Sequence record: OQ427096.1
Length of the DNA stretch: 64,000 bases
Reading direction: 5' to 3' (one strand)
Part shown: piece after piece, positions 1 to 64,000 of the stretch
How the letters are laid out: each line of letters opens with the position of its first letter
Numbering within the stretch: the stretch's first letter is position 1
Position numbers and translations under genes: made by a program
Notes under the pieces: generated by a model
Seen by the model: the letters and a program-made list of their open reading frames with translations, nothing else
The model's database searches: none
What the model was told of the DNA's origin: nothing

Positions 1-13
1 CTAGGAGGTAACA

Positions 14-418
14 ATGGCATCTATGAGTCCATTTGATATCGCCTCGCACATCAACGAGAAGAAAGGTGTGCTGGATGTTGAAGAAATTGGCTATAGTTCG
101 TACGTAGTCAACAAGGTACTGTCGAATACAATTGATAGTGTCTTGTTCGCGAATGAGATGAATCGTTACTGGGGACTTCCAACCCAGGCGCAATTTGACT
201 TCTATTACCATGGTCTGCCGAAGAAGAAGCGTTTCGGCAAGTGGCACAAGAATCAGGACGACACCGCGTCGCTCGATCTAATTCAGGAATACTACGGATA
301 TAGTCGGAAACGAGCCAAAGATGTGCTCGGACTTCTTCGACCTTATCTTGATGACATTCGCAAAGAATTAGAAAAAGGTGGCAAAAATGTCGCAAAACAG
401 AAAGCAGGAACTTCTTGA
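14..418 (+). CDS. gp62: Sliding clamp loader small subunit (T4 gp62-like)
   Basis: SPFD..., VNKVLS..D.V.FANEMN, QFDFY...KKKRFGKW pattern; directly upstream of regA as in T4. Confidence 0.9.
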   Translation: MASMSPFDIASHINEKKGVLDVEEIGYSSYVVNKVLSNTIDSVLFANEMNRYWGLPTQAQFDFYYHGLPKKKRFGKWHKNQDDTASLDLIQEYYGYSRKRAKDVLGLLRPYLDDIRKELEKGGKNVAKQKAGTS

Positions 419-812
419 GTCCTTCTTTGAAATTGAACCTTTGAACAAGGATCAGTTTCTAAAGGTACGTGAAACTTTGACCCGTATTGGGTTGCCGAGC
501 AAGCGCAATGGTGATCAGACTCTTTGGCAGACATGCCACGTCTTCCATAAGCAAGGTCGTTACTACATCGTCCATTTCAAGCAGCTGTTCCTGCTCGATG
601 GTCGAACAGATGTAACCGACTTTACCGATGAAGATGAAGATCGTCTGGAGTTCATCGTAAACTTGCTTGAGCAGTGGGGTTTGGTCACATCACTGGTTGA
701 AGTTGACGCCAGAGTTGAATCAAACGTAATGATTATCCCTTATCGCGATAAGCATAAGTGGAGCCTTCGTGTGAAATACTCCTTGGGAAATACTGATAAT
801 GGCGAGAGCTAA
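378..812 (+). CDS. regA: Translational repressor RegA
   Basis: FLKVRETLTRIG...LWQTCHVFHKQGRYYIVHFKQLFLLDG signature. Confidence 0.97.
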   Translation: MAKMSQNRKQELLESFFEIEPLNKDQFLKVRETLTRIGLPSKRNGDQTLWQTCHVFHKQGRYYIVHFKQLFLLDGRTDVTDFTDEDEDRLEFIVNLLEQWGLVTSLVEVDARVESNVMIIPYRDKHKWSLRVKYSLGNTDNGES

Positions 813-1410
813 GAAAGAAGAGCAGGTCACTGACCTGGGCGCGCTGGATATGTCCAGCGTAGCTGTCATCGGACAGATTGCATCGTTCGAAGATGACAAC
901 GTTGGCTTCTATCAGAAGCGCAACAAGACCATTCCTGATTATGCGACAGAGTTCTCGGCAGGCTTTGACCTGAGCGTTGACATTGAAGCAGGTGACGTGA
1001 TCAACAAGTACGATCATCGTAATCAGAAGATCGAAATCACTGCTCGTGGACAAGACAACGCTCCGGCGCGTCTGTATCTGGAGCCAGGTGATCGTGCTCT
1101 GGTTCCGACTGGCTTGCACGCGGATATCCCGGAAGGCTACTACATCGCGATTCATGCGCGTAGTGGAACTTCCTGGAAACAGGGTCTGATTCTGACAAAT
1201 GGCGTCGCAGTGATTGACGCAGACTACGTGGGCGAGATCTTCATCTCGGTCACCAACAACAGTGGCACCAGGGTAGTCCTAGAAGACGGTGAGCGCATTG
1301 CTCAGGGGCTGCTGATGCCCGTTATCAAGGCGCCCTTCAAGAGGCTTGACACTAAGCCAGCACAAAAAACTAGCCGCGCAGGTGGCTTTGGATCAACAGG
1401 GAGCAAGTAA
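799..1410 (+). CDS. dut: Trimeric dUTPase
   Basis: Motifs SAGFDL, RSG, GVAVIDADYVGEI, GERIAQ, RAGGFGSTG. Confidence 0.96.
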   Translation: MARAKKEEQVTDLGALDMSSVAVIGQIASFEDDNVGFYQKRNKTIPDYATEFSAGFDLSVDIEAGDVINKYDHRNQKIEITARGQDNAPARLYLEPGDRALVPTGLHADIPEGYYIAIHARSGTSWKQGLILTNGVAVIDADYVGEIFISVTNNSGTRVVLEDGERIAQGLLMPVIKAPFKRLDTKPAQKTSRAGGFGSTGSK

Positions 1411-1682
1411 TGAGCGATATCAAGTTGGTATGGACCACTCACGGTCAGATCCTCGGTGAGGTCACCGCCAAGGGCGATGGTTACGAAGTAGAGAATCCGG
1501 TATTCATTTCGCCGGGCGGGCAGGGTGTCAGCATGCTGCCTGTGAACATGTTCTCCGATGAAACGAAGATCACTCTGACGAAAGAGGACCTTCGCTTCGG
1601 TGGTCACCTGTTCGAGCCGATCACTGAGCTGCGCAACGCGTATACTCAGCAGTTCGGGTCAGGGATTCAGCTTCTGAGCTGA
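1410..1682 (+). CDS. Hypothetical protein (small beta-rich)
   Basis: Coupled to the dut stop codon (TAATG); phage-typical codon usage. Confidence 0.7.
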   Translation: MSDIKLVWTTHGQILGEVTAKGDGYEVENPVFISPGGQGVSMLPVNMFSDETKITLTKEDLRFGGHLFEPITELRNAYTQQFGSGIQLLS

Positions 1683-2039
1683 GTCGGCTGAAACGCCATA
1701 TCTCGCCGAGATCAGCTTGCTAACACTTGCTGATCCGGCGATGACGCCTAGATAGGCAAGCCAGATAAACTCAAGTGATGCTGCCGCTGGCGCAGTGATA
1801 TTGATGAATAGGAACGCGATGGTCGCCACAAAACAGGCAACGACGTTCCAGAATTTTGTAGATGACACGGTCAGGGTGCCCGGCTCGTAGAACATAGAGC
1901 TGAGGTCAAGTTTCCTGATTGCCTTGAACAAGACATAAGCAATCATTAGCATGAAGACTAGTGCTGCACATGAGGCAGCAAACAGGAAGCCGTTGGTTCC
2001 AATGGCTAGCCATGCTAGAAATGAGGAGAGTAAAGACAT
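1659..2039 (-). CDS. Membrane protein with 3 predicted TM segments, putative holin
   Basis: Three hydrophobic stretches, SSTKFW loop, basic/polar C-terminus; fills an otherwise empty gap. Confidence 0.6.
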   Translation of the reverse strand: MSLLSSFLAWLAIGTNGFLFAASCAALVFMLMIAYVLFKAIRKLDLSSMFYEPGTLTVSSTKFWNVVACFVATIAFLFINITAPAAASLEFIWLAYLGVIAGSASVSKLISARYGVSADSAQKLNP

Positions 2040-2040
2040 A

Positions 2041-4719
2041 ATGGCGTTCTATACCTTTTGCGATTCGATTGGAAGTAAGATTTACCACAGGTATGTGGAC
2101 GATGCCGGAAAACGCCATCAAGAAATTGTTACAAGTTTTCCTATCGAGCTATTTATCAAAGGCAATGGAGAATACAAGTCGCTCTATGGTGACCGTCTCA
2201 GCCGAATGACCTTTGATACGATTTCGGATGCCAAAGACTTCATCAAGAAGTACGAAGGTACTGTGCCTGTCTTTGGACAGACTTCGATGCATCACCAGTT
2301 CATCTCTCATCGTTACCCTGAGAAGATTGAATTGCAGTTTGACAAGTATCGTGTTCTCAACTTCGATATCGAAACCCGATTCGACGGTAAGGATGATGAA
2401 GATGAGGTTTTGGTTCGTAAGGTGTTCAGTCTTGAAGAAGAGACCGTCACCGTTGGTTACATGAAGACTCTCCAGGACGTTTGGGAAGTCTATGATCCGA
2501 TCAACGAGCGTTGGTATCCTGCATCTAAGGCACCTCAGCGCAATCCAGGTGGCTTCCCTGACGCACAGAATGCAGCATACGAGATCACTTCGATCTCCTG
2601 CAAGGTGTTTGGTCGTCCTCAGAAGGTGACCTTCGGTACGAAGGAATATGAGGTCAAGGATAAGAATCAGATCTACAATCTGTGTGCAGACGAGCGCGAG
2701 CTTCTTCAGCGGTTCATTGACTTTGTTCGTTTGGTCGACCCAGATGCAATCACTGGTTGGAACATTGAGTCGTTCGACGTCCCCTACATCGTGAATCGCT
2801 GTCGTGCTCTGTTGGGTGAGAAGCTGACGAACAAGCTGAGTCCGTTCCATGCTCACACTGATCGTTGCATTCAGGACTACTGGATTGATGACGACAAGAC
2901 TGAGAAGGGATATCGCATCTTCGGCGTGACCACTCTTGATTACATGGACATGTATAAGGGTTACAACCCTGTCAAGCGAGACAGTTACGCACTGGACTTC
3001 ATCTCTGAGGTTGAGCTGAAAGAGAAGAAGCTGGATTACTCTGAGTACGGCGACCTGATGGGGCTGTATCGTCAGAACTACGAAAAGTTCATTGACTACA
3101 ACGAACGAGACGTTTACCTGGTTGAACGACTTGATCAGAAGAAGCAGTTCGTTCGACTTGTGATCACCACCGTTCTGATGACCAAGAGTCGATATCAGGA
3201 AAAGGACGGTAAGGTAAAGCTGTGGGACAATCTGATCTACAATCTGCTCAAGGCAGAGAACATCGTCATTCCGCCAGCAGTGCAGAAGCACGGTCGTAGC
3301 ATCATTGGCGCATATGTCAAGGAGCCTGTGCCTGGCAAGTACCGTTGGGTATCTTCGCTCGACTTGACCTCGCTGTATCCTTCGATCTGTATGATGTTCA
3401 ACATGAGCCCTGAAACTCTGGTTCGTGAAGAGCAAGGTCAGCTGGATTGGGTTGAGCGTCTGTTGAAGGGCGAAGACCTTGCTGCGGATTGCCGAGCTCA
3501 GGGTTGGGCGATGGCAGCAAACGGTTCGGCTTATCGACAGGACGTGATGGGCGTTATGCCGAAGGGTATGAAGTTCGTATTCGATACTCGTAAGGCTGAG
3601 AAGAATCGAATGCTCGACCTTAAGCGTGAGAAGGAAGCATATCTTGCGGCTGGTGGTACAGAAGGTTCGGAAGAGTATCTGCGTCTCGATAACCTGATTG
3701 CAGCGGCAGACGCAACTCAGGGTGCGATGAAGGTTCTGGCTAACTCGGGTTACGGTGCATCGGCGAACAAGGGCTTCCGTTACTTCAACGTGAGCATCGC
3801 GGAAGGCATCACATTGACCGGTCAGCTGGGCATCCAGTACATCGGCAACATGATGAACAAGTACCTCAACAAGAAGTTTGGTACGGAGAAGGATTATGTG
3901 ATCACGTCCGACACCGACTCGGCTTACATCCAGTTGGAGAACCTGCCTTCGGATCCGAAGAACATTCAGAAGTCGGTTGACGAGATTGATGACTTCCTCG
4001 AGAAGGAATTCACACCGTTCATCAACGCAGCATATCAGAAGCTGTCTGATCGACTTGGCGCAAAGAAGAACCTGCTTGATATGAAGCGAGAAGCAATCGC
4101 AGACGTCGGCATCTTCCGAGGCAAGAAGAACTATGTTCTGCGCGTATGGGACAACGAACACGTTCGTTACCATGAGCCAGTTCTGAAGATGACCGGTATC
4201 GAGACTGCTCGAAGCGACAAGCCGATGATGGTTCGTAAGAAGCTCGAGAGTGACCTAGAGATCCTCCTGACAGGAACTCAGGAACAGTTGCTTACTTCCA
4301 TTGATAGTTTCAAGAAGGAGTTTTATAATGCTCCTATTGAGAACATTGCTTCGCCGAAGGGTGTGAAAGATTTGACGAAGTGGATTGGTGACAGCGGTGA
4401 ACTTTTGCCGAAGGCTCCATATCACGTTCGTGCAGCATACGCGCACAACACCTTGATCATTGAGAAGGGTCTGCAAAAGACTGTCGAGAGAATCAAGAAC
4501 GGCAACAAGGTGAGGCTGATGGCGCTCAAGGCAATTAACCCTTGCCGATGCAGCAACATCGCATTCAATGGCACTCTACCTGAAGGTTTCGATCTTCACG
4601 AGTACCTCGACAAGGACAAGCAATGGAATGCTACGTACATCACTCCTTTGAAGTCATTCACTGAAATCCTCGGATGGAAGACTGAAAAGGTCAGCTCTCT
4701 TGAAAGCCTATTCGGCTGA
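2041..4719 (+). CDS. gp43: Family B DNA polymerase (T4 gp43-like)
   Basis: ExoI FDIET, GWNIESFD, DLTSLYPS, KVLANSGYG, SDTDS, KKNY; start moved to ATG 2041 behind GAGGAG. Confidence 0.98.
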   Translation: MAFYTFCDSIGSKIYHRYVDDAGKRHQEIVTSFPIELFIKGNGEYKSLYGDRLSRMTFDTISDAKDFIKKYEGTVPVFGQTSMHHQFISHRYPEKIELQFDKYRVLNFDIETRFDGKDDEDEVLVRKVFSLEEETVTVGYMKTLQDVWEVYDPINERWYPASKAPQRNPGGFPDAQNAAYEITSISCKVFGRPQKVTFGTKEYEVKDKNQIYNLCADERELLQRFIDFVRLVDPDAITGWNIESFDVPYIVNRCRALLGEKLTNKLSPFHAHTDRCIQDYWIDDDKTEKGYRIFGVTTLDYMDMYKGYNPVKRDSYALDFISEVELKEKKLDYSEYGDLMGLYRQNYEKFIDYNERDVYLVERLDQKKQFVRLVITTVLMTKSRYQEKDGKVKLWDNLIYNLLKAENIVIPPAVQKHGRSIIGAYVKEPVPGKYRWVSSLDLTSLYPSICMMFNMSPETLVREEQGQLDWVERLLKGEDLAADCRAQGWAMAANGSAYRQDVMGVMPKGMKFVFDTRKAEKNRMLDLKREKEAYLAAGGTEGSEEYLRLDNLIAAADATQGAMKVLANSGYGASANKGFRYFNVSIAEGITLTGQLGIQYIGNMMNKYLNKKFGTEKDYVITSDTDSAYIQLENLPSDPKNIQKSVDEIDDFLEKEFTPFINAAYQKLSDRLGAKKNLLDMKREAIADVGIFRGKKNYVLRVWDNEHVRYHEPVLKMTGIETARSDKPMMVRKKLESDLEILLTGTQEQLLTSIDSFKKEFYNAPIENIASPKGVKDLTKWIGDSGELLPKAPYHVRAAYAHNTLIIEKGLQKTVERIKNGNKVRLMALKAINPCRCSNIAFNGTLPEGFDLHEYLDKDKQWNATYITPLKSFTEILGWKTEKVSSLESLFG

Positions 4720-4730
4720 GGGGTTTAAGT

Positions 4731-5084
4731 ATGAGTGCATCTAGCCAGATGCTGAAACTGTTGGCCAGTTTGCAGAACGAACTGGCCATGGTTGATGTTG
4801 ATCCTGAAATGGCTGAGTTTGCGGAACACGAAAAGATCCTTGATGTGTTCCGACAGACTGTAGCATCAATTGAACACATCTATCCTATGGTGCAGGCGGT
4901 CGAAGAAGTCCTCGACTGGTCTATCACTCCAGCTCTCTTCTATCACAAATGGAAGAGAGCGGCTGCTCACATGGGTGTCGATGACGACATTGGTGAAGAA
5001 GATATCGGTCCAGACGTTCGAGGACTACTCGATCGGTTTAGCGACGATAATGACGATGAAGAAGACGAAGGAGAAGAAAGTTGA
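4731..5084 (+). CDS. Hypothetical protein with acidic C-terminal tail
   Basis: Fills the gap between pol and uvsX; D/E-rich end. Confidence 0.7.
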   Translation: MSASSQMLKLLASLQNELAMVDVDPEMAEFAEHEKILDVFRQTVASIEHIYPMVQAVEEVLDWSITPALFYHKWKRAAAHMGVDDDIGEEDIGPDVRGLLDRFSDDNDDEEDEGEES

Positions 5085-6130
5085 GTTTGGTTGATAAATT
5101 GATGAAGCAGTCTACGATTAAAGAGACTGCATCGCTGGAGAATAGCACCTTCTTCCAGAAAAAAGAACTGGTGCAGACAAAGATTCCCGTCCTCAACCTT
5201 CTTCAGTCGGGTGAGCTTGATGGTGGTTTCGGTCCTGGTCTGACCATCTGGGCAGGTCCATCCAAGCACTTCAAGACCAGCTTTGTGCTGACGAACATGA
5301 AGGCGTTCCTTGACAAGTACAAGGATGGTGTGGTTCTGTTCTACGATTCGGAGTTCGGTACTCCTCAGAGTTACTTCTCGTCCTTCGGTATTCCGCTGGA
5401 TCGCGTTGTTCATACTCCGATTACCAACATCGAGGTGCTCAAGTTCGACCTGATGCAGCAGTTGGATGGTCTGAACCGTGGCGATAAGGTGTTCATCGCA
5501 ATTGACTCGGTTGGTAACCTGGCTTCCAAGAAGGAAGTGGAAGACGCCCTGGAAGGCAAGTCGGTTGCAGACATGACCCGCGCAAAGGCATTCAAGTCTC
5601 TGTTCCGTATGGTCACTCCGGTGCTGTCCCTTAAGGGTCTCTGTATGCACGTCGTGGCTCACACCTACGATACGATGGAGATGTATGCGAAGAAGGTCGT
5701 GTCCGGTGGTACAGGTCTTATCTACTCGGCAGACAACATCTATATCGTTGGTCGTCAGCAGAACAAGGATGGTCAGGAAGTCGTTGGTTACAACTTCGTT
5801 CTGAACGTTGAGAAGTCTCGCTATGTCCGAGAGAAGAGCAAGATTCCGGTCGAGGTAACATTCGAGAACGGTATTTCGCCTTGGTCTGGTCTGCTCGACC
5901 TTGCACTTGAAACAGGTCACGTTGTGAAGCCGTCCAACGGCTGGTATCAGCAGGCTGGCACTGAAAAGAAGCTCCGCCTTGCAGATACGAACAATGCTGC
6001 ATTCTGGGTTCCGATCCTTACCAAGACAGACTTTGGTGCAAAGCTCAAGGAACACTTCCAGCTTGCTCAGACTGAAATGATCAAGGCTGGAACGATCGAT
6101 TACGAAACTGGCGAAGTGATTGAAGAATAA
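5081..6130 (+). CDS. uvsX: RecA-like recombinase UvsX
   Basis: Walker A AGPSKHFKT, LFYDSEFG, IDSVGNLASKKE, VVSGGTG. Confidence 0.97.
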   Translation: MSLVDKLMKQSTIKETASLENSTFFQKKELVQTKIPVLNLLQSGELDGGFGPGLTIWAGPSKHFKTSFVLTNMKAFLDKYKDGVVLFYDSEFGTPQSYFSSFGIPLDRVVHTPITNIEVLKFDLMQQLDGLNRGDKVFIAIDSVGNLASKKEVEDALEGKSVADMTRAKAFKSLFRMVTPVLSLKGLCMHVVAHTYDTMEMYAKKVVSGGTGLIYSADNIYIVGRQQNKDGQEVVGYNFVLNVEKSRYVREKSKIPVEVTFENGISPWSGLLDLALETGHVVKPSNGWYQQAGTEKKLRLADTNNAAFWVPILTKTDFGAKLKEHFQLAQTEMIKAGTIDYETGEVIEE

Positions 6131-7095
6131 TGGTTAAGAAGGTTCTACCAACAACGACGAACTGGCTCTATGCTAAGGAGCCTATGCTCGGAGCGCCAAC
6201 CATTGCGAACATTACGCAATGGTTGCGTAAGAACAAGCTGACGGTTGTCCAAAAAGGTCGTCGTTTGACAGTGAACCATCGAGCCAACGTAGAGCCTGTC
6301 CGTCTCGCTGACGAAATTCAGTTGAGGCTGGAAGGCTCTCGTCGAATCTCAAACCTTGCTGTGAACGTCAATGGTATTGCTATCGTCGTATCGGCTAGCC
6401 TGAAAGGTAACGCTGGTGAGGACAATGAAGAATACTTGATGCACCGTGTCAATCGACTCGTCGGTTGGCTCGGTGGACCTGTTGACGTGACCTTCAAATC
6501 AAAGAAGAAAGCGTTTGAGATCAAAGGCGTTGTCGAAGTCTATCTGTCAGGACGTGATACGTCTGGACATAAGAAAGCCGACGTTGAGTTTTGGACTAAG
6601 AGCGGGAAGATGATTCCTGTATCATTGAAGCAAGGCAACGCTTCATTCTTCTCTTCGGCTGACTCGGAGCTCAAAGAAATTGCTGAGGCATCGGTGCGAT
6701 ACGCATTTGAGAACGCCTTGACCAATTTTGAAATGGATCCTGCAACAAAGATCAGGAAGATCAACCCTGACCTTGTGATTGAACCTACAGATAAGGAAAA
6801 GGAATTCGCCCTTTTCGGAAATGACATCTTGAAAGGTAAAGGTGCTATCATTAGACAGTCATTCACCATGAATGATTTCTTCCAAGATGTGCCCAACAAG
6901 CTGTTCATTCACGTCGAAGACATCTGGCAAGAACTTCGTGATGTGCCAGAGATTGAACAGCCTGTAATTCAGATCAGAAACGACAAAGATAGAAACCGAA
7001 GCCACCCACTGCTCAAAGGTCTACGCGCGCTGACAATCAAACGTGCTGTAGTTCCTAAGAATGCTAGATGGATCGACCGTGAGAAACTAAAATAA
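6130..7095 (+). CDS. Putative restriction-endonuclease-fold (PD-(D/E)XK) nuclease
   Basis: GNAGEDNE helix, KADV (catalytic D), VSLKQ (S-x-K variant of D/E-x-K). Confidence 0.6.
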   Translation: MVKKVLPTTTNWLYAKEPMLGAPTIANITQWLRKNKLTVVQKGRRLTVNHRANVEPVRLADEIQLRLEGSRRISNLAVNVNGIAIVVSASLKGNAGEDNEEYLMHRVNRLVGWLGGPVDVTFKSKKKAFEIKGVVEVYLSGRDTSGHKKADVEFWTKSGKMIPVSLKQGNASFFSSADSELKEIAEASVRYAFENALTNFEMDPATKIRKINPDLVIEPTDKEKEFALFGNDILKGKGAIIRQSFTMNDFFQDVPNKLFIHVEDIWQELRDVPEIEQPVIQIRNDKDRNRSHPLLKGLRALTIKRAVVPKNARWIDREKLK

Positions 7096-7370
7096 TGGAA
7101 CTCTACGTAAAAGAAGCCCGCGAAGACTACCTTGAAGTCATCGACTTGAAACACCCGCAGTACCTTTTCATCTTCGATGGCATTCATGTTGGGACCAACA
7201 ATGGCAAGCTAGAGGTCCTTGTAAATAAAGCGTCGGTACAGAAATCCGACAAAGCGGAAGAGTCTAACCCCGATGCAATTGTCGCGGATGAAGATGAATT
7301 CCTTAGTACACATACCGAACTAATCATCAACGAACTGTTCCGTGGTCCAGTTGAAACGGCACTTGGTTGA
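7095..7370 (+). CDS. Hypothetical protein (position and size like T4 gp40 head vertex chaperone)
   Basis: Lies between uvsX and gp41 like T4 gene 40; sequence similarity not convincing. Confidence 0.4.
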   Translation: MELYVKEAREDYLEVIDLKHPQYLFIFDGIHVGTNNGKLEVLVNKASVQKSDKAEESNPDAIVADEDEFLSTHTELIINELFRGPVETALG

Positions 7371-7404
7371 TATTATCATATAGGAAATCGTAAAGGAAAG
7401 TAAC

Positions 7405-8088
7405 ATGCAGAAAGAAAAAACCAATCCAGAACTCGGTCAGCGCGTTCACAAGCACCTCGTCAGCCTCGGCATTGAAACGCCAATCACTGAGCTGGTGAAT
7501 GTCCCGAGCAAAGAGAAGATCGCGAAGATCGAAGAGTTCCAGCGCCAGTCGTTGCTCACTCTGGGTCTTGATCTGACCGACGACTCTCTGATCGAAACTC
7601 CGAAGCGCATCGCAAAGATGTACGTTGAGGAACTGTTCTACGGTCTGGATTACAACAACTTCCCGAAGTGCACAGAAGTTGATAACAAGATTGAATACGA
7701 TGAGATGGTGATTGAGCGTTGCTCGGTCAAGTCTGTCTGTGAACATCACCTCGTCTACTTTGGTACTGCTCACCGTCCCGATCTGTCTTGCTGGGTGTCT
7801 TACATGCCAGGTGAGAAGGTTCTGGGTCTGTCGAAGCTGTCACGCATCGTAGACTTCTTCAGCCGTCGTCCTCAGATTCAGGAACGCCTGACTGTGCAGA
7901 TTGCTGAGACCATCAAGTTCATCACTGGAACGGAAGATGTTGCCGTTGTGATGAAGGGTCAGCACTTCTGTGTTCTGACCCGTGGTGTTGAGGATTCCGA
8001 TGGCGTGACCATCACCTCTAGCCTGAGTGGTTCGTTCCGTACCGATCCTACGCTGCGATCGGAAATGATGTCTTTGATCAAGGGTTGA
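7405..8088 (+). CDS. folE: GTP cyclohydrolase I
   Basis: ETPKRIAKMY, SVCEHHL, GLSKLSRIV, RRPQIQERLT, HFCVLTRGV. Confidence 0.97.
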   Translation: MQKEKTNPELGQRVHKHLVSLGIETPITELVNVPSKEKIAKIEEFQRQSLLTLGLDLTDDSLIETPKRIAKMYVEELFYGLDYNNFPKCTEVDNKIEYDEMVIERCSVKSVCEHHLVYFGTAHRPDLSCWVSYMPGEKVLGLSKLSRIVDFFSRRPQIQERLTVQIAETIKFITGTEDVAVVMKGQHFCVLTRGVEDSDGVTITSSLSGSFRTDPTLRSEMMSLIKG

Positions 8089-8089
8089 T

Positions 8090-8623
8090 ATGAGCGAGCA
8101 CCTGAAAGAACTTGAAAGAGTAGCCATTGAAAGGCTGGTTGAGTACGGTGATCCTAAGGGTGTGTATGTTGCGACGAGCGGCGGAAAGGATTCTGTCGTC
8201 GTCCATCATCTAGCTCGAAAGGTGTTCGGTGATCAGGTTCATCTGATCCACACACCGAAGGTGACCGGCTTCAACAAGGTACATCCTGCGACTGTAGCAT
8301 TCCTCTATGAGCAGAGTGCGAAATATGGTCTCAACATCGTTCCATTTGAACGTATGCAGGAGTATCTGGATACCAACAAGCTTTGGATCCAAATTGACGG
8401 CACGCGCCGCTCCGAATTTGATCGGACTGACCGCAGTGCAGACGTCGTAGTGAATGGTAAGTTGATCAGCCGAGCGGACATGCCTGTTCATACGGTTGGC
8501 GGCTTGTTTGGCAATGAATCAATTTTCCCTATTGTGGATTGGAGTGATGATGATGTATGGGCATATATTGGACAGCAAGGTATTGAAGTCACCGAGGAAT
8601 ATCGTATTCTCGCCACACGTTGA
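8090..8623 (+). CDS. PAPS-reductase-like / adenine nucleotide alpha-hydrolase (PP-loop) protein
   Basis: SGGKDS PP-loop, DGTRRSE, PIVDWSDDDVWAYI. Confidence 0.85.
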   Translation: MSEHLKELERVAIERLVEYGDPKGVYVATSGGKDSVVVHHLARKVFGDQVHLIHTPKVTGFNKVHPATVAFLYEQSAKYGLNIVPFERMQEYLDTNKLWIQIDGTRRSEFDRTDRSADVVVNGKLISRADMPVHTVGGLFGNESIFPIVDWSDDDVWAYIGQQGIEVTEEYRILATR

Positions 8624-9278
8624 TGATGAAGTGATCGGGTGCTTTGAAGCACTTGATCGCGGTCTGATCACAGACGTTGTCTACTTCTACGATATCACCG
8701 AAGAGAGAAAGATCGAAGCTCTAAAAACTGCTGAGATGTTTGGCTTTACGCCGCATTTTGTCAGCCCTGATTGGTTTGGGCTTCCGAAAGAGATTGATAA
8801 CATCGCATCTGATGATACGATCTTCTGTCCGACCATTCGAGACTCACATTCTCAGCACGCTGAGATTAGCATCAGAGCCCGAATCATGCGCAGAAACACT
8901 GGCTGCAAGTTGGTGTTCTATACGGTAGACATGGATTCGTTCCAGGTACCGCTTCCTCCGAAGGTTCGAGCAAAGAAGAAGTCTGTCCTTCAGGAACTGT
9001 TCCCTTCGCAGAGTGTTTTGCTGACGAATGAGAAATATCATCTGTTCGAAGGCTATAGCGAGACTGATCACTATCAGGGAATCGAGTTCAGAATTGACGA
9101 TGAACGAAAGGTTGTGATGAAGGGTTATCACGTCCCTTCGGGCCTTGAAGCGCCTTGGGATGATTCAATTTCAGATTCTGAATACCTCAACATCCTGATC
9201 ACTCGATATTTCAACCGTAATTCGGTTAGTTACATCGCATTTCACAATGGCAATAGGTGGGTAGAATTTAATGGCTAA
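8553..9278 (+). CDS. PIG-L/MshB/LmbE-family deacetylase-like protein
   Basis: VFSPHVDDEVIG (HxDD) and DSHSQH metal motifs; GGAG RBS at 8541. Confidence 0.8.
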   Translation: MYGHILDSKVLKSPRNIVFSPHVDDEVIGCFEALDRGLITDVVYFYDITEERKIEALKTAEMFGFTPHFVSPDWFGLPKEIDNIASDDTIFCPTIRDSHSQHAEISIRARIMRRNTGCKLVFYTVDMDSFQVPLPPKVRAKKKSVLQELFPSQSVLLTNEKYHLFEGYSETDHYQGIEFRIDDERKVVMKGYHVPSGLEAPWDDSISDSEYLNILITRYFNRNSVSYIAFHNGNRWVEFNG

Positions 9279-9702
9279 GATTGGTATTGAAGTAGAAGGT
9301 ATGCTGCGAGGCGAGAACGTTCGCACTTATTTCTGTTCGGCTAGGGAATATGTTGATGCAGATCTTCTCAATCTCATCTACAATCTGTATGCGAACAACA
9401 TTGAGATGATCTACATTTCGGATCATCACAACGAGCTTGACCTGCATCACCTTGCAGGTGTGTTCGAAGACAGCGGTATCGGTGTTACTGTCGAATTGAC
9501 CGAGTTGACTTCTGTCCCGCCTGCAGGTGTTGAGATCTTCTGGAATGTTTCGCAGGCTTCTTATGCTCAGTCTCGTACTCTGCATTTCCTGCGTCCAACG
9601 GATCAGATCAAGATCGAGAATGAGAAACACGTTCTTGCATTCGTTGCAGGCAATGCGGTAATCACTTATCCTGAGGACTTTAATGGAGACATTGAAGTAT
9701 GA
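9271..9702 (+). CDS. Hypothetical protein in the DNA-modification cluster
   Basis: Overlap-coupled between the deacetylase and the glycosyltransferase. Confidence 0.7.
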   Translation: MAKIGIEVEGMLRGENVRTYFCSAREYVDADLLNLIYNLYANNIEMIYISDHHNELDLHHLAGVFEDSGIGVTVELTELTSVPPAGVEIFWNVSQASYAQSRTLHFLRPTDQIKIENEKHVLAFVAGNAVITYPEDFNGDIEV

Positions 9703-10859
9703 GTGAAGATTTCATGAGTGGTATGATCGACCAGATTCCGGAACAGGCAAAGCGAAATCTGTTCATCATTCCGATTGAGCCTCTGGAAGAACGATACACT
9801 GGCGAGTGGTACAAGTTCCTGCCGCCAGCATTTGCTAAGCACAATTTCAAGGTTACCCAGATTGATGGCGAGACTCTGACCGATTCGGTTGAGACTGGCG
9901 CATTCCTGGATATGAACTCGACTATCTTCTACAAGGCATCTCAGATGCAGAAGATTGCTCGTATGTTCCGTGAGAAGTCTGTGCCTCATGGTTCGGTCTT
10001 CTTTGTCAGTGACTTGGAATTCTGGGGCATTGAATCTCTGCGTCTGATGGCTCAGATCAATCAGGTCGAGATCAAGATCTATGGCTTCCTGCATGCGGCT
10101 TCGTACACCACTGAAGATGCTTTCGCAGTTGCGGCACCCTATCAGAAGTATACTGAGCTGGGCTGGCTGAAAGCTGTTGATGGCGTCTTTGTCGGTTCGC
10201 ACTATCACAAGAAGGCAGTGATGGAACGTCGTGTGAACGCGTTCGCGAATGAAGCTGACCGTCGTGAGATTGAGAAGAAGATCCACGTGAGTGGCAATCC
10301 ACTCTTCCCGAGCGCATATGACACGACTTCGGTTGGCCCGAAGAAGAACAAGATCGTGATCACCAATCGTTTCGATTCCGAGAAGCGCCCAGATCAGAGT
10401 TTGCTGGTTGCACTCCTTGTCAAGGAAGCACTGCCTGATACTGAGATTGTTCTGACGACCAGCCGCCCGACTTTCCGTTCAAATCAGAAGTGGTTGGTTG
10501 ACCTCGCTCGCATGTACGAGAAACAAGGTCTGATCACCATCAAGGAAGGACTGACCAAGAAAGAGTATCACGACGAGCTCAAGACTGCGAAGGTCATGAT
10601 CTCAAACTCTATCGAGGAAAACTTCGGTTACTGCATTGTAGAGGCTATCATGTATGACGTGGCGCCTGTACTGACTCGAGGTCTTTCGCACGTTGAAATT
10701 GTTCAGGGCTTTGACCAGTTCCTGTTCGACACCAACGACGAAGCAGTAAGTAAGGTTATCACATTCCTGCAACGCGATCAGCTTCTCAACGCGAAGCACT
10801 TCTTGGATTCTTACTTTATGGCTGCTGACTTCATGGGTCAGATCATGGCCCAAGGATGA
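9699..10859 (+). CDS. GT-B (GT4-like) glycosyltransferase
   Basis: IVITNRFDSEKRPD and EENFGYCIVEA donor-binding motifs. Confidence 0.88.
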   Translation: MSEDFMSGMIDQIPEQAKRNLFIIPIEPLEERYTGEWYKFLPPAFAKHNFKVTQIDGETLTDSVETGAFLDMNSTIFYKASQMQKIARMFREKSVPHGSVFFVSDLEFWGIESLRLMAQINQVEIKIYGFLHAASYTTEDAFAVAAPYQKYTELGWLKAVDGVFVGSHYHKKAVMERRVNAFANEADRREIEKKIHVSGNPLFPSAYDTTSVGPKKNKIVITNRFDSEKRPDQSLLVALLVKEALPDTEIVLTTSRPTFRSNQKWLVDLARMYEKQGLITIKEGLTKKEYHDELKTAKVMISNSIEENFGYCIVEAIMYDVAPVLTRGLSHVEIVQGFDQFLFDTNDEAVSKVITFLQRDQLLNAKHFLDSYFMAADFMGQIMAQG

Positions 10860-10860
10860 T

Positions 10861-12174
10861 ATGACAGATAACTACAACGGAAACGAACTCCACTACATCG
10901 CAAGCGGAACGTCTTTCATGTACATCAACTCACTCCGTCGAGATGGCGGAGTGAATGATGAAACGATTGATTGGGTACGCAACATGTTCGTAGGAGCAGA
11001 TCGTGGACCTAACAAATTCGGCATGCTGTTCAACGCGTTCACTGAATCGACCTTCGGTAAGGTGTTCAAGGAGAACTATGCTGACGTAATGTGCGACATT
11101 CACGCAGACTCAGGTGGTCTACAGATGGTGTCGCTTGGCAAGGTTGCTGATGATGCAGCTAAGCGCAAGATCTACAAGACTCAGGCTGATTACAGCACTG
11201 TGGCAATGTCGTTCGACGAAATCCCTGTCTCGCAGATCTTTGATCCGTATGCTGGACGTGGTGCAATGTCGGCGACGCGTAAGAAGGTCTTCGATCGCTC
11301 TCAGCTGAAAGCTAAGGCAATTGAATCAGGAAAGAATCTACGTGAACAGCTTGAATACTTTGCGGAAGTCGGGACGATCGCTAAGCCTATGCTTATTGCT
11401 CAAGGCAATTGTCCAGAGACCTATTATGACTGGGTTGAGTACGTCCAGGATCAGATCCCTCATGAGCTCATGGACAATATCGCAGGCGTTGCAGTCGCAA
11501 CCTCGACGCTTGGTCCTGGAGATCTAGAGAACTACGAATCGGCGTTTGTTGCTTCGCAGATGAATTTCCGTTTTGACTGCAAGCAAATCCACTTCCTGGG
11601 TGTTGGTTCGTTTGATCGTCTTGCTCCTGTTCTGGCACTAGCTAAGTCAGGCGTCTACAAGAACAAGATCATCAGCTACGACAGCACTACTCACACAGGT
11701 GGGCTTGCTCGTTCACGATTCTACACACGACGTCCTGACGGCACCTATGTTGGAACTCGTCTGTTGCAATCGGATGGATATCGCCCCCGTGATTATCAGT
11801 TCATGATGGATCACATTGGCAAGTTCAACATCGGCTTCGATGATCCGGAATCGCTCTACAAGTATTTCATCACTTGCCCGAGCTATTCTGCCGTTGAGGC
11901 AATTGGTGAGTCGCACAATCGACCATTCATTCCAAAGACAAAGATTGCTCTGTTCCGATATTCGTACGATAACTTCATCACACAGATTGAAGAGTACATG
12001 GATTCGGACGGATACATGAAGGGCATTCGTAAGGCGCACCAGCATCCTATCGCAGGTCTTGCTGAATGTCGCACTCGTTCCGACTTCAATGTCTGGCACT
12101 CGACGTTCAAGAACGTGTTGAAGTCGGACAGAGTTCGATCGAAGCAACAGAGCCTCGAAGAGCTTTTCGGTTAA
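10861..12174 (+). CDS. dpdA: TGT-fold DNA 7-deazaguanine transglycosylase (DpdA-like)
   Basis: HADSGGLQ, MSFDEIP, AQG, IHFLGVG, SYDST TGT motifs; located inside a folE/queD/queE cluster. Confidence 0.82.
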   Translation: MTDNYNGNELHYIASGTSFMYINSLRRDGGVNDETIDWVRNMFVGADRGPNKFGMLFNAFTESTFGKVFKENYADVMCDIHADSGGLQMVSLGKVADDAAKRKIYKTQADYSTVAMSFDEIPVSQIFDPYAGRGAMSATRKKVFDRSQLKAKAIESGKNLREQLEYFAEVGTIAKPMLIAQGNCPETYYDWVEYVQDQIPHELMDNIAGVAVATSTLGPGDLENYESAFVASQMNFRFDCKQIHFLGVGSFDRLAPVLALAKSGVYKNKIISYDSTTHTGGLARSRFYTRRPDGTYVGTRLLQSDGYRPRDYQFMMDHIGKFNIGFDDPESLYKYFITCPSYSAVEAIGESHNRPFIPKTKIALFRYSYDNFITQIEEYMDSDGYMKGIRKAHQHPIAGLAECRTRSDFNVWHSTFKNVLKSDRVRSKQQSLEELFG

Positions 12175-12178
12175 AGAC

Positions 12179-12217
12179 ATAGCATCCGTTGATTCACCGT
12201 CACGGATGCTATATCAT
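12179..12217 (+). promoter_or_regulatory. Sigma70-type promoter (TTGATT-N17-TATCAT) overlapped by an 11-bp inverted repeat
   Basis: ATAGCATCCGT (12179-89) / ACGGATGCTAT (12202-12); -35 at 12189-94, -10 at 12212-17; AGGAG RBS downstream. Confidence 0.55.
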
Positions 12218-12244
12218 AGTTGGACCATTTAGGAGAACCATTAG

Positions 12245-12616
12245 ATGAAAAAGATTTGGGTAACATTCCGGAAGGCAGGCTTTCACCGCTACCCAGCAGC
12301 CGGCACCCAAGGACTCGAAGACGTCGCGTACCTTGCACACCCTCACCGCCACCTGTTCCACTTCAAGGTAGCCATTGAGGTCTTCCATGACGATCGTGAG
12401 ATCGAGTTCCACCAGTTCCTCAACTTCTTGGAAGAGGCTGTTGCACTCAACGGTCTTGATTACAAGTCGTGTGAGATGATTGCAGATGATATTGCAAAGA
12501 TTGTTGCTTTGAAGTATCCTGCACTCTACCGAACCCTTGAGGTTGAAGTTTCGGAAGATGGCGAGTGCGGTGTTCATGCAATCTATGGCATCAGCAATGG
12601 CGAGGTATTCGGCTAA
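12245..12616 (+). CDS. queD: QueD-like 6-carboxytetrahydropterin synthase (T-fold)
   Basis: HPHRHLFHF, SCEMIA and VSEDGE T-fold motifs. Confidence 0.78.
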   Translation: MKKIWVTFRKAGFHRYPAAGTQGLEDVAYLAHPHRHLFHFKVAIEVFHDDREIEFHQFLNFLEEAVALNGLDYKSCEMIADDIAKIVALKYPALYRTLEVEVSEDGECGVHAIYGISNGEVFG

Positions 12617-13509
12617 TGGCACTGTTCGAAGTATCGGAAATCTTCAGCTCGTTGGAGGGTGAGGCACAATTCACCTTCCATCCGACCACCTACATTCGTT
12701 TTGCACGATGCAACTTCTCTTGTCCGTTGTTCAACAACCCTGAGAAGCTGATTGATGCAAAGGGCTACGCGCCTCTCGATTTCGATCCGAAGGACTATCA
12801 ACGTCTGGAAGATATTCCGCTGATTCACAAAGGCTGCGATAGTCAGTATGCAGTCAATCCGATCTTCGCGCACATGTGGAAGAAGTACGACACGGACGCA
12901 TTGATTGATGCTCTGTTCGAGGTTCTTCCTCAGGGTAAGCTCATCTACAGCACTGGTCTACCTCAGATCATCTCTTTGACTGGAGGTGAGCCTACTTTGA
13001 AGTGGAAGTTCATTCCGGAGATTCTGTTCCATCCTCGAATGAAAGATGCACGTCACTATCTTGTTGAGACGAACTGCTCTGTTCCGTTCAAGGACGAATT
13101 CATCAGCAACATCTACGAGTGGCTTGCACAAGACTCGCGCCGCATTTGGACATGGAGCAATTCTCCGAAGATCTCGTCCAGTGGTGAGGATCGTAAGCAA
13201 GCGATTCGCCCTGAGATTGCTCTTATGCAGCACGTTTTGACGCACAACTTCCCGGGGCGTGTCAATCAGTATTTCAAGTTCGTCGTTGATGGATCTGAGG
13301 CTGATTACGCTGAGGTGAAGGAAGTGATGGAAATCTACTACGCTGCTGGTCTGCCTCGAACTGTTCCGATCTGGATCATGCCTCAGGCTTGCACTGACGA
13401 ACAGCAGAAGGTCACCGCACGCGGAATTGCAAAGCGATGCATTGATGAAGGTTGGTTGTACTCGCACCGTGTGCAGAACGATCTCTGGGGCAATGGCGTT
13501 GGCACCTAA
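12616..13509 (+). CDS. queE: 7-carboxy-7-deazaguanine synthase (radical SAM)
   Basis: EIFSSLEGEA, RFARCNFSC...CD, SLTGGEP, VETN, SPK, KFVV, YSHRVQ; start at ATG 12616. Confidence 0.92.
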   Translation: MALFEVSEIFSSLEGEAQFTFHPTTYIRFARCNFSCPLFNNPEKLIDAKGYAPLDFDPKDYQRLEDIPLIHKGCDSQYAVNPIFAHMWKKYDTDALIDALFEVLPQGKLIYSTGLPQIISLTGGEPTLKWKFIPEILFHPRMKDARHYLVETNCSVPFKDEFISNIYEWLAQDSRRIWTWSNSPKISSSGEDRKQAIRPEIALMQHVLTHNFPGRVNQYFKFVVDGSEADYAEVKEVMEIYYAAGLPRTVPIWIMPQACTDEQQKVTARGIAKRCIDEGWLYSHRVQNDLWGNGVGT

Positions 13510-13510
13510 G

Positions 13511-14181
13511 ATGCTAACGTATCACGAATGGATGGTTGCCCACAAATACTGGGGCAACTATCACGCCGAGTATGGCAAATACTGTGCTAAGTGGAGAAGA
13601 GATAATGAAGATCAGAATCGAATGGACAAGCGATAGCAGTGATTGCGAAACCTGTGGTTGTAACTTTGCCGACGGTGCGAACGTCTACATTGATGAAGTC
13701 CTTGCACTAGAGTTCATTCCTATTGCTCACTGCTACGATGGAGACGATTTCACTCGTGATTACGTGTATGCGCAAATTCTTAAGCATCTTGGGCATGAGG
13801 TCATCGAGGGATGAACGAGATTCCGATCTCAGCTGCGCAACACGTAGCGAAGAAGTATGGTTTCGACCAGATCATAATTATTGGACGTAAGGTCGGCTCC
13901 CACGAGCACGTCACGACTTACGGCGTTGACAAAGAGAACTGCGACGCAGCAGCTCTTGCAGGTGATCATTTGAAATACAACGTGATGGGTTGGCCAAGAC
14001 CATGAACGATGAGAATCGTTGGACTGTGTCTGGCAACTGGTATCATTGGAAGTGGCGGCGCCTAGCGTTCGCCCCGACCTGTTGGGACAAAGGCATCGGA
14101 GATTCCGATGGCGAGTGGTTCTACATTGGTATGGGCTTCTACTTCCTCATCGTCGACCTAAGACAAGGAGGATTACTATGA
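13511..14181 (+). CDS. Run of four small hypothetical proteins (13511-13636, 13605-13814, 13811-14005, 14002-14181)
   Basis: Tightly overlapping ATGA-coupled ORFs. Confidence 0.6.
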
Positions 14182-14585
14182 AACTATTTCGTAAGAGCTA
14201 TGATGGCGGCGGAGATTCCGGCGTCACAGGCTATTGGTTGATTGAGTGCAAGTCTTTGTTCTCAATCGTATTGCTTCACTTTGAAGGCAAGAGTCGCGAG
14301 GCATTCCATTCTCACGCATTCAATGCTCTGACTTGGTGGCTCAAGGGAGCCGTAACCGAGGAGATGAAGGATGGTCGAATCAGAACTTGGTGGCCTTCTT
14401 GGAAACCAAAGTGGACGCCGAAGAACTGCTTCCACAAGATTCATGCTGATCCTAAAGGCGCCTGGGCACTAAGCATTCGTGGTCCATGGGATGCAACCTG
14501 GTTTGAATCTAAGAACGGTGAAACCTATGAATTAGGTCATGGTCGTGTCAGAATTAATGGTCTAGTTGAGCAGGATTCCGAATGA
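14178..14585 (+). CDS. Cupin-fold protein
   Basis: AFHSHAF...VTEE...FHKI cupin metal motif; GGAGG RBS. Confidence 0.65.
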   Translation: MKLFRKSYDGGGDSGVTGYWLIECKSLFSIVLLHFEGKSREAFHSHAFNALTWWLKGAVTEEMKDGRIRTWWPSWKPKWTPKNCFHKIHADPKGAWALSIRGPWDATWFESKNGETYELGHGRVRINGLVEQDSE

Positions 14586-15985
14586 GTGAAGTAACAAATG
14601 AGCGCCTTGTTCTCTCGGCGCTGGTAAAGAATGAAGAGTATATGCGCAAGATTCTTCCCTTCGTAAAGGAAGAATACTTTGAGGACGAGTCGGAGAAGCG
14701 CGTCTTCAAGATGATCAATGCCTACGCGGGCAAGTACAATGAGATGCCCGACAAATCGACTCTGATGGTTGAGGCAAAGAATGATCGCAGTCTTGATGAA
14801 GGTCGTAGTGCTCGAGTAATTGAAACAGTCGCAGACGTTTTCAGCATCATCCCTAGCCAGAACTTCGATTGGTTGAAGCAGATCACGGAAACCTGGTGTC
14901 AGGAACGAGCAGTCTACAATGCTCTGCAGGAAGGCATCGCAGTCTATCAGGGTGAGAACACAAAGCTCTCGATTGCAGCGATTCCAGACATCCTTGCAAA
15001 GGCGATCAGTGTCACGTTCAACACACAGGTTGGTCAAGACTACTTCGATGACGCTCAGCTGCGATGGGACTTCTACACCAATCCTGAGTCGAAGGTTCCG
15101 TTCCGAATTGATACGTTCAATGAGATCACTTCGGGTGGTCTGACTCGCAAGACGCTGAACCTGTTCGTTGCAGGTACCAACGTTGGTAAGTCTCTGGCAC
15201 TGGTCAGCCTGGCTGCGGATTACATTCGCGATGGCCTGAACGTGCTCTATGTGTCTTGCGAAATGCGAGAGGAAGTTGTGTTCCAGCGAGTGGACGCGAA
15301 CATCCTCGGCATGGATATGAACAAGATCACTGACATTGGTCAGGAGAAGTTCCTCAATCGCATCGAGTCTCTGAAATCGAAGTCGTACGGCAAGCTGAAG
15401 GTCAAGGAGTTCCCACCGACCTCAGCATCAACGTTGAACATTCGACAGACGCTCGACGAACTGAAGATGAAGCAAAACTTCATCCCAGACGTAATCATTG
15501 TTGACTACCTGCAGATTCTCGCATCGTATCGTTTGGCTTATTCGGTTGGCTCCTACTACTTCTTCAAGTCGGTGGCAGAAGAGCTTCGTGCTCTGGCTGT
15601 TGAGACCAACACCGTTGTGTGGTCGGCTGCGCAGTTTAACCGTGGACAGATGAACGCGACGGACGTTGACATGAGCGGTATCGCAGAGTCGGCTGGTATC
15701 GCTCACACGGCTGACGGTATGTGGGCAATGATCAGAACGGATGAACTGGATCAGGTGAATCAGCTTTTGATCAAGCAGCTGAAATCTCGATATGCGAACA
15801 AGTCGATCAAGACCACGTTCACAATCGGTGTCAAGATCGAGCATCAGACACTCTATGGTCTGGACGATGACAGGTCAGGTGAGTTCACTCAAATGGACTC
15901 GAAGATTGTCACAGACCAGAACTCGCTGAAGGACAAGTTCCAAAGCGCCAATGGCGGAAGCAAATTCCAAGGATTTGAAGTGTGA
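14582..15985 (+). CDS. gp41: Replicative DNA helicase (T4 gp41-like)
   Basis: AGTNVGKS, YVSCEM, IIVDYLQI, AAQFNR, IAESAG, KSRY. Confidence 0.97.
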   Translation: MSEVTNERLVLSALVKNEEYMRKILPFVKEEYFEDESEKRVFKMINAYAGKYNEMPDKSTLMVEAKNDRSLDEGRSARVIETVADVFSIIPSQNFDWLKQITETWCQERAVYNALQEGIAVYQGENTKLSIAAIPDILAKAISVTFNTQVGQDYFDDAQLRWDFYTNPESKVPFRIDTFNEITSGGLTRKTLNLFVAGTNVGKSLALVSLAADYIRDGLNVLYVSCEMREEVVFQRVDANILGMDMNKITDIGQEKFLNRIESLKSKSYGKLKVKEFPPTSASTLNIRQTLDELKMKQNFIPDVIIVDYLQILASYRLAYSVGSYYFFKSVAEELRALAVETNTVVWSAAQFNRGQMNATDVDMSGIAESAGIAHTADGMWAMIRTDELDQVNQLLIKQLKSRYANKSIKTTFTIGVKIEHQTLYGLDDDRSGEFTQMDSKIVTDQNSLKDKFQSANGGSKFQGFEV

Positions 15986-16233
15986 TGAAAGACATTTGGC
16001 CAGAACTAGTCAAGGAATACGAGCCTCTCATTGGGGCTCTGTATCGCTGTAATGAACACACCTACACCTTCTTCGGATTGGTGCACGGTGGTGACGACTA
16101 TTACTATGGCATGTGGCAACATGGAACAGGCAAGTGTGAGCTCTTGTCCTGTGTCGGTGCGCCCGAATCCTTCGGATACTTCCGAACACGAAACGCGACG
16201 AGACACAACCGAGTCGGCTACGCTGAAATCTGA
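15982..16233 (+). CDS. Hypothetical protein
   Basis: Coupled to the gp41 stop codon. Confidence 0.6.
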   Translation: MMKDIWPELVKEYEPLIGALYRCNEHTYTFFGLVHGGDDYYYGMWQHGTGKCELLSCVGAPESFGYFRTRNATRHNRVGYAEI

Positions 16234-16288
16234 GCCGACCGCAGTCCTATGTCCGCCAGACTGGCCCAGCTTTTAAAAGCGTATCCAG

Positions 16289-16359
16289 TAAGTTCCTGAT
16301 TCTGTTGATATTCTTGACGGGAAGCCCTGCTCAGAACCACCAATAGAATCAGACACTTA
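16289..16359. promoter_or_regulatory. Inverted pair of IHF-consensus sites
   Basis: TAAGTTCCTGATT (16289-301, minus) and AATCAGACACTTA (16347-59, plus) both fit WATCARNNNNTTR. Confidence 0.6.
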
Positions 16360-16404
16360 CAAGCCTAGTACTGCTAAGGGGTGTGCCAGGCTCGAGCCAG
16401 ATGA

Positions 16405-16445
16405 CCACTCAAGGTGACACCCCGGTTTCCCGGGGTGTCGAGTGG
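16405..16445 (-). terminator. Strong hairpin 3' of the AAA ATPase gene
   Basis: GACACCCCGG-GAAA-CCGGGGTGTC on the minus strand, extended by CCACTC/GAGTGG; poor U-tract. Confidence 0.55.
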
Positions 16446-16472
16446 CCTGCATTGTCAGATGTCAGTCCACTA

Positions 16473-17462
16473 TCAGAAGCCCTTGATCAGGGTCGTGTCC
16501 GCCATGTCCTTCCAGTCAGCGGCAGAGGTCTTCATGAAACCGGCGAGCTGGTTCACCGTACGGATCGAGACCGACCGCAGGCTCATCAAGTTGTCGTTCA
16601 TCCACTTGACGCACTGGTCAACCTGCTTCTGATCCAGACCGAGGTCTGCACCCAGGGTCGATTCCTTGAGGACCTGCTCGACACGAACCATGATGGCCTT
16701 CGGGTTATGGATGCACAGGTCCAGGAAGATCGACCGACTCATGAGAGCCAGAATGTGCGGAGCCAGTCGACCTTGCTTGGCGACGATGCGATCCAGGTCG
16801 AGGTTGGTGATGAAGACGATCTGGCCTTCGTACTGGAATCGGTTCGGGATATCGCTGTCTGCGAGGTACTTCGATGCCTTCGACCAGCTGATGGTCCGAA
16901 CCGCACTCGTATCCAGCGCCGCCTTCAGAATGTTCAATGCTTCTTCGTCGTAGAACACGCGATCCACGTCGTCGAGCAGCAGCACCTGGCCCTTACCTCG
17001 GTTCTTGTAGAGCGTCTCGTAGAGACCGACGGCGCTGATCGTGCCCTTGGTCGAGTCGTAGGACTTGATCTTCTTGGTGCGCTCTGCTTCTTCCAACTGG
17101 CGCTCCAAAGTGAAGGTCTTACCGACACCTGCCGAACCCGACACGATCAACGAACGAATGTTGCCGTTGACCATGCCCTGCCCGAGCTTCTCGAGCATGT
17201 TGAAGCGCTTGCGGATCATCGCAGCATCGACAGGCTTCTCAGGAACCTCGACGGCGCTGTCATCGTCATCGTCGTCATCCGAAGCAGTTGCCTGAGCCAA
17301 GCCGGCTGCCGTAATTGCCCAAAGGCCACGACCGATCTTTTCCAGCTCGCCCTCTTTAGCGCGCTTCAAATACTCTCGGTTGAACTGACCAAGTTGGCCC
17401 GTCGTGACGGTGTCGCCAAACTTCATTCTCAGTTCTTTCTTCATCGTAGCGGTGGTGCTCAT
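16473..17462 (-). CDS. AAA+ ATPase with N-terminal domain and acidic linker
   Basis: GSAGVGKT, LLLDDVD, FITN, SRS; true start ATG 17462 with AAGGA RBS. Confidence 0.88.
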   Translation of the reverse strand: MSTTATMKKELRMKFGDTVTTGQLGQFNREYLKRAKEGELEKIGRGLWAITAAGLAQATASDDDDDDDSAVEVPEKPVDAAMIRKRFNMLEKLGQGMVNGNIRSLIVSGSAGVGKTFTLERQLEEAERTKKIKSYDSTKGTISAVGLYETLYKNRGKGQVLLLDDVDRVFYDEEALNILKAALDTSAVRTISWSKASKYLADSDIPNRFQYEGQIVFITNLDLDRIVAKQGRLAPHILALMSRSIFLDLCIHNPKAIMVRVEQVLKESTLGADLGLDQKQVDQCVKWMNDNLMSLRSVSIRTVNQLAGFMKTSAADWKDMADTTLIKGF

Positions 17463-17507
17463 GATCCAGTTCCTTAAAGTGGTTTTGCCTGACATCTGAC
17501 AACCACA

Positions 17508-17554
17508 ATTATACGGATTTCTTCCCCAGGAACAACCTACGTAAGTGTCTGATT
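17508..17554 (-). promoter_or_regulatory. Promoter TTGTTC-N16-TATAAT with an IHF-like site 6 bp upstream
   Basis: Minus strand: AATCAGACACTTA (17542-54), -35 at 17530-35, -10 at 17508-13. Confidence 0.7.
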
Positions 17555-17609
17555 CTGTTGGAAAAGCCAAAGCTACCAAGGATTCTTCGGTACACAATCG
17601 AAGGATTCT

Positions 17610-18677
17610 GTGCCGTTCTGGCTCGATCCACTAGAATTGGACGACATAAAAGTGAGGCAATTCGTCATGGGTGGCAATGCAGTTTTCAATGATCTTTCGG
17701 CTCATCCGGTCTCTATCGTCTGTCAAGACAGCAGGGATTTCTGGAGAGCAAAAATTGAGCATCTCATGCTCACAATCAACCACGTCGCACGTCGAACCCT
17801 CTGGGATATGAGTGCAGGCGCTAAGCCTTATCTTGCAGGCTCAACCAAGTTCATCTTCGATGACTTCATCCCTACAGCTGAGCTTGTCAAGTACAAGAAT
17901 TCCTTCGGTGACATTGACATTCAAATTGATGTTGAGAAGGGAGCCGACTTGATGTCTGTCCTCAATCTTATTAGCGCAAATGAATGTGCAAATGAGTTCC
18001 AGATTGTTGGTTGGCAGCACACGGTAGACACAATCGTGACCATGTGGTACGATGAAGATGTGCAGCAGACGTTCCAAGTTGATTTTGAGCTCGTCGAATT
18101 TGCAAACGACCGCCCTACGAACTGGTCGAGGTTCAGTCGATCGAGCTCTTGGGAAGACACCTGCGCCGGAATCAAGGGTTTCGCTCACAAGTATATCTTC
18201 CGGGCGATCACTGCTATCTGGCTCAGAGAAGCACAGGTTCAACTCAAGACAAAGTTCGTCACAAAAAATATCAGCCCTATCGTGTTCAGTCCGAAGGGTG
18301 CTCGAGTGAAGTGGCGAGAGATTCGTCCGGACGTCTGGCAAGAGATTCCTATGGACGAGGAAGCTCTAATCAAGAACGTCGAAGACCTGTTCAAGCTATT
18401 CTTCAAGGTCAAGCCAGATGCCGAGTCAACCTGTGAGATGTATTCTTATCAGGGTGTCGTCAATCTGATCCTCACCTGGATTGACAAGGAAGATCATCTT
18501 AAGATCGCCGCAGGTATGCGCAATCTTCTTTGGGGTCCGTATGCTCAGAAGCTGTACCGAGACAATCCTGCACGAGACTTCTATGAAAAGGGTCAGGCTT
18601 ATTTGTATCTGACAGAGACTCTGGGAATCCCGGTCGAGCCCTTCTTCGGATCGGAGAAATACTATGAGACGTATTGA
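17610..18677 (+). CDS. DNA pol-beta-superfamily nucleotidyltransferase
   Basis: AGS...FGDIDIQI and FQVDF (GS, DxD, third Asp). Confidence 0.72.
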   Translation: MPFWLDPLELDDIKVRQFVMGGNAVFNDLSAHPVSIVCQDSRDFWRAKIEHLMLTINHVARRTLWDMSAGAKPYLAGSTKFIFDDFIPTAELVKYKNSFGDIDIQIDVEKGADLMSVLNLISANECANEFQIVGWQHTVDTIVTMWYDEDVQQTFQVDFELVEFANDRPTNWSRFSRSSSWEDTCAGIKGFAHKYIFRAITAIWLREAQVQLKTKFVTKNISPIVFSPKGARVKWREIRPDVWQEIPMDEEALIKNVEDLFKLFFKVKPDAESTCEMYSYQGVVNLILTWIDKEDHLKIAAGMRNLLWGPYAQKLYRDNPARDFYEKGQAYLYLTETLGIPVEPFFGSEKYYETY

Positions 18678-19681
18678 TGGCGTTCTTCAAGACGATTGAT
18701 TTCCTCAAAAGAAACAACGCGGCTATTCTTATCAACATCGTCTTGGCAAAGGACGTCATGACGATTGGTAAGAAGGTCGACGGTGAAAGAGTTGTGGTTG
18801 AGGCTTTGATGCTCGGTGACAAGCCATCCGAGAGTGAGGAAGAGCTGACCCAATATTGTCTTACAGTGAAAGGTTCACCTCCAGCACTCTGGGCACTCGA
18901 CAATTGGTTCCCTGTGACACGGTTCTTCAAGGATCCCAGGTTCGTTCCAAAGTCAACCATCAAGGGAACACCTGAGGTACGCGATAAGGAGTTCCAGCAG
19001 AGGCAAGAGAAGTCATTAGTTGACGTCATCAACAAATGGAGTCAACCGATCAAGCTGGAAAACTTCCACATCAAACGAGCCGAACAGGCTCCTGAGATTG
19101 GACCACACGGAAAAGAGAACCTAGTTGATGTCGTGGTATGGGACGAACACAATTTTTCGTATAATGTGAGCTGTAAGATGTCTAAGGCAGCTGACCTTGG
19201 CTCCGGTGGCATTGCTGGATTGCAGAAGTCGGTTCCTGAGTTGGTGACCAAACTCTACTATCAAGTCAAGATTGATCTGTATGAGTTAGGTTTCGAGGAA
19301 GGGAAGGTGTACGATATTCGTAACATCCCGACTGTGATGTACGGTATTCCGGACATCTACGCATACAAGATGTTCGCCGGATCAGATGAGGTTGGTGGCA
19401 AGATTGATTTCATCTACGTTGGACCCGATCAGGTTGATTACAATGGTGAGGAGTTCAACGGCAAGTTCTGGCCAGTGGAAGAGTATGCTAAGAAGAAGCC
19501 ATACTACCTGCGGCTGAGAAAGAGAGACGTTCATGCGAACATGGTTCGCATCAACTTCACTAAGCTCAACTCACACGGACTTCCTTGCATTTTCACAACA
19601 GGATTGGGCGACTTTGCAGCAGCCCGTTTCGTAATTGATGATAGAGTGCCACCTAAGGCAACTGTGAGGCAACTATGCTAG
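18674..19681 (+). CDS. Putative PD-(D/E)XK nuclease
   Basis: RQEKSL helix, LVDVV, NVSCKM. Confidence 0.55.
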   Translation: MMAFFKTIDFLKRNNAAILINIVLAKDVMTIGKKVDGERVVVEALMLGDKPSESEEELTQYCLTVKGSPPALWALDNWFPVTRFFKDPRFVPKSTIKGTPEVRDKEFQQRQEKSLVDVINKWSQPIKLENFHIKRAEQAPEIGPHGKENLVDVVVWDEHNFSYNVSCKMSKAADLGSGGIAGLQKSVPELVTKLYYQVKIDLYELGFEEGKVYDIRNIPTVMYGIPDIYAYKMFAGSDEVGGKIDFIYVGPDQVDYNGEEFNGKFWPVEEYAKKKPYYLRLRKRDVHANMVRINFTKLNSHGLPCIFTTGLGDFAAARFVIDDRVPPKATVRQLC

Positions 19682-20535
19682 TAGCAGAGAAGAAGCGGAA
19701 GAACATGAAGCACTTCCGAGAAATGAATGATAGAGTGTTCTGTGAATGGATCCTTGGCTATGAAGTCGATCAGCTTGATCTAAGTTGGAAGCTCGACGGA
19801 TTCTTCCTCAGGTTCGGAAAGGACAAAGAGAACAAACCTTGGTTCCAGACTGCGCGCTCTCCTGTACTCTATGATCCAATGGAGATTATCTGGCACTCGC
19901 TTGAGAAAGGTTATGATCACACAGGCATGAGTCGAGCTGAGGTCTATTTCCACCTTATCAAGACAATTTGGGATTCGAACATCATGAATCACTTGCCAGA
20001 AGACTCTGGGTTCGAGTGTGAAGTGTTCGACAAGTCGATGTCTGTCTTGAACAGGGAGAACAACACCAGAACGTTCGTGAACATTCCGTACGACGAAGAG
20101 TTCTTTAAGACAGATCTCACGTTGGCTATCTACAAGCTCATTGAGGCAGCAACAGCTGAGACATGGATTGATGGGTACTACTGTGACCTGAATCTAGACG
20201 ACAACATCCAGACATTTGGCACTCGTTTCAAGATTGACTTCACCGCGAAATACTACTTTGAGTGTGGTGTCAAAGGCATCACAGGCAACGGAAAGCTTCT
20301 TCCTATTCTGGAATCTCGCCGCCAGGCAGATAGAGAAACCAAACTTGGAATGAAGGCAGTGATCGCAACACTCAAAGATCAATTCTGTTACTATGTCTTG
20401 AAGCAGGCTCAAGATCATCACAAGATGGGAAAGAATTTCGAAGGGGTTGTCATCACCGTAAATAAGACAGAGTATAAAATTGTCACAGACTACTTCCGAG
20501 ACTTGATCTACTTCAAGGGAGTGATGGGTGGATAA
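19675..20535 (+). CDS. ATP-dependent ligase-fold (RNA ligase-like) nucleotidyltransferase
   Basis: Motif I SWKLDG, motif III FECEV, motif IV FEGVVI, motif V YKIV. Confidence 0.72.
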   Translation: MLVAEKKRKNMKHFREMNDRVFCEWILGYEVDQLDLSWKLDGFFLRFGKDKENKPWFQTARSPVLYDPMEIIWHSLEKGYDHTGMSRAEVYFHLIKTIWDSNIMNHLPEDSGFECEVFDKSMSVLNRENNTRTFVNIPYDEEFFKTDLTLAIYKLIEAATAETWIDGYYCDLNLDDNIQTFGTRFKIDFTAKYYFECGVKGITGNGKLLPILESRRQADRETKLGMKAVIATLKDQFCYYVLKQAQDHHKMGKNFEGVVITVNKTEYKIVTDYFRDLIYFKGVMGG

Positions 20536-21016
20536 TTTTGACTTGTTCTTCGGAAGGTTCCAGCCGGTTCACAGTGGACATCTTGCTGTTCTCGAGAGGA
20601 TGAACAACCCTGTTGTCGTCATCGTCAAAGGAAAGGTGTCATCGAAGGACACGGAGAAGAACCCTTTCGACTTCGCCTATCAGAAGATGCTTCTAGAGAA
20701 GGTGAAGCCTGATGTTAGGGTGTTCCAGTCAGAGACTGGATATCTCCCGGACATTATCAAGATGCTTGGTGATTGTCCTGATGCTGTCTACTGCGGTTCC
20801 GATCGCATTGGACAGTACAAGGCGCAGATGGAACGCGCCAACAAAGAGCTTGATGAGCTGTGTCTCGTCAGGTTCATTGAAACGGAGCGTGTGACATCTG
20901 CTTCCGTTGTTCGTGAGGCCATCCGGTCTGGCGATAGAAAAGCCTTTAAGGCCAATGTCCCTAGAGCAATCTGGGATCAGTACTCAACAATGAAAAAGAG
21001 GTTAGAAAATGGTTGA
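20528..21016 (+). CDS. Small HxGH cytidylyl/adenylyltransferase-like protein
   Basis: FGRFQPVHSGH, KNPF, GSDR, SASVVR. Confidence 0.85.
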   Translation: MDNFDLFFGRFQPVHSGHLAVLERMNNPVVVIVKGKVSSKDTEKNPFDFAYQKMLLEKVKPDVRVFQSETGYLPDIIKMLGDCPDAVYCGSDRIGQYKAQMERANKELDELCLVRFIETERVTSASVVREAIRSGDRKAFKANVPRAIWDQYSTMKKRLENG

Positions 21017-21239
21017 CTTGACAGTAACTATTCCGTCGTTCGAAGACTTCCTGGCAGAAGATGCAAAGGCAATCTCGGATGCAAATCATCACAGGAAGAA
21101 TGGCGACGGCGAAGGCTGCGACTTGAAGCCTGTTGTTTCGGACAAGGGCTCGACCACTCCAGAAGTGATTGAGAAGTCGGACAATGCTGCACCTGGCGAC
21201 GACAATGGCGAAACTCTGCCTAAGCCACCGGTGAGCTAA
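21009..21239 (+). CDS. Probable internal head protein
   Basis: SFEDFLAE capsid-targeting-like motif. Confidence 0.55.
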   Translation: MVDLTVTIPSFEDFLAEDAKAISDANHHRKNGDGEGCDLKPVVSDKGSTTPEVIEKSDNAAPGDDNGETLPKPPVS

Positions 21240-21240
21240 G

Positions 21241-22131
21241 ATGAGCGAAGGCGCCAACGTAACTGCAGGTGTGGCGAATCCAGACAACGTCATGCCGCCC
21301 GAGAAGCCACAGAAGCGGAAGGGAGAAGGAGAGTTCGCAAAGGAAATCAATGCGGCTGTCTCACAGGCTGGTAAGAAGCTGGTAGAGTCTCTGTTGGAAG
21401 CGAAGGCGCCTAAGCAATTTGGCTTGGGCGACAAAGTAAAACTCAACGGCAAGCCTGGGCGAATCACTTCGGTTGTCAGCACGACAGCTGAAGATGGTAA
21501 TCCAGGGACTCACTGGAAGGTATCTATCAGGTACGAAGATGGCAAGGAAAAGACTTACATGTCTAACCGTGCCAAGATCGTTGTGGTAGAGAAGCACCCT
21601 CAGTACAACAAGCAAGCAGAATGGCATCAAAAGGATGCTATGGCAGCTAAGCGTGGTGCAGACTACACTCGTCATCACTCTGAGATGGCCAAGTACCATG
21701 ATACCATGGTCAAGCATCACGACTACGAAGGCAACACTGAAGAAGCAGACAAGCACCGCGAAGCAGCTGTGACGCATCGTGCTGAATCTGAGAAGCGTGC
21801 TAAGGAAGCCGCAGCAGGTGGAGGCTTTGTAACCAAGCGTGAGATGCAGTCCAAGCAACAGCAAGCCTATCGCAACCATGTAGCTGACGAACGCGAAAAG
21901 AAGCGACAGTGGGAAGAAGCTCGTAAGACAGCGGCGGCTAATCGCAAGTCCTACAAGCACTACTACTCTGTTCCTTTCGCTGACAAGGATGAAGCTAAGT
22001 CGAAGGGATTCAAGTGGGATCCAAACGAGAAGAAGTGGTACGTTACTTCTCAATTCCCGAAGCCAGGCACAATGAAGTGGAAGGCTTCGCACTCCGTCGA
22101 TGAAAAGACAGGAAAGAAAGTCGATGATTGA
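21241..22131 (+). CDS. Probable internal head protein with SH3/KOW-like, His-rich and DUF5710-like segments
   Basis: SLLE cleavage-like site; FGLGDKVKLNGKPGRI; VPFADKDEAKSKGFKWDPNEKKWY. Confidence 0.6.
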   Translation: MSEGANVTAGVANPDNVMPPEKPQKRKGEGEFAKEINAAVSQAGKKLVESLLEAKAPKQFGLGDKVKLNGKPGRITSVVSTTAEDGNPGTHWKVSIRYEDGKEKTYMSNRAKIVVVEKHPQYNKQAEWHQKDAMAAKRGADYTRHHSEMAKYHDTMVKHHDYEGNTEEADKHREAAVTHRAESEKRAKEAAAGGGFVTKREMQSKQQQAYRNHVADEREKKRQWEEARKTAAANRKSYKHYYSVPFADKDEAKSKGFKWDPNEKKWYVTSQFPKPGTMKWKASHSVDEKTGKKVDD

Positions 22132-22540
22132 TTTCGATACATGGTTGTACGAAGATCTCAAAGTTCCCAACGCCAAGGATGGCAAAGGGAAAATGCGTCA
22201 TGGTATGCCACAGCTTACGCAGTTTGATGCGTTCATGGCAGACCTAAAAGACAACGACATTAGCACAGAGATCAAGTCGTTGAGTCCATGGAAGTTGAAG
22301 CCTACACAGAGCAACTTCAATGAGGATAAGGTCGACTTCCTGATCTCGAGTGCTAAGTGGGAAGCGAAGCCTATAATTACAAGTGCCGACAACTATGTCG
22401 TAGATGGGCATCATCGCTGGTTGGCGGCAGCAAAGTTCGGGAAGAAGATTCAATCAAGAGTCATTGGCATGGAGTGCGATGACCTGTTGAAGTTCCTCAA
22501 GGGCAAATCCTATGTTGAAACAAAGACAATTAACGAGTGA
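22124..22540 (+). CDS. ParB/Sulfiredoxin-like domain protein
   Basis: LKPTQ...PII.S.DNYVVDGHHRWLAA; N-terminal FDTWLYE. Confidence 0.8.
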   Translation: MIDFDTWLYEDLKVPNAKDGKGKMRHGMPQLTQFDAFMADLKDNDISTEIKSLSPWKLKPTQSNFNEDKVDFLISSAKWEAKPIITSADNYVVDGHHRWLAAAKFGKKIQSRVIGMECDDLLKFLKGKSYVETKTINE

Positions 22541-22545
22541 TGTGA

Positions 22546-23328
22546 ATGGCGCTTCGAACCCCTGCACCAATTAGATTTTCTCTGGAGATTCCAGAGCTAA
22601 ACAAGACGATCTCTTATCGCGCCCTTAAGGTCGGTGAGCAGAAGTCTCTGTTGACTGTTCTTGAGCTGAAGGATGCTTCAGCGATCATCAACACGATTGT
22701 AGACATCATTGATGGCATTACGTTTGGCGAGCTTGATCTTGCTAAGACGCCTATGCATCTCATTGACTTCATCTTCCTGCACGCATACATCAAGTCGTCA
22801 GGTGCTCGCTCAAAGGCTGAGTACACCTGTGGTGGCGAGATTGAAGTAGAAGAGGAAGTCGAGCTCGAGGAAGGCAAGAAGGAAATTGTCACCAAGACTG
22901 TTCCTTGTGGATCCAGGCACGAACTGCTCCTCAATCTCGAGAATGCCACGATTAAATATCCAGAAGGATATAAGGCTTCTAAGCTGGTACAGATCGATGA
23001 CTCGATGTCTATCAAACTGAAGATGCCTGACTTCGCCAGCTTCAAGAAGCTCGACCTAGACGCAGACGTCATTGGTATCTCAGACCAGTACATCTTCTCT
23101 GGCATTGAGTACATTCTTGATGGCGAGAACATGTCTGTCCCGGGTGCGGATTTCGACTTCGATGAAATGACGACTTGGCTCAACGAACTGCCTTCCACGG
23201 CGCTTGATCAGATCACGGAATTCTTCGAAGGCGTTCCTGTCCTGTCCCTTAATGTGGACGTGACTTGCCCTAAGTGCGGCAGGAAGGATGGTTTCGAGCT
23301 TCAAGGGCTCGACGATTTTTTCCTGTAA
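22546..23328 (+). CDS. gp26: Baseplate hub assembly protein (T4 gp26-like)
   Basis: YRALKVGEQK.LL, LHAYIKSSG, CxxC near the end, C-terminal GLDDFF. Confidence 0.82.
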   Translation: MALRTPAPIRFSLEIPELNKTISYRALKVGEQKSLLTVLELKDASAIINTIVDIIDGITFGELDLAKTPMHLIDFIFLHAYIKSSGARSKAEYTCGGEIEVEEEVELEEGKKEIVTKTVPCGSRHELLLNLENATIKYPEGYKASKLVQIDDSMSIKLKMPDFASFKKLDLDADVIGISDQYIFSGIEYILDGENMSVPGADFDFDEMTTWLNELPSTALDQITEFFEGVPVLSLNVDVTCPKCGRKDGFELQGLDDFFL

Positions 23329-23495
23329 TCTATCCAGCTAACAAGCTAGTAGACATGCTAGAACTGAGGCACCTACTAGTAACAGAACACGGATATCGTC
23401 TGGACGAACTGGATGATATGCCTTTGTTCGAGATTGAAATGACCTCTTTGATTGCAGTTGAAACCCAGAAAAGAAAGATGAATCAATTAGGTTAA
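23316..23495 (+). CDS. gp51: gp51-like hub chaperone segment, probably reached by -1 frameshift from gp26
   Basis: HGYRLDELDDMPLFE resembles gp51; open in the -1 frame across T TTT TTC; no RBS for its own ATG. Confidence 0.6.
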   Translation, partial: FFPVIYPANKLVDMLELRHLLVTEHGYRLDELDDMPLFEIEMTSLIAVETQKRKMNQLG

Positions 23496-23501
23496 GGTAA
23501 A

Positions 23502-25727
23502 ATGCTTCCAGCACTTCTAAGAACAGTTGGTTCTTCATTGTTGAGATCAGAGGCGGTTAGTGCAGGTGCTAACCGCCTTGTCGTCGCTTCGAGACTCAAC
23601 AAGGTCGCAGGTAACAAGCTAGTCCAAGGACTTGCGAAACACTCTGGAGCTTCCAAAGTTCCGGCGCTGGATAAGATTGGTAGTTATCTTAGCAAGGTTC
23701 CTTCAGGAAAAGAGAAGGAAAAGAAAGAACGTGGTACATCCACTTCTTCATCTTCTAAGAACCGTGATAAGGCCCGTGATGATGCTGCCAAGAATCAAGA
23801 GCGTCAAGACAAGGCTGAGAAGGAATCCCTAGGTGTACAGGAAGAGAATGCAAGCCTTCTAAAGGTCATTGCAAAGGACACTGTACGCGTCCGTGATGCG
23901 GTCGAGGCCCTGGCTAAGAACGGTGTCGGTGGAGGCGCGGGCGGTGATGGAATGATGGACAAGCTGCTCAAGACCATCACTTCTCTGCCAGCACTGCTCC
24001 CTTCTCTTCTCACTGGTCCTGCAGGCAAACTTGGCGGCTTTGTAACCAAGTTTGCATCTAAGATTCCTGGCGTTGGAAGACTCATGGGGTCAATCGGAGG
24101 CATGGGTAAGGCAGGCGAAGCTGCAACGACTGTAGCTCGTGCGGGTGTAGCTGCGGAAGCAACTGCGGCAAGAGCAGGAGCCGCTGCTGTTGGACGACAT
24201 GCTCTCCGCGATCCCAAGACGGGTCGATTCATTGCACGTAGCGCAGTACAAGCCGCCGAGGTTGCTCCAAAGGGCATTCTGGCTAAGGCTGGTGCAGCTG
24301 CTGCGGGTGTTGGTGGTGCAAAGATTGCAGGTAAGGCAACAGGCGCAATTGGTAAGGGCATCGCAAAGACGGCAGGTAAGTCTCTACTCAAGAAGATTCC
24401 TATCATTGGTGCAATCGCAGGTCTTGGTCTGGCAGCAAACCGAGCATACGCTGGTGACTGGACAGGTGCAGGACTCGAAGCAGCTTCTGGTCTTGCAGGA
24501 ACTATTCCTGGTATTGGTACAGCTGCAAGTCTTGGTCTTGACGCGGCTATCCTTGCGCGCGACCTTAAGAATGACGGAAGTTCGACACCTGCTGTAACCG
24601 CAGCAGCCAAGCCAGTTACTGCATCCAAGCCTCCGGTGCACACGGCTGCAATTGCAGCTGCTCCAGTGGTAGCGCAACGCAAAACCGCGGCAGCGACTGA
24701 CTCCATGCAGGTCACTATGGCGAAGATGCTTGATGTGATGACTGACCGCTCCAAGGGCATCTACATCGTTCCTGCTGAGGTTGGAGCATCCACTCTTCAG
24801 ACTCGCTCGCCTTATAACCCTCAGGGTGTTCCAACAGGAAACAAATACGAGCCAATCGTCAGTGCAAGTCCATATGATTCAGCACCAAGCAGCATCGGTC
24901 CCGCTACGGCAGGTCGTACAATGGGTGAGGGAACATCCGTAACCTCCGGTCAGACAATGCGAGGCGGTCGTGTTGAGATTGGTCCAACGGGAAACTTTGA
25001 ACGAGATCTTCTCAATCAGATTGCAGCAGGTGAGGCAGGTAAGGAAGGCTACGACTCGGTATGGAGTGGTTCTCGTGTCAAGCCAACCAAGCCTGTGTCT
25101 CAGATGACATTCGGCGAAGTGATGCAGTGGCAGCGTGATACGCTCAACGAACAAAAGAGCCGAGGCATCCCAGCAAATCGTCGTAGTTCCGCAGTAGGAC
25201 GTTACCAGTTCATCAGTAGTACACTCAAGGCGCAGATGGCTGCGGCAGGATTTAAGGAAGATGATCTGTTCAATACTGAGAATCAGGATAAGCTCGCTCT
25301 TACTCTGATGAACCAGGGTGGCAACCTTGACAAGTTCAAGTCGGGTAGAATCTCAGCGGAGAAGTTCCAAGATTACATTGCATCACAGTGGGCATCACAA
25401 AAGACAGCAAGCGGAGCAGGCATGTATAATGCTGCAGGCTTCAACCATGCAGGTCACAGCTCACTTGGATTCTTGAAGGCAGCTCAAGCGTCAGGTTCTC
25501 TGACGGCATCCTCAGGTTCTCCAACTGCAATGGTAAGAGATGCTGCACAGCAGAAGCAAGCCGCACGTATGGCGCCGATCGTTGTCAGCGCTCCTACACA
25601 GGTCGTTCAAAACGGGCAAAAGGAAGCCGCTGCTCCAAGAACAACGGCTTCGGCAACACCTGTGATTGTGCGTAATCCGGACTCGCCGGTTCGCTCCTAC
25701 GTACTATCGCAAATCAGGACTTCTTGA
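23502..25727 (+). CDS. Tail hub / tape-measure-like protein with lysozyme-like domain
   Basis: Long A/G-rich region; QIAAGE...AVGRYQF...QDKLA muramidase-like motifs; follows gp26/gp51. Confidence 0.7.
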   Translation: MLPALLRTVGSSLLRSEAVSAGANRLVVASRLNKVAGNKLVQGLAKHSGASKVPALDKIGSYLSKVPSGKEKEKKERGTSTSSSSKNRDKARDDAAKNQERQDKAEKESLGVQEENASLLKVIAKDTVRVRDAVEALAKNGVGGGAGGDGMMDKLLKTITSLPALLPSLLTGPAGKLGGFVTKFASKIPGVGRLMGSIGGMGKAGEAATTVARAGVAAEATAARAGAAAVGRHALRDPKTGRFIARSAVQAAEVAPKGILAKAGAAAAGVGGAKIAGKATGAIGKGIAKTAGKSLLKKIPIIGAIAGLGLAANRAYAGDWTGAGLEAASGLAGTIPGIGTAASLGLDAAILARDLKNDGSSTPAVTAAAKPVTASKPPVHTAAIAAAPVVAQRKTAAATDSMQVTMAKMLDVMTDRSKGIYIVPAEVGASTLQTRSPYNPQGVPTGNKYEPIVSASPYDSAPSSIGPATAGRTMGEGTSVTSGQTMRGGRVEIGPTGNFERDLLNQIAAGEAGKEGYDSVWSGSRVKPTKPVSQMTFGEVMQWQRDTLNEQKSRGIPANRRSSAVGRYQFISSTLKAQMAAAGFKEDDLFNTENQDKLALTLMNQGGNLDKFKSGRISAEKFQDYIASQWASQKTASGAGMYNAAGFNHAGHSSLGFLKAAQASGSLTASSGSPTAMVRDAAQQKQAARMAPIVVSAPTQVVQNGQKEAAAPRTTASATPVIVRNPDSPVRSYVLSQIRTS

Positions 25728-26286
25728 GCTTCTTCTTGAGCTCTTGAATCTCATCGTAGTACTTCTGAGACTGGGACGTCAATTCGGCGTTCCAGACTTT
25801 GCATTGGTTGAGTCGGTCAAGATAGAGTTGAGACTCTCCTGCGAAACTCCAAAGAAATTGGCTAGTTTGTGGAGAAAGTAGTTCTCCTGTGTTGGTGTTG
25901 GATCCGTTACTGCCGCTGGTGCTTCCTTGACCACCGGTGGATCCGGAATTACCACTTGCTGATGGGTCGCGCAGGCGGATACCAGCAAGCTTAGACACAG
26001 CAGCATCGAGAGAAGCAGTGCGCGCCACATAGGCTTTGTCGAGTTCATTCTTTTTGTCCTTGAGACTGGTTTCAAATGTCAATTTGAGATTAGCAGATGC
26101 GCCTTCAGCCGTAGCCACCTTGGTCGCCATTTCGGCAACCTCGGCTTTGTGCGTAGCTTGAATGGCATCAATTTGTAGACCCTTGACATACCAGATTGAG
26201 CCTGCGCCACCACCTACACCCAGTACGAGTGCGATGCCGATGCCCCAAAGGAATGTCTGGGTATTCAATGCAAGTTTGCTTAGCAT
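25714..26286 (-). CDS. Inner-membrane spanin (Rz-like)
   Basis: N-terminal TM, coiled-coil periplasmic domain, Cys near the C-terminus; contains a nested lipoprotein gene. Confidence 0.75.
   Translation of the reverse strand: MLSKLALNTQTFLWGIGIALVLGVGGGAGSIWYVKGLQIDAIQATHKAEVAEMATKVATAEGASANLKLTFETSLKDKKNELDKAYVARTASLDAAVSKLAGIRLRDPSASGNSGSTGGQGSTSGSNGSNTNTGELLSPQTSQFLWSFAGESQLYLDRLNQCKVWNAELTSQSQKYYDEIQELKKKLKKS
25779..26048 (-). CDS. Outer-membrane lipoprotein spanin (Rz1-like), nested in the i-spanin gene
   Basis: AGGA RBS, signal peptide ending LVSA-C, Pro-rich mature region. Confidence 0.75.
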   Translation of the reverse strand: MNSTKPMWRALLLSMLLCLSLLVSACATHQQVVIPDPPVVKEAPAAVTDPTPTQENYFLHKLANFFGVSQESLNSILTDSTNAKSGTPN

Positions 26287-26666
26287 TATAGGTGCCCCAG
26301 ATTGTAACGATTAGTGACGTCCTTTAGGATATCGACAACAATTCGATTTGGCCAGACGTCGGCGCCAATCGACCAATCATATTGATGCAAGAACATGAGA
26401 ATAGCTTTTGCGACACTGAATTGAACATCATTCAGGAGCACTCGACAGATAGCTGTTACCTTCTTTGGTCCAAAGACATTTAAAGTGACAACCATATTAT
26501 TGATCAGCAACTTCTCATTGATTTGACCGGTCTTTAGAAACCGGTCAATCATCTTCCTTGTAGTCATGAAGACAGCAAAGTCTTTGTCAAAAGTCTTGGC
26601 ATGGAAGACGCCTTTACCATAACCACCAAGGGCGATCTCTTTCGCCAAGTCTTTCACATCACTCAT
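26286..26666 (-). CDS. Conserved T4-like hypothetical protein
   Basis: LLINNMVVTLNVFG pattern; coupled to neighbours. Confidence 0.65.
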   Translation of the reverse strand: MSDVKDLAKEIALGGYGKGVFHAKTFDKDFAVFMTTRKMIDRFLKTGQINEKLLINNMVVTLNVFGPKKVTAICRVLLNDVQFSVAKAILMFLHQYDWSIGADVWPNRIVVDILKDVTNRYNLGHL

Positions 26667-26675
26667 CTGGGGACC

Positions 26676-27170
26676 TTACTCGGCAGCCTTCTTGTTGTTC
26701 TTCTTGCTGGTCTTTGATGTTGTCTTAGCAGCCTTAGGCTTGGTCTCTTCGACTTCCTTGGCAACTTCCTCGACCGACTTGGTCTCTTCCTTGATTGCCT
26801 TACCCTGCTCTTCGCTGATAATAGCAATGGCTTCAACTTCACCAGCATCATCTAGCTTTGCGATAGCACCAATCGGAGCATCTTCAAGGACAGCTTCGAT
26901 TACATCAACAGCTTCTTCCTTGGCAAAATCGCCAGTCTCTACAGAAAATGCATCTGCCTTGATAGCAGCAATCTCATCTTCGCTCAGTTCACGGCTTCCA
27001 GCCGGCACGATCATATCCTGCAAATCTTCAAGAGAATGCGTTCGCTTTGACCAAACCACTGCGTCGGGCAATCCACGAATCGACACGACGAGCTCGCCGG
27101 TGCTTGGGTTGACCCATCCGAGGTGAGTAGCAACTGCACCCTTCACGACTTCTTTAGTTCTATCTACCAT
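26676..27170 (-). CDS. Hypothetical protein with acidic middle and basic tail
   Basis: AAAGGTG RBS; first gene of a minus-strand operon. Confidence 0.65.
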   Translation of the reverse strand: MVDRTKEVVKGAVATHLGWVNPSTGELVVSIRGLPDAVVWSKRTHSLEDLQDMIVPAGSRELSEDEIAAIKADAFSVETGDFAKEEAVDVIEAVLEDAPIGAIAKLDDAGEVEAIAIISEEQGKAIKEETKSVEEVAKEVEETKPKAAKTTSKTSKKNNKKAAE

Positions 27171-27223
27171 CTTGTTTCACCTTTAATTGGACGAATGCAC
27201 GACATCGCATTAAAATAGATCAC

Positions 27224-28252
27224 ATGAACTATCTAGATTTGAAATACACGAGGCTCGTGTCAAGTTATTTACCTGGGTGGAAGGAGGTAAGTGCAACCTT
27301 GTCTCGCTTTCGTTGCCCGTTCTGTGGTGACTCGCAGAAGTCGGAATCGAAGACTCGTGGATACTTCTATCAGATTGAAGGCAATGCGAATTTCAAGTGT
27401 CACAACTGCGGCGCTTCGATGGGCTTGTATTCTTTCCTGAAAGAGGTAGCACCGGTACTGGCGAAAGAGTACACCTTTGAGAAATTCAAGGGAGTCAAGG
27501 CGTTCGAGACTGATCCTTTTGAGAAGTTCATCTCGAAGCCAAAGTTTGCAGACAAGACTCTCTTGGATGATTGTCAGGCTATCTCAACTCTGGAGGACGA
27601 CCATAAGGCAAAAGACTACATCAAGGGTAGATTGATTCCGGAAAAGTTCTTCGGTGATCTCTACTACTGCAAAGATATTCGTTTGATTGCAGACAGGCTT
27701 GATGACTATCGAGACCGAGAACTGCCTCGTAGTGATTGCATCATCATTCCGTTCTACAATGAAGCGAAGGAACTGGTCTACATGCAGGCTCGTTTCTTTG
27801 GTGACGTTTCGATCAGGTACATCACACTCCAGATTGATCCGAACGCAAAGAAGCTGTGGGGCCTTGACAGGGTAGACTGGAGCAAGAAGGTCTACGTCTG
27901 TGAAGGACCGTTCGACGCGATGTTTGTTGAGAACTGTATCGCAGTCGCAGGCGCAAGTATCATGTCTGAAATTAAATACCTGCGAGAACATGCTAAAAAA
28001 GACCTTGTCTTGATCTTCGACAAAGACTATCAGACAAATCCAGAGGTGTATGGGCAATTCCTCAAAGCGGTCAATCAAGGCATCAAGGTCATCATGTTCG
28101 ATCCGCAGTTCGCTGCTAAAGACATCAACGCCCAGGTACAACATGGAACAAGTATTCCAGACCTACAGAAATATCTTGAGAAACGGACTTTCTCTGGGCT
28201 CGGTGCCAAGCTCGAGCTTACGAAAGTTAGACGTCCACTCAAGAGAAAATAA
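27224..28252 (+). CDS. gp61: DNA primase (T4 gp61-like)
   Basis: CPFCGD...CHNC zinc finger, VCEGPFDAMF, IFD. Confidence 0.96.
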   Translation: MNYLDLKYTRLVSSYLPGWKEVSATLSRFRCPFCGDSQKSESKTRGYFYQIEGNANFKCHNCGASMGLYSFLKEVAPVLAKEYTFEKFKGVKAFETDPFEKFISKPKFADKTLLDDCQAISTLEDDHKAKDYIKGRLIPEKFFGDLYYCKDIRLIADRLDDYRDRELPRSDCIIIPFYNEAKELVYMQARFFGDVSIRYITLQIDPNAKKLWGLDRVDWSKKVYVCEGPFDAMFVENCIAVAGASIMSEIKYLREHAKKDLVLIFDKDYQTNPEVYGQFLKAVNQGIKVIMFDPQFAAKDINAQVQHGTSIPDLQKYLEKRTFSGLGAKLELTKVRRPLKRK

Positions 28253-28962
28253 TGGCACGTAAACCTCACAAGTCGCCAAAGACATCGCAGCATGATCCAC
28301 TCTTCGACAACTTCAACCTCGAAGCAAAGGGATCAGGTACTCAAGCCGAAGCACGCCTTGACTGGGAGGCAGGAAAGAATCTTGTCCTGACCGGTTATGC
28401 AGGCACAGGTAAGACGTATCTTGCGCTCGCCCTAGCACTCCAGGCCATGATGGCAGGAGAGGTCCGACACATTCACATCGTCCGCTCCGCAGTTTCTTCG
28501 CGAGACATTGGTCACCTACCTGGTACCGAAGCACAGAAACTCGAAGTCTACGAAAGAGCTATCAAGTCAAACTTCAACAAGATCTTGAAGCGTGCTGATG
28601 CCTACGAATGTCTCAAGCTGAAGGGCGCCGTTAGTTTTGGATCTACTTCCTTTGAAAGGGGTGTGACATATGATAAAACCTGTATCATTGTAGATGAGTT
28701 TCAGAACGCCTCATTCGCAGAACTTGATACGGTAGTAACGCGTCTAGGTAATGACTCCAGAATCATCTTCTGTGGTGACACTCGACAGACAGATTTGTCT
28801 CCTGGTAAGAGTGGATTCCATAGGTTTGTTCGAATCGCAGATGCTTGCGGAAAGTTCTTCATTCGCCATGAGTTTGGCATCGAAGACATCGTAAGAAGCG
28901 GTTTGGTCAAGGCATGGATCATCGCAGCCGAAGATGATGCAATCAAGAACAACCCAACCTGA
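28252..28962 (+). CDS. phoH: PhoH-like ATPase
   Basis: GYAGTGKT, IIVDEFQN, TRLG, GDTRQTDL, IVRSGLV. Confidence 0.95.
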   Translation: MARKPHKSPKTSQHDPLFDNFNLEAKGSGTQAEARLDWEAGKNLVLTGYAGTGKTYLALALALQAMMAGEVRHIHIVRSAVSSRDIGHLPGTEAQKLEVYERAIKSNFNKILKRADAYECLKLKGAVSFGSTSFERGVTYDKTCIIVDEFQNASFAELDTVVTRLGNDSRIIFCGDTRQTDLSPGKSGFHRFVRIADACGKFFIRHEFGIEDIVRSGLVKAWIIAAEDDAIKNNPT

Positions 28963-28970
28963 GAAATGAA

Positions 28971-29360
28971 ATGATTATCACTGATGATGTAATGACCTCG
29001 CTGTCCGATACCGATCTGTCTGAAGGCACTACGAGCGCAGCGAACCTGTATGCTCAGGCGCTGTATCGTGATCTGGTTCGTCAGGCACTCGCTCGTAAGA
29101 GTAAGCACAATACTGCTCGCGCCCTCCGTGGTCGTGCTCGTATTGCCAAGCGCAAGGCTAAGCGGAAGTCGTAACATATGAGCAGCAAGAACCGTCGTGA
29201 CGAAACCAACGTCGACCACTTCGCTTCTAGTAAAGACCGCCGTGCCGAGAGGAGGTCGAAAGATCTCCTCCGGCGGGCGCATGATGTGGATGAAGATTGG
29301 GACGAGTATGAACTAGACTCTCGCGAGATTCACCGCAAACGAAATCAACGAATGGATTAA
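28971..29360 (+). CDS. Two small hypothetical proteins (28971-29174 with very basic tail; 29178-29360)
   Basis: Compact ORFs between phoH and rnh. Confidence 0.6.
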
Positions 29361-29362
29361 TC

Positions 29363-30226
29363 ATGATTGTAATTGACATGAGCAATCTGGTCTTTAGCCA
29401 GGTTCTCGACTTCCATCTTAAGACCAAAGAACAGGTTGACATGCCCGTCGTGCGCAATCTGTGTATCGACAAGATGAAGTCGCACAAAGCAAAACTCGGT
29501 AAGGAGTTCGGACCGGAGATTGTTCTGGCATTCGACTCTAAGCATTATTGGCGTAAAGACATCTTCCCTTACTACAAGGGTAAGCGAAAGAAGGGTCGTG
29601 ACGAATCCACATTTGATTGGAAATCGTTCTTCCCAATGTATGATCAGTTCAAGCAAGAGCTTCGTGATTACTTCCCTGTGAAGTGTCTGGAAGTTGAAGG
29701 CGCTGAGGCTGACGACTTGATGGGTGTCCTTGGTCCTCGTTATGCGCCTCACACTCCGGTATGTCTGGTAACATCCGACGGCGATATGATCCAGTTGCAG
29801 CATCAGAACTCGAACATCAAGCAGTGGTCGCCTTGGCACAAGAAGTTCCTCACTCCGAAGAATGCTGAGTATGATCTGTTTGAGCATATCTGTCAGGGCG
29901 ATGCAGGCGACGGTGTGCCGAACATTCTGAGCGATGACGACACCTTCATGGCTGATCCGAAGAAGCGCCAGAAGCCTCTTCGCAAAGATCGACTGGCTGA
30001 GTGGAAGAAGCACGGCATCACCAATCCAGAATACTTCTGTCCAGATTCGGCAGCTCTTGATCGCTTCCACCGAAATAGGAAGTTGATCGACCTTCGGTGT
30101 ATTCCTGCTGACCTAACCACTAAAATTGTTGAATCCTATGAGGCGGCTGTGCCTGCAACAGGCAAGATGTTCGGTTACCTCACTACGATGAAACTCACAA
30201 AGATCCTTAAGGAAGGCGGCTTCTAA
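29363..30226 (+). CDS. rnh: T4-type RNase H / 5'-3' flap exonuclease
   Basis: WRKDIFPYYKGKR, EADD, SDGD..QL, GDAGDGVPNILSDD. Confidence 0.96.
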   Translation: MIVIDMSNLVFSQVLDFHLKTKEQVDMPVVRNLCIDKMKSHKAKLGKEFGPEIVLAFDSKHYWRKDIFPYYKGKRKKGRDESTFDWKSFFPMYDQFKQELRDYFPVKCLEVEGAEADDLMGVLGPRYAPHTPVCLVTSDGDMIQLQHQNSNIKQWSPWHKKFLTPKNAEYDLFEHICQGDAGDGVPNILSDDDTFMADPKKRQKPLRKDRLAEWKKHGITNPEYFCPDSAALDRFHRNRKLIDLRCIPADLTTKIVESYEAAVPATGKMFGYLTTMKLTKILKEGGF

Positions 30227-30227
30227 G

Positions 30228-30482
30228 ATGCCAATGTACGACTTCAAATGTAAGACGTGTGATCATGTTCAAACTGAGATCATGTCTATTGCCCGGATGG
30301 AATCAGGCGAAGAAGCCGTATGCAAAGAGTGCGGTGGGGTGTCTGCAAAGACCTTCACCGCAACCAATTGGGAAGCTGCATCGGCTGAGTCACTTGGTCG
30401 GAAGAAGGCTCCTGAGGACTTCCGAAACTTCTTGACACAGATTAAGAAGGCACATCCAGGTAGTACTATCAAAGATCATTAA
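30228..30482 (+). CDS. FmdB-family zinc-ribbon protein
   Basis: MPMYDFKCKTC...CKECG. Confidence 0.85.
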   Translation: MPMYDFKCKTCDHVQTEIMSIARMESGEEAVCKECGGVSAKTFTATNWEAASAESLGRKKAPEDFRNFLTQIKKAHPGSTIKDH

Positions 30483-30484
30483 TC

Positions 30485-30766
30485 ATGGCTAAGTCTGTGG
30501 CAAGTTTGATGGGTGGCGGTCCTTCACCCCAAGTAAGACAACACCTTGAAAAGTTCATGTCTAAGAACAGATATGATCCCATTAACGATGCAGATATGTT
30601 AATTGAGCAGTATATTTGTCTCGTTGATGAGCTCTATTCGGATGGGAAAGATACGTCGTATGAAGAGCCCAAGGAAGTGAAGTTCATCACAGGTAAAGTC
30701 AAGCAACTCCCTGACCCCGATGTGAACTGGGGCTTCTCAACTATTGGTGATTCACTTTATGACTGA
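30485..30766 (+). CDS. Hypothetical protein
   Basis: Coupled ORF within the operon. Confidence 0.6.
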   Translation: MAKSVASLMGGGPSPQVRQHLEKFMSKNRYDPINDADMLIEQYICLVDELYSDGKDTSYEEPKEVKFITGKVKQLPDPDVNWGFSTIGDSLYD

Positions 30767-31415
30767 TCTCATTCAACTGCGAAAGCTCGTCGCAGAATAC
30801 AAGGCTGATCACAAGCCTCTCGAACGATACCCTGGTGTAACTCGTGTCCTCAGTGGCACCAAAGACATGACGGGGCTTGATGCATGGCGTGATCGAATTG
30901 GTCATGAAGAGGCTGATCGAATCGTTGCCGAGTCCAAGATGATTGGTTCCTCACTCGATAAGATCTTCAACGACTCGCTTGAGTCGGTCATCAATCAGGT
31001 ACCATTTGAAGAATCCCTTTATGAGAACGAGGCAGGCTATAAACTGTTTGGACAGTTGAAGCCCTACTTGAAGAGAACCGAGCCGGTAGCTGTCCAGCTT
31101 AAGGTCTGGTCTGATCACATGAAGATGATGGGTTACCTGGATTGCCTGGGTCTTTATGATGGTGTCCTTACTCTGATTGATTGTAAGAACTCCAAGAAGG
31201 AAAAGCGAGAGGAATACCTCGAGGACTACTACCTCCAGTGTACTGCCTATTCGATGATGCTGTATGATATGCTTGGCCTAAAGATCAAGCAGATGGCACT
31301 TTTCATTGCTCGACGCGATTCACCATTCCCGCAGATCGTCATCAGAGACATCAAGCCGTTTGTACCGATGGTGTTGGGTCGAGTAAGAAATTACTATGGG
31401 AACCTTGCACAATGA
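30759..31415 (+). CDS. Cas4/RecB-like PD-(D/E)XK exonuclease
   Basis: YPGVTRVL, GYLDC, LIDCKN, YYLQCTAY. Confidence 0.85.
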   Translation: MTDLIQLRKLVAEYKADHKPLERYPGVTRVLSGTKDMTGLDAWRDRIGHEEADRIVAESKMIGSSLDKIFNDSLESVINQVPFEESLYENEAGYKLFGQLKPYLKRTEPVAVQLKVWSDHMKMMGYLDCLGLYDGVLTLIDCKNSKKEKREEYLEDYYLQCTAYSMMLYDMLGLKIKQMALFIARRDSPFPQIVIRDIKPFVPMVLGRVRNYYGNLAQ

Positions 31416-31657
31416 AAATCAAAGGCACTAAGATCGAAACAGTCGATGTTGATATCGATCCTTTGGAAGTGATCAGGACTTGCTACAAACGGTGGAAGAG
31501 TACTACTCCTGGCGAGTTCATCAGGAATGGTAATTGGTATGTCGAGGTGCACACCTCACATTCGTATGATGAATTGGTTGGTCCAGTGTCTGATCAAGAC
31601 ATGGAAATCTACAAGGCATTCCAGATCGTCTCAGAATTAATCTCAGGAATGAAATGA
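31412..31657 (+). CDS. Hypothetical protein
   Basis: ATGA-coupled. Confidence 0.6.
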   Translation: MKIKGTKIETVDVDIDPLEVIRTCYKRWKSTTPGEFIRNGNWYVEVHTSHSYDELVGPVSDQDMEIYKAFQIVSELISGMK

Positions 31658-31878
31658 ATTACAGTGAAAAGATCCTCGAGGAACTGACGCTAAGAGCAAG
31701 GCGAGACAACATCGGCTTGTTCGAGGCAGCATCAGACTACTGCGAGGAACATGATTTGGAACAAGCCGAGTTCGTTGAAACACTCGACCCTATCATCATC
31801 CAACGTCTCAAAGAAGACGCAGCCCGTGAACGTAAAGTCAGAAGATGCGTGCAGAAACCGTCCAAAACTCTTTTCTGA
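31654..31878 (+). CDS. gp33: Late transcription coactivator (gp33-like)
   Basis: LFEAASDYCEEHDLE...IIQRLKEDA; gp33-gp59-gp32 synteny. Confidence 0.85.
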   Translation: MNYSEKILEELTLRARRDNIGLFEAASDYCEEHDLEQAEFVETLDPIIIQRLKEDAARERKVRRCVQKPSKTLF

Positions 31879-32471
31879 GTGCACCACTCAGAACATTCCA
31901 AGATTATGTCGGGCTCAAGCTACACTTCAACGGTGACCTAGTATGGAAGCGCCACATGGTGCTTTCACTTCGTGAGGAGCAGCTGCTCAAACGAAAGGAC
32001 GCATACTATTTCATCCAGTTGGCTGAGCAGCATGATCGCGAAAAGATCATCCAAATGATGATCTCGATGTTCAAGCGAAAGCGTGACTCTTGGATTGGTG
32101 AGATTCTCGAGGAAGAGAACGTCGAGTATCACAAGAAGCGGATGGCTGTAATCAACTCGTTGAAGTACGTTATTCGTACCGACATTGAACGCATCGTGTT
32201 GTTCATGGAGGACAATAAGATAGATGTTCGTAAACTCCTTTTGTCGGACGGTCAAAGTCCGTATATTGTATCACACCAGTCGGACATTATTGGTGGTGTG
32301 ACCGACGAGACACTCGCCCTGTTAGAGAGGGCGTTCAAGTTTTGCTCACAGGACACGTTGGACCCGCTTTGGGAAGAGCGCAAGTTCATGCTGGGTAAAT
32401 ACAGTAGCTGGATTGAGGTGGATGGAGACTTCCTGAAACAACAACTCAACCGGCTAGTAGAGGCGAAGTAA
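31845..32471 (+). CDS. gp59: Helicase loader (gp59-like)
   Basis: YVGLKLHF...KRKDAYYF; directly upstream of gp32. Confidence 0.85.
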   Translation: MRAETVQNSFLSAPLRTFQDYVGLKLHFNGDLVWKRHMVLSLREEQLLKRKDAYYFIQLAEQHDREKIIQMMISMFKRKRDSWIGEILEEENVEYHKKRMAVINSLKYVIRTDIERIVLFMEDNKIDVRKLLLSDGQSPYIVSHQSDIIGGVTDETLALLERAFKFCSQDTLDPLWEERKFMLGKYSSWIEVDGDFLKQQLNRLVEAK

Positions 32472-32524
32472 GTCCATAAGAGACAGTAAGACCTCAATTC
32501 AAATAGAGAAAACGGAGACTAAAG

Positions 32525-33436
32525 ATGTCATTTGCAGCACTTAAGAAGCAGCGTGGTAATTTCGCCGACCTCAGCAAGAAGCTTGCTGATGAAAAGAAGG
32601 GCGGTGGTGGTAACGGTCCAGATGAGCGCTATTGGAAGCTCACGACCGACGAAGCTGGTAATGGTTACGCCGTGATCCGATTCCTCACTGCACCAGTGAA
32701 CGAGGAATACCCATTCGTCAAGATGTACTCTCACGCGTTCAAGAACGATCGTACCGGTAAGTGGTACATCGAGAACTGCCGCTCGACCATCAATGAAGCC
32801 GACCCGGTTATGGAAGTCAATTCCGAACTGTGGAACTCGGGCATTGAGGCGAACAAGGATCTCGCTCGTAAGCAGAAGCGCAATCTGAAGTACATCTCGA
32901 ACATTCTGGTCATCAAGGACTCGAAGAACCCGCAGAACGAAGGCAAGGTCTTCCTGTTCGCATACGGTTCGAAGATCTTCGAAATGATCGAAGCTGCTCT
33001 GCAGCCGAAGTTCGAGGACGAGAAGCCGTTCAATCCGTTCGACTTCTGGGATGGTGCAGACTTCAACCTGAAGGCATACAACGGTTCCAACAAGCAGCGT
33101 TCGTACGATAAGTCGGGCTTCTCGGCACCGGCACCTCTGTTCGGAGGCGACGACGCAGCACTGGAAACCCTGTGGAACAAGCAGTACAGCCTGCAGGCAG
33201 AAGTTGCTCCGGAGAAGTTCAAGTCGTACGATCAGCTCAAGACCCGTCTACAGGCGGTTCTGGGCAACGCTCCAGGTGGACGTCCTGCATCGCAGGCAAC
33301 GAGCCAGGCACAGGCTGTGGAACGTGAGTTCGCAGAACCGGCACGTCCGGCAACTCGTCAGGAGCCAGCAGCATCGGCAAGTGACAACGAGGACCTGTCG
33401 CAGTATGCAGCGCTCCTGGAAGGCTTCGACAGTTAA
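32525..33436 (+). CDS. gp32: Single-stranded DNA-binding protein
   Basis: DERYWKL..D.AGNGYAVIRFL, WYIENC, NPFDFWDGADF, acidic tail. Confidence 0.97.
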   Translation: MSFAALKKQRGNFADLSKKLADEKKGGGGNGPDERYWKLTTDEAGNGYAVIRFLTAPVNEEYPFVKMYSHAFKNDRTGKWYIENCRSTINEADPVMEVNSELWNSGIEANKDLARKQKRNLKYISNILVIKDSKNPQNEGKVFLFAYGSKIFEMIEAALQPKFEDEKPFNPFDFWDGADFNLKAYNGSNKQRSYDKSGFSAPAPLFGGDDAALETLWNKQYSLQAEVAPEKFKSYDQLKTRLQAVLGNAPGGRPASQATSQAQAVEREFAEPARPATRQEPAASASDNEDLSQYAALLEGFDS

Positions 33437-33453
33437 GGTCGAAACCATAGTTT

Positions 33454-33493
33454 GATTAAATAAAGGAACGGCGCAGGTCGTTCCTTTATTTTT
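33454..33493 (+). terminator. Intrinsic terminator after gp32, with an overlapping GATTAAATA late-promoter-like box
   Basis: AAATAAAGGAACG-N8-CGTTCCTTTATTT plus T-run; TAAATA at 33457-62, upstream of the Alt-like gene. Confidence 0.7.
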
Positions 33494-33506
33494 AGCTGAC
33501 AAGAAT

Positions 33507-36500
33507 ATGATCCTACAAGAGAACAGCTTTTATTCAGACCAATCTGGTCTCGCTACGTTGCTCACAAACAAGCAACTCGTAGCCGATATTTTCTATATCA
33601 ATTTCCTCGGGTTTGCTGGACTCCTTAAGATCAAGGACGCTCCTGCGCTGATGACCTATGTCAAGGGTTTGGGCAAGCTCCAGCTTTCCAACATGACAGA
33701 CACCAATGCTGATTGGAGCCTGGCTATCAAGCTGGCACATGATGCAGGTATCATCAATATGGTCGCTGCCAACATGGCAACGAAGTTCCTTGCACTGGTC
33801 AAGAGCGGAAAGATTCGCTCAGCTGACCTTAAGGACGATCCAATCCGAGATATCATCAAGGCTTGCCGTGTAATCAGCAACAAGCCTTCACCCCGTATCT
33901 ATCAGGCTGTTCAAGACTTTGTTGATGCAAAGGACCAGCTAGAGACGACAACCGTCAAGCTCTGGAAGCTGTCTGCACGTCCAGAGCTAATGACCGCGGC
34001 TAAGGAATTCCGTGAACAGATCACCCTGGGTGGTTATTCGTCCGCATTCCTGAAACACCAGTGGGCAAATGGAACTGCAACGACGCCTGCTCCAGCTGTA
34101 GCTGTTCAGCAGCCACCAGCAAAGGGCCAGCGTGGTTCGTTGCCACCTCAGGGTGCTGCACATGGTTCCGACTCGGATTACATGGCTGCTCTGCTTCATG
34201 TGTTCAAGCTCAAGGGTGGTATTCATAGCTACCTCGAACGTTTCGGCTTCAAGGGACACTTTGACGTTGATCGCTTCAAGAAGGCTGTCGCATCTCCTGA
34301 GTTCGTTCTGTCTCATGGCTATCACGTGCCTTGGGAGCAGCATCCGTTTGTCCAATGGATTCGTAAAAAGGATCCGTCGGCTTCGGCAGCTGTGCTCAAG
34401 ATCCTCAATGATAAGGATCGTCAGACAGGTGCAATCGCTGTAGCAACTCAGGTATCGAATACTGCACCTCAGGCACCTAAGCCAGCTGCTGTAATCCAGA
34501 CTGTCGTTGCAAATCGCCAAGAGCCGATTGTGACTAATGAGTCTATCTCTGAGATGTACCTCAACGGTTTTGATCCTAAGCTTCATGCGTTGATGATGAA
34601 GTATCATTGGCCTAAGGGCGAAGAAGCGAACATCATCAAGTCGAATCTTCCTAAGGTTCTGAGCGCCCTCAAGACATTCGAGGTTGATGAGCTTAAGAAG
34701 CCTCATGGTCGAATTGAACAGAGCGAATATACGCAGAGCACCTTTGCGCGTATGCTTCTTGGTAACGGCGTGATGCCATCCCAGATCAACGGACCTATCT
34801 ACAACACTCTGTTGAAGTCGGGCGAGAGAAAGGACGCTGATGCTGTATTCAATCTTCTGATCGATTACAACAACGCATCCACTTTGAAGCAGAACGCGTT
34901 TGGTGGCGACTTCGGTAATGACCCAGTTACGACTGCGGTGTCCCGCCTGTTTGATGGTGATGGTGTTGATTTCATTCTTGATCACCTGACACAGATCAAC
35001 AGCGTAGGATTCCAGCCAATCGTCTATGATGCAGGTAAGCATCTTTGGATCGGAAACGATGCCGAAACAGAGATGAACCGTAACCTGATCCAATGCTTGA
35101 TGTTGCCTACGTCAACCCTGGACGGAATTGTTCGCAACATCGAGGCAACGTTTGCTCGTCTTGATATCAGAACTGGTCGAACCATCGGAAAGAACCTTGC
35201 AGTTGACAAGGAATCCTTCGATAACAAGGCGTCTGCAAAGGTCAAGAAGCTCGTCGATGCAGTGAATAAGGAAGGTTACGTTGATATTTCCCTGAAGAAA
35301 TTCGAAGGTGATACGATGGAGATCCTCGACCTCCTGACAGTAGCTAAGAAGGTCACGCAGGGTGCTTCCTATGCAATGTCTGATCACTTTGTTTCTCTGT
35401 TGGGCGATGCAATGGCTGGCAAGTTTGATATCACGCCAGTGATCAAGGACGAGGAAGACCTGTTCCTTATCTTCAAGGCATTGCAGCAAGCAGCATTCTA
35501 CATGAATGCAACATCCCGTGCTACGGCTGGAACTATCATGCCTTGGCTGTATGAGAAGATGGCAGCTGTTGGATCTTTGAACTGGAAGATGAACAGAGCG
35601 CCTAACCCATATGGTGAGTATCCTTTCCCACAGGCTACTAACTATTTCAAGTATCTGCTCGAAAAGGGACACACCACAGCGGCACGCCATGTTGCTCCAT
35701 GGATGATCTACTACGGAACAGGTAGCGATATCTTCAAGATGATCATTGCGCAGTTCCCTGAGCTGAAGGAAGAAGTCTTCAAGCGTTCTGGACAGATCGG
35801 TCATGGCGGTACGACATTTGCTGCGATTCTTGATCAAAAGTTTGATCCTGTTGCTATGCCTTATATCAGCCTCGACGCGCTGACCTCATTTGTTCGTTCG
35901 ATTGCAATGCACGGATCAATTGAAGATGCTGTCAAGGCTGCACGCTGGGCAAGAGCAAAGATCATGAAGGAACAACCTGATCGTAGGCCTTGGGAACAAG
36001 CTGGTCCTTCTATGGTAGGTCTTCTGGGAACTGCATGGTTCGTTGAGCCAAGCGATCCTCACTATGATGAAGCGCTCAAGGTGGCTTCAAAGTGGCTGAT
36101 CTCTACTCTCAAGCAACAATATAGCGAAAGTGACATCAAACTGTTCCAAGCCTACAACCCAGAGTTCTGGAAGGTATGGATTTCAGAAAAGAAGAAGGGC
36201 GCTGAGAATAGTCCTCACGCTACAACCTCACTCCGTGGTATGATGGACACTTCTGAGTATTCGGAACTCTACATCAACTGCCTGAAAGGCCAGGGTCTAA
36301 ATGCAATCAAGGCAAACCTGATTGATTCGACCACAGGTTGGGCTGCTCAGTTGATGCAGGTTGCGGATTCGGATGACATTACGATTGACGCCAAGAAGGA
36401 GCTTGTTCGTAGATTCGCTCCTGCGATGGAAGTCAACGGCGTTCACACCATCCGAGATAAGTCGCACCGTGACTCGCTCAACAAGAACTTTGCTGATGTT

Positions 36501-37694
36501 CTGCTCGACGTCTATGACTCGGATAAGGACCTTGCAGACAAAATCTTTGCTGACCTGCCTCGAACCACTCGTACTCTGATCGTAAAGATGCAGGGTGAGA
36601 TGGCTTACATCGAAGCAATCAAGGACGACCTCTACAAGCATCCTATCAAGCCTGACTTCCCGCTTGACCATGCCCGTATTCGTACGATCTTGAAGTACAA
36701 CAACCTGGCTATCCGAGTCACGTCTAATCGAAACATCGTTCAGACCATCGGTGATATTGATTCGGCAGCTAAGTCTTCGATCAGCAAGGCTCTTGTGGAC
36801 CTCAAGGTCTCCGAAGTGAAACAGGATGAGACGGCGCTTGAACTCGAGACAATTCGTCTCAATAAGTTCCGAAACAACAAGCACGGCGAAGTTGCATTCA
36901 AGGTTCTCAAATCGTTTGACGTTGCATTCCCAGGCGCAAGCAAGAGAATTGCTGAATTCCGAAAGAACAATCCTCAGGATGGTACGCTTGATCCTGTGTT
37001 CCACGGAACAGGTACAATTGCCGCTTCGATGGTTCTGCGTAACGGATTCCAGATCATTCCTGCAAACGACTCCTCAGCTGTTGGTCGTATGCTTGGTAAC
37101 GGTATCTACTTCTCCAATGTCATCGACAAGGCACAGCAGTACGTCGGCGACAAGGGTGGTGGCATCACGCGTAGCTATGGTACACGTGGTTACATCTTCG
37201 AGATGGAAGCCGAACTAGGAAAGAACCCTAAGGACTATCGTTCCGCTGGTCTCGGTCGCGACTCTATCCGTTCTCCGGAATGGGCAGTGTTTGATCCGGA
37301 CAATCAGCTTCGCATCTACAAGGCATACTACATTGAGCTTGTAAGCCTCAATGCGGTTAAGGCGATGGCTGCAAAGCACAACACCAAGTTGAACGAAGCG
37401 GTAGGTAGCTCATTTGAAGATTACATGATGGAGAAAACTGTGGATACAAAGGCAACATCGAAGTTCTGGTTCATGGGCGATTCGTTGCCCAAGTCGATGA
37501 CGGAAACTTGCGAAGTCAGCGAGTTCAAGTCGAAGCGAAACGTCTACACAGAACCATCGTGGGACGGCGGTACGATCGTTTCTATCGAACATTCGCTAGA
37601 CATTGAGCCGGTAACGATTTCGATTGATGACACGGCGAAGTGGTTGTTCAACAAGCCAGATGAAGCAAAGTTGTTCTTCGATCTGATGAACTGA
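33507..37694 (+). CDS. Large Alt-like protein with a C-terminal PARP-type (H-Y-E) ADP-ribosyltransferase domain
   Basis: VFHGTG, GRMLGNGIYFS, AQQY, SPEWAVF. Confidence 0.82.
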   Translation: MILQENSFYSDQSGLATLLTNKQLVADIFYINFLGFAGLLKIKDAPALMTYVKGLGKLQLSNMTDTNADWSLAIKLAHDAGIINMVAANMATKFLALVKSGKIRSADLKDDPIRDIIKACRVISNKPSPRIYQAVQDFVDAKDQLETTTVKLWKLSARPELMTAAKEFREQITLGGYSSAFLKHQWANGTATTPAPAVAVQQPPAKGQRGSLPPQGAAHGSDSDYMAALLHVFKLKGGIHSYLERFGFKGHFDVDRFKKAVASPEFVLSHGYHVPWEQHPFVQWIRKKDPSASAAVLKILNDKDRQTGAIAVATQVSNTAPQAPKPAAVIQTVVANRQEPIVTNESISEMYLNGFDPKLHALMMKYHWPKGEEANIIKSNLPKVLSALKTFEVDELKKPHGRIEQSEYTQSTFARMLLGNGVMPSQINGPIYNTLLKSGERKDADAVFNLLIDYNNASTLKQNAFGGDFGNDPVTTAVSRLFDGDGVDFILDHLTQINSVGFQPIVYDAGKHLWIGNDAETEMNRNLIQCLMLPTSTLDGIVRNIEATFARLDIRTGRTIGKNLAVDKESFDNKASAKVKKLVDAVNKEGYVDISLKKFEGDTMEILDLLTVAKKVTQGASYAMSDHFVSLLGDAMAGKFDITPVIKDEEDLFLIFKALQQAAFYMNATSRATAGTIMPWLYEKMAAVGSLNWKMNRAPNPYGEYPFPQATNYFKYLLEKGHTTAARHVAPWMIYYGTGSDIFKMIIAQFPELKEEVFKRSGQIGHGGTTFAAILDQKFDPVAMPYISLDALTSFVRSIAMHGSIEDAVKAARWARAKIMKEQPDRRPWEQAGPSMVGLLGTAWFVEPSDPHYDEALKVASKWLISTLKQQYSESDIKLFQAYNPEFWKVWISEKKKGAENSPHATTSLRGMMDTSEYSELYINCLKGQGLNAIKANLIDSTTGWAAQLMQVADSDDITIDAKKELVRRFAPAMEVNGVHTIRDKSHRDSLNKNFADVLLDVYDSDKDLADKIFADLPRTTRTLIVKMQGEMAYIEAIKDDLYKHPIKPDFPLDHARIRTILKYNNLAIRVTSNRNIVQTIGDIDSAAKSSISKALVDLKVSEVKQDETALELETIRLNKFRNNKHGEVAFKVLKSFDVAFPGASKRIAEFRKNNPQDGTLDPVFHGTGTIAASMVLRNGFQIIPANDSSAVGRMLGNGIYFSNVIDKAQQYVGDKGGGITRSYGTRGYIFEMEAELGKNPKDYRSAGLGRDSIRSPEWAVFDPDNQLRIYKAYYIELVSLNAVKAMAAKHNTKLNEAVGSSFEDYMMEKTVDTKATSKFWFMGDSLPKSMTETCEVSEFKSKRNVYTEPSWDGGTIVSIEHSLDIEPVTISIDDTAKWLFNKPDEAKLFFDLMN

Positions 37695-37767
37695 TCTACT
37701 ACCAATAATAGCTGGGCTCGGAAGGGTCCAGCTATTATACTATACGCACATCCTATGAGAGACCCGC

Positions 37768-38403
37768 ATGAGCGACGCACCATTTCATCTATCCATTGAT
37801 ACCGAAACCCTCGGTATGCGTGAAAACACGGTTGTTCTGTCCATCGGTGTAGCAGCATTCCAGCTGGTGCCAGGTGCGAAGAACGACTACGACAAGATCA
37901 TCCGTGATGGCTTCCATGTGAAGTTCAATGTCAAGGAACAGATTGTCAATTACAAGCGCACCACTGACCAGAGCACCATTGATTGGTGGAAGACTCAGGA
38001 ACCTGCAGCGCAGAAGATTCTCAAGCCGTCAGAAGAAGATGTTGACATGGCCTCTGGTCTGACGATGCTCAATGACTGGATCAAGCGTTCGGGGTATCGC
38101 TGGAAAGATTCATTTGTCTGGTCGAGAGGTACATACTTTGACTTCCCGAAGCTCGAACACATGTATCTGCAAGCGGGCGTGAAGTGCGGATTCAACACCT
38201 GGAAGATTCGTGACACGCGCACGATGATTGACGTTCTGACTGGCTCAGAAAACGGACAGTACGAACCAGCAGGTGGCTTCCCGAGAAACTTCTTGAAGCA
38301 CGACGCACTGCATGACGCTGCAATGGACGCCTACCGCATGGTTGAGATCTTCAATCTTGCTGCAGGCGGCGAACCGGACGATGGTCCGCCCTGGAAGGAA
38401 TAA
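37768..38403 (+). CDS. dexA: DEDDh 3'-5' exonuclease (DexA-like)
   Basis: SIDTETLG, WSRGTYFDFP, IRDTRT, HDALHDA. Confidence 0.85.
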   Translation: MSDAPFHLSIDTETLGMRENTVVLSIGVAAFQLVPGAKNDYDKIIRDGFHVKFNVKEQIVNYKRTTDQSTIDWWKTQEPAAQKILKPSEEDVDMASGLTMLNDWIKRSGYRWKDSFVWSRGTYFDFPKLEHMYLQAGVKCGFNTWKIRDTRTMIDVLTGSENGQYEPAGGFPRNFLKHDALHDAAMDAYRMVEIFNLAAGGEPDDGPPWKE

Positions 38404-38404
38404 A

Positions 38405-38806
38405 ATGAGACTGTATCTGATTGTAAACCGCTATAGCATGAGTGTCCAGGCAGGCATTCAGGGGATGCACGTCATCCCCGAGCTGTACGAAAAGTTCTTG
38501 ACCCCTAAGTGGAATCGCGCCTACCTGTCTAATCTTTCTGACTGGGCTCGCAACCACAAGACCATCATGCTGCTGCGCACTTTCGGCGGTGACGAAAGTA
38601 TCGAAGAGCTTTACGAAAAGATTGCACCGCCTGCGAAAGGTTTGCAAATGCCGTTCGCTCTGTTCCGTGAAGGCGCGCTGCGAAACTGTGCAACTGCTGT
38701 GGGCGTTGTAGTTCCGTCGGCTTACTACAGCACTCCGATCGAAGAACTTTCTGGCGACCTGTTGGCTCTCCGCGAAACTTTGAGTCCTTTCCCGTTCGCC
38801 ATCTAA
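38405..38806 (+). CDS. Peptidyl-tRNA hydrolase 2 (Pth2)-like protein
   Basis: LYLIVN, QAGIQGMH, W...HKTIMLL, FRE..L...TAV. Confidence 0.7.
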   Translation: MRLYLIVNRYSMSVQAGIQGMHVIPELYEKFLTPKWNRAYLSNLSDWARNHKTIMLLRTFGGDESIEELYEKIAPPAKGLQMPFALFREGALRNCATAVGVVVPSAYYSTPIEELSGDLLALRETLSPFPFAI

Positions 38807-38808
38807 GA

Positions 38809-38836
38809 TTGTTCTTTCTTTGTCATCGTTTAAACT
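38809..38836 (+). promoter_or_regulatory. Recurrent early-type promoter TTGTTCTTTC-N12-TA(A/G)ACT
   Basis: Same motif at 42709-36 and 58648-75; variants at 54041-69 and 49132-60. Confidence 0.7.
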
Positions 38837-38865
38837 GTGAACACATCAACTAAAGGAACACCGAA

Positions 38866-39290
38866 GTGAGCTTGTCCTACACCCACAGCGAACGCACTGT
38901 CAAGAAGTACACCGTCAATCAGGCATGCACCTCGGCGCGTTATCGCCTCGAGAAGAGTGGCCTGACCAGCCTGTGCACCAATTCGATCAGCGGTCGTTCG
39001 GGCAGTGAGCTGATCACTCTCGAAGAGCTGAACAAGATCGCTGACGCCATCGTCGACGACACCTTCATGTACGATGGCCACAAGGCCCGCCGCCGGTGAT
39101 AGGAATGGGTATGGAAGTCTACTTCCGTAGCTTTGTCTTCGAAACCCTCGCTCCTTACTTCGACAAGTACAAGGGAATCAAGTTCAAGGTTGTGCGAATC
39201 GTTGAAGGTTCGCACATCCAGCTTGAAGCCATTGACAGCGATGTCAAGGTTGACGGTCTCGTCCATGCAGACTATCTGAAAAGAGCATGA
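38866..39290 (+). CDS. Two small early hypothetical proteins (38866-39099, 39096-39290)
   Basis: Directly downstream of the promoter, with RBSs. Confidence 0.6.
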
Positions 39291-39526
39291 CCCAGGATAT
39301 CTACAAGCAACTTCGTGACCTCGCCGGAAAGATGGATGTAACCATCATCACTGCCAAGGCTCCGCCCCGTTGGGAACCGGACCTTCAGGGCGGTGTTCGT
39401 ATCGTCGATTACCTCGACATCTTGACGCCTTCGGCTGGTCTTCGACGTGGCCAGCTGACTGTGATCAGCGCAAGGACGTCTTCCGGCAAGTCTCTTTTGT
39501 CGGAGGCTTCCTGTGGCGCTCTCTGA
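39287..39526 (+). CDS. 79-aa protein built from DnaB-like motifs in reversed order
   Basis: LRDLAGKMDVTIITA (H3-like), IVDYLDIL (Walker B-like), GLRRGQLTVISARTSSGKS (Walker A-like). Confidence 0.6.
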   Translation: MTQDIYKQLRDLAGKMDVTIITAKAPPRWEPDLQGGVRIVDYLDILTPSAGLRRGQLTVISARTSSGKSLLSEASCGAL

Positions 39527-39839
39527 TTACGTTCTGTTCCTCGATGACGAGCGTGAACCAGCTGAGTCTCTGGAACATGCTGAGGTGGCTCGCAACTACT
39601 GGGAGTTCGTAGAGATAATCGAAGAGCTGGGCATTCCGAGGCACGTTGCCTTTGATCATGATATCGGCGATGATTACTACAATGGCAAGAAATGCGCTGA
39701 ATATCTGGCAGAACGATTCTACGATCAACCGTGGGACGCAAAGCACTTCACCTATAGCATCCATTCACAGAATCCTGTAGGTGCAGAGAACATCCGCGCC
39801 TTCCTCGAAAACATGAAAAGGCATTTCGCAAATGAGTAG
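39513..39839 (+). CDS. Cyclic-phosphate-processing receiver (cREC)-like protein
   Basis: LFLDDEREP, FDHDIG, IHSQNPVG. Confidence 0.75.
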   Translation: MALSDYVLFLDDEREPAESLEHAEVARNYWEFVEIIEELGIPRHVAFDHDIGDDYYNGKKCAEYLAERFYDQPWDAKHFTYSIHSQNPVGAENIRAFLENMKRHFANE

Positions 39840-40788
39840 CATCGAACAGCTCAATACTGTCTTGGACAAGATCTCTGTCAAAGCTCAGTATGAAAAAATC
39901 GGACAGGACGAAGGAGTTCGTGTCACGATCATGAACAGCGACATTTCGATTGTGCTCACCTGGGATGCGATTGAAGCGCTGAGTCGTTATGCTGACAATC
40001 ACTGGATGGACAAGGTGAAGTCCAAGAAGCGTTTCCGTAACTCCGTAGCATACGAGTTGACCCGCGCGGGTGGCAATGTCACCTACTGCTATCACTACTC
40101 GAAACATCACATCTACCGAATGGCAGAAGCCGACTGGGAAACACTACCAGGAATCATCTGATGAACCCAACCAAACAAATCGCGCTAGAGTTGGAATATG
40201 CTCGTCGGGATTATCTTGACGAGCCGTTTGCTGCCAAGTGGCCAGATGGGCTTGAGCAGGAACAAATCTATCAACTCGACTGTGACGACAAAGGTCGCAG
40301 TGGCGCGAATTGGTTGAAGGTTTACACCGCCGGTGATGGCGATGTTCATCTTATCATGCAAGACTGGGAAGAGTATCCCGAGTTTCAACCTGAGTTCATG
40401 CCTTCGCTGCGTTGTCGAACCTATATCGGTGGAGGTCGGAATTGGCGTACCCACCAGGCATTGCTCTGGCTTGCCCAGGCAATTAGACTAGACAACATAG
40501 AGAATAGGCGCAACCATGTTTAAGATTTTCAATGGTACGGTAAACCGTACACACTTCGGTGCCTTCTACGGGATCATGGTGACCCATGCTTCGCAGTGGA
40601 ACATCGACGAAGGAACTGACCTCATTCGTTTTGAGGTTTCGGTACTAGATGACAAGGCTGACAGTTTCCGAGATCAGCTGTGTAGACTAGTCCCATGCGT
40701 AGAGTTCGATAAGGAGCCTACGGCTTGGGAAATGCTAATCAATTTTTTCACCAAAAAGAAAGGTAACGCCTGTGACCAATGCTGCTGA
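39832..40788 (+). CDS. Three hypothetical proteins (39832-40161, 40161-40523, 40516-40788)
   Basis: Overlap-coupled ORFs. Confidence 0.6.
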
Positions 40789-41065
40789 TAATGCTGTCGA
40801 GTACCCCGTTCTGAACGATCCGAAGATCCTGGCCAAGGTGAAGGGTGTCTGTCAGGACATTAGCAATGTGATGACCATGATCGAAGCTTCGCGCTCGACC
40901 ATCAAGGCTCACATCGACAACCTGGCGGAAGAGATCGACATTCCGAAGAAGCTGATCCGACAGATGAGCCGTACCTATCATCGTCAGACCTTTGAAACTG
41001 AAGTTCAAGAAAAGGACGCTTTCGAGCAGACCTATGGAAAAGTCTTCGGCTTCGACAACGACTGA
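40772..41065 (+). CDS. dsbA: Double-stranded DNA-binding protein (T4 DsbA-like)
   Basis: IDIPKKLIRQMSRTYHRQTFE...F...Y..VF pattern. Confidence 0.7.
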   Translation: MTNAADNAVEYPVLNDPKILAKVKGVCQDISNVMTMIEASRSTIKAHIDNLAEEIDIPKKLIRQMSRTYHRQTFETEVQEKDAFEQTYGKVFGFDND

Positions 41066-41072
41066 GAACGAA

Positions 41073-41362
41073 ATGTTGCGCCTCATCAACGAGCTTTATG
41101 AGGCGCTCGATTTCGATGCTGAGCACTGTGACTTTGGTCCTGCCTACGGCATGTGGGAAACACGTCGCCGAAAGGCTATGCAGGAAGCACGTCGCCTGTT
41201 AAAATCAAAAAACTTCAAGCGGAGTTGATTATGGCTATTCTCGCAGTGCTCCTCGGTACTGTCATTGTCGGTGGCACGTTCATCCTGCTCGCCGATATCT
41301 TCATCATTCGTCCTCTCGAGGGATACAGAAAGGATCGGTGGTACGACCGGTTCTTCATGTAA
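41073..41362 (+). CDS. Two small proteins (41073-41228; 41231-41362 single-TM)
   Basis: RBS GGAG before 41231; hydrophobic N-terminus. Confidence 0.55.
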
Positions 41363-41386
41363 AGAACTCCTGTGGTGGTTGGGCAC

Positions 41387-41411
41387 GAGACCCCTAGAAA
41401 TAGGGGTTCTT
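41387..41411 (+). terminator. Intrinsic terminator
   Basis: CCCCTA-GAAA-TAGGGG followed by TTCTT. Confidence 0.65.
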
Positions 41412-41424
41412 GTGTGATAGGCTA

Positions 41425-41507
41425 GTAAGTGTCTGATTCTTGGTGCCAAACAGATACGTAAGTGTCTGATTCCTAAGGTTGTCCTGCACATAGAAAGAAA
41501 CTAATAT
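41425..41507 (+). promoter_or_regulatory. Two direct-repeat IHF-like sites (33-bp period) followed by promoter TTGTCC-N17-TAATAT
   Basis: GTAAGTGTCTGATTC at 41425 and 41458; -35 at 41479-84, -10 at 41502-07. Confidence 0.65.
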
Positions 41508-41542
41508 GTGGCTGTAGGCAATACCAACCAAGGAATGCAGAA

Positions 41543-41941
41543 ATGACGGAAGAAAAGACGTATCGGGTTCGCAGTCGTGTCCTGGCTCTTCCTAAAGGAG
41601 CCGACAAGGCGAAACAGCTGGAGTATGCGCTCAAGCGACGTCGTCGGCAGAAAAAGTCTTGGCCTCAGCCTGAAGATGCAATGCTGATTCTCCCTCTGCA
41701 CTTCAACGTCTATTCGTTCAGTCGTCAGAGCTTCCACGCCGAAGCCTGCATGGAAATTCCGACCAAGAAAGGTTTCGAGTATTTCACTGTCAGCGGTGGC
41801 GGCAGGACACAGTTTGCTGCACTGAGGCAGGTCATTGAAAAGATCGAGGCGTCAGACTGGTTCCATCAGATGAAGGAACAGAAAGTCTACTTCAAGATCA
41901 CTGGCGGCGGTATGGAGGAAATCTACCGAGGTTACCTCTGA
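41543..41941 (+). CDS. Hypothetical early protein
   Basis: AAGGA RBS after the promoter. Confidence 0.65.
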   Translation: MTEEKTYRVRSRVLALPKGADKAKQLEYALKRRRRQKKSWPQPEDAMLILPLHFNVYSFSRQSFHAEACMEIPTKKGFEYFTVSGGGRTQFAALRQVIEKIEASDWFHQMKEQKVYFKITGGGMEEIYRGYL

Positions 41942-42024
41942 TCTAGTATCGTAGTTCATTTGTAGATGCCAACCAAGTCTTTAAAATAACGGATGTAGTA
42001 AACACATTCCTGTGGACATTCGTT

Positions 42025-42198
42025 ATGACAGAACAGACAAAGACAAAGCGCAAATACACCAAGACCTTGAAGTGGGAAGTGAACAACGAGCAATTCTCTG
42101 GGTTGACCCAGGCACTCAATCGAGTGAATGAACTGCTCAAGACTGGTGCTTCGGAAGACGTCCGAATCAAACGCATCAAGCCAGCAATCACGTTCTAA
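42025..42198 (+). CDS. 57-aa hypothetical protein (absent from the ORF track)
   Basis: MTEQTKTKRKYTKTLKWEV...PAITF*, followed by a terminator. Confidence 0.55.
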   Translation: MTEQTKTKRKYTKTLKWEVNNEQFSGLTQALNRVNELLKTGASEDVRIKRIKPAITF

Positions 42199-42205
42199 AG
42201 GACAC

Positions 42206-42230
42206 GGGCGAGAGATCGCCCCTTCCTTTT
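42206..42230 (+). terminator. Intrinsic terminator
   Basis: GGGCGA-GAGA-TCGCCC followed by CTTCCTTTT. Confidence 0.7.
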
Positions 42231-42257
42231 GTCAGAAATTCAAGCTAGGAGCTAATC

Positions 42258-42698
42258 ATGGCAACTCACGTTCGTATTGATTACGACGAACATCGTTACG
42301 TCACGCGTGCCGGTTCCCCAGATGACCGTTGGGACCGTGACGACACTGCTGCAGACATTTCCATCAACGGCATTGAGATCGTTTCTGAGGCCGGGTATCG
42401 TGACCTCTCCGTTCCATTCGATGTAGACATCAACAAGTCCTACATTCTGCTGTGGGCGGATTACAACACTGGCGATAGCTTTGGACACGACAGAAACTAC
42501 GTCGAGTTCATCGACCTCTTCGAAACTATCGAGCGAGCTCAGGCTGCACGAAAGGCTCTCGAGGAAGGTACAAGCTATACCCGTTCCTATGTTCGTGAAG
42601 ATGGAACGGGAGTTTCTACGAGCATTCCGTGGGCAGGTTATTTCGAGAGCTTGAACGAGCTCCGACTCGACGTAGTTTCTGTCTCGAGATTCCGCTGA
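42258..42698 (+). CDS. Conserved phage hypothetical protein
   Basis: AGGAG RBS; good codon usage. Confidence 0.65.
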   Translation: MATHVRIDYDEHRYVTRAGSPDDRWDRDDTAADISINGIEIVSEAGYRDLSVPFDVDINKSYILLWADYNTGDSFGHDRNYVEFIDLFETIERAQAARKALEEGTSYTRSYVREDGTGVSTSIPWAGYFESLNELRLDVVSVSRFR

Positions 42699-42742
42699 GA
42701 TAGAAAGATTGTTCTTTCGTACCACATCTGTAGACTAGTGGT

Positions 42743-43021
42743 ATGAAGATCAAGACCCTCCTCGCAGCCGTACTGATGACCGTCGCACTTTCTGGGTGCG
42801 GCGAGATCATAGAAGAATCAGAAATCATTCCTGGCGCAGAAGCTGAGATGGTAGCGATGTGCAATGTGAATGGAGGCTTTGTTCGCGGATGGGTTACACC
42901 GATGAACAAATACTCAGCAGGCAAGGTTTCGATCCTCGAACAGTACAGGACAGCCTACCACGTTGAATGTGTCAATGGTGCGAAGATTGACAAGCTATTC
43001 GAAGGCAAGACAATCAGATAA
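42743..43021 (+). CDS. Lipoprotein
   Basis: Signal peptide with lipobox LSG-C; behind promoter 42709-36. Confidence 0.75.
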   Translation: MKIKTLLAAVLMTVALSGCGEIIEESEIIPGAEAEMVAMCNVNGGFVRGWVTPMNKYSAGKVSILEQYRTAYHVECVNGAKIDKLFEGKTIR

Positions 43022-43047
43022 TATCAACCCAAGACTAGGAGTTAGTC

Positions 43048-44163
43048 ATGGAGTCAGCAATTTACAGGGACCTCGACCCTGAGGTGGCAGCAGAGTGCGG
43101 CTACTTCGAACCGAAGGAACCCTTCAATCAGATCTTCTCGCAGCCTTGGGCGCGCGCTGCGATCAGCGCATACGACCAGATCATCTACTACCCGGGCAGT
43201 TTCGGCACGTTCCATGATGGTCACATCTCAGTGATCAAGCGTGCTCTGCGAAAGTACCCCGGCGCCTGGCTCGTGATCGCACCGAGCAATTCAGACTACG
43301 CTTCCCAGAAGTACGGCGCATGGTCGGAGCTCGCATCGAATAAGCATCGCTACGACACCATCAAGAAGGTGTTGGATAAGCATGGCATCACTGCCTCGAT
43401 CGACATTGATCCGATGCTCAACAACCGCTGTGATCAGAACTTCACTGACCAGCTGGATGCCTTCCTGGCTGCGGGTAAGCGCGCCGGCATCTACGACATG
43501 GCCAAGCCTCCGGTCATCCTGTGTGGCAAGGATCGTGCTGACTTCCAGAACCTCAACAACTACACCGACAAGGTTATCGTCGAGTGGTTTGAGGATACCA
43601 CTGGGCTGAGCACTTCCAAGCTCGAGAACAAGAAGCGGATGAAGAAGCATCTCATCCTGCGCTGCGTGAACGAGGAAGAGTTCAATCTGTTCTGCGAGTA
43701 TTTCGAGGACCAGTACCTCACCATCCAGCCGTATTACCTGCACGATGAAATCGAGTCTGCCAAGAAGGCAGCTGTGATGATTGGGGCGACCCACACCAAC
43801 TGCAAGGAATACGCTGGCTTCTTGCCTTACATCAAGATCAGCAGGCATTTCAAGAACCCGCTCGAGAACGGAACCGTGAACAATTGGTTCCTTCCGAATG
43901 ACGCGGTTCTGCTTGACTCGGACATCTTTACCGGAACCACGCAGGCTTGGGTTGAGTCTATGGGCGGAAAGCTCCATGGACTGATCAATCTCAAGGACTG
44001 GCACGGTGTCTGGGAGCTCCTGGATATCAGCGACTTCCGAAAGAAAGAATGGGCGTATCCCTTTACGGATATCTCCAGCCGCTGTAGCATGCAGGCATTC
44101 GATACCGCCTTCCACGACCACTTCAACGAATTCAAGGAAAAGCTCAGCCATGTCCATCAGTGA
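43048..44163 (+). CDS. HxGH nucleotidyltransferase (NadD/NadM-like) fused to a type I PRTase-like domain
   Basis: YYPGSFGTFHDGH, GLSTSK, C-terminal VLLDSDIFTGTT PRPP-loop-like motif. Confidence 0.7.
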   Translation: MESAIYRDLDPEVAAECGYFEPKEPFNQIFSQPWARAAISAYDQIIYYPGSFGTFHDGHISVIKRALRKYPGAWLVIAPSNSDYASQKYGAWSELASNKHRYDTIKKVLDKHGITASIDIDPMLNNRCDQNFTDQLDAFLAAGKRAGIYDMAKPPVILCGKDRADFQNLNNYTDKVIVEWFEDTTGLSTSKLENKKRMKKHLILRCVNEEEFNLFCEYFEDQYLTIQPYYLHDEIESAKKAAVMIGATHTNCKEYAGFLPYIKISRHFKNPLENGTVNNWFLPNDAVLLDSDIFTGTTQAWVESMGGKLHGLINLKDWHGVWELLDISDFRKKEWAYPFTDISSRCSMQAFDTAFHDHFNEFKEKLSHVHQ

Positions 44164-44875
44164 AATCATCTCGCCGAACGTTAAGGCCATCCTTGCTCTT
44201 GGCATCGAACGCGATACGCCTTTTGAGCTTGATGCTCTCCTGCACAAGAATGGTGTCATCGAAATCAACACGTCGCTCGACCTTCTCCCCGAAGTGGATC
44301 GCGCGTTCGAGATTTTCGACCAGCTTGGTGCTGTGTATCCGGTCTCGGTGACCGGTCTGGAAAACGTGGACAGCGGCATTGGTTCGCATCGTTTCTGCGC
44401 GTGGGATGGCGAATTCGCGGCGCTCCTGACCGAGGTGGTCAAGCTGATGGAGACTCCTGAACTGATCCAGATTGGTGATCATCTCTGGGAGTTTGAGAGC
44501 GTCTCGAAGTATTTCCGTTTCATGCGGTACGATCAGGGCGGTGAGCATTTCCCGCACTACGACAGCGATTTCGTTGTCTACGATCATCTGAAAACCTTCG
44601 GACAGTCGGTTCGCTACGCCACGAAGTATTCGCTGGTGATGTACTTCAACGACTGCGAGTCGGGTGAAATCGCTTTCATCGACAATGATCCGAACCCGAC
44701 AAAGGGTGATTGGAATCGTCAGGCGACTGATGCTGAGATCTCCTTGCGCATCAAGCCGGCAAAGGGAAAGATCGTTCTCTTCCCGCACACTCTCTGCCAC
44801 ACTGTGCTCCCCTTCACCGATAAGGACAGCCAGCGCTTCATCGTGCGCGGCGACCTGATCTTCACCCAGGCATAA
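44150..44875 (+). CDS. 2-oxoglutarate/Fe(II) oxygenase (P4H-like)
   Basis: RYDQGGEHFPHYD (HxD), LVMYFND, KPAKGKIVLFPH.LCH.V, RFIVR. Confidence 0.88.
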   Translation: MSISEIISPNVKAILALGIERDTPFELDALLHKNGVIEINTSLDLLPEVDRAFEIFDQLGAVYPVSVTGLENVDSGIGSHRFCAWDGEFAALLTEVVKLMETPELIQIGDHLWEFESVSKYFRFMRYDQGGEHFPHYDSDFVVYDHLKTFGQSVRYATKYSLVMYFNDCESGEIAFIDNDPNPTKGDWNRQATDAEISLRIKPAKGKIVLFPHTLCHTVLPFTDKDSQRFIVRGDLIFTQA

Positions 44876-44878
44876 GAC

Positions 44879-45709
44879 ATGACTCTCGTCCCTGTAAACC
44901 CGAACGAACTGGAAATGTCGGTTCGGATGTTCAAGCACATGTTCCGAAGGAAGGATCCGTATCAGAAGATTCTTACCCTGAAGAACTACTTCTTGAACTG
45001 GAACATCAAGAAGGTTGTAATGGGCGTCTCGGGCGGCGTTGATTCGGCACTGGTTCTCTTCCTCCTGGCTCATATCCCGGAAGTTGAAGTCCATGCAGTG
45101 ACGATCGATTTCGACACCTACAGCGATGTCTTTGACCAGGGCTATATCGAGCTCTTGCAGCTGGCTACAACTCGTTTCCGAAACGTGAAGTGGCACAAGA
45201 AAGATCTGACTCTGGCTTTCAGCGAGATGATGGTCGCCCTGGACCTCGAGAAAAGTTCTGATGAAGTCTTCGCCAACACCAGCTATGCGATGCGTTACCT
45301 GGGCTTCTTCGCCTACGCTCAAGCACTCGGCGGCGTGACCATCGGCACCACCAACCTGGATGAAATGGGCTACGTGGGCTGGTTCGGGAAGAACTCGGAT
45401 ATGATGGTCGACATCCAGCCGATTTCGACCCTGCACAAGTTCGAAGTAATCGAGTGGGCAAGGCTGTTGGGCGTACCTGAGCGTGTTGCTGCCCGCGTTC
45501 CGACAGGTGACTTGGTCAACGGTACCAGTGATGAAGAAAACTTCGGCTGCACCTATGACGAACTTTCTTTCTACACGCACCACCGTCTCAAAGACCCGGA
45601 CATGGAAATTTCGCCCTTCATGGAAGCGCATTTCGAAGGTGTAGAAAGGTTGCGAAAGAAAAATCTGCACAAATACCAGGGCCAGAAGTTCAACCCAGTC
45701 TTCCTGTAA
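44879..45709 (+). CDS. nadE: NH3-dependent NAD synthetase-like protein
   Basis: MGVSGGVDSA, GTTNLDE...GWFGK, PISTLHKFEV, PTGDL...TSDE...G.TYDEL, NLHK. Confidence 0.9.
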   Translation: MTLVPVNPNELEMSVRMFKHMFRRKDPYQKILTLKNYFLNWNIKKVVMGVSGGVDSALVLFLLAHIPEVEVHAVTIDFDTYSDVFDQGYIELLQLATTRFRNVKWHKKDLTLAFSEMMVALDLEKSSDEVFANTSYAMRYLGFFAYAQALGGVTIGTTNLDEMGYVGWFGKNSDMMVDIQPISTLHKFEVIEWARLLGVPERVAARVPTGDLVNGTSDEENFGCTYDELSFYTHHRLKDPDMEISPFMEAHFEGVERLRKKNLHKYQGQKFNPVFL

Positions 45710-45761
45710 AGAAAGATTTCTCCTGTATTATTTGTAGAACATAAACCGAACTGAGGTTCAG

Positions 45762-46904
45762 ATGGAAATCGCGCTCTGGCTCTGCTTGATCCCGATCACG
45801 TGGGCGGCAATAGCACATTTCGCATTCAAAAGGACGATCACCTGGAAAGAAGGTCTGCTCCAGGGCGGCGGCATCGCACTCGTGGTTCTTCTGATCTACG
45901 GCTGCATGGCATACAGCAATACCGCCGATCACGAAATCCTCAACGGACAGGTGACGGGAAAGAAGCAGACCTGGACCAGCTGTTCGCACTCGTATTCGTG
46001 TAACTGCTACACGACTTGCAGTGGCACAGGTTCAAGTCGATCCTGCACCCGACATTGCAGCACATGCTACGAGCACTCCAACGACTGGGATTGGGACGTC
46101 TTCACGACGGTAGGTAACATCGAGATCGATCGCGTTGACCGTCGTGGTAGCCGTGAACCACCTCGTTGGACTGCGGTACAGATCGGTGAACATGCTGCGG
46201 TGACGCACACCTACACCAACTATGTCAAGGCAGCTCCGAGCAGCTTGTTCAACGTCAAGCTGGCGGAAACCGAGGCAAAGTCCAAGGCTGCGATAATCCC
46301 TCAGTACCCACGCATCTACGACTACTATCGCGTTGACCACACCATTGATATCCAGGCAGGTGTCGCGAACAGAAAAGCCTGGGATGCAGAGCTGGACGAA
46401 GTCCTGAAAACTATGGGTTCGGCGCGACAAGTGAACGTCGTGTTGGTCTTCGTAGGCAAGCAAGGTCGGGAGTACAAAGACACGTTGGAGCGTGCTTGGC
46501 TCGGCGGCAAGAAGAATGATGTGGTGATTGTGGCAGGCGTCACAGGCACCAAGATCGACTGGGTTGAAGCCTTCACGTTTGGCAAGTCCTCCGGTAACGG
46601 AATGCTCGCCGTCAAGATGCGCGACGAGTTGCAGAAGTACGGTACCACTGAAAATGCGAAGGAAGGCGTGGCTGTAATCACAAAGGTGATCGCATCCGAC
46701 TTCCATCGTAAGAACATGAAAGACTACGAATACCTGAAGGCTGAGGGTGGACCTTCGGCAAAGCAAGTTTCCTGGCTGGTTGGTATTGTCCTGGTCCTCT
46801 TGATGGTGACAACTTTCCTTCTTCACAAGTACGACGTGTTCAACGAGGAGTTCTACGACAGGCACCCGAACATTCGCTACATCCGAAATAGTTTTCGTCG
46901 TTAA
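45762..46904 (+). CDS. Membrane protein with a Cys-rich loop and TPM-like periplasmic domain
   Basis: Two N-terminal TMs, CSHSYSCNCYTTC...CTRHCSTC, GGKKNDVVIV, C-terminal TM. Confidence 0.7.
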   Translation: MEIALWLCLIPITWAAIAHFAFKRTITWKEGLLQGGGIALVVLLIYGCMAYSNTADHEILNGQVTGKKQTWTSCSHSYSCNCYTTCSGTGSSRSCTRHCSTCYEHSNDWDWDVFTTVGNIEIDRVDRRGSREPPRWTAVQIGEHAAVTHTYTNYVKAAPSSLFNVKLAETEAKSKAAIIPQYPRIYDYYRVDHTIDIQAGVANRKAWDAELDEVLKTMGSARQVNVVLVFVGKQGREYKDTLERAWLGGKKNDVVIVAGVTGTKIDWVEAFTFGKSSGNGMLAVKMRDELQKYGTTENAKEGVAVITKVIASDFHRKNMKDYEYLKAEGGPSAKQVSWLVGIVLVLLMVTTFLLHKYDVFNEEFYDRHPNIRYIRNSFRR

Positions 46905-46934
46905 TCCAAAATCACATAAACCCAACAAAGGTAA

Positions 46935-47534
46935 TTGATAATGAACATTCGTGGCAACAAGGGCTCGGCGTGGATTGCAGTGCTGGTCTTCCTGGGTATC
47001 CTGGCACTAGGCGCAGTCTTCGCTGTAGGCAGCTATGTCAGCGCAGCCAACTACGGCAACGAAGCCGAGCAGCGCCTGGAAGCGAAGTGGCAGGACAATC
47101 AGAACGTGCTGGGCCAGTACACCATCAAGATCGGTGAAATGGCACAGGTGCCGGAAATCGCGCGTGATGACCTGAAGGAAGTTCTGAAGGCAACTTTCGA
47201 AGGTCGCTATGGAAGTGAAGGCGTGAGCCGTGGTGCAGGTGAACAGAAGACCTTCCAGTGGTTGCAGGAACAGAATCCGAATCTGAACCCGGAACTCTAC
47301 AACCGACTCCAGCAGACGATGGAAGCTGGTCGTAACGAGTTCAAGGTCTCTCAGACGGAACTGTTGGATGAGAAGCGCGCCTATCAGACGAACCTGGGCT
47401 ATGTCTGGAAGGGCTTCTGGATGAAGCTGGCAGGCTACCCGAAGGTCGATCTGTCGAAGTACAAGGTTGTGGTCGGGGCTGACACGGCACAGAAGTTCGA
47501 GACCGGCGTTGACACTGGCGTCAAGCTGCGGTAA
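46935..47534 (+). CDS. LemA-like membrane-anchored coiled-coil protein
   Basis: N-terminal TM, helical body, KLAGYP near the C-terminus. Confidence 0.6.
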   Translation: MIMNIRGNKGSAWIAVLVFLGILALGAVFAVGSYVSAANYGNEAEQRLEAKWQDNQNVLGQYTIKIGEMAQVPEIARDDLKEVLKATFEGRYGSEGVSRGAGEQKTFQWLQEQNPNLNPELYNRLQQTMEAGRNEFKVSQTELLDEKRAYQTNLGYVWKGFWMKLAGYPKVDLSKYKVVVGADTAQKFETGVDTGVKLR

Positions 47535-47553
47535 TAAGTAGAAGTATCCGACG

Positions 47554-47572
47554 AGGCGCTCCAGCGCCTTTT
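47554..47572 (+). terminator. Intrinsic terminator followed by promoter TTGATA-N16-TATAAT (47576-47603)
   Basis: AGGCGCT-CC-AGCGCCT-TTT. Confidence 0.55.
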
Positions 47573-47626
47573 CGGTTGATACGAAACCATACATCGTTAT
47601 AATCAGCAAAAGAAAGGAGTTTTCTT

Positions 47627-48676
47627 ATGCAGCATGATCTCGCAGTTTTCATCGGGCGTTTCCAGCCTTTCCATCTGGGCCACCTCCACGCTATTGAGGA
47701 AGGCCTCAAGCTCGCCAAGAAGGTTCTCATCCTGATCGGTGACACCGGTGGTCCTCGTGGCCTCAAGAATCCCTGGACCGCAGAAGAGCGGAAGCAGATG
47801 ATTCTGGATTCGCTAGGCACCTACCAGCGCGAACTCGTAATGTTTGACATTGCATACGACATGCCGTCCAACACGGAATGGGCTGGTCAGATTCAGAGCA
47901 TTGTCAGCAACGCCTCGAACTGGCATAAGCTGCCCAGCGTAATTCTGATCGGTCACGAGAAGGACGCGTCGAGCTTCTATCTCAAGATGTTCCCGCAGTG
48001 GAAGCACATCGACACCGGCTTCGAAGAACTGGAAAGCGGACTTCTCCGCAAGTACAACGCCACCGACATTCGCAAGATGGTCTGGACGAACACGCTGCAT
48101 TACGCAACGGGTCTCCTGCATCCGACCACGCTGACCTACCTGGTCAATCACATCAAGCACAACCCAGCTATCTATGAAGAGTTTCTCGAGGAATACGGCG
48201 CCATACAGGCTTATCGCAAGGCGTGGGCAGGTTCGCCGTTCCCGCCGATGTTCGTCACCACTGACTGCGTGGTTATCCAGAGTGGCCATATTCTTCTGAT
48301 CAAGCGAGGCGACCGACCTGGAAAGGGTCTTTGGGCGTTGCCCGGTGGCTTCCTGGATCAGACCGAGTCCATCCAGGATGGTGCTCTGCGTGAACTGAAG
48401 GAAGAGACGAACATTCACCTGCAGGATGATGTGCTTCGCCGTTGCATTGTTCGCACTTTCGTCCATGATCGTGCAGGCGGTGTCAGTGAAGAAGACCGTG
48501 GCAGAATCATTACGCATGTGCATGTCGTCAAGCTTGCCGACGGGAAGCCACTGGCCAAGGTCAAGGGCGGCGATGACGCAGCCGAAGCACGCTGGGTTCC
48601 GTTGGGCGAAATCAACTACCGTGAGATCTTCTCCGACCACGGAAAGATCATTGACCGCGCCCTGAGTGGCGTCTGA
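47627..48676 (+). CDS. nadM: Bifunctional NMN adenylyltransferase / Nudix ADP-ribose pyrophosphatase
   Basis: FIGRFQPFHLGH; Nudix box WALPGGF.DQTE....ALRELKEET; GGDDA. Confidence 0.96.
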   Translation: MQHDLAVFIGRFQPFHLGHLHAIEEGLKLAKKVLILIGDTGGPRGLKNPWTAEERKQMILDSLGTYQRELVMFDIAYDMPSNTEWAGQIQSIVSNASNWHKLPSVILIGHEKDASSFYLKMFPQWKHIDTGFEELESGLLRKYNATDIRKMVWTNTLHYATGLLHPTTLTYLVNHIKHNPAIYEEFLEEYGAIQAYRKAWAGSPFPPMFVTTDCVVIQSGHILLIKRGDRPGKGLWALPGGFLDQTESIQDGALRELKEETNIHLQDDVLRRCIVRTFVHDRAGGVSEEDRGRIITHVHVVKLADGKPLAKVKGGDDAAEARWVPLGEINYREIFSDHGKIIDRALSGV

Positions 48677-48685
48677 GGAATTATC

Positions 48686-49144
48686 ATGAAGGACGTTATC
48701 AACGGCTTTTTCGAAGAAGCAGAACGTTTGCAGGCTCTGGCAGAAGAACAGCGCAGCAAGGCTGCTGCAATCCTGACACCGCTGTTTGATCTCCAGCATC
48801 GGCTTGCATGGTTTGTTCACTGCGAGCCTGAGTTCAAAGAACTGGAAAAGTGGTATCGCAAGCCGCGTGATAGGTTCGCAACCAATGCGAACCGTCAGCA
48901 TTCTTACTACACTTTCGACGGAAGTTTCTACGATCTCTGTGAATGGAGTGACGGTGACTCGGCTGACTCCATTGAGCTGCATCCTATCTTCCTGACAGAT
49001 GCTTCTGAGGAAGAGAAGAAGGAAGTAATTCGACAGGCATATCGTGCTGATATCGCAGCTGTAGAAAATCAGAAGCAACGCGCGAAAGAAGCTGAGCTGG
49101 AAAAGGCTCGCAAGCTTCTCGCTGAAAACGGTGTGTCTTTCTAA
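48686..49144 (+). CDS. Hypothetical protein
   Basis: GAGG RBS. Confidence 0.65.
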   Translation: MKDVINGFFEEAERLQALAEEQRSKAAAILTPLFDLQHRLAWFVHCEPEFKELEKWYRKPRDRFATNANRQHSYYTFDGSFYDLCEWSDGDSADSIELHPIFLTDASEEEKKEVIRQAYRADIAAVENQKQRAKEAELEKARKLLAENGVSF

Positions 49145-49192
49145 GGCACACTGTTAGACTATAATCACACCAAACGTAGAAAGGAGTTTTCT

Positions 49193-50638
49193 ATGATTTT
49201 CAATCCGATCCTTGCAACAGACAGCTACAAGTTCTCGCACTTCATGCAGTACCCGAAGGGTACCACTATCGTCAAGAGTTATGTCACGGCGCGTGGCAGC
49301 AAGATTCCTGGCGTTACCGCAGTGGTTTGTGCTGGTCTGCAAATCTTCATTCACGAATATCTCAGCAAGCGCGTGACCAAGAATCACGTCGATCAGGCTG
49401 AGGCATTCTGTGCCAAGCACGGCGTTCCTTTCAACCGCGAAGGTTGGGACCTGATCGTCAACGATCACAACGGCTACCTGCCTGTCGAGATTCGCTCGGT
49501 TGAGGAAGGTACGCCGGTGCCGCTCAATGAGCTTATGATCTCCGTAATCAACACTGACGAGCGTCTGCCGTGGGTGACCTCGTATATCGAGACGCTCCTG
49601 CTGAGCTATGTCTGGTATGCCTCGACTGTGGCAACCAAGAGCCGCGAAATCAAGAAGGTCATCAAGCAGTACCTGGACATCACGTCGGACAATGCTGATG
49701 TGGAACTTCCGTTCAAGCTGCACGACTTCGGTTACCGTGGTGCAACTCCTGGCGCAGCTCATGTTGGTGCCTTCGCGCACCTGATCAACTTCATGGGTAC
49801 TGATACCGTCGCCGGCATCGAAGCTGCAATGGAGTACTACGGTTCGGATGTCTGTGGTTACAGCATCTCGGCTTCGGAGCATTCGACGATGACCAGTTGG
49901 GGTCGCGATGGTGAGTTCGATGCCTACCGCAACATGGTTGACTCCTACGCCAAGCCCGGTGCGATCTTCGCCTGCGTGATCGACAGCTACGACACCTTCG
50001 CAGCAATCGATATGTTCTGTGAAGACCGTTGTGCAGGTGGCTCGCTCCTGGACATCGTCAAGAACCGCGGTGCAACCATCGTGCTCCGCCCTGATAGCGG
50101 TGACCCGATCCAGATGCCAATTGACGTCATCAAGTACCTGATGGAAAAGGTCGGCTACGAGATCAACAACAAGGGTTACAAGGTCCTGCCGAGCCATGTT
50201 CGAGTGATTCAGGGCGATGGCATCGATATTGAAGACGTTGAGCACATCCTGGAGACCCTGGTCGAGGATGAAAAGATCAGCGCCTCGAACATCGCATTTG
50301 GCATGGGTGGCGGACTCCTTCAGAAGGTGAACCGTGATACGTTCAAGTTTGCTATGAAGGCGTGCCTGGCATACATCAACGGCGAAAAGGTAGACATCAT
50401 CAAGGATCCGGTCACTGACCCTGGCAAGAAGTCGAAGGCAGGCGACCTGAGCGTCTATCACAATCCGGAAACTGGAGAGTGGAAGACCATCACTGAAGGT
50501 TCGCTGGATTCGTTCGCTTTCAACAAGCCTTCGAGCAATTGGTATCGCAAGGACTATGTTGTCTATAGCCACTACGGTCGCGATACTTTCTTCGACTATG
50601 TGGACATGGATACTGTTCGTAGGAATGCTGCTCTTTAA
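49193..50638 (+). CDS. nadV: Nicotinamide phosphoribosyltransferase
   Basis: TDSYKFSH, LHDFGYRG, SISASEHS, VIDSYD, RPDSGDP, IQGDG, FGMGGGLLQ, RDT, KKSKAG. Confidence 0.97.
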   Translation: MIFNPILATDSYKFSHFMQYPKGTTIVKSYVTARGSKIPGVTAVVCAGLQIFIHEYLSKRVTKNHVDQAEAFCAKHGVPFNREGWDLIVNDHNGYLPVEIRSVEEGTPVPLNELMISVINTDERLPWVTSYIETLLLSYVWYASTVATKSREIKKVIKQYLDITSDNADVELPFKLHDFGYRGATPGAAHVGAFAHLINFMGTDTVAGIEAAMEYYGSDVCGYSISASEHSTMTSWGRDGEFDAYRNMVDSYAKPGAIFACVIDSYDTFAAIDMFCEDRCAGGSLLDIVKNRGATIVLRPDSGDPIQMPIDVIKYLMEKVGYEINNKGYKVLPSHVRVIQGDGIDIEDVEHILETLVEDEKISASNIAFGMGGGLLQKVNRDTFKFAMKACLAYINGEKVDIIKDPVTDPGKKSKAGDLSVYHNPETGEWKTITEGSLDSFAFNKPSSNWYRKDYVVYSHYGRDTFFDYVDMDTVRRNAAL

Positions 50639-50673
50639 GGGCAGCTTCCTTCATAATTACTATGGTGAGATGA

Positions 50674-51058
50674 ATGATTCTCAAGAGCGAAATCAGAATG
50701 TCCAAGGCTGAAATTGAAAGCCTCATCCTTGATCACCTGAAAAATAACAACAAGCACAATCTCAAGCTTGGTCGGGTAAGCTTCTCTGTTCGTGAGTCTG
50801 ACGACCACTATGGTGGCTACACTCCAGCTGATCTTGAAGGTGCAACTATTTCTGTGGAACTGGAGCTTGACGATGGAAGAGAGGATCGAAGATAAGATTT
50901 TGGCTTATCTGCGCGGTGAGGCGGACTACGATGTTACCCAACTGCTGCGTGATGCAAGAAACGAGATCGAAAAACTGAGAGCACGTGCGGTTGATCTTAG
51001 CTGGGCAGCGGACGTTGCCAATGATCGTGCAGATGCGTTCGATCCGAGGTACAACTAA
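50674..51058 (+). CDS. Two small hypothetical proteins (50674-50895, 50873-51058)
   Basis: Coupled ORFs. Confidence 0.55.
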
Positions 51059-52374
51059 TGTCACTGACCAACCTGTTTTCTTCAGGGATTGAATACCGGA
51101 AGCGCGTCATGGTGCTGGTCACCAAGCGCATGCTGAATCCGAAACGGGGTGGTGGAGTCTCTACGTTTGTGCGAGGCATTGCTAAGTCTATGCCTGACGA
51201 CACACTCGTAGAGATTCATTGCGTTGGACCAGATAATCTTGATGTCTATGAGATTGATCATCCGAATGTCGTAACCTATGGTTATCCTCAGATGGTGAAG
51301 ATCAAGGCAGAGGAGCCAGGCATCTTCCAGCGCATCATGATCAACTTCGATCAGATCGAAGAATTCCGCCACGCCTTGAACAAGTCGGTGTTCACGGAAG
51401 AGAAGCTCTATGATGCGATTGTGACTACCTGCCCCGAGTCGGCGCTGGCTTGCATTTCCTTTGGTGCGATGATCGAGCCATTCAATGTCATCTACACCAC
51501 GCACCACGGCTTGATGTCTGACAGCCTGAGCAAGGTTCCTTTCGATGACGCTGTTATCTACTTCGCCAACGAAGTGATTCCGAAGTCTGGCTTTGTCACC
51601 ACTGTGACTCAGACACCTCTGAATGCTGAGTGGCTGCAGGAAAAGCATGGCGTCGTAGTTGATCACGTGATTCCTCTGCTACCTGACGAGCTTCCTCCTT
51701 TTGTTGATATGGCAGGTAAGGAAGGCGCACTGTTCATCGGCAAGTACGAGACTGGCAAACGACCTGAGCTCTTTGTCGAGATGTGCAAGCAGACTGGCAT
51801 CAAGGGTAAGGTCATGTGCGGTGGTATCAAAGCTCCCGACGCATGGCACAAGGCTTTCAAGGAAGCTGGAGTTACCAACTACGAGATCCGTCAGAACCTG
51901 CAAGGCAAGGAAAAGGAAGACTTCATCGCATCTGCAAAGTTCACTTTCGTTTCCTCGCAGAACGAGTCGTACGGTTACCTGGCACTGGAAGGTCTGTTCA
52001 ACGGTCCTACCATGATTGCAGACAGCCGATGGGCGAAGTTCTGGGAAGGCTATGGCGCAACTCTGTTTACCAAAAAGAACATGGCTGAGGTGGCTAACCG
52101 TCTCAATGAGATGACTCTTTGGGACAACACCAAGCTGGTAAAGATGCTGGATGATGCTGAGAACAAGTGGGTTGACGTGATCTGTAATCGAAAGAATTAC
52201 AACACCAAGCCTAACTCTTCGATGCTCAAATATGTGACGCCGGAATGGCAGACTCTTGCTGACCTGGCAAAGGCGCGCGATGTTCGTAGCCTGTCAAGCG
52301 GAGACTACAAGCCTCTGTTTGATCACTGCGAGATCGTCCACAATGACATTGAATCAAAGGTGCGACGTGTCTGA
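51058..52374 (+). CDS. Second GT-B (GT4-like) glycosyltransferase
   Basis: GGGVSTFV, LFIGKYETGKRPELF, SQNESYGYLALEG. Confidence 0.82.
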   Translation: MSLTNLFSSGIEYRKRVMVLVTKRMLNPKRGGGVSTFVRGIAKSMPDDTLVEIHCVGPDNLDVYEIDHPNVVTYGYPQMVKIKAEEPGIFQRIMINFDQIEEFRHALNKSVFTEEKLYDAIVTTCPESALACISFGAMIEPFNVIYTTHHGLMSDSLSKVPFDDAVIYFANEVIPKSGFVTTVTQTPLNAEWLQEKHGVVVDHVIPLLPDELPPFVDMAGKEGALFIGKYETGKRPELFVEMCKQTGIKGKVMCGGIKAPDAWHKAFKEAGVTNYEIRQNLQGKEKEDFIASAKFTFVSSQNESYGYLALEGLFNGPTMIADSRWAKFWEGYGATLFTKKNMAEVANRLNEMTLWDNTKLVKMLDDAENKWVDVICNRKNYNTKPNSSMLKYVTPEWQTLADLAKARDVRSLSSGDYKPLFDHCEIVHNDIESKVRRV

Positions 52375-52639
52375 TATCACTGTAGGTGAAATGAAGAAGT
52401 GGCTTGAGCAATTTGCTGATGACACTACGCTGACGTTCGAAGGAAACTTCGGACCAGGCTTGCCTCAAATTGATCTGACCAACGATCAATTCCAGTATAA
52501 CTCATGGGAGGCCTGGTCTTACTCACCAGCCAGGCAGCCCTGGACTTATACGCCTACCGAGGAAGCTAAGTCGAGAGGTAATACGACTAAGACCTACCCG
52601 TATCATCCTGCGAACATCACGCTCGGTGAACAATCGTGA
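52367..52639 (+). CDS. Hypothetical protein
   Basis: GTG start with AAAGG RBS. Confidence 0.55.
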   Translation: MSDITVGEMKKWLEQFADDTTLTFEGNFGPGLPQIDLTNDQFQYNSWEAWSYSPARQPWTYTPTEEAKSRGNTTKTYPYHPANITLGEQS

Positions 52640-52800
52640 ATGACGGTAAAGCAGTTACGCCTCAAGAATTGAAAGCGTGGATGTTCAAGTTCTTCGGTGA
52701 TCACTACGGCCTTCTTGAGTGTAAGAAGGCCCTTGCCATGAATGAAAGAACGAGTGACGCTGTAAAGTGGCTAATCAAATCAGACCTGTTTCGGATCTGA
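52636..52800 (+). CDS. 54-aa protein resembling the EF-Ts N-terminal (UBA-like) domain (absent from the ORF track)
   Basis: VTPQELK...GLLECKKAL......AVKWLIKS. Confidence 0.6.
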   Translation: MNDGKAVTPQELKAWMFKFFGDHYGLLECKKALAMNERTSDAVKWLIKSDLFRI

Positions 52801-52815
52801 TTCCTAGCATCCCTG

Positions 52816-53100
52816 TTGACGAATGAATTAATCAATTACAATCCTTGCATGAAAATTGTCCAATTTAAGAACGGTAGGTTTGGTGTTCGCCGAGGATCCT
52901 TCTGGGATTACGGTTGGTGGACACATCAATTCCTAGATTATGAAGGTACCTGGGTAAAGAAGCAGGGATACAATATCGGTTCAGTGGAATGCTATTCCAA
53001 GGAAGAAGCTGAAAGGCGACTCAAGGATTACATTGAATCGGAAGCTTCATATCAGGCCTTTAAGGCATCTGCAAATGATATGGGTAAGCCTGTCAAGTGA
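52816..53100 (+). CDS. Hypothetical protein
   Basis: Open frame with typical phage composition; start uncertain. Confidence 0.55.
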   Translation: MTNELINYNPCMKIVQFKNGRFGVRRGSFWDYGWWTHQFLDYEGTWVKKQGYNIGSVECYSKEEAERRLKDYIESEASYQAFKASANDMGKPVK

Positions 53101-53104
53101 GCTA

Positions 53105-53500
53105 CACCGTCGGGACTAATCCACCGACGCTAATTTATATCATGAACAATAGGTTGTCCAACTAGCCGTCGGCTAAGCGTAGTCGCGACGTGAGATAGAG
53201 TGGGCAAGGCGAGCAATCGTCGGAAGTGCGTAATGTGAGAATAAGGAACCGAGAGGTTCTAAAGTATGACCTGCTCTGCCACACGGCAACAGGTGTTAGG
53301 CAAGTTGATTACTAACTGAATTCTTGTCTATGGCGTGAATCCCGCAAAGGGACCAAAGTGCAATTATAGGGCGATACCGTTCACCTCGTCCTGCTGGGAA
53401 GCAGATTGCAAGTTTGAGTGGTGATGGTATGGACGCAGTTCCCTTTTCTCATCGTCGCACTTTTGGTGGTAATAGCCAAAGTGTGGCTCCAATAAACCGC
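53105..53500 (+). ncRNA. Candidate large structured non-coding RNA, family unknown
   Basis: ~400 nt with no ORF in an otherwise gene-dense genome; many helices, several with GNRA loops. Confidence 0.65.
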
Positions 53501-53522
53501 AATTCTTTTAAAAACATATTTT

Positions 53523-54044
53523 ATGAATCAATTTCGATATGCAGGTATAGGATCTCGTGATACTCCTGTCTCCTTAAAACAAACGATGATGGACATAGCT
53601 TACTTCTTAGCGTATGAAGCTAATGCTATTCTCGTATCCGGTGGAGCTCGAGGTGCTGATTCGTTCTTTGAGGAAGGATGCGATCGTGCAGGTGGTAACA
53701 AAGAGATCTGGTTGCCAGAAGCAGGCTTCAATGGAAGCAAGTCTAAGTTGATTGGTGCATCGAAGGATGCCTATATCGTAGCTGAGCGATATGTAGGTCA
53801 TTGGAAGAACTGTAAGGCATGGGCACGAGCAGCACACGCACGAAACTGTCATCAGGTTCTCGGTGCCGATCTCCTCACTCCCGTTTCTTTCGTAGTGTGC
53901 TGGACACCTGGAGGTGAGAGAGTTGGTGGCACTGCTACAGCGATTTCTATTGCAGAAGATAAGGGCATTCCTATTCTCAACCTTGGATCGAAAGACTGGT
54001 CTGAGACAGAAATTTCTGATTGGCTAGAAATCCGGCTAAATTGA
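53523..54044 (+). CDS. SLOG-superfamily (DprA/YspA-like) nucleotide-binding protein
   Basis: YAGIGSR.TP, LVSGGARGADS.FE, RN..QVLG, GGTATA. Confidence 0.8.
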   Translation: MNQFRYAGIGSRDTPVSLKQTMMDIAYFLAYEANAILVSGGARGADSFFEEGCDRAGGNKEIWLPEAGFNGSKSKLIGASKDAYIVAERYVGHWKNCKAWARAAHARNCHQVLGADLLTPVSFVVCWTPGGERVGGTATAISIAEDKGIPILNLGSKDWSETEISDWLEIRLN

Positions 54045-54098
54045 CCTTTCTAGGTACTGTCTGTAGACTGTATGGACTAAGGTGATTGGGAGTTAGTC

Positions 54099-54670
54099 AT
54101 GGGTTACGGAACACGTCCGAACAATTTCGGTGGAAACATCAGAACTTTCCAGCCTGACAATACGAAAGATGTGCTGTACATCGACACGACTTTTTCGTCG
54201 GTCACGCTGAAGGAACTCATGGAGAAGATCCGTGAACACTTCGGCAGTGATGATATCGAGAAATTCGATATCGAGGCTCAGTACATCCACACGGATTGCC
54301 TGGGCTACGACTGTTATGACCCCGGTGACTACTCCAGCTTCATCGTCATCACTCGCACAGGAATCCTGTAATGGCTGCTCGATTCAGTCGTCACGCGAAG
54401 CCTCTCTACCGTATCAACCAGCACGGTGAGCTCTACAAGGCGAGTGAAGAATTCAAGACCACCATCCGTCGAGCTGGAGTCTGGAACCGCCCTGCATGTT
54501 TCCGTTGGTGGGCTGAAGGATGCCGAGAGATCAACACCTGGGTATTCGATTCCCAGGGTCAGCATCGTCTCATTGTTGGATACGATCCTGAGACTGACCT
54601 TCTGTATCTCGGGCGCACCTTGACCGAAGAACGCCACCTCCCCAACCGTTTTAAGAATCGAGACATCTGA
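54099..54670 (+). CDS. Two hypothetical proteins (54099-54371, 54371-54670)
   Basis: Behind promoter TTGACC-N17-TAGACT (54041-69). Confidence 0.6.
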
Positions 54671-55617
54671 TGACTGCTCTGCTGATTGGCTCCAACGCAC
54701 TTCGCGCACACGGCATCGCTGTTGAGCGCAGGAACCTGGACATGGACTTCATTGCTACGATGGATTCCATCAAGGCGATGATCGATCGGAACAAGACGCG
54801 CTTCGTCAAGATTCAGCACAGCGAAGATGCGAACCATCTGTTCATGTTCCCTCGTAATGGGAACGACGCCATCTTCGATATCGAAATCGCATGGCTCGAT
54901 TCTGTCAGTGATACCCTCATTGACATCGTCCTGAACAACGGCCTCTACAAGATGACCGAGGAGGGCTACTACGCCGTTTCTCCGTCGGTTGTGCTGGCAC
55001 TCAAGCTGTCGCACAAGTACAAGAAAAACTCGCGTCACTTCCTGAAAACGATGCGCGACATTCAGATGCTCAAGGGACTTGGCTACAAGGTTCCGAAGTG
55101 TCTGAGTGAGTGGCTCAAGGATCGCAAGAAGTGGACCTACGACTATAAGCATCCCAAGTTGGAAGGTGGTGTGACCAAGGCTGACTTCTTCAAGGACGAT
55201 GGCATTCGCTATGTCTACGATCACGACAGCATCCACGTCGCAGTGAAACATCTGCACCAGCCCGCCTATCGCTACTTCCAGCCTGACGGTGAGGAAGTGG
55301 GCACGTCGAAGGAAGACTTCTTCGCTCAGCCGCGTGAGGTACAGCTTCTGGCAGTCCTCGAGGAAAGCTATGTGCTGAGTCTCGAGCGCGCCATTGTTCC
55401 GTTCAACTTGAAGACTATCGAGCAGCGGAAGAAGGCTTTTGACACTGCTCTGGAAAAGGTCTGCACGAGCATCACGTCTGGTTGGTTCCGGAAGTTTGCC
55501 TGGGATAACTTTGACGAAGTGAATGACCTGTATAATCAGGAATATGTGGACCGCTTCTGGCTCGAAGTCGAAAGCGGCAATGTGAAGCCCTACGTGAAGG
55601 AAGAAAATGCTTACTGA
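54670..55617 (+). CDS. Minimal pol-beta-type nucleotidyltransferase with helical C-terminal domain
   Basis: LLIGSNAL...NLDMDFI (GS, DxD), FDIEI. Confidence 0.75.
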   Translation: MTALLIGSNALRAHGIAVERRNLDMDFIATMDSIKAMIDRNKTRFVKIQHSEDANHLFMFPRNGNDAIFDIEIAWLDSVSDTLIDIVLNNGLYKMTEEGYYAVSPSVVLALKLSHKYKKNSRHFLKTMRDIQMLKGLGYKVPKCLSEWLKDRKKWTYDYKHPKLEGGVTKADFFKDDGIRYVYDHDSIHVAVKHLHQPAYRYFQPDGEEVGTSKEDFFAQPREVQLLAVLEESYVLSLERAIVPFNLKTIEQRKKAFDTALEKVCTSITSGWFRKFAWDNFDEVNDLYNQEYVDRFWLEVESGNVKPYVKEENAY

Positions 55618-55852
55618 AACTGCAAAGGCGTCTATTATCCAAAAGGTCGAAGAGATCAAGGCGCTGATGGATGAAGCAAAGCTGATCGGGCGCATTGACG
55701 TCTCAGGTCGCGATGCATACCCAGGCGATTTCGTGATCGACGAGATCCGCACCATTGCTCCGGCGGGCTCTGAGCATTGGTCGCACAGTTCGTGCTGGGA
55801 TGATGAACCTGTCCCTTATGACCCGCCCTCCTGGAATGCGAGTAACTGCTAA
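55607..55852 (+). CDS. Small protein with two W-x-x-S-x-C motifs
   Basis: ...WSHSSC...WNASNC*. Confidence 0.7.
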   Translation: MLTETAKASIIQKVEEIKALMDEAKLIGRIDVSGRDAYPGDFVIDEIRTIAPAGSEHWSHSSCWDDEPVPYDPPSWNASNC

Positions 55853-56043
55853 TGGCTAAAGATGATTTCGATCAGCGAGTTGAAGTAATCAAGCTCCTTG
55901 TCAATGAACTGGATAAGGAGTTGTCTGAACTCAATGTCAGGCACAATGTCGATTACAAGATTGACATGCAAGTCCAAGACAAGCATGGTTCTTACATCGT
56001 AGGCACATCGGAGTCCAGCGACTGGTCTGCGAGTTGGTGCTGA
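55852..56043 (+). CDS. Small protein ending WSASWC
   Basis: Helical N-terminus, motif at the C-terminus. Confidence 0.7.
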   Translation: MAKDDFDQRVEVIKLLVNELDKELSELNVRHNVDYKIDMQVQDKHGSYIVGTSESSDWSASWC

Positions 56044-56061
56044 TAACTGTCCTATAAAGGA

Positions 56062-56322
56062 ATGATAATGAAGAAGATTCTGTTGGTTGCTGTTCTGGCT
56101 GCCGTTGTTGGACTGTCGGGTTGTACCGATGCAGAACGCGCAAGCTGGGGCTCGCTGGGTGAGCAGGCAAAGGTCACCTGTTACAGCGGTGGTCAGGTCA
56201 TCAAGGAATACGAGTCCACCGGTAAGGTGATGAAGCTCGATGGTGACGGCTTCGCCTTCAAGAACAAGGAAACTGGCAAGTTCGTTCGCGCCTTCGCCGA
56301 CTGTCTGGTGGAAGAGAAATGA
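56062..56322 (+). CDS. Lipoprotein
   Basis: MKKILLVAVLAAVVGLSG-C lipobox. Confidence 0.78.
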   Translation: MIMKKILLVAVLAAVVGLSGCTDAERASWGSLGEQAKVTCYSGGQVIKEYESTGKVMKLDGDGFAFKNKETGKFVRAFADCLVEEK

Positions 56323-56549
56323 TCAGTCCTTGTGATGGCGGCGGAAGTGTCGACCCGGGTCGCGCCAAGTTTGAGGAAGCTGTCTTCCGGCAGTATTTCA
56401 TCAAGCATGTTGGAAGTGATCTGAGGATGAAGCCAGGTATCGTCAACAAGGCTGAGTTCTGCAAGCGGGACGAAAATGGTAACTACGTGCGCGAAGAAGT
56501 AAGCGCAATGTGGTTTGGTTGGAAACTTTATCAGAAGGAAAACGTGTAA
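56319..56549 (+). CDS. Hypothetical protein
   Basis: ATGA-coupled. Confidence 0.6.
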   Translation: MISPCDGGGSVDPGRAKFEEAVFRQYFIKHVGSDLRMKPGIVNKAEFCKRDENGNYVREEVSAMWFGWKLYQKENV

Positions 56550-56728
56550 TGACCGTCGAGAAAGAACGTCATCAGAAGATCGCCGCACTCCTGGACAGTG
56601 CTTCCAAGCAGCTGGAAGAGGCACGCCAGTTGGCAGGCAACGACACCTATCACTGGTCTGGTCCTACCTATGGTATGGGTGGCTGGATCGAGTCTGGCGA
56701 ATGGCAGGCATCTAGCCATTCTTGCTGA
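56549..56728 (+). CDS. Small protein ending GPTYGMGG...WQASSHSC
   Basis: Paralogue of 56739-56963. Confidence 0.72.
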   Translation: MTVEKERHQKIAALLDSASKQLEEARQLAGNDTYHWSGPTYGMGGWIESGEWQASSHSC

Positions 56729-56738
56729 GGAATGAGAA

Positions 56739-56963
56739 ATGGAATACGCTGATTTTGAAAGCCGTAAGAAGCGCATCGAGCAGTTGATTGGTGAGGCTGA
56801 GGGCCTGCTCGAGGAAGCTCGCGAAATGTCCGATGGTCTCTTTGATGAAGGAGCAACGCGCTCCTGGCAGGCAAAGCCGTCATTCAGGTTTGAAGGCCCT
56901 ACGTATGGTATGGGCGGGTCGCTGCAGGATGGCGAATGGTTTGCATCGAGTCAGTCGTGCTAA
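56739..56963 (+). CDS. Small protein ending GPTYGMGG...WFASSQSC
   Basis: Paralogue of 56549-56728; GAGG RBS. Confidence 0.72.
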   Translation: MEYADFESRKKRIEQLIGEAEGLLEEAREMSDGLFDEGATRSWQAKPSFRFEGPTYGMGGSLQDGEWFASSQSC

Positions 56964-56978
56964 AAGAGTGAAAGGGTA

Positions 56979-57011
56979 GGGACATTGGCACTTCGGTGCC
57001 TTTGTCCTTTT
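56979..57011 (+). terminator. Intrinsic terminator
   Basis: GGACA-TT-GGCAC-TTCG-GTGCC-TT-TGTCC-TTTT. Confidence 0.8.
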
Positions 57012-57033
57012 AGGTAAACCAAAGGAATATCAT

Positions 57034-57561
57034 ATGCAACGTGACTTCATCGAAACCTGGTCTGGCGTCAACCTATACATGCCTGACCCAGATCCGGAAT
57101 CCATCCTCATCGAAGACATTGCGCACGCTCTGTCGAAGGTGTGTCGTTTTGCCGGTCATGTGGATCGCTTCTACTCTGTAGCTGAGCACTCCATCCACGT
57201 CTCCTACGCTGTACCTCCGGAACATTCTCTGCAAGCACTTCTGCATGATGCGACTGAGGCTTACCTGTGTGACATTCCTACTCCGTTCAAGCGGATGATT
57301 CCTGCCTATGCGGAACTGGAAGACAATCTATGGGCAGTGATTGCTGAAAAGTTTGGCGTGCCGTTCAAACTGCACGAGACTGTCAAGCTGGCGGATCGAA
57401 TGCTGCTCCTGTCGGAACGTGATGCACTCAAGGAACACTCCAAGCGCCAATGGCCTGCGGAATACGAGAACCATCGTCGTTGGGAAGGCTTCTATGAAAT
57501 GAACCTGACCCAGGAACAAACTGCTCGTGTCTTCCTCAAGCGATTTTCAGCTCTTCGGTAG
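57034..57561 (+). CDS. HD-domain phosphohydrolase (YfbR/YfdR-like)
   Basis: IEDIAHALS..CRFAGH...YSVAEHS, LLHDATEAY..DIPTPFK. Confidence 0.88.
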   Translation: MQRDFIETWSGVNLYMPDPDPESILIEDIAHALSKVCRFAGHVDRFYSVAEHSIHVSYAVPPEHSLQALLHDATEAYLCDIPTPFKRMIPAYAELEDNLWAVIAEKFGVPFKLHETVKLADRMLLLSERDALKEHSKRQWPAEYENHRRWEGFYEMNLTQEQTARVFLKRFSALR

Positions 57562-57599
57562 AGTAAATACTGGGAAGTAAACCCCAACATGGAATTGAA

Positions 57600-58644
57600 A
57601 TGAGTACCGAAGAAAAAGTGAGTGTGCTGCCTCTGCCGGAAGATCCTGCTTACCTCCAGTGGCTGCGAAAGGAAGGCTTTGAACTCGAAAGCACTGTCCC
57701 GATGGAATCAGACAGCATTGTCTGGGTTCGTAAGACAAAGTATGGCGTGCCACGTTGTCTGATGAATGGTGTTGTCCTTGTCGAGATCGTGAAGACCGGC
57801 GACCAGTTTAGCATGGGCGTTCGTGCCTCGGCTAAGAATTACTGGGGTGCGGCTTCCATCTATGGCATTGATGAAGAGAACCTTGTCAGGCTGGGTCGCC
57901 AGTACGAACAGCGAGTGGTGGACGCATGGCGGGAATTGAGCGCCTAAGAGAGCAGATTGTCGATTACCTTATCGCGAATAAGGAGGCAATCTTGATGACG
58001 CAGCAGTCTCAGTTCTGTGGACCTTGTGGTGGCATGAAAGTCACCACAGTCTACCGTAACCCAGATTGTGGTCAAATCGGAGTCTGGCTAGATGATTACA
58101 GACGAGAAACGGGCACTTGAGCCCCGAGATCGAGAGTACATCATTTTCGTTCTAGATGGAGCATACGCTCATGGTGAAAGTCTATCTGAGCACCTGCATC
58201 TGTTCGACGAATTTGAGATTACTCGTGCACAACGAAACGAAGTTATCTTAGCATCCGACTTTGGTCAAGATGAGGATCTTGTTTCAGCAATCACTTTATT
58301 TGGGTGACCTATGTCTTATACTTTTACGGACGGCTTGAAAGACGTCATCAACGGTAATTTTTCAAACGGTGGTGAGTCCAATCGCAGGTACGAAATGTGC
58401 AAGGCTTGCCCATTGTTCAATTCTGTCGTGCTCACATGTGGTTCTTGCGGATGCTTCATGCCCGCGAAAACCAAACTCGTTAACGCAACATGCCCTGAGG
58501 GCAAATGGTAAAATGACCTACCGAGACACGTATTTCTTCGACTTGTGCCGTGAGGCTGGGTTCGACGTAACCGATCCACACGATTGGGTCGAAATGAGTA
58601 TTTTCGCTAAGGAAGTGCTGATCGAAGAATCGGAAGAAGACTGA
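57600..58644 (+). CDS. Five small hypothetical proteins (57600-57947, 57926-58120, 58092-58307, 58311-58511 Cys-rich CPEGKW zinc finger, 58513-58644)
   Basis: Coupled ORFs; CKAC...CGSCGC...CPEGKW. Confidence 0.6.
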
Positions 58645-58710
58645 GGCTTGTTCTTTCACAGTGAATCTATAAACTATGATTTGTGGGCAGTGTGCCCCGA
58701 GGTGAAATGA

Positions 58711-58992
58711 ATGTTCAAGTGTCCTGTTTGTGGTGATTACTCCAATTCGGCTGCTTCATTGGAGTCGCACGCTGCTTGGAAGCACGGTCGACGCATTCGA
58801 GCTGAAAACTATCGTGCGCCATCGCATGATATGACACCGTCAAGTACTGGTGACGCACTTGTTGGTTTGGCTGTAGGATATGCTTTGTCATCGATGTTTG
58901 ATTCATCGAGTAGCGATTACAGTTCGTCATCGTCGGATTGGTCCGGTGGTGGCGGAGACTCTGGAGGCGGTGGCGCTTCTGGGGACTGGTAA
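58711..58992 (+). CDS. C2H2 zinc-finger protein with a Gly/Ser-rich tail
   Basis: CPVC...HAAWKH; GGGGDSGGGGASGDW. Confidence 0.7.
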   Translation: MFKCPVCGDYSNSAASLESHAAWKHGRRIRAENYRAPSHDMTPSSTGDALVGLAVGYALSSMFDSSSSDYSSSSSDWSGGGGDSGGGGASGDW

Positions 58993-59014
58993 AAAGTTGT
59001 AAAGATATAGTGGT

Positions 59015-59380
59015 ATGAAGCCAATCGAAAGGTTGCTTGGACGCGGGTTCGATTCCCGCCAGGTCCACCAAGAACACATTTGATCGCCTTAGCGGGCTTT
59101 CTCTAGTCAGAGCGGATCGTCCTTCGGTGTCTGACAAGATGGGAAGCGTGGGCAAGAGTAAGATGACGTGAGCACCACGGCAAGTGTGTTGTTGATGGGC
59201 CTGCCCAGGTTTCGACAGGCAGGTAATTAGAAACGAGCAGACCACTGTTGAGAGTATCCACTCAACTGAATAAAGATGCAAACTAGCTAAATGTCGCTGC
59301 TAACGACGCCGATTACTCCGTAGCTCGCTACGCCTAATCGCTCAGTCCTCGCCCCTACTGAGTTCCTCATTGGGGCCCCT
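59015..59380 (+). ncRNA. ssrA: Circularly permuted (two-piece) tmRNA
   Basis: Acceptor piece ending GGACGCGGGTTCGATTCCCGCCAGGTCCACCA (CCA at 59070) precedes coding piece GGGCCTG...TTCGAC (59197); G3:U70 pair; ANDA-type tag frame; downstream pseudoknot. Confidence 0.9.
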
Positions 59381-59427
59381 AATTTCATTCTTCGAGAGAT
59401 TAAATACGAAGAAAAGGCACACGAACA

Positions 59428-59823
59428 ATGACTGATAACGAACAACCAAAGCAGAGAATCAATCCTCGCATCTACGGATGGTTGTCCGATATCATGACCT
59501 GGGTCGGAGTGCTGTTCCTTGGTGTCATCCTCGGCAGCGCAATCACGCAGTCGATTGCCATCAAGGACCGTGATCTGTTGGTTTCATCCTACACCCAGAC
59601 GATCGCAACAAAAGATCAGTTGATTGAATCTTTGTCGGTGACAACGGTGAAGGCTGCTGACGTTGCACTCAATCAGAGTACGACTGAGGTAACCAAGGCA
59701 CTTGATACAATGTCTGAGCGCGATAAGACGCTGCGTGACATTGAGAAGCGAATTGAAACAAAGCAGCGCCAAGACGCAGCAAAGAAGGCTGCTGAGGAGC
59801 GTAAACTGCGAGGTCTCAAATGA
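59428..59823 (+). CDS. Inner-membrane spanin-like protein (second pair)
   Basis: Single TM plus coiled coil; GATTAAATA box at 59398-406. Confidence 0.7.
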   Translation: MTDNEQPKQRINPRIYGWLSDIMTWVGVLFLGVILGSAITQSIAIKDRDLLVSSYTQTIATKDQLIESLSVTTVKAADVALNQSTTEVTKALDTMSERDKTLRDIEKRIETKQRQDAAKKAAEERKLRGLK

Positions 59824-60032
59824 GAATTCTCGTCCTGTTGTTAGCACTTGTTCTCGCTGGATGTAAGCACGTTCCTTTGGATTTGACGGAACCGTGTTAT
59901 GTGCCACAAAAGACCACCGAGTCGGTTGATGAAGCTGTAAGGCTTGCCAATGACCGTCACGATGCTCTTGTGGAGTGTAATGCGAAACTAGAAAAGATCA
60001 GAACGATCTTAGACCCAAAGGCCAGTCAATGA
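59820..60032 (+). CDS. Outer-membrane lipoprotein spanin-like protein (second pair)
   Basis: LAG-C lipobox, two further Cys, ATGA overlap with the upstream TM gene. Confidence 0.75.
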   Translation: MRILVLLLALVLAGCKHVPLDLTEPCYVPQKTTESVDEAVRLANDRHDALVECNAKLEKIRTILDPKASQ

Positions 60033-60556
60033 GTTTTGAAACGTACCTGAAAGAATCAGCAGCAGCTGAGGAAGCACACAAACTGGGATTGTCCGCAGCC
60101 GGTTATGGCCTTTGGCGCGACAAGACCGGTAAGGTGGTGAAGAAGACCGTAGATGATAAACTTGTGGACGTTCGTGGCTCTGAGGCGAACCTGAAGCATC
60201 ATCACACCAACATTCCTCAGAACCGCGAAGGCAACCATGCAGAGCACGATCAGTCTTCGGACATTGTCTCTGCACATGAGACACCTGGAACATTCCGCGA
60301 AAGCGAAGTGACCAAGTATCACATCAACGAACACTCTGCGGTACATCCTGACAAGGCTGGAGAGCTGCACAACGCATTGGTTGGCGCAGGCTATAAGCAT
60401 TCTCCTTCGGCGTTTGGTCAGATGTATCAAAAAGGTAAGACCTCGGTGATGATCTCCAACCGTCCAGAGATTAGCGCAAAGCGCGGCGGAAAGAACGATC
60501 ATCACAGTGTTCTAATTCGTACCGATCATGTGGCAAAGAAGAAGCCTAAGAAGTAA
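60029..60556 (+). CDS. Probable internal head protein, His-rich
   Basis: N-terminal MSFETYLKE capsid-targeting-like motif. Confidence 0.6.
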   Translation: MSFETYLKESAAAEEAHKLGLSAAGYGLWRDKTGKVVKKTVDDKLVDVRGSEANLKHHHTNIPQNREGNHAEHDQSSDIVSAHETPGTFRESEVTKYHINEHSAVHPDKAGELHNALVGAGYKHSPSAFGQMYQKGKTSVMISNRPEISAKRGGKNDHHSVLIRTDHVAKKKPKK

Positions 60557-60568
60557 ACCTTTGAGGAT

Positions 60569-61433
60569 TTGATTATGAGCAGGCTGGAAGATTTTGTTAT
60601 GCCGGTAGGGACCGAAGAGATTCTCTTCATTGATGGCGAGCATCGTGTGGTAAAGATGACCGTCATTGATCGCCGTGAAGCAGGTATTAATCTGTTCCAC
60701 AATTTTCATATCCGTATGTTGCAGGATGCACATTTCATCTATGGTTTGAAAAAGAAAGAGGTTCTAAAGTCTCGTTGGGGTCACATGACACCTGATGAAT
60801 CTTTTGACCTTGCTCAGTCACTTAGCAGGATCGCGCTGGACCTCGGTCTGGTAGTTGGCAATGGAGTGAGGATTTAATTATGTGCGTTGTTTCGATGATT
60901 GGTGACTCGTTCCAGGATCGTTGGAAGGATCGTCTTCCGAATGATTGGACCATTCCGGCAATGCCGATGCCTTCGCAGCCTATGGCACCTCCGTTCAAGG
61001 AGCGCCGCATTGATGTATCGCATCCGTTCCAGGCGATCAGTCGCGTTGAGTTTGACCTCCTGAAAAAGGAAGTCGAAATCATGAAGGACCTTCTGGAGCG
61101 TGCTATCAAGTACGACAAGGACAACAATGAGCCTCATTGCGAGACGGAGAGCAAGATCGCATTCCTCAAGCAAGTGGCAAAGGCTGTTGGCGTTGACCTT
61201 GAAGAAGTCTTCGGTAAATAACAATGAAGAGCTTTTTTGACGAACAGGGTAGCTTCAATGAGGACGCCCGACAGTTCACAAAAGACGCGCAAGAGATCCT
61301 AAGGCCATTAATGCAGAAATATGCCGGTGCCGGATTTAGCTCGCGTGAAATAGTTTACCTCATTTCAGATGTGGCTTCGATTGAAGAGATCTACATCCGC
61401 CAGGTAAAGAGAATCAGAGATAAGCGTCCTTAG
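60569..61433 (+). CDS. Three hypothetical proteins (60569-60877, 60880-61221, 61224-61433)
   Basis: Closely spaced ORFs; the last stop codon lies inside tRNA-Val. Confidence 0.6.
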
Positions 61434-61499
61434 ATCAGTTGGTAGATCATCTGCTCGACACGCAGAAGGCCACAGGTTCAAGTCCTGTAGGACGCACCA
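61424..61499 (+). tRNA. tRNA-Val(GAC) with C33
   Basis: GCGTCCT/AGGACGC stem, loop TCGACAC, TTCAAGT T-loop, encoded CCA. Confidence 0.9.
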
Positions 61500-61505
61500 A
61501 GTTTT

Positions 61506-61583
61506 GCCTTAGTAGAGAATTGGTAGATCGGCTCCGCTCAAAACGGAGTGTCATTGTCGGTTCGAGTCCGACCTGAGGCACCA
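61506..61583 (+). tRNA. tRNA-Leu(CAA) with an unusually short variable region
   Basis: GCCTTAG/CTGAGGC, loop CTCAAAA, TTCGAGT, CCA. Confidence 0.88.
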
Positions 61584-61585
61584 AG

Positions 61586-61765
61586 ATGACAAACGAAGAA
61601 AAGATCGCTGCAAAGGCAGCAGAAGTAGTACACTACGAAGGAGTCCTTGAACGTTACGGTTCGGGTCGCTGGCTTGACATGGGTCGCCGTCACCTGGCTG
61701 AATTGAACAGGGAACTTCAAGAGTTACGCTCTCAAAGTATTGATGGTGATACGCCGCCCTCGTAA
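61586..61765 (+). CDS. Possible 59-aa ORF between tRNAs, ending inside tRNA-Thr
   Basis: MTNEEKIAAK...; GAGG of the tRNA-Leu 3' stem lies 7 nt upstream. Confidence 0.45.
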   Translation: MTNEEKIAAKAAEVVHYEGVLERYGSGRWLDMGRRHLAELNRELQELRSQSIDGDTPPS

Positions 61766-61802
61766 CGCGGATAAGACAGTTCAAGTCTGTCTGAGAGCAC
61801 CA
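61728..61802 (+). tRNA. tRNA-Thr(CGT)
   Basis: GCTCTCA/TGAGAGC, loop CTCGTAA, C31:C39 mismatch, CCA. Confidence 0.88.
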
Positions 61803-61808
61803 AAACCT

Positions 61809-61884
61809 GGCTATGTGGGTGAGCGGTTTAGCCGACGTCCTCATAAGGCGTTTCACACTGGTTCGAATCCAGTCATAGCCACCA
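61809..61884 (+). tRNA. tRNA-Met(CAT), elongator type (Ile2 not excluded)
   Basis: GGCTATG/CATAGCC, loop CTCATAA, CCA. Confidence 0.88.
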
Positions 61885-61893
61885 ATTGAAACG

Positions 61894-61920
61894 AGCCCTG
61901 TTCATTCAGGGCTTTTCCTT
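61894..61920 (+). terminator. Terminator after the tRNA cluster
   Basis: AGCCCTG-TTCATT-CAGGGCT-TTTCCTT. Confidence 0.7.
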
Positions 61921-61933
61921 GGCTGGTCAGGTA

Positions 61934-61996
61934 TAAGTCCTTGATACTCTATTGTTCATAGTGGGTGTCCTGTATTATAACCACTATAGCTTGTGG
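61934..61996 (+). promoter_or_regulatory. nrdA upstream region: IHF-like site, TTGTTC -35 and tandem NrdR-box-like sites
   Basis: TAAGTCCTTGATA (61934-46); CCACTATAGCTTGTGG (61981-96) plus a half-matching box 32 bp upstream (61949-64). Confidence 0.55.
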
Positions 61997-62039
61997 GTAA
62001 ATAAAAACCCCGTCATATTGAGGAAGTCAGGTGTAAGGC

Positions 62040-64000
62040 ATGGGCAGAAAAGAAATCAACGTAACAAAGAGAAACGGCAAGCGTGAGCCGTATGATGTGG
62101 CAAAGATTCAACGCCAGATCGAATACGCATGTGATGGGATTGCTAATGTATCGCAGTCCATGATTGAACTCTCGATGAACCTCGAGTTGTTTGACGGGAT
62201 CAAGACATCTGACATTGATGAGCTGGCTATCCGAGCAGCCGTGAACCTGATCCTCAGCGAAGAGGGTCACACCAACTACCAATACGTTGCAGGTCGTCTG
62301 GCATCATACGCTCTCCGCAAGGAAGTCTATGGTCAGTATGAAGTGCCTTCGCTGTTCTCGATTGTGAAGAAGAACGTAGCCAAGGGCCTCTACTCGGATG
62401 AACTGCTGACCTGGTACTCGGAAGATGAGTGGAACCTCATTGAGACCTTTGTTGACCACACCAAGGATGAACGCTTGTCTCATGCTGCAATTCAGCAGTT
62501 GGTAGACAAGTATCTGGTTCGCAATCGCTCCACAAAGGAATACGTTGAGACCCCTCAGATTCGCTACATCGTAGCTGCGGCAACGGCAATGCACGCTGAG
62601 CCTGCAAAGCAGCGCATGAAGCGAATCAACGAATACTACAAGCAGGCTTCCAATGGCGAATTCACCCTCCCAACTCCTGTCCTTGCCGGTCTTGGCACAC
62701 CAACTAAGCAGTTCTCAAGCTGTGTCCTACTTCGTTCTGACGACACTCTCGACTCTATCTTCGCTACTGGCGAGATGGTGGCAAAGTATTCGGCAAAGCG
62801 AGCTGGTATTGGGCTTGAAATCGGTCGTCTTCGCCCCGCCGGTGCACCTATCCGCGGAGGCGAGATTGCTCATACAGGCTTGACCCTCTTCATCAAGAAG
62901 TGGTTCAGTGATATGCGTAGCTGCTCGCAGGGTGGCATCCGCAATTCGTCTGCGACACTCACCTACCCGATTTGGCACTACGAGTTTGAGGAACTGATCG
63001 TTCTGAAGAACAACCAGGGTACAGAAGAGAATCGTGTTCGTCACTTTGACTACTCAGTTGTCACCTGCAAGTATCTATGGAATCGTTTCCGTAATCAGGA
63101 GATGATGACCTTCTTCGATCCGAATGAAGTTCCTGACCTGTACGAAGCATACTACCGTGATCAGGCTGAGTTTGTTCGTCTCTACGAGAAGTATGAGAAG
63201 CAGGATGGACTGCGCAAGCGCCAGCTCAATGCAGCAGATGCCTTCGGTGCATTCCTCACTGAACGCTCAGACACCGGTCGCATCTTCGAGGTCTACATCG
63301 ACAACGTGATTGATCAGGGTCCGGTAGATTCCCAGACATGGCCTATCTATCAGTCAAACCTGTGTCAGGAAATCTTGCTACCTACGCGTCCGTTCCAGCG
63401 TTTGGAAGATGAAGAAGGTCGTATCGCACTCTGCACTCTGGGTTCGATCGTGCTGGGCAAGTTCAAGAAGCCTCAGGATATGCGAGGCGCATGCCGTACT
63501 CTGGTTCGCAGCCTCGACAACTTGCTGTCCTATCAGATCTTCCTGTCACCACAGGCTGCGAATGCAAATGAAGACTTCCGTCCTCTGGGCATTGGCATCA
63601 CTGACCTTGCACACTGGCACGCTCAACGTGGCTACACCTACGGTCAGCCTGAAGCACTTGCTGAGTTTGCAAAGTGGATGGAGCACATTCACTACTATTG
63701 CATCGAGGCTTCGATTGAACTAGCCGAAGAGCGTGGACCGTGTAAGGAATGGAAGAACACTTCGTATGCAGAAGGCATTCTGCCTATCGACAAGCGTTCA
63801 CCAAACCTGGATGAAGTCCACAAGATTGAGTTGACTCTGGACTTCGATGCTCTACGTGAGCGTGTTAAAGTTTCGGGCATCCGTAATGGCCTCCTGCAGG
63901 CAACGGCGCCAGTTGAAAGCTCGTCGGTTGTGGTTGATTCGTCGAATGGTATGGCTCTGCCTAAGGCACTGATCTCTACCAAGGAATCCAAGGGTAGCTC
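62040..64000 (+). CDS. nrdA: Class Ia ribonucleotide reductase large subunit with ATP cone (truncated at the window end)
   Basis: VTKRNG ATP cone, TLPTPVLAG, FSSCVL, GIRN, KNNQG, QSNLCQE, LCTL, RPLGIG. Confidence 0.97.
   Translation, partial: MGRKEINVTKRNGKREPYDVAKIQRQIEYACDGIANVSQSMIELSMNLELFDGIKTSDIDELAIRAAVNLILSEEGHTNYQYVAGRLASYALRKEVYGQYEVPSLFSIVKKNVAKGLYSDELLTWYSEDEWNLIETFVDHTKDERLSHAAIQQLVDKYLVRNRSTKEYVETPQIRYIVAAATAMHAEPAKQRMKRINEYYKQASNGEFTLPTPVLAGLGTPTKQFSSCVLLRSDDTLDSIFATGEMVAKYSAKRAGIGLEIGRLRPAGAPIRGGEIAHTGLTLFIKKWFSDMRSCSQGGIRNSSATLTYPIWHYEFEELIVLKNNQGTEENRVRHFDYSVVTCKYLWNRFRNQEMMTFFDPNEVPDLYEAYYRDQAEFVRLYEKYEKQDGLRKRQLNAADAFGAFLTERSDTGRIFEVYIDNVIDQGPVDSQTWPIYQSNLCQEILLPTRPFQRLEDEEGRIALCTLGSIVLGKFKKPQDMRGACRTLVRSLDNLLSYQIFLSPQAANANEDFRPLGIGITDLAHWHAQRGYTYGQPEALAEFAKWMEHIHYYCIEASIELAEERGPCKEWKNTSYAEGILPIDKRSPNLDEVHKIELTLDFDALRERVKVSGIRNGLLQATAPVESSSVVVDSSNGMALPKALISTKESKGS

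Follow-up and report, generated by a model that had tools for sequence, protein, structure and literature searches.

What does the largest stretch without an open reading frame (ORF) encode in the DNA of Xanthomonas phage X1, a 200-kb T4-like myovirus? The stretch lies in a window of 64,000 nucleotides, which is the whole DNA analysed here (OQ427096.1; record position equals window position + 62000). The original prediction, made from the letters alone, was that of a large, structured ncRNA of a new kind, read from the plus strand and outside the classical families, and the negative Rfam results, strong covariation and clear strand polarity described below bear it out. We propose that window 53154-53497 (+) is the gene for a ~340-nt structured ncRNA of a family that no Rfam 15 model covers; the explanation as a whole, including the inferred role discussed below, is given a probability of about 0.6. 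That the RNA exists is near certain; expression data are lacking, and its ends have not been mapped.

The region 53101-53522 (422 nt) is the largest ORF-free stretch of the window on both strands at thresholds of 50, 60 and 80 aa, as had been claimed, and no ORF longer than 48 aa was found in the X1 RNA region. It is bordered by a small hypothetical CDS (52849-53100) and by a weakly DprA-like CDS starting at 53523, only ~25 nt beyond the 3' extent of the RNA. The NAMPT gene lies ~2.5 kb upstream of the stretch, and all neighbours of the window RNA copy are on the + strand. The X1 paper mentions no ncRNA. Folding of the region yielded minimum free energy z-scores of -1.9 for the + strand and -2.6 for the - strand, values that were discarded as evidence because they are uninformative and even favour the wrong strand. 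Since thermodynamics alone is weak, the proof of the RNA is comparative rather than energetic.

Two paralogues, types A and B, are present in each cultured Xanthomonas/Stenotrophomonas phage. The window copy is of type A, which lies downstream of NAMPT among co-oriented, early-looking genes in X1, BUDD, L016 and Mendera; the loci L011 and L014 are probable type A copies with other neighbours. Type B occupies the gap of roughly 500 nt that separates terS from terL; it reads from the strand opposite both genes and, in X1, falls outside the window. It was found there in Menderavirus, X1, BUDD, L012, L013, L015, L023, L024/L025 and L132, and in diverged form in the terS-terL gap of V45v66 and ACP17. 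Pfam confirmed T4-type TerL at the type B loci, and TerS where detectable. As type B is found across most lineages, it is the widespread and probably the ancestral form. The original prediction contained neither the second genome copy nor the terS-terL position.

Homologues of the RNA occur in phage BUDD, all Stenotrophomonas Menderavirus phages, Variovorax phage V45v66, Acidovorax phage ACP17 and about 8 metagenomic viral lineages, with full-length homology of 53154-53497 in 12 or more lineages. Comparison with BUDD gave an identity of 96-99% for the flagged region and about 86% for the surrounding 10 kb; by paralogue, the X1-BUDD identity is 98.8% for the type A RNA and 98.3% for type B, with flanks at about 86%. 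Judged by such sequence comparison, the RNA gene is under strong purifying selection. The Menderavirus phages match the X1 region in blocks, at two places per genome.

Members were gathered by exact-pattern scans of IMG/VR and metagenome contigs for the hairpin Ha (Table 1), and by synteny, which added L132, the second X1 copy (L136) and the second copy of BUDD. Only about 12 lineages are available, most of them collected with Ha as bait, and their kinship inflates the shuffle statistics. A covariance model, R1, covering a 131-position core (Ha, Hb, UGGCG, Hg and H2, with H1 left out) scored true members at 64-132 bits and everything else at 31 bits or less, and found a single copy within the window. 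That copy, at 132.3 bits (E = 1e-40), is a seed sequence and so matches by construction. Independent of the seed, the type B copies of X1 and BUDD each scored 89 bits and L132 scored 64 bits, and the gap of V45v66 holds a diverged homologue with a weak, partial match.

The family occurs only in one clade of T4-like myoviruses, as 80 T4-type terL loci at 44-50% identity lack the RNA. The Ha pattern revealed no homologue in 185,579 bacterial and archaeal genomes, the sole match being a chance one inside a coding region of a metagenome-assembled genome. A loose Ha pattern gave 33 loci in viral contigs, of which the new ones reached at most 31 bits with R1 and match Ha only. L037 and L041 were rejected as members, since they match Ha and a GNRA hairpin without the pseudoknot. 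A search of viral contigs for the ACP17-type 5' motif returned only ACP17 itself. The "IME-SM1" of a 2014 termini paper was set aside, being a Serratia phage and not the Stenotrophomonas one.

Comparison of the members established a core fold consisting of Ha, Hb, the invariant UGGCG and a three-way junction in which H3 encloses H2 and H4. It also established a pseudoknot, H1, in which the H2 loop pairs with the strand after UGGCG, across the GNRA-capped Hg. In the model-based alignment (17 sequences, 131-position core), 97.0% of the cells pair compared to 36-46% with partners slid, and the covariation score is 0.664 against 0.05-0.14; none of 500 shuffles reaches any measure. The original prediction had named covariation among homologues as a check, and 22 of the 31 pairs show compensatory changes in this alignment. 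A MAFFT alignment of 15 cores gave 93.7% pairing cells compared to 37-46% once the 3' partners were shifted 1-3 columns; changes on both sides occur in 17 of its 31 pairs, and the covariation score is 0.525 against 0.07-0.13. As H1 is outside the covariance model, the alignment was not fitted to it; the helix is 96.2% paired in the model-based alignment with four of its five pairs changed on both sides, and it also pairs in V45v66 (GUCAU/AUGAC) and ACP17 (GCUAC/GUAGC). Covariation is unable to tell an intramolecular from an intermolecular H1.

All helices listed in the original prediction are present in the sequence, and most of them gained support from the homologues. AGGCAAG/CTTGTCT corresponds to Hb, in which all eight pairs show compensatory changes on both sides (94.5% paired), and TCCC-GCAAA-GGGA to Hg, in which four of four pairs do so, with a loop of GCGA, GAAA or GCAAA in 14 of the 17 aligned members. 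H2 is 99% paired, with five of six pairs changed on both sides; 13 of the 16 distinct sequences share a conserved G·U there. TGCAAT/ATTGCA belongs to H3, which cannot be counted column-wise because the length of H4 varies. It is found in every lineage with a different, unrelated sequence, including a C-G to U-A change from X1 to L016. Its combined p within narrow anchored windows is about 1e-4 by duplex energy and 4e-5 by Watson-Crick run, and the longest complementary run in a wide window is not significant (p = 0.18). CTGCT-GGGA-AGCAG is H4, a hairpin between H2 and the 3' strand of H3 in most members, supported by homologues such as L013 (GUUC/GAAC) and L015 (GCUC/GAGC). The predicted GGAACC-GAGA-GGTTCT has a hairpin at the same place in most members, usually with a GNRA loop (GAGA, GAAA or GGAA), as in GGATC-GAGA-GATC of L016. 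CACTTT/AAAGTG lies in the terminal hairpin, which has a combined shuffle p of 3e-5 and changes such as CUUUUGG/CCAAAG to CUUCGG/CCGAAG. For TAGCC/GGCTA, GGCGA-GCAA-TCGTC and GTGGTGATG/CATCGTCGC, which are lineage-specific or invariant, the comparison carries no such support; where the last stands in X1, other members form another hairpin, an observation without a formal test. Ha, H2 and the pseudoknot H1 had been missed.

Ha is invariant among the members found with it as bait. Compensatory changes appear in those found by synteny, from U-A to C-G in L132 and from U-A to A-U in type B of X1 and BUDD, and in V45v66 and ACP17 a plain hairpin replaces Ha. The helices of these two phages, read directly, show that H1, Hg, H2, H3 and H4 are kept with entirely different sequences. 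The TGGCG found in 17 of 17 aligned sequences is GGGCG in both, and the 5' motif CUAAKCG-hairpin-GURAG and the tail consensus GUG.CU.AA are kept as far as these two phages. The closing of the molecule is less certain. Each lineage allows a P1 with a sequence of its own, at a marginal combined p of about 0.04, and an alternative 5'-3' closing helix is also marginal (p about 0.014).

Table 1. Elements of the RNA gene and its upstream border in X1, in window coordinates.
Element	Position	Strand	Sequence and remarks
Hairpin CGTCGG...CCGACG	53108-53129	+	directly after the upstream CDS stop; outside the conserved RNA
Conserved upstream motif	53136-53150	+	TATATCATGAACAAT; kept in BUDD and Menderavirus type B
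Structured RNA, type A paralogue	53154-53497	+	minimal conserved extent; ends not mapped
Tentative helix P1	53154-53160 with 53201-53207	+	TTGTCCA with TGGGCAA; encloses the 5' module
5' module, 42-nt block	53160-53201	+	TAGCC-GTC-GGCTA hairpin, CTAAGCG, P2, TGAGATAGAG
Hairpin P2	53178-53190	+	within the 5' module
Hairpin with GNRA loop	53245-53259	+	GGAACC-GAGA-GGTTC, then conserved AAAGTAT
Ha	53269-53294	+	ACCTG-CTC-TGCC...GGCA-A-CAGGT; asymmetric internal loop; most conserved element
Hb	53297-53330	+	TAGGCAAG...CTTGTCTA; variable hairpin; covariation
Invariant TGGCG	53331-53335	+	last G is the start of H1
H1 pseudoknot	53335-53339 with 53380-53384	+	GTGAA with TTCAC; 3' strand within the H2 loop
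Hg	53340-53352	+	TCCC-GCAAA-GGGA, then conserved CCAAAG (53353-53358)
H3	53359-53365 with 53404-53410	+	TGCAATT with GATTGCA; closes the three-way junction with H2 and H4
H2	53369-53374 with 53386-53391	+	GGGCGA with TCGTCC; covariation
H2 loop		+	TACCG+TTCAC; bears conserved (A)CCG and the 3' strand of H1
H4	53392-53403	+	TGCT-GGGA-AGCA; length varies across the family
3'-domain hairpin	53418-53458	+	GTGGTGATG...CATCGTCGC; lineage-specific
Terminal hairpin	53458-53483	+	CACTTTTGG...CCAAAGTG; combined shuffle test
Semi-conserved tail	to 53498	+	TGGCTCCAA; after the terminal hairpin

The hairpin CGTCGG/CCGACG, which the original prediction had counted among the helices of the RNA, proved real but not part of it. 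The BUDD equivalent, CGTCAC...GTGACG, carries a double compensatory change, and the element lies upstream of the conserved extent. It is probably the terminator of the upstream gene, since the record of Mendera annotates one at the corresponding spot; a consensus terminator scan did not call the X1 hairpin. In both Mendera and X1 the terminator or hairpin of the preceding gene thus stands just before the RNA. The conserved upstream motif may be a promoter element specific to this gene or else a 5' leader. It was rejected as a recurrent phage promoter, as the window holds 4 matches against 4.2 expected. The terminal hairpin is followed by no U-run and is therefore not an intrinsic terminator. 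Because X1 shows neither a consensus promoter nor a consensus terminator at this RNA, and the upstream motif is not a recurrent promoter, the ends of the X1 RNA are not known.

The strand was assigned from the pairs and loops themselves. G·U pairs outnumber A·C mismatches by 17 to 0 in type A and by 22 to 2 in type B, which gives 39 to 2 overall, and the GNRA hairpin loops (GCGA, GAAA) occur on the + strand only. By these signatures the RNA reads from the + strand, as the original prediction had argued from its GNRA loops and G:U pairs. Textbook sigma-70 promoters (TTGACA/TTGACT-N17-TATAAT or TATAAA) stand 20-60 nt upstream in three members, L011, L012 and L132, indicating an independent gene. 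The promoter sequences make the RNA a transcription unit of its own in three lineages or more; expression data are lacking. The same evidence bears on whether the locus might act as DNA, as a pac site, an origin or an operator array, or might be a decayed protein gene. Type B is located at the packaging genes, and the 5' block holds DNA palindromes (GTCGCGAC and TAGCC/GGCTA), but only a transcript would account for the excess of G·U over A·C and for the GNRA loops, and long-range helices and a pseudoknot covary. Small CDSs are annotated over the RNA in the Mendera and Moby records and could be taken as remnants of a gene; however, these ORFs are not conserved between members, and X1 has none above the 48-aa limit given above. 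In other phage records the RNA loci carry no annotation. We consider a DNA element or decayed gene hardly tenable.

Does the RNA belong to a known family? The 4227 models of Rfam 15 include RNase P, tmRNA, SRP, 6S, group I/II introns, GOLLD, ROOL, OLE, raiA, HEARO, pRNA and riboswitches. None matched the X1 region at gathering thresholds. When E was relaxed to 10, freshwater-1 at 18.5 bits and a chance match of 12.6 bits were all that appeared there, and five other member loci gave no match with E up to 1. The scan had been named as a check by the original prediction, which had also found no hallmarks of known families, and on both points the result is consistent with it. The likeness to freshwater-1 (RF02979; E = 0.25, model positions 11-57, gathering score of 72 not met) comes through Ha only, in a hairpin CCUG-CUC-UG...CA-A-CAGG followed by a second hairpin. 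However, freshwater-1 is a 62-position motif, whereas in the phage RNA the hairpin is one module of ~340 nt.

GOLLD (RF02032) and ROOL, to which the original prediction compared the region, share its style: they are phage-borne, independently transcribed and of no known function, with many helices, pseudoknots and GNRA-type features. The resemblance in style holds, but membership does not, since neither covariance model matches X1 or the other members; as a control, the GOLLD model gave 274 bits in L038. The two classes are also longer, at roughly 600-800 nt against about 340 nt. GOLLD and ROOL usually lie adjacent to tRNA genes. Elsewhere in the window the Rfam 15 scan found a permuted tmRNA and four tRNAs, the nearest tRNAs lying at 61424-61884, ~8 kb from the RNA, so that in contrast to GOLLD and ROOL the phage RNA is not beside tRNAs, and type B sits between terS and terL. 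Host range and phage type differ as well, as do the two paralogues per genome. In one viral contig, a short Ha-like hairpin precedes a GOLLD gene by ~650 nt.

The ornate style leaves room for the idea that a diverged member of a known family, such as a group I intron, RNase P or GOLLD/ROOL, was missed by the Rfam models. Group I introns offer a parallel: they too occur in T4-like phages and have GNRA loops and interleaved long-range helices around a junction, and the order H1 5', hairpin, H2 5', H1 3', H2 3' superficially recalls P3/P7. However, the 3' strands of H1 and H2 are only 1-3 nt apart in all members, which leaves no room for a P8 between the would-be P3' and P7' strands. In addition, the RNA interrupts no gene, has its own promoters in L011, L012 and L132, and lacks a match at permissive thresholds in six member loci. 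A missed known family is thus scarcely credible.

Comparison of the two paralogues within X1 revealed that the 42-nt block of the 5' module is 100% identical between A and B, whereas the identity elsewhere is 20-66%. The same contrast is seen in Menderavirus, whose block is a version particular to that lineage. The identity of the block between paralogues could come from gene conversion or from co-selection for a common phage-specific partner. In BUDD the A and B blocks differ at 2 positions, with one private change each, so homogenisation of the block is not continuous, and ongoing gene conversion at the resolution of single substitutions is ruled out. L011 and L132, which come from one metagenome, lack an identical 5' block and may belong to different phages.

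These identities also bear on an antisense role, in which type B would pair perfectly with the terS-terL intercistronic transcript and time the terminase through RNase III cleavage or transcriptional interference, with type A as a trans-acting spare copy. Type B does lie opposite the co-oriented terS and terL in every lineage with known context, and the sigma-70-type promoters suggest early expression, ahead of the late genes. For type B a cis-antisense role is plausible on this position, transcript data being absent. But antisense action needs sequence and not fold, and here the helices, the pseudoknot and the GNRA loops are kept by compensatory change. Outside the 42-nt block, A and B are too little alike to pair. 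Type B overlaps only non-coding DNA and no coding or start regions of terS or terL, and the window copy overlaps nothing on the other strand. We regard cis-antisense regulation as unlikely.

The position of type A raises another possibility, that the RNA is a riboswitch-like 5' UTR of the downstream gene, in X1 the DprA-like CDS. The same strand, the close spacing and a homologous downstream gene in X1, BUDD and L016 would fit a leader, as would an ornate core whose invariant unpaired bases resemble a ligand pocket; no Shine-Dalgarno sequence is visible, which was also counted in its favour. However, type B converges on terS and so has no co-oriented downstream gene, and the type A copy of Mendera is followed by a different, unrelated ORF. 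No terminator/antiterminator and no alternative that would sequester the start site was found, and 340 nt is far above known riboswitch aptamers. A cis-regulatory leader therefore seems quite improbable.

Could the RNA instead be a cofactor or scaffold of the DNA-packaging machinery, in a role like that of phi29 pRNA, with H1 perhaps forming an intermolecular ring? Phages of both Gamma- and Betaproteobacteria retain the gene in the terS-terL gap, and the covariation is compatible with either an intra- or an intermolecular H1. Phi29 pRNA is likewise a phage-encoded structured RNA genetically linked to DNA packaging, with a covarying loop-strand pairing that could in principle be intermolecular, and it is an early transcript too. 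On the other side, phi29 pRNA is 120-174 nt against about 340 nt and shows no sequence or model similarity in Rfam. T4-type terminases are known to package without RNA, and the phages here, unlike phi29, have complete T4-type TerS/TerL that are not known to need one. The 80 related terL loci without the RNA also count against this role, and the orientation opposite the late genes argues against co-expression. A packaging role is suggested only by location and remains pure conjecture; taken as the sole explanation, it would be very improbable. A survey of IMG/VR (Fremin et al. 2023, PMC10690425) describes 14 unnamed candidates whose consistent place is upstream of a putative large terminase. 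They share with type B a place just upstream of the large-terminase gene. They were read as cis-regulatory elements on the strand of the gene, upstream of psiM2_ORF9-type terminases, whereas type B is on the opposite strand next to a T4-type terL. The present family may nevertheless already be among the 10,006 unnamed candidates of that survey.

Of the explanations considered, we tentatively favour a trans-acting RNA that works by its tertiary fold, whether as a scaffold bound by protein, by binding a ligand or by catalysis; this is inferred, and our confidence in it stays below even odds. The inference rests on a sequence that drifts around a preserved complex fold, preserved GNRA loops and a handful of unpaired nucleotides that do not vary, and on the same RNA working from two unrelated genomic contexts. 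In this view, docking of the GNRA loops would hold the core compact, the unpaired and invariant UGGCG, CCRAA and ACCG would make up an active or binding site, and the 5' module may confer specificity by recognising a partner peculiar to the phage. Compared with such a trans-acting RNA, we give less credit to a simple antisense RNA, a leader, an intron or a DNA site. The terS-terL home suggests, without proving, a link to the packaging or late module; the position could also be simply inherited and uninformative on function. A more specific form of the proposal, that the RNA is a cofactor or scaffold of the packaging module (TerS/TerL) or a new ribozyme or ligand-binding class with its active site in the pseudoknotted core, is doubtful at present. 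The function is wholly inferred, as no partner protein, ligand or reaction is known.

We rate the locus as a member of a new RNA family, without known function, whose phages are tractable. It is new at the level of the RNA family because every test of membership in a known family failed; orphan ornate phage RNAs are already known as a phenomenon, and the kind of mechanism here is not established. To our knowledge, few large intricate RNAs have conserved pseudoknots, and the ones understood so far are mostly ribozymes or central components of ribonucleoproteins. The orphan classes GOLLD, ROOL and OLE are hard to study. Here the phages are cultured, lytic and genetically accessible, infecting Xanthomonas, Stenotrophomonas, Variovorax and Acidovorax; the two paralogues can be deleted singly or together; one copy has a fixed place within the DNA-packaging module; and the 5' module behaves as if it co-evolved with a phage-specific partner. 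These properties make the function directly testable. The finding also corrects the annotation of several phage records in which small "hypothetical proteins" were called over the RNA. If the RNA were a packaging cofactor, it would bring a pRNA-like role into a terminase system thought to be protein-only. Whether as such a cofactor or as a new ribozyme or ligand-binding class, it would be a component of a kind undescribed for T4-like phages.

In Xanthomonas phage X1 and its relative BUDD, the RNA is accompanied by a paralogue (type B) in addition to the copy downstream of the NAMPT gene (type A). The type B copies of the two phages are 98.3% identical. A 5' block of 42-46 nt is identical in both paralogues within one genome, as found between window positions 53160-53201 and the X1 type B locus L136, and between loci L003 (Mendera) and L009. 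Outside this block, the paralogues of one genome in the same two comparisons are only 20-66% identical. Sequence variants of the 5' block are specific to lineage; the exception to within-genome identity is BUDD, in which 2 positions differ between its two copies.

Coordinates of type B copies, annotated CDSs over the RNA, the tRNA cluster and Ha-like hairpins
Feature	Locus	Coordinates	Strand	Context
Type B copy, X1	L136	2560-2905 (OQ427096.1 ~41020-41370)	-	unannotated terS-terL gap; outside window
Type B copy, BUDD	L140	1149-1281	-	counterpart of X1 type B
Small hypothetical proteins, Mendera CDS 078 and 079	L003	3002-3233		annotated over the RNA
Small hypothetical protein, Moby CDS 001	L004	1924-2106	opposite to the RNA	annotated over the RNA
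Four-gene tRNA cluster (Val-GAC, Leu-CAA, Thr-CGT, Met-CAT)	window	61424-61884	+	
Ha-like hairpin	L038	597-625		inside tRNA cluster
Ha-like hairpin	L040	1625-1652		inside tRNA cluster
Ha-like hairpin, further contigs	L027/L047, L030, L034, L037/L041, L043, L045, L046			

The small CDSs overlying the RNA in the phages Mendera and Moby show no conservation across family members and are probably mis-annotations. Just upstream of the RNA lie NAMPT and other NAD-salvage genes (window 49193-50638 and neighbours), which the X1 paper tied to counteracting NAD-depleting host defence. Directly 3' of the upstream gene's stop, a hairpin at 53108-53129 carries a double compensatory change from X1 to BUDD (CGTCGG/CCGACG to CGTCAC/GTGACG). 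This hairpin is a probable terminator; it was not called as one by the consensus scan. Further downstream, window 54670-55617 encodes a protein with DUF7277 and DUF7275.

In the type B lineages L012, L013, L015 and L132, a conserved GAGGCGAAGCCGAG-like element is located 60-120 nt downstream of the RNA, accompanied by small GAA-loop hairpins between the RNA 3' end and the terS stop. The element and the hairpins could prolong the RNA at its 3' end, or else serve as the terS terminator. In L013, the terL reading frame is apparently divided into three ORFs of 321, 218 and 356 aa (5064-7714, minus strand), and an intron, intein, frameshift or assembly error could account for the split.

The window also contains a permuted (two-piece) tmRNA gene at 58978-59428 on the plus strand (Rfam tmRNA_permuted, 76.6 bits), with the tag peptide VAANDADYSVARYA* given by ARAGORN. 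Permuted tmRNAs typically occur in Alphaproteobacteria and cyanobacteria, so the presence of one in a gammaproteobacterial phage is unexpected.

A short hairpin resembling Ha, the most conserved hairpin of the RNA, was found repeatedly in unrelated viral contigs, within their non-coding DNA, with the form ACCUG-CUC-UG...CA-A-CAGGU. In L038, a GOLLD RNA lies about 650 nt downstream of it. The Ha-like hairpin may be a common structural or protein-binding module, kin to the Rfam motif freshwater-1 (RF02979).

Follow-up and report, generated by a model that had tools for sequence, protein, structure and literature searches.

The window analyzed here, a stretch of 64,000 nucleotides from sequence record OQ427096.1, corresponds to Xanthomonas phage X1, and every ORF named in an initial annotation of its sequence was recovered where that annotation had placed it. 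The genes of interest form a tightly packed block on the + strand, in which stop and start codons overlap. A promoter-like site (54041..54069, +) lies 5' of the block; it had 9/12 matches in a consensus scan, which is weak evidence, and sites of this kind are not overrepresented there relative to shuffled sequences. The block opens with a 90-aa ORF of unassigned function (54099..54371, +) that found no match in family searches, PADLOC included, and that is kept in close relatives only according to neighbour clustering. It is followed by a 99-aa ORF, likewise without an assigned function (54371..54670, +), whose stop codon overlaps the start of the next gene; this ORF matched no Pfam or PHROG family and has a dN/dS of 0.09 in comparison with phage BUDD. 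The next gene (54670..55617, +) encodes a 315-aa protein with a predicted nucleotidyltransferase (NTase) fold and overlaps, as had been noticed initially, the first of four small ORFs, the overlap being 11 nt long. We refer to these as P1 (55607..55852, +; 81 aa, acidic, net charge -8), P2 (55852..56043, +; 63 aa, acidic, net charge -6), P3 (56549..56728, +; 59 aa), and P4 (56739..56963, +; 74 aa, net charge -7), all of them located within 1.4 kb. Their description as ORFs of 59-81 aa ending in a Trp/Ser/Cys tail with Cys as the last residue was confirmed in each case, the tails being WNASNC (55832-55849), WSASWC (56023-56040), WQASSHSC (56702-56725), and WFASSQSC (56937-56960), respectively. 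P1 holds an extra internal copy of the motif, WSHSSC (55778-55795), and the length of P3 is counted from the annotated ATG, with an alternative GTG start possible at 56510. The four ORFs do not form the uninterrupted run first proposed, being split between P2 and P3 by a lipoprotein-like ORF with a signal peptide and lipobox (56062..56322, +) and a 76-aa ORF of unassigned function (56319..56549, +), both outside the conserved module. The former had LPAM and PHROG matches, both weak, and neighbour clustering found no co-conservation of this ORF beyond the X1/BUDD clade. The block is closed by a terminator-like hairpin with a T-rich tail (56987..57010, +; hairpin proper 56987-57000); this single hairpin is what stands of the strong terminator initially annotated, and sites of this type are no commoner in the region than in shuffles. 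Several NTase loci, the X1 window included, lie near tRNA genes.

The NTase gene matched Pfam families DUF7277 (E 1.9e-14, 54.5 bits) and DUF7275 (E 1.5e-65, 221 bits), both above the gathering cut-off of 27 bits, and phrog_2141 over its full length (E 9e-105). The DUF7277 segment (aa 4-78; 54679..54903, +) would be the catalytic core and carries the G-S, D-x-D, and E carboxylate motifs, while DUF7275 (aa 108-290; 54991..55539, +) is predicted to be an all-helical C-terminal domain, highly conserved and a candidate for acceptor binding. None of the residues G7, S8, D24, D26, and E72 varies among 29 homologues. Specifically, G7 and S8 provide, near the N-terminus, the hG[GS] motif of the pol-beta-type NTase superfamily, and D24 and D26 provide its [DE]h[DE]h pair, with E72, on strand 68-73 of the AlphaFold2 model, as the third carboxylate. 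In the same homologues the DUF7275 domain is rich in invariant residues (His, Asp, Glu, Lys, and Arg) and has one Cys, Cys265, that is nearly invariant. The AlphaFold2 model (pLDDT 91.6), in which the DUF7275 part consists of helices, was queried against the PDB with Foldseek, and the top matches were all NTases. Three of them, namely two MenT1 chains and the NTase-like structure 5uvd, had E <=1e-3, and CCA-adding enzymes, ANT(2'')-Ia, Cid1, TUT4, and LnuA followed at lower ranks. The closest solved structure was MenT1 8an4 (E 5e-5), whose chain A aligned over 179 columns with 13% identity and TM scores of 0.52 (target) and 0.35 (query). Sequence searches against the PDB, with the single sequence and with a profile, gave no match, and no member among the 29 matched the DUF1814/AbiEii Pfam family at E up to 10; two of them weakly matched DUF6036, an NTase family of unknown function. 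Beyond the two DUFs, searches of Pfam, NCBIfam, and PADLOC with the enzyme and the small proteins returned nothing informative, and the two PHROGs that were matched (phrog_2141 and phrog_899) both lack an assigned function. With its motifs invariant in the 29 homologues and its predicted fold matching only NTases at the top ranks, the proposed identification of ORF 54670-55617 as a pol-beta-type NTase holds. The predicted enzyme appears active, because its catalytic residues are invariant, and it looks like the transferases that act on hydroxyl groups, since its structural neighbours include MenT1, ANT(2'')-Ia, and LnuA. An HD-phosphohydrolase identity for DUF7275, for which the cue was an invariant His...His-Asp...His pattern, was not supported when its profile was compared with that of the HD protein encoded in the window (probability 2.3%).

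Among the 300 + strand ORFs with at least 30 aa in the 64-kb window, P1-P4 are the sole ones that end in the motif. Their dN/dS values versus phage BUDD (0.28, 0.24, 0.10, and 0.19 for P1 to P4) indicate that they are real genes. They evolve at a very different pace from the enzyme: between X1 and BUDD the NTase is 97% identical (dN/dS 0.04), whereas the partners are only 37-86% identical, P1 being the most divergent with 37% amino acid identity to its orthologue, and the tail remains fixed. The presence of GPTYGMGG in two of the small ORFs was borne out for P3 and P4, which also matched an HMM of the YGMGG/Cys-tail family (E 1.6e-18 and 2.1e-16, respectively), while P1 and P2 did not (E 0.13 and 0.83). 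Therefore, the view of the four as paralogues can be kept for P3 and P4, the only two whose homology, with one another and with the YGMGG family at large, is provable by profile comparison; P1 and P2 seem tied to the family by their tail, position, and general build only. Against phrog_899, a profile of 221 columns, P3 scored E 2e-4 and P4 E 0.033, in both cases with only the C-terminal 77-79 columns aligned, and P1 and P2 gave no match. An N-terminal helix had been attributed to each small protein; P4, the one protein modelled with AlphaFold2, has a confident helix at residues 6-33, while all other residues, including the low-confidence tail, have pLDDT 50-67; the tail is flexible in this model.

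Two forms describe the tail, W-x-x-S-x-C and W-x-x-S-S-x-x-C, both of which place the Cys at the very C-terminus; we hereafter call it the tag. When sequences are anchored on the Trp, Ser is found at W+3 in 98-100% and the terminal Cys in 100% of them, in either of the two registers (52 and 117 sequences), so that the Ser-to-Cys spacing is fixed at i to i+2 or i to i+4. Searching 1.84 billion proteins yielded 881 cluster representatives of the small proteins at E up to 1e-3. At 50% identity, 139 of 143 cluster representatives end in the exact tag, with the match extending to the very end of the protein in all cases, those of 124-254 aa included. Of 120 homologues, which have a median net charge of -9, 88 contain no Cys other than the terminal one. 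Internal, non-terminal copies occur in 12 of 180 proteins, so that not every copy can depend on a free C-terminal carboxylate. Alignments showed that the sequence of the N-terminal helix is poorly conserved across the family while the tail is invariant; ten long members (110-254 aa) had no fused domain in Pfam, and a search with a 148-aa Acinetobacter member retrieved only two relatives. The tag is the sole element common to all of the small proteins.

To what extent the small proteins and the NTase are linked in other phages had been posed as the test that could refute their association, and we found them tightly linked in both directions. On the side of the enzyme, 72 of 80 viral contigs carry one to six tail ORFs on the same strand and within <=3 kb of the NTase; among the eight that do not, three are truncated upstream and one more has a near-variant tail. 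Four viral NTase loci have no tail ORFs within 2.5 kb. Across 82 related loci, 191 of 4756 ORFs on the gene strand end in the motif versus 4 of 5652 on the opposite strand. All-against-all clustering of neighbours, which relies on BLAST alone, placed the small family near the NTase in 59 of the 82 loci and the next-best neighbour family in only 9, and the tail family is the only one that travels with the enzyme. On the side of the small proteins, a degenerate DNA pattern for P-x-YGMGG-x-Y gave 37 true matches, 27 of them with the NTase in the same locus; the remaining 10 were cut at the expected edge or fell on contigs where the NTase is known to be present, one of these 10 being a tail-gene copy unlinked from the NTase in a 305-kb phage. 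The enzyme was thus present in all loci open to evaluation by this search. Two further independent contigs show the same layout, as do RB69, where the module sits between e.3 and e.2 amid ORFs not annotated as T4-like, and a T4-like phage of Acinetobacter. Tail genes are 5' of the NTase in most loci and 3' of it in the X1 clade, with adjacency kept, and the NTases of co-occurring pairs are only ~38-45% identical, with completely different other neighbours. Genes resembling NampT were neighbours in no more than 9 of the 82 loci, and a link to NAD salvage was discarded in favour of a shared accessory region. The NTase was detected in 733 phage records, including RB69, with Escherichia, Klebsiella, Acinetobacter, Aeromonas, Pseudomonas, and Vibrio among the hosts, and is essentially absent from cellular genomes: the 6 matches in collections of these were all MAG contigs, and all 6 carry tail ORFs just upstream. 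No tail ORFs were found within 3.5 kb of distant DUF7275 homologues in phages of Gram-positive hosts (Bacillus phage G and one phage each of Streptomyces and Gordonia), which, together with the four viral loci mentioned above, suggests that the enzyme may also work without tagged partners. Since the two-way linkage extends over very different phages, the enzyme/partner system with the tail as its shared element, as initially put forward, is well supported, and we regard it as very probable that the enzyme and the tagged proteins are functionally coupled.

Several explanations were weighed. The motif can arise by chance, as shown by its presence at the end of an ORF that runs antisense within the NTase gene (54813-54938, -), but the bias of 191 to 4 motif ORFs between strands in the 82 loci, the purifying selection on P1-P4, and the 881 representatives among 1.84 billion proteins refute chance ORFs or an annotation artefact, whose probability we consider negligible. 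Rather improbable is a linkage without interaction, in which the tail would be read by a host protease, chaperone, metal ion, or packaging route and the NTase would be co-inherited in an accessory cassette. The location of the module in hyperplastic accessory regions such as that of RB69, the tail gene apart from the NTase in the 305-kb phage, and the NTase loci without tail genes are consistent with it; however, co-occurrence spans NTases of ~38-45% identity with wholly different neighbours and adjacency persists although gene order flips, the pattern predicted by functional coupling and not by hitch-hiking. Because the tag is the only shared element and the enzyme the only constant neighbour, the likeliest of the readings is that the enzyme recognises and modifies the tag, and we propose tentatively, somewhat short of an even chance, that the tag is its covalent substrate. 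Nucleotidylation of the tail Ser or Cys would be plausible for the predicted fold. HepT-MntA (HEPN-MNT), a type VII toxin-antitoxin system in which a minimal NTase AMPylates its partner protein, offers a parallel, as its substrate is encoded beside the NTase; nevertheless, it has one partner and no C-terminal tag in place of tagged arrays, and no protein of the X1 block matched HEPN/MNT families in Pfam or PADLOC. The small-molecule O-nucleotidylyltransferases ANT(2'')-Ia and LnuA, which are among the better structural matches, are built like the phage enzyme of two domains, an NTase core and a helical domain for the acceptor, and transfer NMP to a hydroxyl, the chemistry that may apply to the tail Ser, but their acceptors are antibiotics and not proteins, they lack linked partner genes, and they have no sequence similarity to it. 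Counted against a protein substrate is that the nearest solved relative of the fold acts on tRNA (PMC10435456, PMC7450476).

A somewhat unlikely alternative is that the small proteins serve not as substrates but, like the MenA antitoxins, as regulators or specificity adaptors of an RNA-directed NTase (e.g., one acting on tRNA 3' ends, like its nearest structural relative). Their N-terminal helix would bind the enzyme and their tail would plug or re-shape the active site, restraining or redirecting the choice of substrate or nucleotide, with several paralogues conferring several specificities. The top solved match is MenT1, a member of DUF1814/AbiEii-type pairs in which an NTase-fold enzyme is likewise encoded beside a small helical partner, and PMC11375011, along with PMC10435456, describes the small antitoxin of MenT1 as acting through its N-terminal helix and shifting nucleotide specificity. 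The confident helix of P4, the proximity of several loci (X1 among them) to tRNA genes, and the tight packing with overlapping codons also fit. Yet the helix is poorly conserved and the tail invariant, up to six paralogues per phage with bodies of 60-250 aa are unexpected for an antitoxin, and the structural match is modest (TM 0.35 by query, 0.52 by target). The phage enzyme does not belong to DUF1814/AbiEii at the sequence level (no match at E up to 10, none in PADLOC), its DUF7275 helical domain is much larger and differently conserved, and the neighbours of the X1 NTase in the block matched no antitoxin family in Pfam or PADLOC. Moreover, MenT/MenA is a chromosomal toxin-antitoxin pair while the phage module occurs in phages only, and MenA has no reported Trp/Ser/Cys tag, whereas the phage partners are very acidic, tagged, and arranged in arrays of one to six. 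According to PMC11375011, MenT1 is able to phosphorylate a protein Thr within its own active site, and enzymes of this clade can pass phosphate to a protein hydroxyl, similar to what is proposed for the phage tail. A special case of the substrate model, which we find very doubtful, is maturation of a lanthionine-like thioether, with the Ser activated by phosphate or NMP, converted to dehydroalanine, and closed into a ring with the terminal Cys thiol. It draws on the spacing of two residues alone, which is fixed, with both 98-100% conserved and the Cys unique in most members; the invariant His/Asp/Glu and near-invariant Cys of the helical domain could bind metal or serve as a base. Lanthipeptides of classes II-V also phosphorylate Ser before elimination. 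On the other hand, we know of no NTase-fold dehydratase, Pfam detected no known lyase or cyclase domain, and the partners are proteins and not leader-plus-core peptides. Short tandem genes beside an enzyme, a conserved Ser-Cys pair of constant spacing close to the C-terminus, and a helix-linker-tail layout reminiscent of leader plus core do recall RiPP precursors such as those of lanthipeptides, the likeness suggested initially. This proved a poor fit: partners of 60-250 aa have a structured helix, with members of 124-254 aa among them, Pfam identified no recognised RiPP maturase, the NTase is the only co-conserved gene in the 82 loci, and no leader peptidase or exporter is co-conserved, no other neighbour family occurring in more than 9 of these loci. 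Taken as a whole, the initial interpretation is partly supported; the small proteins may also be baits, inhibitors, or specificity subunits, as it proposed.

The module is phage-specific and made of two parts, an apparently active NTase-fold enzyme with an N-terminal catalytic core and a conserved helical domain, and a variable set of very acidic small proteins, which would combine a helical N-terminus with a flexible acidic linker and which end in a near-invariant tag. We infer that the cleft separating the two domains of the enzyme may receive the flexible tag for modification with an NTP, the invariant Ser being O-nucleotidylated or phosphorylated, or the terminal Cys being modified. The bodies of the tagged proteins, which evolve fast, would then be directed to different host targets early in infection. 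It is unlikely, in our estimate, that the enzyme installs a new modification on a dedicated tag, either a Ser-Cys thioether ring via elimination or a stable protein-nucleotide conjugate, as a phage-only one-tag/one-enzyme system that matures acidic effectors against host targets or defences. The genomic logic of one enzyme serving otherwise unrelated proteins with a short C-terminal tag is that of sortase/LPXTG, exosortase/PEP-CTERM, and CaaX systems. In these, the enzymes are membrane proteases, transpeptidases, or prenyltransferases and the clients are exported or membrane proteins, whereas the phage enzyme has a predicted cytoplasmic NTase fold and its partners have no signal peptides.

Both the NTase and the small-protein families are annotated only as hypothetical. 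Neither the small proteins nor their pairing with the enzyme has a Pfam family or name, no paper in our literature search mentions these DUFs, PHROGs, or RB69 ORFs, and a broader search returned nothing relevant, so that the pairing of an enzyme with tagged partners appears to be an undescribed system. One conserved enzyme accompanied by arrays of diverging acidic proteins that keep only an eight-residue tag points to an enzyme-tag logic that has not been described for phages, and some of the phages with the module belong to genera used in phage-therapy work. Hundreds of orphan early genes become accessible through a small, testable set of residues, namely the single Ser, Cys, and Trp of the tag and the three catalytic carboxylates. 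Covalent modification of the tag would amount to a new protein modification; if instead the small proteins are adaptors, the paradigm of MenT-type NTases would extend from bacterial toxin-antitoxin systems to the take-over of the host by phages.

The nucleotidyltransferase (NTase) gene of Xanthomonas phage X1 (54670-55617, + strand; 315 aa in the six-frame ORF list; coordinates in record OQ427096.1 are window coordinates + 62000) overlaps the first of four small acidic proteins by 11 nt, as the initial annotation had claimed. This protein, P1 (55607-55852, +; tail WNASNC; net charge -8), is followed by P2 (55852-56043, +; WSASWC; -6), P3 (56549-56728 from the annotated ATG, +; WQASSHSC; -3) and P4 (56739-56963, +; WFASSQSC; -7), with a terminator-like hairpin (56987-57000) downstream of P4. 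The six-frame ORF list bore out the proposed Trp/Ser/Cys endings: the last residue of each of the four is Cys, and they are the sole gene-strand ORFs with such an ending across the 64-kb window. All members of the four-ORF run described behind the NTase are present, but the run is interrupted between P2 and P3 by two unrelated ORFs, one encoding an 86-aa lipoprotein-like protein with a signal peptide and lipobox (56062-56322, +) and the other 76 aa long (56319-56549, +). Both are kept in the related Xanthomonas phage BUDD (dN/dS 0.16 and 0.15), whereas other phages do not conserve them, and the former has weak PHROG matches that include the Cor-type superinfection-exclusion family (E 0.0086). 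The region is 86.6% identical between X1 and BUDD, and all genes of the module are labelled 'hypothetical protein' in both records.

The neighbours of the block are a DprA-like protein on one side (53523-54044, +; phrog_768, E 6e-50) and an HD protein of the deoxyribonucleoside 5'-monophosphate phosphatase type on the other (57034-57561, +; phrog_318, E 5e-66). Genes for tRNA-Val, tRNA-Leu, and tRNA-Met are annotated approximately 4.5 kb further along (about 61424-61881), and a NAD salvage pair (nicotinamide-nucleotide adenylyltransferase and nicotinamide phosphoribosyltransferase) is annotated a few kb upstream (47627-50638, +). Within the NTase gene, an antisense ORF of 41 aa (54813-54938, -) ends in WFASSLC, as it does in BUDD; it is one of just four opposite-strand motif cases among 82 loci, and its ending is taken as chance.

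In Pfam the enzyme consists of DUF7277 (aa 4-78) and DUF7275 (aa 108-290), and in PHROGs it belongs to phrog_2141, all of them families without known function. Its initial designation as a pol-beta-type NTase is supported by the signatures G7-S8, D24-x-D26, and E72, which do not vary among 29 homologues (42-77% identity), and by structural matches. Specifically, the closest solved structures to the AlphaFold2 model derived from the 29-homologue alignment (pLDDT 91.6, pTM 0.86) were NTases throughout, headed by the Mycobacterium tuberculosis toxin MenT1 (8an4, E 5e-5) and followed by an NTase-like fungal protein and then by CCA-adding enzymes, ANT(2'')-Ia, Cid1, and LnuA. PDB sequence searches with the enzyme found nothing, and membership of the MenT/AbiEii family was not supported by the Pfam family search. 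Within its known superfamily the enzyme forms a new branch that is uncharacterised. Its matches among predicted viral structures were other DUF7275 proteins and, more distantly, poly(A) polymerase catalytic subunits. Two of these DUF7275 proteins (A0A3G5AJ90 and A0A3G5AE53 in BFVD; 508 and 571 aa) come from the metagenomic giant viruses Sylvanvirus and Satyrvirus, and the enzyme family therefore extends to viruses of eukaryotes. In some phages (e.g., Acinetobacter phage Acj61 and Pseudomonas phage KIL4; BFVD) the match covers the DUF7275 part alone (query ~99-308) or the locus carries an HNH endonuclease annotation. DUF7277-only and DUF7275-only proteins were also found as separate entries, so the two domains can have separate genes.

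Orthologues of all four small proteins are present in BUDD, where the Trp, the Ala-Ser pair, and the terminal Cys do not vary, and their dN/dS ratios of 0.10-0.28 identify P1-P4 as genuine coding genes. Between the two phages the enzyme is 97% identical and its partners 37-86%, with the tail unchanged. An internal W-x-x-S-x-C copy within P1 (55778-55795, +) is retained in the BUDD orthologue despite 37% overall identity; at least two motif copies occur in 12 of 180 distinct tail proteins, and one protein of viral locus L117 apparently carries three (tail read by eye). The four had been described as paralogues. This held for P3 and P4, which are clear homologues in profile matches (E 1.6e-18 and 2.1e-16), but not for P1 and P2, which fell below significance in the same family profile comparison (E 0.13 and 0.83). 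Judging from sequence, P1 and P2 are joined to P3 and P4 solely through tail, build, and position.

When the 180 distinct tails were anchored on their last Trp, two registers covered 169 of them, one of eight residues (n = 117; Ser at W+3 in 100%, Ser at W+4 in 83%, Cys at W+7 in 100%) and one of six (n = 52; Ser at W+3 in 98%, Cys at W+5 in 100%). A profile of the YGMGG subfamily, which includes P3 and P4, retrieved 881 cluster representatives from 1.84 billion proteins. Its matches invariably reach the last residue, also in proteins of 124-254 aa, and the exact tag ending was found in 139 of the 143 representatives checked. The terminal Cys is the sole Cys in 88 of 120 homologues, and the median net charge of the homologues is -9. 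The small proteins matched no Pfam, NCBIfam or PADLOC model, and no known domain was found in the N-terminal extensions of the long members. The N-terminal helix proposed for the small ORFs was recovered with confidence in P4 (residues 6-33), the one modelled with AlphaFold2; the remainder of this model, tail included, is of low confidence and probably flexible.

A survey of W..S..C peptides beside this NTase family, suggested by the initial annotation, revealed a close association. Among 80 viral contigs fetched around the enzyme gene, ORFs of 30 aa or more that end in W-x(1-3)-S-x(0-4)-C numbered 191 on the gene strand versus 4 on the opposite strand, and 72 of the 80 loci had one to six tail ORFs within 3 kb. 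Most of these lay upstream of the enzyme gene (161, median gap 457 nt), the downstream arrangement (15) being that of the X1/BUDD/Stenotrophomonas-phage clade. Three of the eight loci without tail ORFs are cut upstream, and one has an extra residue past the Cys. Clustering of all gene-strand neighbours showed that the small family alone accompanies the enzyme: it occurs in 59 of 82 loci by BLAST alone, and the next family, NampT-like, in 9. No Cys-tail ORF was found within 3.5 kb of the DUF7275 gene in phages with distant homologues (28-33% identity), namely Streptomyces phage Beuffert (L133), Gordonia phage Culver (L134), and Bacillus phage G (L132). This gene adjoins a tRNA cluster in Culver; in phage G, a nearby gene is noted as poly(A) polymerase.

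The linkage was also examined from the small-protein side. Absence of linkage in other phages had been named as part of the evidence that would refute the proposed system. A degenerate DNA pattern for P-x-YGMGG-x-Y retrieved 41 viral stretches, comprising 37 true family members and four unrelated long ORFs. The enzyme gene was present in the locus of 27 of the 37, and the other ten were cut on the enzyme's expected side or lay on contigs otherwise known to carry the enzyme. One of these ten, in a 305-kb phage, is truly unlinked (L117 8781-9059, -); it is the sole clearly unlinked copy, and its contig also holds L049 with the NTase. For two database proteins on independent contigs, a DUF7277/DUF7275 gene likewise follows downstream after a few small genes.

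The enzyme was represented by more than 1200 clusters, none of them named, in a search of 5.8 billion proteins, and by 733 of 50,697 phage records in tblastn. Escherichia phages accounted for 260 records, including RB69 (ORF134c), and others were from phages of Acinetobacter, Aeromonas, Pseudomonas, Vibrio, Klebsiella, and Myxococcus, Bacillus phage G, and actinophages. A search of 185,579 cellular genomes gave six matches in all, each on a MAG contig with tail ORFs directly upstream, and we therefore consider the module a phage property. In RB69 it lies between e.3 and e.2, amid ORFs without annotated similarity to T4 genes, and comprises the tagged ORF137c and ORF136c, an apparently split copy (ORF139c/138c), and the enzyme. 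The split copy (L084 2869-3175) occupies different frames with one apparent frameshift and bears the tag on the second ORF; it represents a paralogue in decay or else a gene with a frameshift. Upstream of its enzyme, an Acinetobacter T4-like phage carries three genes with the tag or a near-variant of it. Ribose-phosphate pyrophosphokinase-like and phosphoribosyltransferase genes lie directly downstream of the module in the Acinetobacter phage.

Since the tail is the sole feature common to the partner subfamilies and the enzyme their sole constant neighbour, the simplest reading of these sequences is that the enzyme would recognise the tail. A C-terminal tag that is flexible and keeps one hydroxyl and one thiol invariant resembles an acceptor site, and structural relatives of the enzyme transfer NMP or phosphate to hydroxyl groups (PMC11375011). 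For these reasons we favour, as an inference, a scheme in which the NTase would modify the tag of its partners, whose diverging acidic bodies would act on host targets. This reading has limits: tail genes are missing near the distant DUF7275 homologues of phages that infect Gram-positive bacteria and from a few enzyme loci, and motif copies also occur internally.

In the main rival reading the partners may regulate an RNA-directed enzyme or serve as its adaptors. The precedent is MenA1, a small antitoxin that bears an N-terminal helix, controls the NTase MenT1 and shifts its nucleotide preference (PMC11375011, PMC10435456). However, the helix of the phage partners is poorly conserved in sequence whereas the tail is invariant, and a single phage may encode as many as six paralogues. 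We give low weight to the formation of a thioether ring in the tag and to linkage of enzyme and partners without interaction.

Neither a curated model nor a name exists for the partner family, and we found no paper on the enzyme family, the partner family or their pairing. The module resembles both NTase-plus-small-partner pairs and tag-plus-dedicated-enzyme systems, yet comparison of defining features placed it with neither. We assign it to NTase-fold enzymes having a dedicated protein partner, as a variant not described before, and it may carry out a categorically new protein modification.

Follow-up and report, generated by a model that had tools for sequence, protein, structure and literature searches.

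Do positions 59,015 to 59,380 of a large phage genome encode a working tmRNA of the circularly permuted, two-piece form, and what would such an RNA do for the phage that carries it? An earlier note, made from the letters of this DNA, had read the locus as a phage-encoded two-piece tmRNA, and we here follow up that reading computationally. The window (the whole stretch of 64,000 nucleotides that was analysed) corresponds to record positions 62001-126000 of OQ427096.1, and its bases 45000-64000 are 100% identical to Xanthomonas phage X1 (OQ427096.1, 200,058 bp). X1, which originates from soil or a cave, has as its host the plant pathogen X. campestris pv. campestris 8004. It is a large, lytic, T4-like phage whose nearest relative is phage BUDD, and both have been grouped with the Stenotrophomonas-phage genus Menderavirus (PMC13384950). 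Our comparisons suggest, with a probability that we put at roughly 0.85, that this lytic phage has at the locus a functional ssrA gene, which encodes a two-piece, beta-type tmRNA.

Both searches that the earlier note had proposed as checks, with ARAGORN and with the Rfam model of permuted tmRNA, were positive. ARAGORN called a permuted tmRNA (label tmRNA*) at 58978-59428 with the tag VAANDADYSVARYA*, and RF04321 (tmRNA_permuted) matched over the whole model (1-213) with 76.6 bits (E = 6.5e-13), against a gathering score of 47 bits. A pattern describing the permuted arrangement had a single match in the window and none in 100 shuffles, a result beyond chance. The standard one-piece model (RF00023) matched nowhere in the window, and the gene order is not the colinear one: as had been read from the sequence, and as the tmRNA* label of ARAGORN confirms, the CCA end (59070) precedes G1 of the other half (59197). 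The locus thus has the permuted gene order, the score, the tRNA-Ala-like domain and the tag frame after PK1 expected of RF04321 members; it lacks the hydrophobic-Ala-Ala degron, which is typical of the family and not strictly defining.

The gene lies on the plus strand, and its two pieces could be delimited from the RF04321 alignment and pair tables. The acceptor piece (the 3' half of the tRNA-like domain) spans 59003..59070; its 5' end is placed near 59003 by comparison with Menderavirus, where the homologous P2d starts ~7 nt after the end of a tRNA-Leu. It contains the 5' strand of P2d (59009-13), an invariant internal region of P2 (59014-59032), the 5' strand of P2a (59033-39), the T-arm (59043-47/59055-59, T-loop UUCGAUU), the acceptor 3' strand CAGGTCC (59060-59066), the discriminator A at 59067 (A73) and an encoded CCA (59068-59070). 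The 5' part of the coding piece (59197..59292) opens with the acceptor 5' strand GGGCCUG (59197-203, G3 being 59199) and continues through a D-loop analogue, GGUUUCGAC, the 3' strands of P2a (59216-22) and P2d (59242-46), and PK1 (stem 1, 59247-52/59261-66; stem 2, 59254-58/59275-79), with a UAAAU motif before the resume codon. The stems that the earlier note had drawn across the two pieces are where it had put them: GGGCCTG (59197-59203) pairs with CAGGTCC (59060-59066) over 7 bp including G3:U70, and TTGCTTG (59033-59039) pairs with CAGGCAG (59216-59222) as P2a. The tRNA-Ala-like domain therefore comprises a 7-bp inter-piece acceptor stem with G3:U70, the discriminator A, CCA and a T-arm with GGUUCGAUUCC.

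The tag reading frame occupies 59293..59337, and its stop codon, UAA (59335-37), is enclosed by helix 5 (59310-15/59335-40 and 59320-23/59328-31). An H-type pseudoknot 3' of the tag, also part of the initial reading, was found as described: PK2 (59341..59376) consists of CTCAGT/ACTGAG (59341-46/59357-62) interleaved with GCCCC/GGGGC (59351-55/59372-76). The coding piece probably ends within the 3' tail (59377..59420), which forms a 7-bp hairpin (59388-94/59407-13) with no U-run after it. Scanning 58300-59700 revealed no sigma-70 promoter and no intrinsic terminator.

Between the two pieces lies an intervening segment of 126 nt (59071..59196), which is expected to be removed in maturation. In the minimum free energy fold this spacer is closed by a 10-bp helix (59073-82/59181-90) that encloses an inner hairpin and is predicted to stack under the acceptor stem, and it ends in a conserved leader GUUGAU (59191-96) directly before G1, where RNase P is expected to cut. 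A hidden RNA within the spacer received little support, with no Rfam match and a fold z-score of only −1.9. The spacer is 96.1% identical between X1 and BUDD, nearly matching the mature parts; this conservation sits oddly with a segment that is simply discarded. Among the matches listed, only 2 of 242 matched loci have a spacer of at least 120 nt, one being that of BUDD.

To ask how this structure has been maintained, we compared three X1-like sequences, namely X1, BUDD and a locus (L369) on metagenome contig JACYYK010037373.1 that was retrieved via a clade-specific motif. All 10 helices pair in each of the three (56/56 pairs standard), with 7 pairs changed on both sides, while control structures slid by 1-3 columns had 37-45% of cells paired; because X1 served as the template for the structure, the percentage paired is inflated, whereas the compensatory counts are unaffected. 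When X1 and BUDD were compared with Menderavirus, 98.2% of cells were paired and 8 both-side changes were found in the tRNA-like domain, P2 and the spacer closing helix, the last of which kept its pairing through 3 such changes. G3:U70 is invariant in all relatives, in an acceptor stem that has 2 compensatory pairs. Covariation supports PK1 and helix 5; stem 1 of PK1 has 3 compensatory pairs, among them G59247C/C59266G (X1 versus BUDD), and in stem 1 of PK2, U59346-A59357 became A-U in L369.

PK2 of Marzo, a Menderavirus phage, has the same topology and an entirely different sequence (CAGGA/UCCUG and CGCCAG/CUGGCG), and where X1 has its 3'-tail hairpin, L369 has one that differs. At the PK1 position of Menderavirus only a hairpin was seen, in a region with no column-by-column alignment to X1. 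The tag frame, its 14-codon length and the position of its stop are preserved in four lineages (X1, BUDD, L369 and Menderavirus). Between X1 and BUDD the tmRNA is 96-98% identical, and 100% over 59273-59423, against 50-93% overall for the flanks (~50% for the upstream ORF and 88-93% for the downstream ORFs). The core of the earlier reading, a phage-encoded, circularly permuted two-piece tmRNA, is thus upheld by ARAGORN, by RF04321 and by covariation.

To which kind of two-piece tmRNA does the gene belong? The best clan model for X1 was RF01850 (beta_tmRNA), which scored 56.5 bits (E = 1.7e-16), below the gathering threshold of 84 bits. The relatives of X1 pass this threshold (Menderavirus with 92-95 bits, Marzo having 94.6; Xanthomonas phage JGB6 with 94.7; Stenotrophomonas phage DLP_6 with 103.7), and we therefore regard the X1 gene as a divergent beta-type relative and not as a certified member. 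Beta-type features, taken here from the Rfam model, are evident in X1: the permuted order, the tRNA-like domain, UAAAU before the tag, a CCACC-AAG trailer and a hairpin after P2 are all shared with the betaproteobacterial two-piece tmRNA (Sharkady and Williams 2004, as cited in PMC11915505 and PMC9004378), and RF01850 is the best subtype model for X1 and its relatives. Apart from the score, X1 departs from this type in the middle of P2, where the pairing of the Rfam model (CAAU/AAAC) does not form, and in being carried by a phage whose host has a one-piece tmRNA. The P2-middle stretch is invariant across X1 and Menderavirus.

The gene of the Menderavirus phages of Stenotrophomonas (Marzo, Bhz51, Yut2/3, Mendera, Moby, IME-SM1 and YB07) is homologous, permuted, syntenic upstream of nrdA and adjoined by tRNAs; its internal P2 region, GUAUGAAGCCAAUCGAAAGG, is identical to that of X1, its PK2 has the same topology, and its 14-codon tag frame begins with VAAND as in X1. 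It differs from the X1 gene in lying directly between tRNA-Leu and tRNA-Thr, whereas five ORFs separate the X1 tmRNA from its tRNAs, which are ~2 kb away, and a 3' hairpin stands in place of the Menderavirus tRNA. Its spacer measures 56-70 nt, compared to 126 nt in X1, and its tag ends in RIAA, compared to RYA. The third X1-like lineage, L369 (JACYYK010037373.1, 4878-5247, minus strand), has a spacer of ~47 nt, and its tmRNA is followed directly by tRNA-Val, tRNA-Leu and nrdA, the last only ~76% identical to nrdA of X1. Since the L369 tmRNA directly adjoins the tRNAs, the five ORFs of X1 look inserted.

Several genes in this part of the window deserve mention in their own right. Directly 3' of the tmRNA, two plus-strand ORFs with a 4-nt overlap (59428-59823 and 59820-60032) resemble a pair of spanin genes. 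The upstream one carries a membrane segment near its N-terminus and gave no family match; the downstream one matches PF23793 (LysC/Rz1-like, E = 2.2e-11) and the Rz-like spanin group phrog_456. The record lists each of them as "hypothetical protein", and only two lysis genes are named in the X1 paper (PMC13384950). A tRNA-Thr(CGU) at 61728-61802 (plus strand), found by ARAGORN and Rfam (47.2 bits), is missing from the GenBank feature table, where a "hypothetical" CDS at record positions 123586-123765 overlaps it. Just upstream of the tmRNA, the plus-strand ORF 58711-58992 has a Gly/Ser-rich C-terminus and no family match, and its nucleotide identity between X1 and BUDD (~50%) is far under that of its neighbours. 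The annotated BUDD counterpart of this ORF extends into the acceptor piece of the tmRNA. We judged this extended CDS to be spurious on the RNA evidence, and likewise a minus-strand ORF of 188 aa at 58715-59281.

The earlier note had taken the permuted form as a clue to the host, since it would suggest alphaproteobacteria, betaproteobacteria or cyanobacteria. This expectation failed: the host is Xanthomonas campestris, of a genus with one-piece tmRNA, and the permuted form is therefore misleading as to the host of X1. A genome scan for the tag ANDDNYG retrieved standard one-piece tmRNAs from three species of the host genus (X. vasicola, X. hortorum and X. arboricola), with the tags ANDDNYGSDFAIAA or ANDDNYGSDYAIAA; that of X. 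vasicola scored 198.4 bits to RF00023. Host and phage RNAs share their function, and the N-terminal motif of their tags is common to both (ANDDNY in the host, AANDADY in X1), whereas the host RNA is in one piece, of 397 nt, with the tag ANDDNYGSDFAIAA. Aligning the two genes retrieved the T-arm alone (33-41 bits), while alignments with other viral two-piece genes (~100-160 bits) extended over both halves of the phage gene. A phage-specific P2/T-arm motif had 0 matches in 185,579 species genomes (one genome per species), and in metagenomes it was found on one contig only, the X1-like JACYYK010037373.1.

Other phages of Xanthomonas and Stenotrophomonas carry related genes. We found unannotated beta-type two-piece tmRNAs in Xanthomonas phage JGB6 (L370, 1172-1580), Stenotrophomonas phage DLP_6 (L371, 1174-1517) and Xanthomonas phage Rb1 (L372, 1140-1568), with the tags VTANDSYFEVALAA, ANDDSFAPMAIAA and ANDDNFRPALRLAA, respectively. 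All three pass RF04321, and those of JGB6 and DLP_6 are above the threshold of the beta model as well. The tmRNAs of X1, BUDD, Menderavirus, JGB6, DLP_6 and Rb1 are mutual best matches, and Xanthomonadaceae-phage tmRNAs fall in one clade (11 of 174 tips, support 0.81) of a tree that is indicative only, being built on ~150 nt. The genomes that carry them range widely in size (X1 and BUDD ~200 kb, Menderavirus ~160 kb, DLP_6 168 kb, JGB6 107 kb and Rb1 91 kb).

The tag of X1 reads GUC GCU GCU AAC GAC GCC GAU UAC UCC GUA GCU CGC UAC GCC UAA, or (V)AANDADYSVARYA*. Its resume codon is ambiguous, being either GUC (the choice of ARAGORN, after the conserved UAAAU motif) or the next codon, GCU; in E. 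coli, the resume codon comes directly after a GUC triplet, by which the first GCU would be the resume codon here. The tag retains the motif AAND..Y, which in E. coli is part of the tag bound by SspB. The tags of L369 (VAANDSDYAVARYA) and Menderavirus (VAANDDSYTVRIAA) have the same frame, length and stop position. The inner residues of the L369 tag differ from those of X1 while its Arg-Tyr-Ala ending is the same, with a synonymous change in the last Ala codon (GCC in X1, GCU in L369), and the ending is thus conserved in three X1-like lineages (X1, BUDD and L369). Among the matches listed, Ala-Ala closes 194 of 229 viral permuted tags, and only those of X1 and BUDD have RYA. Tags of sister phage lineages and of the host end in IAA or LAA, the host ending being AIAA, and the tag of Caulobacter crescentus tmRNA reportedly ends in Ala-Ala.

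Terminal Ala-Ala is the main determinant of recognition by ClpXP, and mutation of either Ala raises KM (PMC7652416); the Arg-Tyr-Ala tag of the X1 lineage is therefore probably a weaker ClpXP degron than that of the host, if E. coli ClpXP can be taken as a guide. A possible, although not the expected, consequence is that the tag does not serve degradation in the usual way: ribosomes would be rescued, and products ending in ...VARYA would escape ClpXP or serve another protease or adaptor, so that truncated infection products would differ in fate from host-tagged ones. Such a change of target would refine the functional-gene reading. It would account for RYA standing in place of AA, and for its conservation in L369, the more distant lineage, as well as in X1 and BUDD, while the inner residues vary, sister phages keeping IAA or LAA and the host AIAA, at the very positions that are key to ClpXP (PMC7652416). 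However, the C-terminal Ala and its carboxylate are still there, Lon, FtsH, Tsp and ClpAP may still recognise the tag, and the RYA ending is found in three genomes only. A broader and more doubtful proposal, to which we give a rather low probability, joins this ending to the distribution of the gene: at least five unrelated Xanthomonas/Stenotrophomonas phage genome types share one beta-type two-piece clade, which might represent a phage-borne gene pool passed among host-sharing phages, in which the X1 lineage would have swapped the Ala-Ala degron for Arg-Tyr-Ala, leading to ribosomes being rescued without the usual host degradation.

How might the functional gene that we favour be matured and used? 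The experimentally established paradigm is the two-piece tmRNA of Caulobacter crescentus, in which, as cited in PMC9004378 (Keiler, Shapiro and Williams 2000), a permuted gene yields a single precursor that is cut into an acceptor and a coding piece, and whose functional proteolysis tag starts with AAND, as that of X1 does. The Caulobacter gene differs from that of X1 in being of the alpha-type lineage, cellular and chromosomal. Modelled on this system, a single X1 precursor would be transcribed, probably by read-through of transcription begun upstream or by use of a phage promoter, and its two halves would pair through the acceptor stem, P2a and P2d, assisted by the spacer closing helix. Host RNase P would cleave before G59197, and 3' tRNA-processing enzymes would trim to the CCA at 59070, releasing the spacer and leaving an acceptor piece of ~65 nt and a coding piece of ~190-220 nt, joined by base pairing. 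In Menderavirus all four ends could come from tRNA-processing enzymes, because the gene is flanked directly by tRNA-Leu and tRNA-Thr.

Following established tmRNA biology, the X1 RNA would be charged by host AlaRS through G3:U70 and A73, and brought by host SmpB and EF-Tu to ribosomes stalled on broken mRNAs; translation would resume on the tag frame and stop at UAA (59335-37), freeing the ribosome. The likely gain for the phage would be added ribosome rescue while host and phage mRNAs are cleaved in infection. A tblastn search with E. coli SmpB against the whole X1 genome, in five pieces, gave a best E of 1.4, and no Xanthomonas or Stenotrophomonas phage appeared in the name and host summaries of the 68 phage SmpB records or among the 25 of the 68 that were listed. 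Since X1 has no SmpB, its RNA must use SmpB, AlaRS and EF-Tu of the host.

This dependence lends some sense to a different and quite unlikely role, in which the phage RNA would compete with host tmRNA for SmpB, AlaRS or ribosomes and so block host trans-translation: X1, without an SmpB of its own, must compete for that of the host, and a tmRNA-like RNA without a CDS in mycobacteriophage DS6A (as cited in PMC11915505) provides a precedent. However, a pure decoy would need none of what is kept in X1 under purifying selection with compensatory changes, namely a full tag frame, resume context, stop, helix 5, PK1 and PK2. The last alternative, a functionless relic, either a decaying copy or an attP-type ssrA fragment from imprecise excision, would be in line with temperate phages often integrating in ssrA and carrying its 3' fragments (general knowledge; PMC9004378), but it is effectively refuted and very improbable, since X1 is lytic and without integrase (PMC13384950), both halves are complete, the gene is better conserved than its flanks and has 7-8 compensatory pairs, the phage-specific P2 motif occurs in 0 of 185,579 species genomes, and the host gene, of the other form, shares the T-arm alone (33-41 bits).

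A functional tmRNA would be in keeping with other contents of the X1 genome, which encodes 34 tRNAs, a CCA-adding enzyme, an RNA ligase and a polynucleotide kinase. Outside the window, OQ427096.1 has the CCA-adding enzyme at 195579-196652, the RNA ligase at 190283-191398, the polynucleotide kinase at 160402-161289 and ~30 more tRNAs at ~136-147 kb. Together, tmRNA, tRNAs and repair enzymes fit a translation-maintenance toolkit, which would suit translation amid damage to mRNA and tRNA. Roles in maintaining hijacked translation have been proposed for the tmRNA of Melnitz-type phages (PMC9004378). Melnitz and the pelagimyophages resemble X1 in that a T4-like phage carries a two-piece tmRNA whose type is mismatched to the host lineage (PMC9004378); they differ in their alpha type, glutamine riboswitch and marine origin, compared to the beta type, lack of a riboswitch match in Rfam and soil or cave origin of X1.

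Two-piece tmRNAs as a kind are already known in phages. The supposition that they are rare among phage tmRNAs did not survive comparison with a published survey, in which 53 of 133 unique phage tmRNAs were two-piece (PMC9004378), and in IMG/VR, two scans with a pattern for the permuted order gave at least 120 matches each. ARAGORN made permuted calls at 229 of 244 loci among the matches listed, a set that takes in the window and six X1, BUDD and Menderavirus loci, and of the IMG/VR contigs sampled, 15/15 matched RF04321 and 14/15 passed the beta model. Homologues of X1 T4-type genes (gp32, gp59, exonucleases, PhoH) lie within a few kb of the tmRNA at 156 of 237 loci among the matches listed, which argues that the IMG/VR loci are real T4-like phage genomes and not host flanks. 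These loci (L007-L243) are environmental viral contigs, many of 140-172 kb, and several have unusually long tags of 28-30 residues, such as ANASKGEVTVSGKGIRFSARTAQRQTLAV.

That such genes are easily missed by annotation, as the earlier note had also held, was borne out: no tmRNA is annotated for X1, BUDD, JGB6, DLP_6 or Rb1 in GenBank, and of the Menderavirus records several lack it while those of Marzo, Bhz51, Yut2 and Yut3 have it. The X1 paper used tRNAscan-SE only and nowhere mentions a tmRNA (PMC13384950). In JGB6 a hypothetical CDS is annotated on the opposite strand over the tmRNA. Marzo also presents the reverse case: ARAGORN calls a "standard" tmRNA with the tag APDLGSDASA (L003, 1752-2069) across a tRNA-Pro/tRNA-Leu pair, which is almost certainly a false positive, as it overlaps true tRNAs and is without Rfam support.

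These results mean that the GenBank record of X1 needs a tmRNA added, as do four other phage records; X1 has been proposed for biocontrol of cabbage black rot, and the gene is missing from its 2026 paper too. They also make the form of a phage tmRNA an unreliable predictor of the host, with a beta-type two-piece gene found in phages of one-piece hosts. For the biology of the X1 lineage, the Arg-Tyr-Ala ending provides a testable handle on whether a phage tmRNA of this kind brings extra rescue capacity only, or an altered fate of the tagged proteins.

Follow-up and report, generated by a model that had tools for sequence, protein, structure and literature searches.

Does the tmRNA of Xanthomonas phage X1 mark rescued proteins with two residues or with a full-length peptide? 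The question is posed by nine nucleotides, GCA AAC TAG, that lie between a tmRNA-like hairpin and a longer open frame in a 64,000-nt stretch of phage DNA (hereafter the window; positions 62001-126000 of the X1 record OQ427096.1, 200,058 bp, host X. campestris pv. campestris 8004). Coordinates below are those of the window unless stated otherwise. A sequence-only reading of this stretch had proposed GCA 59278 as the resume codon and UAG 59284 as the stop, giving a two-residue, non-degron tag (Ala-Asn, added to the Ala that the tmRNA carries) that might alternate with a long tag by way of readthrough or a second resume site. The letters on which it was built are real: GCA (59278-80), AAC (59281-83) and TAG (59284-86) are followed in one single frame by CTA AAT GTC (59293) GCT (59296) GCT (59299) AAC, and so on through GCC (59332) to TAA (59335-37). 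Here we ask what the RNA around these letters looks like, where its tag frame is likely to start, and what the tag might do.

A circularly permuted tmRNA gene absent from the annotation

That the locus specifies a phage tmRNA is borne out by two programs. Positions 59009-59337 match the Rfam family tmRNA_permuted (RF04321) along the full model (1-213) with 76.6 bits (gathering score 47, E = 6.5e-13), and ARAGORN places a permuted tmRNA, whose tag reads VAANDADYSVARYA, at 58978-59428. The permutation is seen in the gene itself, where the acceptor piece lies upstream of the coding piece, and we conclude that 59009-59376 is a circularly permuted (two-piece) tmRNA gene (Table 1). In the window, the Rfam model for the Betaproteobacteria-type two-piece tmRNA (RF01850) gave no report at its gathering score of 84 bits, a score that is reached by the RNAs of the Menderavirus phages, DLP_6 and JGB6 (92-104 bits); the X1 RNA is a divergent relative of the RF01850 type that does not score as a member.

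The genome nearest to X1 is that of Xanthomonas phage BUDD (ON758385.1; ~87% identity across window positions 50000-64000 by megablast), which was isolated independently of X1. No tmRNA is annotated in the GenBank record of either phage, and in that of BUDD a hypothetical CDS has been drawn across part of the two-piece gene. What is gained for annotation is therefore a complete two-piece tmRNA gene that was missed in both records. A simple promoter and terminator scan of 58700-59500 detected nothing.

Between the two pieces lies an intervening segment whose length is widely variable across relatives, and which is presumably cut out during precursor processing, going by what is known of permuted tmRNA genes (PMC11915505). 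At the other end of the RNA, 3' of the stop codon, the helix 5 stem is formed by CUCAGU (59341-46) and ACUGAG (59357-62), and the loop sequence GCCCC (59351-55) pairs with GGGGC (59372-76) to make pseudoknot 2. Read by eye, this layout is common to relatives and its arms covary, with CACAGC/GCUGUG and GCCCC/GGGGC in DLP_6, CUUCC/GGAAG in L019, UGACC/GGUCA in L026 and AUCCC/GGGAU in L028.

Table 1. Parts of the X1 two-piece tmRNA gene (window coordinates)
Feature	Position	Strand	Basis and remarks
Acceptor piece	59009..59070	+	Rfam RF04321 alignment, ARAGORN, sequence
Helix P2, 5' strand AGUGG	59009-13	+	Pairs with CCACU 59242-46
T-arm	59043-59	+	Within acceptor piece; sequence, Rfam alignment
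Acceptor 3' strand CAGGUCC	59060-66	+	Pairs with GGGCCUG 59197-203 (7-bp acceptor stem)
Discriminator A	59067	+	Followed by encoded CCA 59068-70
Intervening segment, ~126 nt	59071..59196	+	Insertion in Rfam alignment
Coding piece, 5' part	59197..59246	+	Sequence, Rfam alignment; 100% identical in BUDD
Acceptor 5' strand GGGCCUG	59197-203	+	G59199 opposite U59064, the G3:U70 alanine identity pair
D-loop analogue GGUUUCGAC and P2 strands ending CCACU (59242-46)	within 59197..59246	+	
Pseudoknot 1	59247..59279	+	Pairing and covariation in X1, BUDD and L038
GCA AAC TAG	59278..59286	+	G59278/C59279 in stem 2 of pseudoknot 1, remainder linker; predicted to be untranslated
Linker AAACUAGCUAAAU, single-stranded, 13 nt	59280..59292	+	Carries frame-setting U59288 (-5) and A59289 (-4)
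Tag reading frame GUC GCU GCU AAC GAC ... CGC UAC GCC UAA	59293..59337	+	ARAGORN; encodes VAANDADYSVARYA and stop
Helix 5 and pseudoknot 2	59341..59376	+	3' of the stop codon; sequence

Pseudoknot 1 and the GCAAA junction

The hairpin that had been likened to the tmRNA element pk1 is present (59247-52/59261-66), it ends 11 nt before GCA, and that codon does have A at -4; but this hairpin makes up no more than half of an H-type pseudoknot, whose second stem takes the G and the C of GCA. Stem 1 consists of GUUGAG (59247-52) paired with CUCAAC (59261-66; 6 bp) and stem 2 of GUAUC (59254-58) paired with GAUGC (59275-79; 5 bp), with a loop 1 of 1 nt and an A-rich loop 3 of 8 nt (59267-74), and G59278 and C59279 form the final two pairs of stem 2. 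Scored over X1, BUDD and L038, a metagenomic relative, the 11 pairs were formed in 33 of 33 cells, as against 30-52% in slid controls. Four pairs have changed on both sides among these sequences, three of them in stem 1 and one in stem 2 (C59258-G59275 to U-A), and inside the X1 clade the stem 2 covariation thus amounts to one compensatory pair in three sequences. Minimum-free-energy folding of 59240-59300, with a program that cannot predict pseudoknots and is silent on stem 2, gave stem 1 only and did no better than shuffles (z = -0.52).

A wider comparison bears on the same two nucleotides. In a 13-sequence alignment the UGCAAA of X1 falls on a CGCAAA block that stands 12-15 nt 5' of the resume codon, and in eight other phage tmRNAs the GC of this block closes a bulged 7-bp helix that is 100% paired and shows four compensatory pairs. 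Moreover, DLP_6 carries a compensatory change of GC to AU at exactly the positions equivalent to G59278 and C59279. We read the GCAAA block, from this alignment, as a conserved non-coding junction across the family.

Where the tag frame is likely to begin

The most likely resume codon, judged by its sequence context, is GUC 59293. It has U at -5, A at -4 and A at -3, and a linker of 13 nt separates it from pseudoknot 1; in the family this linker is usually 12-15 nt and typically 13. Among 28 distinct phage permuted tmRNAs, the resume codons called by ARAGORN have A at -4 (28/28, a count that is partly circular, as ARAGORN probably picks the resume codon using upstream context), a pyrimidine at -5 (27/28) and a purine at -3 (25/28). 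The resume codon of E. coli tmRNA follows PK1 at a distance of 12 nt, and A86, at -4, is the main frame determinant (PMC2481249); this base stacks on Tyr55 of SmpB, with a pyrimidine at -5 guarding against a -1 shift (PMC8363625).

The block CUAAAUGUC GCN GCN AAY GAY is common to five lineages (X1/BUDD, L038, the Menderavirus phages, L039 and variants), and among X1, L038, the Menderavirus phages and L039 the differences from 59296 on fall at third codon positions only (GCU/GCA, AAC/AAU, GAC/GAU), whereas CUAAAUGUC is invariant. Because only third positions vary, 59296 onward is coding. As called by ARAGORN, the tag frame has 14 codons and ends with UAA (59335-37). Resumption at GUC would place Val first in the tag, which is unusual.

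The same tmRNA could instead resume at GCU 59296 (tag AANDADYSVARYA) or at GCU 59299 (tag ANDADYSVARYA), and Ala codons are indeed the usual resume codons. For the former, the triplet at -3 to -1 would be GUC as in E. coli (PMC2481249), and the synonymous variation begins exactly there while the GUC before it is invariant, as expected of a recognition element; for the latter, it is here that the Rfam consensus GCA AAC GA is aligned. However, the base at -4 would then be U (59296) or C (59299) where the 28 relatives have A, in E. coli tagging is lost or shifted when a pyrimidine occupies -4 (PMC2481249, PMC8363625), and the linker would grow to 16 or 19 nt as compared with the usual 13. We therefore consider a start at either GCU unlikely, though of the two 59296 is retained as a possible start in the mechanism given below.

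Selection on the RNA and the question of a relic

Comparison of X1 with BUDD indicates purifying selection on this RNA. Identity in the acceptor piece is 98.4%, and the sole change there (59009 A to G) retains the pair with U59246; the 5' tRNA-like part, the linker and the tag are each 100% identical; and pseudoknot 1 is 88% identical, its four changes making up one compensatory pair and two loop bases. Taken together, the parts of the mature RNA are 88-100% identical and all of their changes are structure-neutral, and the flanking ORFs are 50% and 88% identical.

This pattern bears on a second alternative, namely that the gene is a decaying relic, or a decoy that titrates SmpB or alanyl-tRNA synthetase without productive tagging in the manner proposed for the TLD-only RNA of mycobacteriophage DS6A. 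RNAs of the DS6A type do inhibit tmRNA (PMC4131195), the X1 RNA has the lowest Rfam score of its family (76.6 bits versus 103-137), its tag end is non-canonical and its intervening segment is long. Yet every module is intact, from G3:U70, T-arm and CCA to pseudoknot 1, the resume context, an open tag frame with its stop, helix 5 and pseudoknot 2, and the differences from BUDD are either compensatory or in loops, against 50-88% identity in the flanks. A relic or decoy is in our judgement very unlikely.

The in-frame UAG

A productive tmRNA being the favored reading, there remains the TAG that stands in frame upstream of its tag. A sequencing error was considered and rejected, because the independently isolated BUDD has the same linker and tag. 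A recoded TAG was rejected likewise: of the 42 long ORFs on the plus strand of the window 2 end in TAG, and the ORFs show no fragmentation. Nor could we find the means for readthrough, for which an amber suppressor tRNA elsewhere in the genome had been suggested as something to look for: the 200-kb X1 genome has 41 tRNAs (37 of them at 136-147 kb of the record, the other four in the window), and none carries a CUA anticodon. Among its tRNA-like genes, one that is conserved has an abnormal AUUUAG loop.

Conservation of the triplet does not extend far. It is identical in BUDD alone, its place being taken by AAG in L038, GCA in the Menderavirus phages and AAA in L039. We also rejected the conserved X1/BUDD linker as evidence for the UAG: since the whole RNA is nearly identical in the two phages, the presence of UAG in BUDD is uninformative.

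Over 26 related phage tmRNAs, A makes up 52% and U 15% of the 15 nt 5' of the resume codon, and from this composition the chance of at least one in-frame stop in those 15 nt is about 0.25; such a stop is seen in 2/26 lineages. An out-of-frame UAA or UAG at -5 to -3, which bears the frame-setting U and A, occurs in 16/26. The in-frame position of the TAG is a coincidence, a stop there being no commoner than chance.

We can now return to resumption at GCA 59278. There is something to be said for it: the codon has A at -4 and a purine at -3, GCA AAC mimics the A-N start of a tag, two-residue Ala-Ala tags are reported from some bacteria such as Fermentibacterota (PMC11915505), GCA AAC TAG recurs in BUDD, and a minor resumption there is conceivable were pseudoknot 1 to melt. 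A minimal two-residue tag, though, implies a stop two codons past a canonical resume position, and GCA 59278 overlaps stem 2 through two nucleotides that are paired with covariation, follows pseudoknot 1 with no linker at all (12-15 nt in relatives, 12 nt in E. coli; PMC2481249), and has A at -5 in place of the usual pyrimidine, within an AAA run, a U85A-like state that causes frame slippage (PMC2481249, PMC8363625). In relatives, moreover, the homologous GCAAA block precedes sense codons or is out of frame; an indel of 1 nt separates L038 from X1 in the stretch from pseudoknot 1 to the resume block, and in L038 this puts the upstream GCA out of frame with the tag. With the UAG missing from L038, the Menderavirus phages and L039, and the genome devoid of a CUA suppressor, we regard the Ala-Asn tag, alone or alternating with the long one, as improbable in the extreme. 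More generally, a hairpin followed by an Ala codon is insufficient for calling a tmRNA resume codon; one also has to look at stem 2 of the pseudoknot, at how long the linker is and at the bases in -5 and -4.

A proposed mechanism

We hold it very probable that 59009-59376 is a phage two-piece tmRNA in which GCA AAC UAG forms the edge of pseudoknot 1 plus linker and is untranslated, with tagging resumed at GUC 59293 or possibly GCU 59296. In the sequence of events that we envisage, cleavage of the precursor would release a coding piece and an acceptor piece with CCA at its end, and these would pair to form an alanine-accepting tRNA-like domain with G3:U70. No smpB is found among the annotated genes of the X1 record, and we therefore infer that the RNA depends on SmpB of the host, with which it would enter stalled ribosomes. 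Pseudoknot 1 would remain folded during tagging, SmpB would read the U(-5) A(-4) context at 59288-59289, and translation would pick up at GUC 59293, or possibly GCU 59296, adding (Ala)-VAANDADYSVARYA before termination at UAA 59335.

Relatives and known systems

Phage-encoded two-piece tmRNAs are an already known kind: 53 of 133 unique phage tmRNAs are of two-piece form (PMC9004378), and the tmRNA database holds 79 bacteriophage sequences (PMC11915505). The X1/BUDD RNA is a divergent, unannotated member of this kind in which pseudoknot 1 has been rebuilt and the end of the tag is unusual.

Its relatives include the RNAs of the Menderavirus phages (Marzo, Mendera, Moby, IME-SM1 and YB07, all Stenotrophomonas myophages), of which that of Marzo was published as a beta-class SsrA (PMC8928761). 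They have the gene order of X1 (acceptor piece, intervening segment, coding piece), and in both the tmRNA adjoins a small cluster of tRNA genes that precedes the gene for ribonucleotide reductase alpha; likewise shared are the resume block CUAAAUGUC GCN GCN AAC GAC, the 13-nt linker and tags of equal length that start with VAAND. The X1 RNA differs from theirs in pseudoknot 1 (a 6-bp stem 1 and a 5-bp stem 2 versus a 7-bp bulged helix), in the linker, where X1 has UAG for their GCA, in the tag end (ARYA versus RIAA), and in falling short of the beta_tmRNA gathering score that they reach.

Closest of all outside X1/BUDD is the tmRNA of L038, the metagenomic contig IMGVR_UViG_3300025597_000090 (the same sequence occurs on Ga0116192_1035220, L044). 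It shares with X1 the architecture and the loop of pseudoknot 1, the resume block and a 13-residue AAND... tag; unlike X1, it has stem 1 arms that compensatory changes have swapped, U-A for C-G at one pair of stem 2, a linker shorter by 1 nt with AAG for UAG, and a tag that ends in RRAA.

Pattern searches added few others. In IMG/VR, AAATGTCGCTGCNAACGA returned only the Menderavirus phages and three chance matches without a tmRNA, while CTAAATGTCGCNGCNAAYGA brought in L038 and L039; TAGAAAYGAGCAGACNAC gave two more chance matches and no new relative, and a metagenome search with AATTAGAAAYGAGCAGACCAC found just a second copy of L038. Since these searches yielded no further close relative, the X1 clade consists of three sequences, X1, BUDD and L038. 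A back-translated pattern of a presumed Xanthomonas tag, on which no claim here is based, gave no match, and the bacteria hit by a genome search with the 5' motif of the family were unrelated ones (Desulfuromonadales, Anaerococcus, Acetobacteraceae and others), with none of the Xanthomonadales among them.

The one-piece tmRNA of E. coli resembles that of X1 in having PK1, an A-rich linker of ~12 nt, U(-5) and A(-4) before the resume codon, an AAND..Y tag start (AANDENY, to which SspB binds) and a stop codon that immediately precedes helix 5 (PMC2481249, PMC8363625, PMC8512704). The X1 gene, in contrast, is permuted and presumably yields two RNA pieces, its first tag codon is likely Val, and its tag ends in R-Y-A where that of E. 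coli ends in L-A-A, the main ClpX determinant (PMC7652416). Permuted ssrA genes are also carried by the OM43 phage Melnitz and by pelagiphages, although those tmRNAs are of alphaproteobacterial type, mostly marine and in some cases associated with a glutamine riboswitch (PMC9004378), whereas that of X1 belongs to a beta-like family of Xanthomonas and Stenotrophomonas phages.

The tag end and the fate of tagged proteins

The long tag of the sequence-only reading, ...ANDADYSVARYA, is encoded by the RNA and has, as was pointed out there, an R-Y-A end; the nearest relatives end in A-A. The complete predicted tag, (A)VAANDADYSVARYA, ends in Arg-Tyr-Ala; same-length tags of the nearest relatives end in RRAA (L038), RIAA (Menderavirus phages) and RLAA (L039), and because these all end in AA the penultimate Tyr is a change specific to X1/BUDD. 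The ssrA degron is an Ala-Ala-COOH, usually with an aliphatic residue before it, and of this the X1 tag has the terminal Ala, with Tyr in the penultimate position and Arg before that. At the same time it contains AANDADY, which equals AANDENY at 5/7 positions and with equal spacing.

In E. coli, Ala-Ala-COOH is the main determinant for ClpX, and replacing the penultimate residue increases KM and leaves Vmax little changed (PMC7652416), while AANDENY binds SspB independently of the C-terminal module, such that a weakened end makes degradation adaptor-dependent (PMC8512704). By analogy, we tentatively raise the possibility, as a minority reading, that X1/BUDD have kept an SspB-type module (AANDADY) and swapped Ala-Ala for Arg-Tyr-Ala, so that rescued proteins would be degraded weakly, only through an adaptor, or by a different protease. 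Such a tag would resemble the engineered AANDENY...DAS tags, or the switch to Lon in Mycoplasma. Were this true, the phage could free ribosomes while its own truncated products would escape ClpXP degradation at the rate that is normal for the host. The uncoupling of rescue from proteolysis, possibly switchable, that the sequence-only reading had put forward would then have its basis in the Tyr-Ala end.

X1 and BUDD may have company in this respect. Tags that end in X-Ala with a penultimate residue other than Ala (X = N, M, T, L or Y) are found in 8 of 26 phage permuted tmRNA lineages, and non-Ala-Ala ends could be a wider phage trend; if they alter the fate of tagged proteins, this bears on why phages carry a tmRNA of their own. 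Outside the phages, a Clostridium tag ends in AFA.

In-frame stops, a tRNA-like gene and a CUA-anticodon tRNA

In-frame stops upstream of the resume codon, of which the TAG at window 59284-59286 ahead of the X1 tag frame is an example, are possibly under mild avoidance in phage tmRNAs; 2 of 26 lineages have one in the 15 nt before that codon, where about 6.5 would be expected from base composition, although this is not a formal test, as the 26 sequences share kinship. Outside the window, X1 carries a tRNA-like gene, 'tRNA-OTHER', which is 100% identical to its BUDD counterpart over 86 nt, as against about 87% between the two genomes. It is no canonical suppressor; its anticodon arm can form a loop of 6 nt (AUUUAG) or 8 nt and never of 7, ARAGORN assigns it an anticodon of 2 nt, and both UUA and UAG triplets are found within the loop. 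An amber-suppressor-type tRNA with a CUA anticodon (labelled Pyl by ARAGORN) is found on the metagenomic phage contig IMGVR_UViG_3300010412_000110 (L039), approximately 700 nt from a permuted tmRNA that has the same resume block as X1 and encodes the tag VAANDNDIMDMRLAA, and the linker of this tmRNA has no in-frame stop.

tRNA genes in and around permuted tmRNA genes

In one group of contigs from marine phages, the permuted tmRNA gene harbours a tRNA-Asn gene in its intervening segment, and a tRNA-Thr adjoins the start of the tmRNA gene. With this arrangement, tRNA-processing enzymes could free every piece from a single transcript. X1 itself has a tRNA-Thr (CGU) that is absent from its record annotation, where the hypothetical CDS WEM34390.1 (window 61586-61765) covers the start of the tRNA.

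Location of tRNA and tmRNA features
Feature	Sequence	Position	Strand	Support
tRNA-Asn in tmRNA gene	L020	2411-2483
tRNA-Asn in tmRNA gene	L022	2703-2778
tRNA-Asn in tmRNA gene	L030	2331-2406
tRNA-Asn in tmRNA gene	L035	6697-6772
tRNA-Asn in tmRNA gene	L037	7632-7707
CUA-anticodon tRNA and permuted tmRNA	L039	10961-11039 and 11744-12156	(-)
tRNA-Thr (CGU)	X1 window	61728-61802		ARAGORN; Rfam (47.2 bits)
tRNA-OTHER	OQ427096.1 (L042)	140850-140923 (14951-15024)
tRNA-OTHER	BUDD (L047)	100-173

Tag ends, annotation and transcription signals

Among distinct permuted tmRNAs, counting phages only, 8 of 26 encode a tag that ends in X-Ala with a penultimate residue other than Ala (NA, MA, TA, LA or YA) rather than in Ala-Ala; these come from L016, L017, L020, L022, L030, L034, L035 and the window. 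No tmRNA is annotated by GenBank at window 59009-59376 in X1 or at the equivalent place in BUDD (L002 2876-3196), and in BUDD a hypothetical CDS (USV41083.1) overlies the acceptor piece together with part of the intervening segment. Simple scans of window 58950-59010 and 59380-59427 found neither a sigma-70-type promoter nor an intrinsic terminator around the X1 gene, whereas the L039 tmRNA has an obvious TTGACA...TATATA upstream. Phage X1 also encodes a sigma factor of its own (record 56015-56494).
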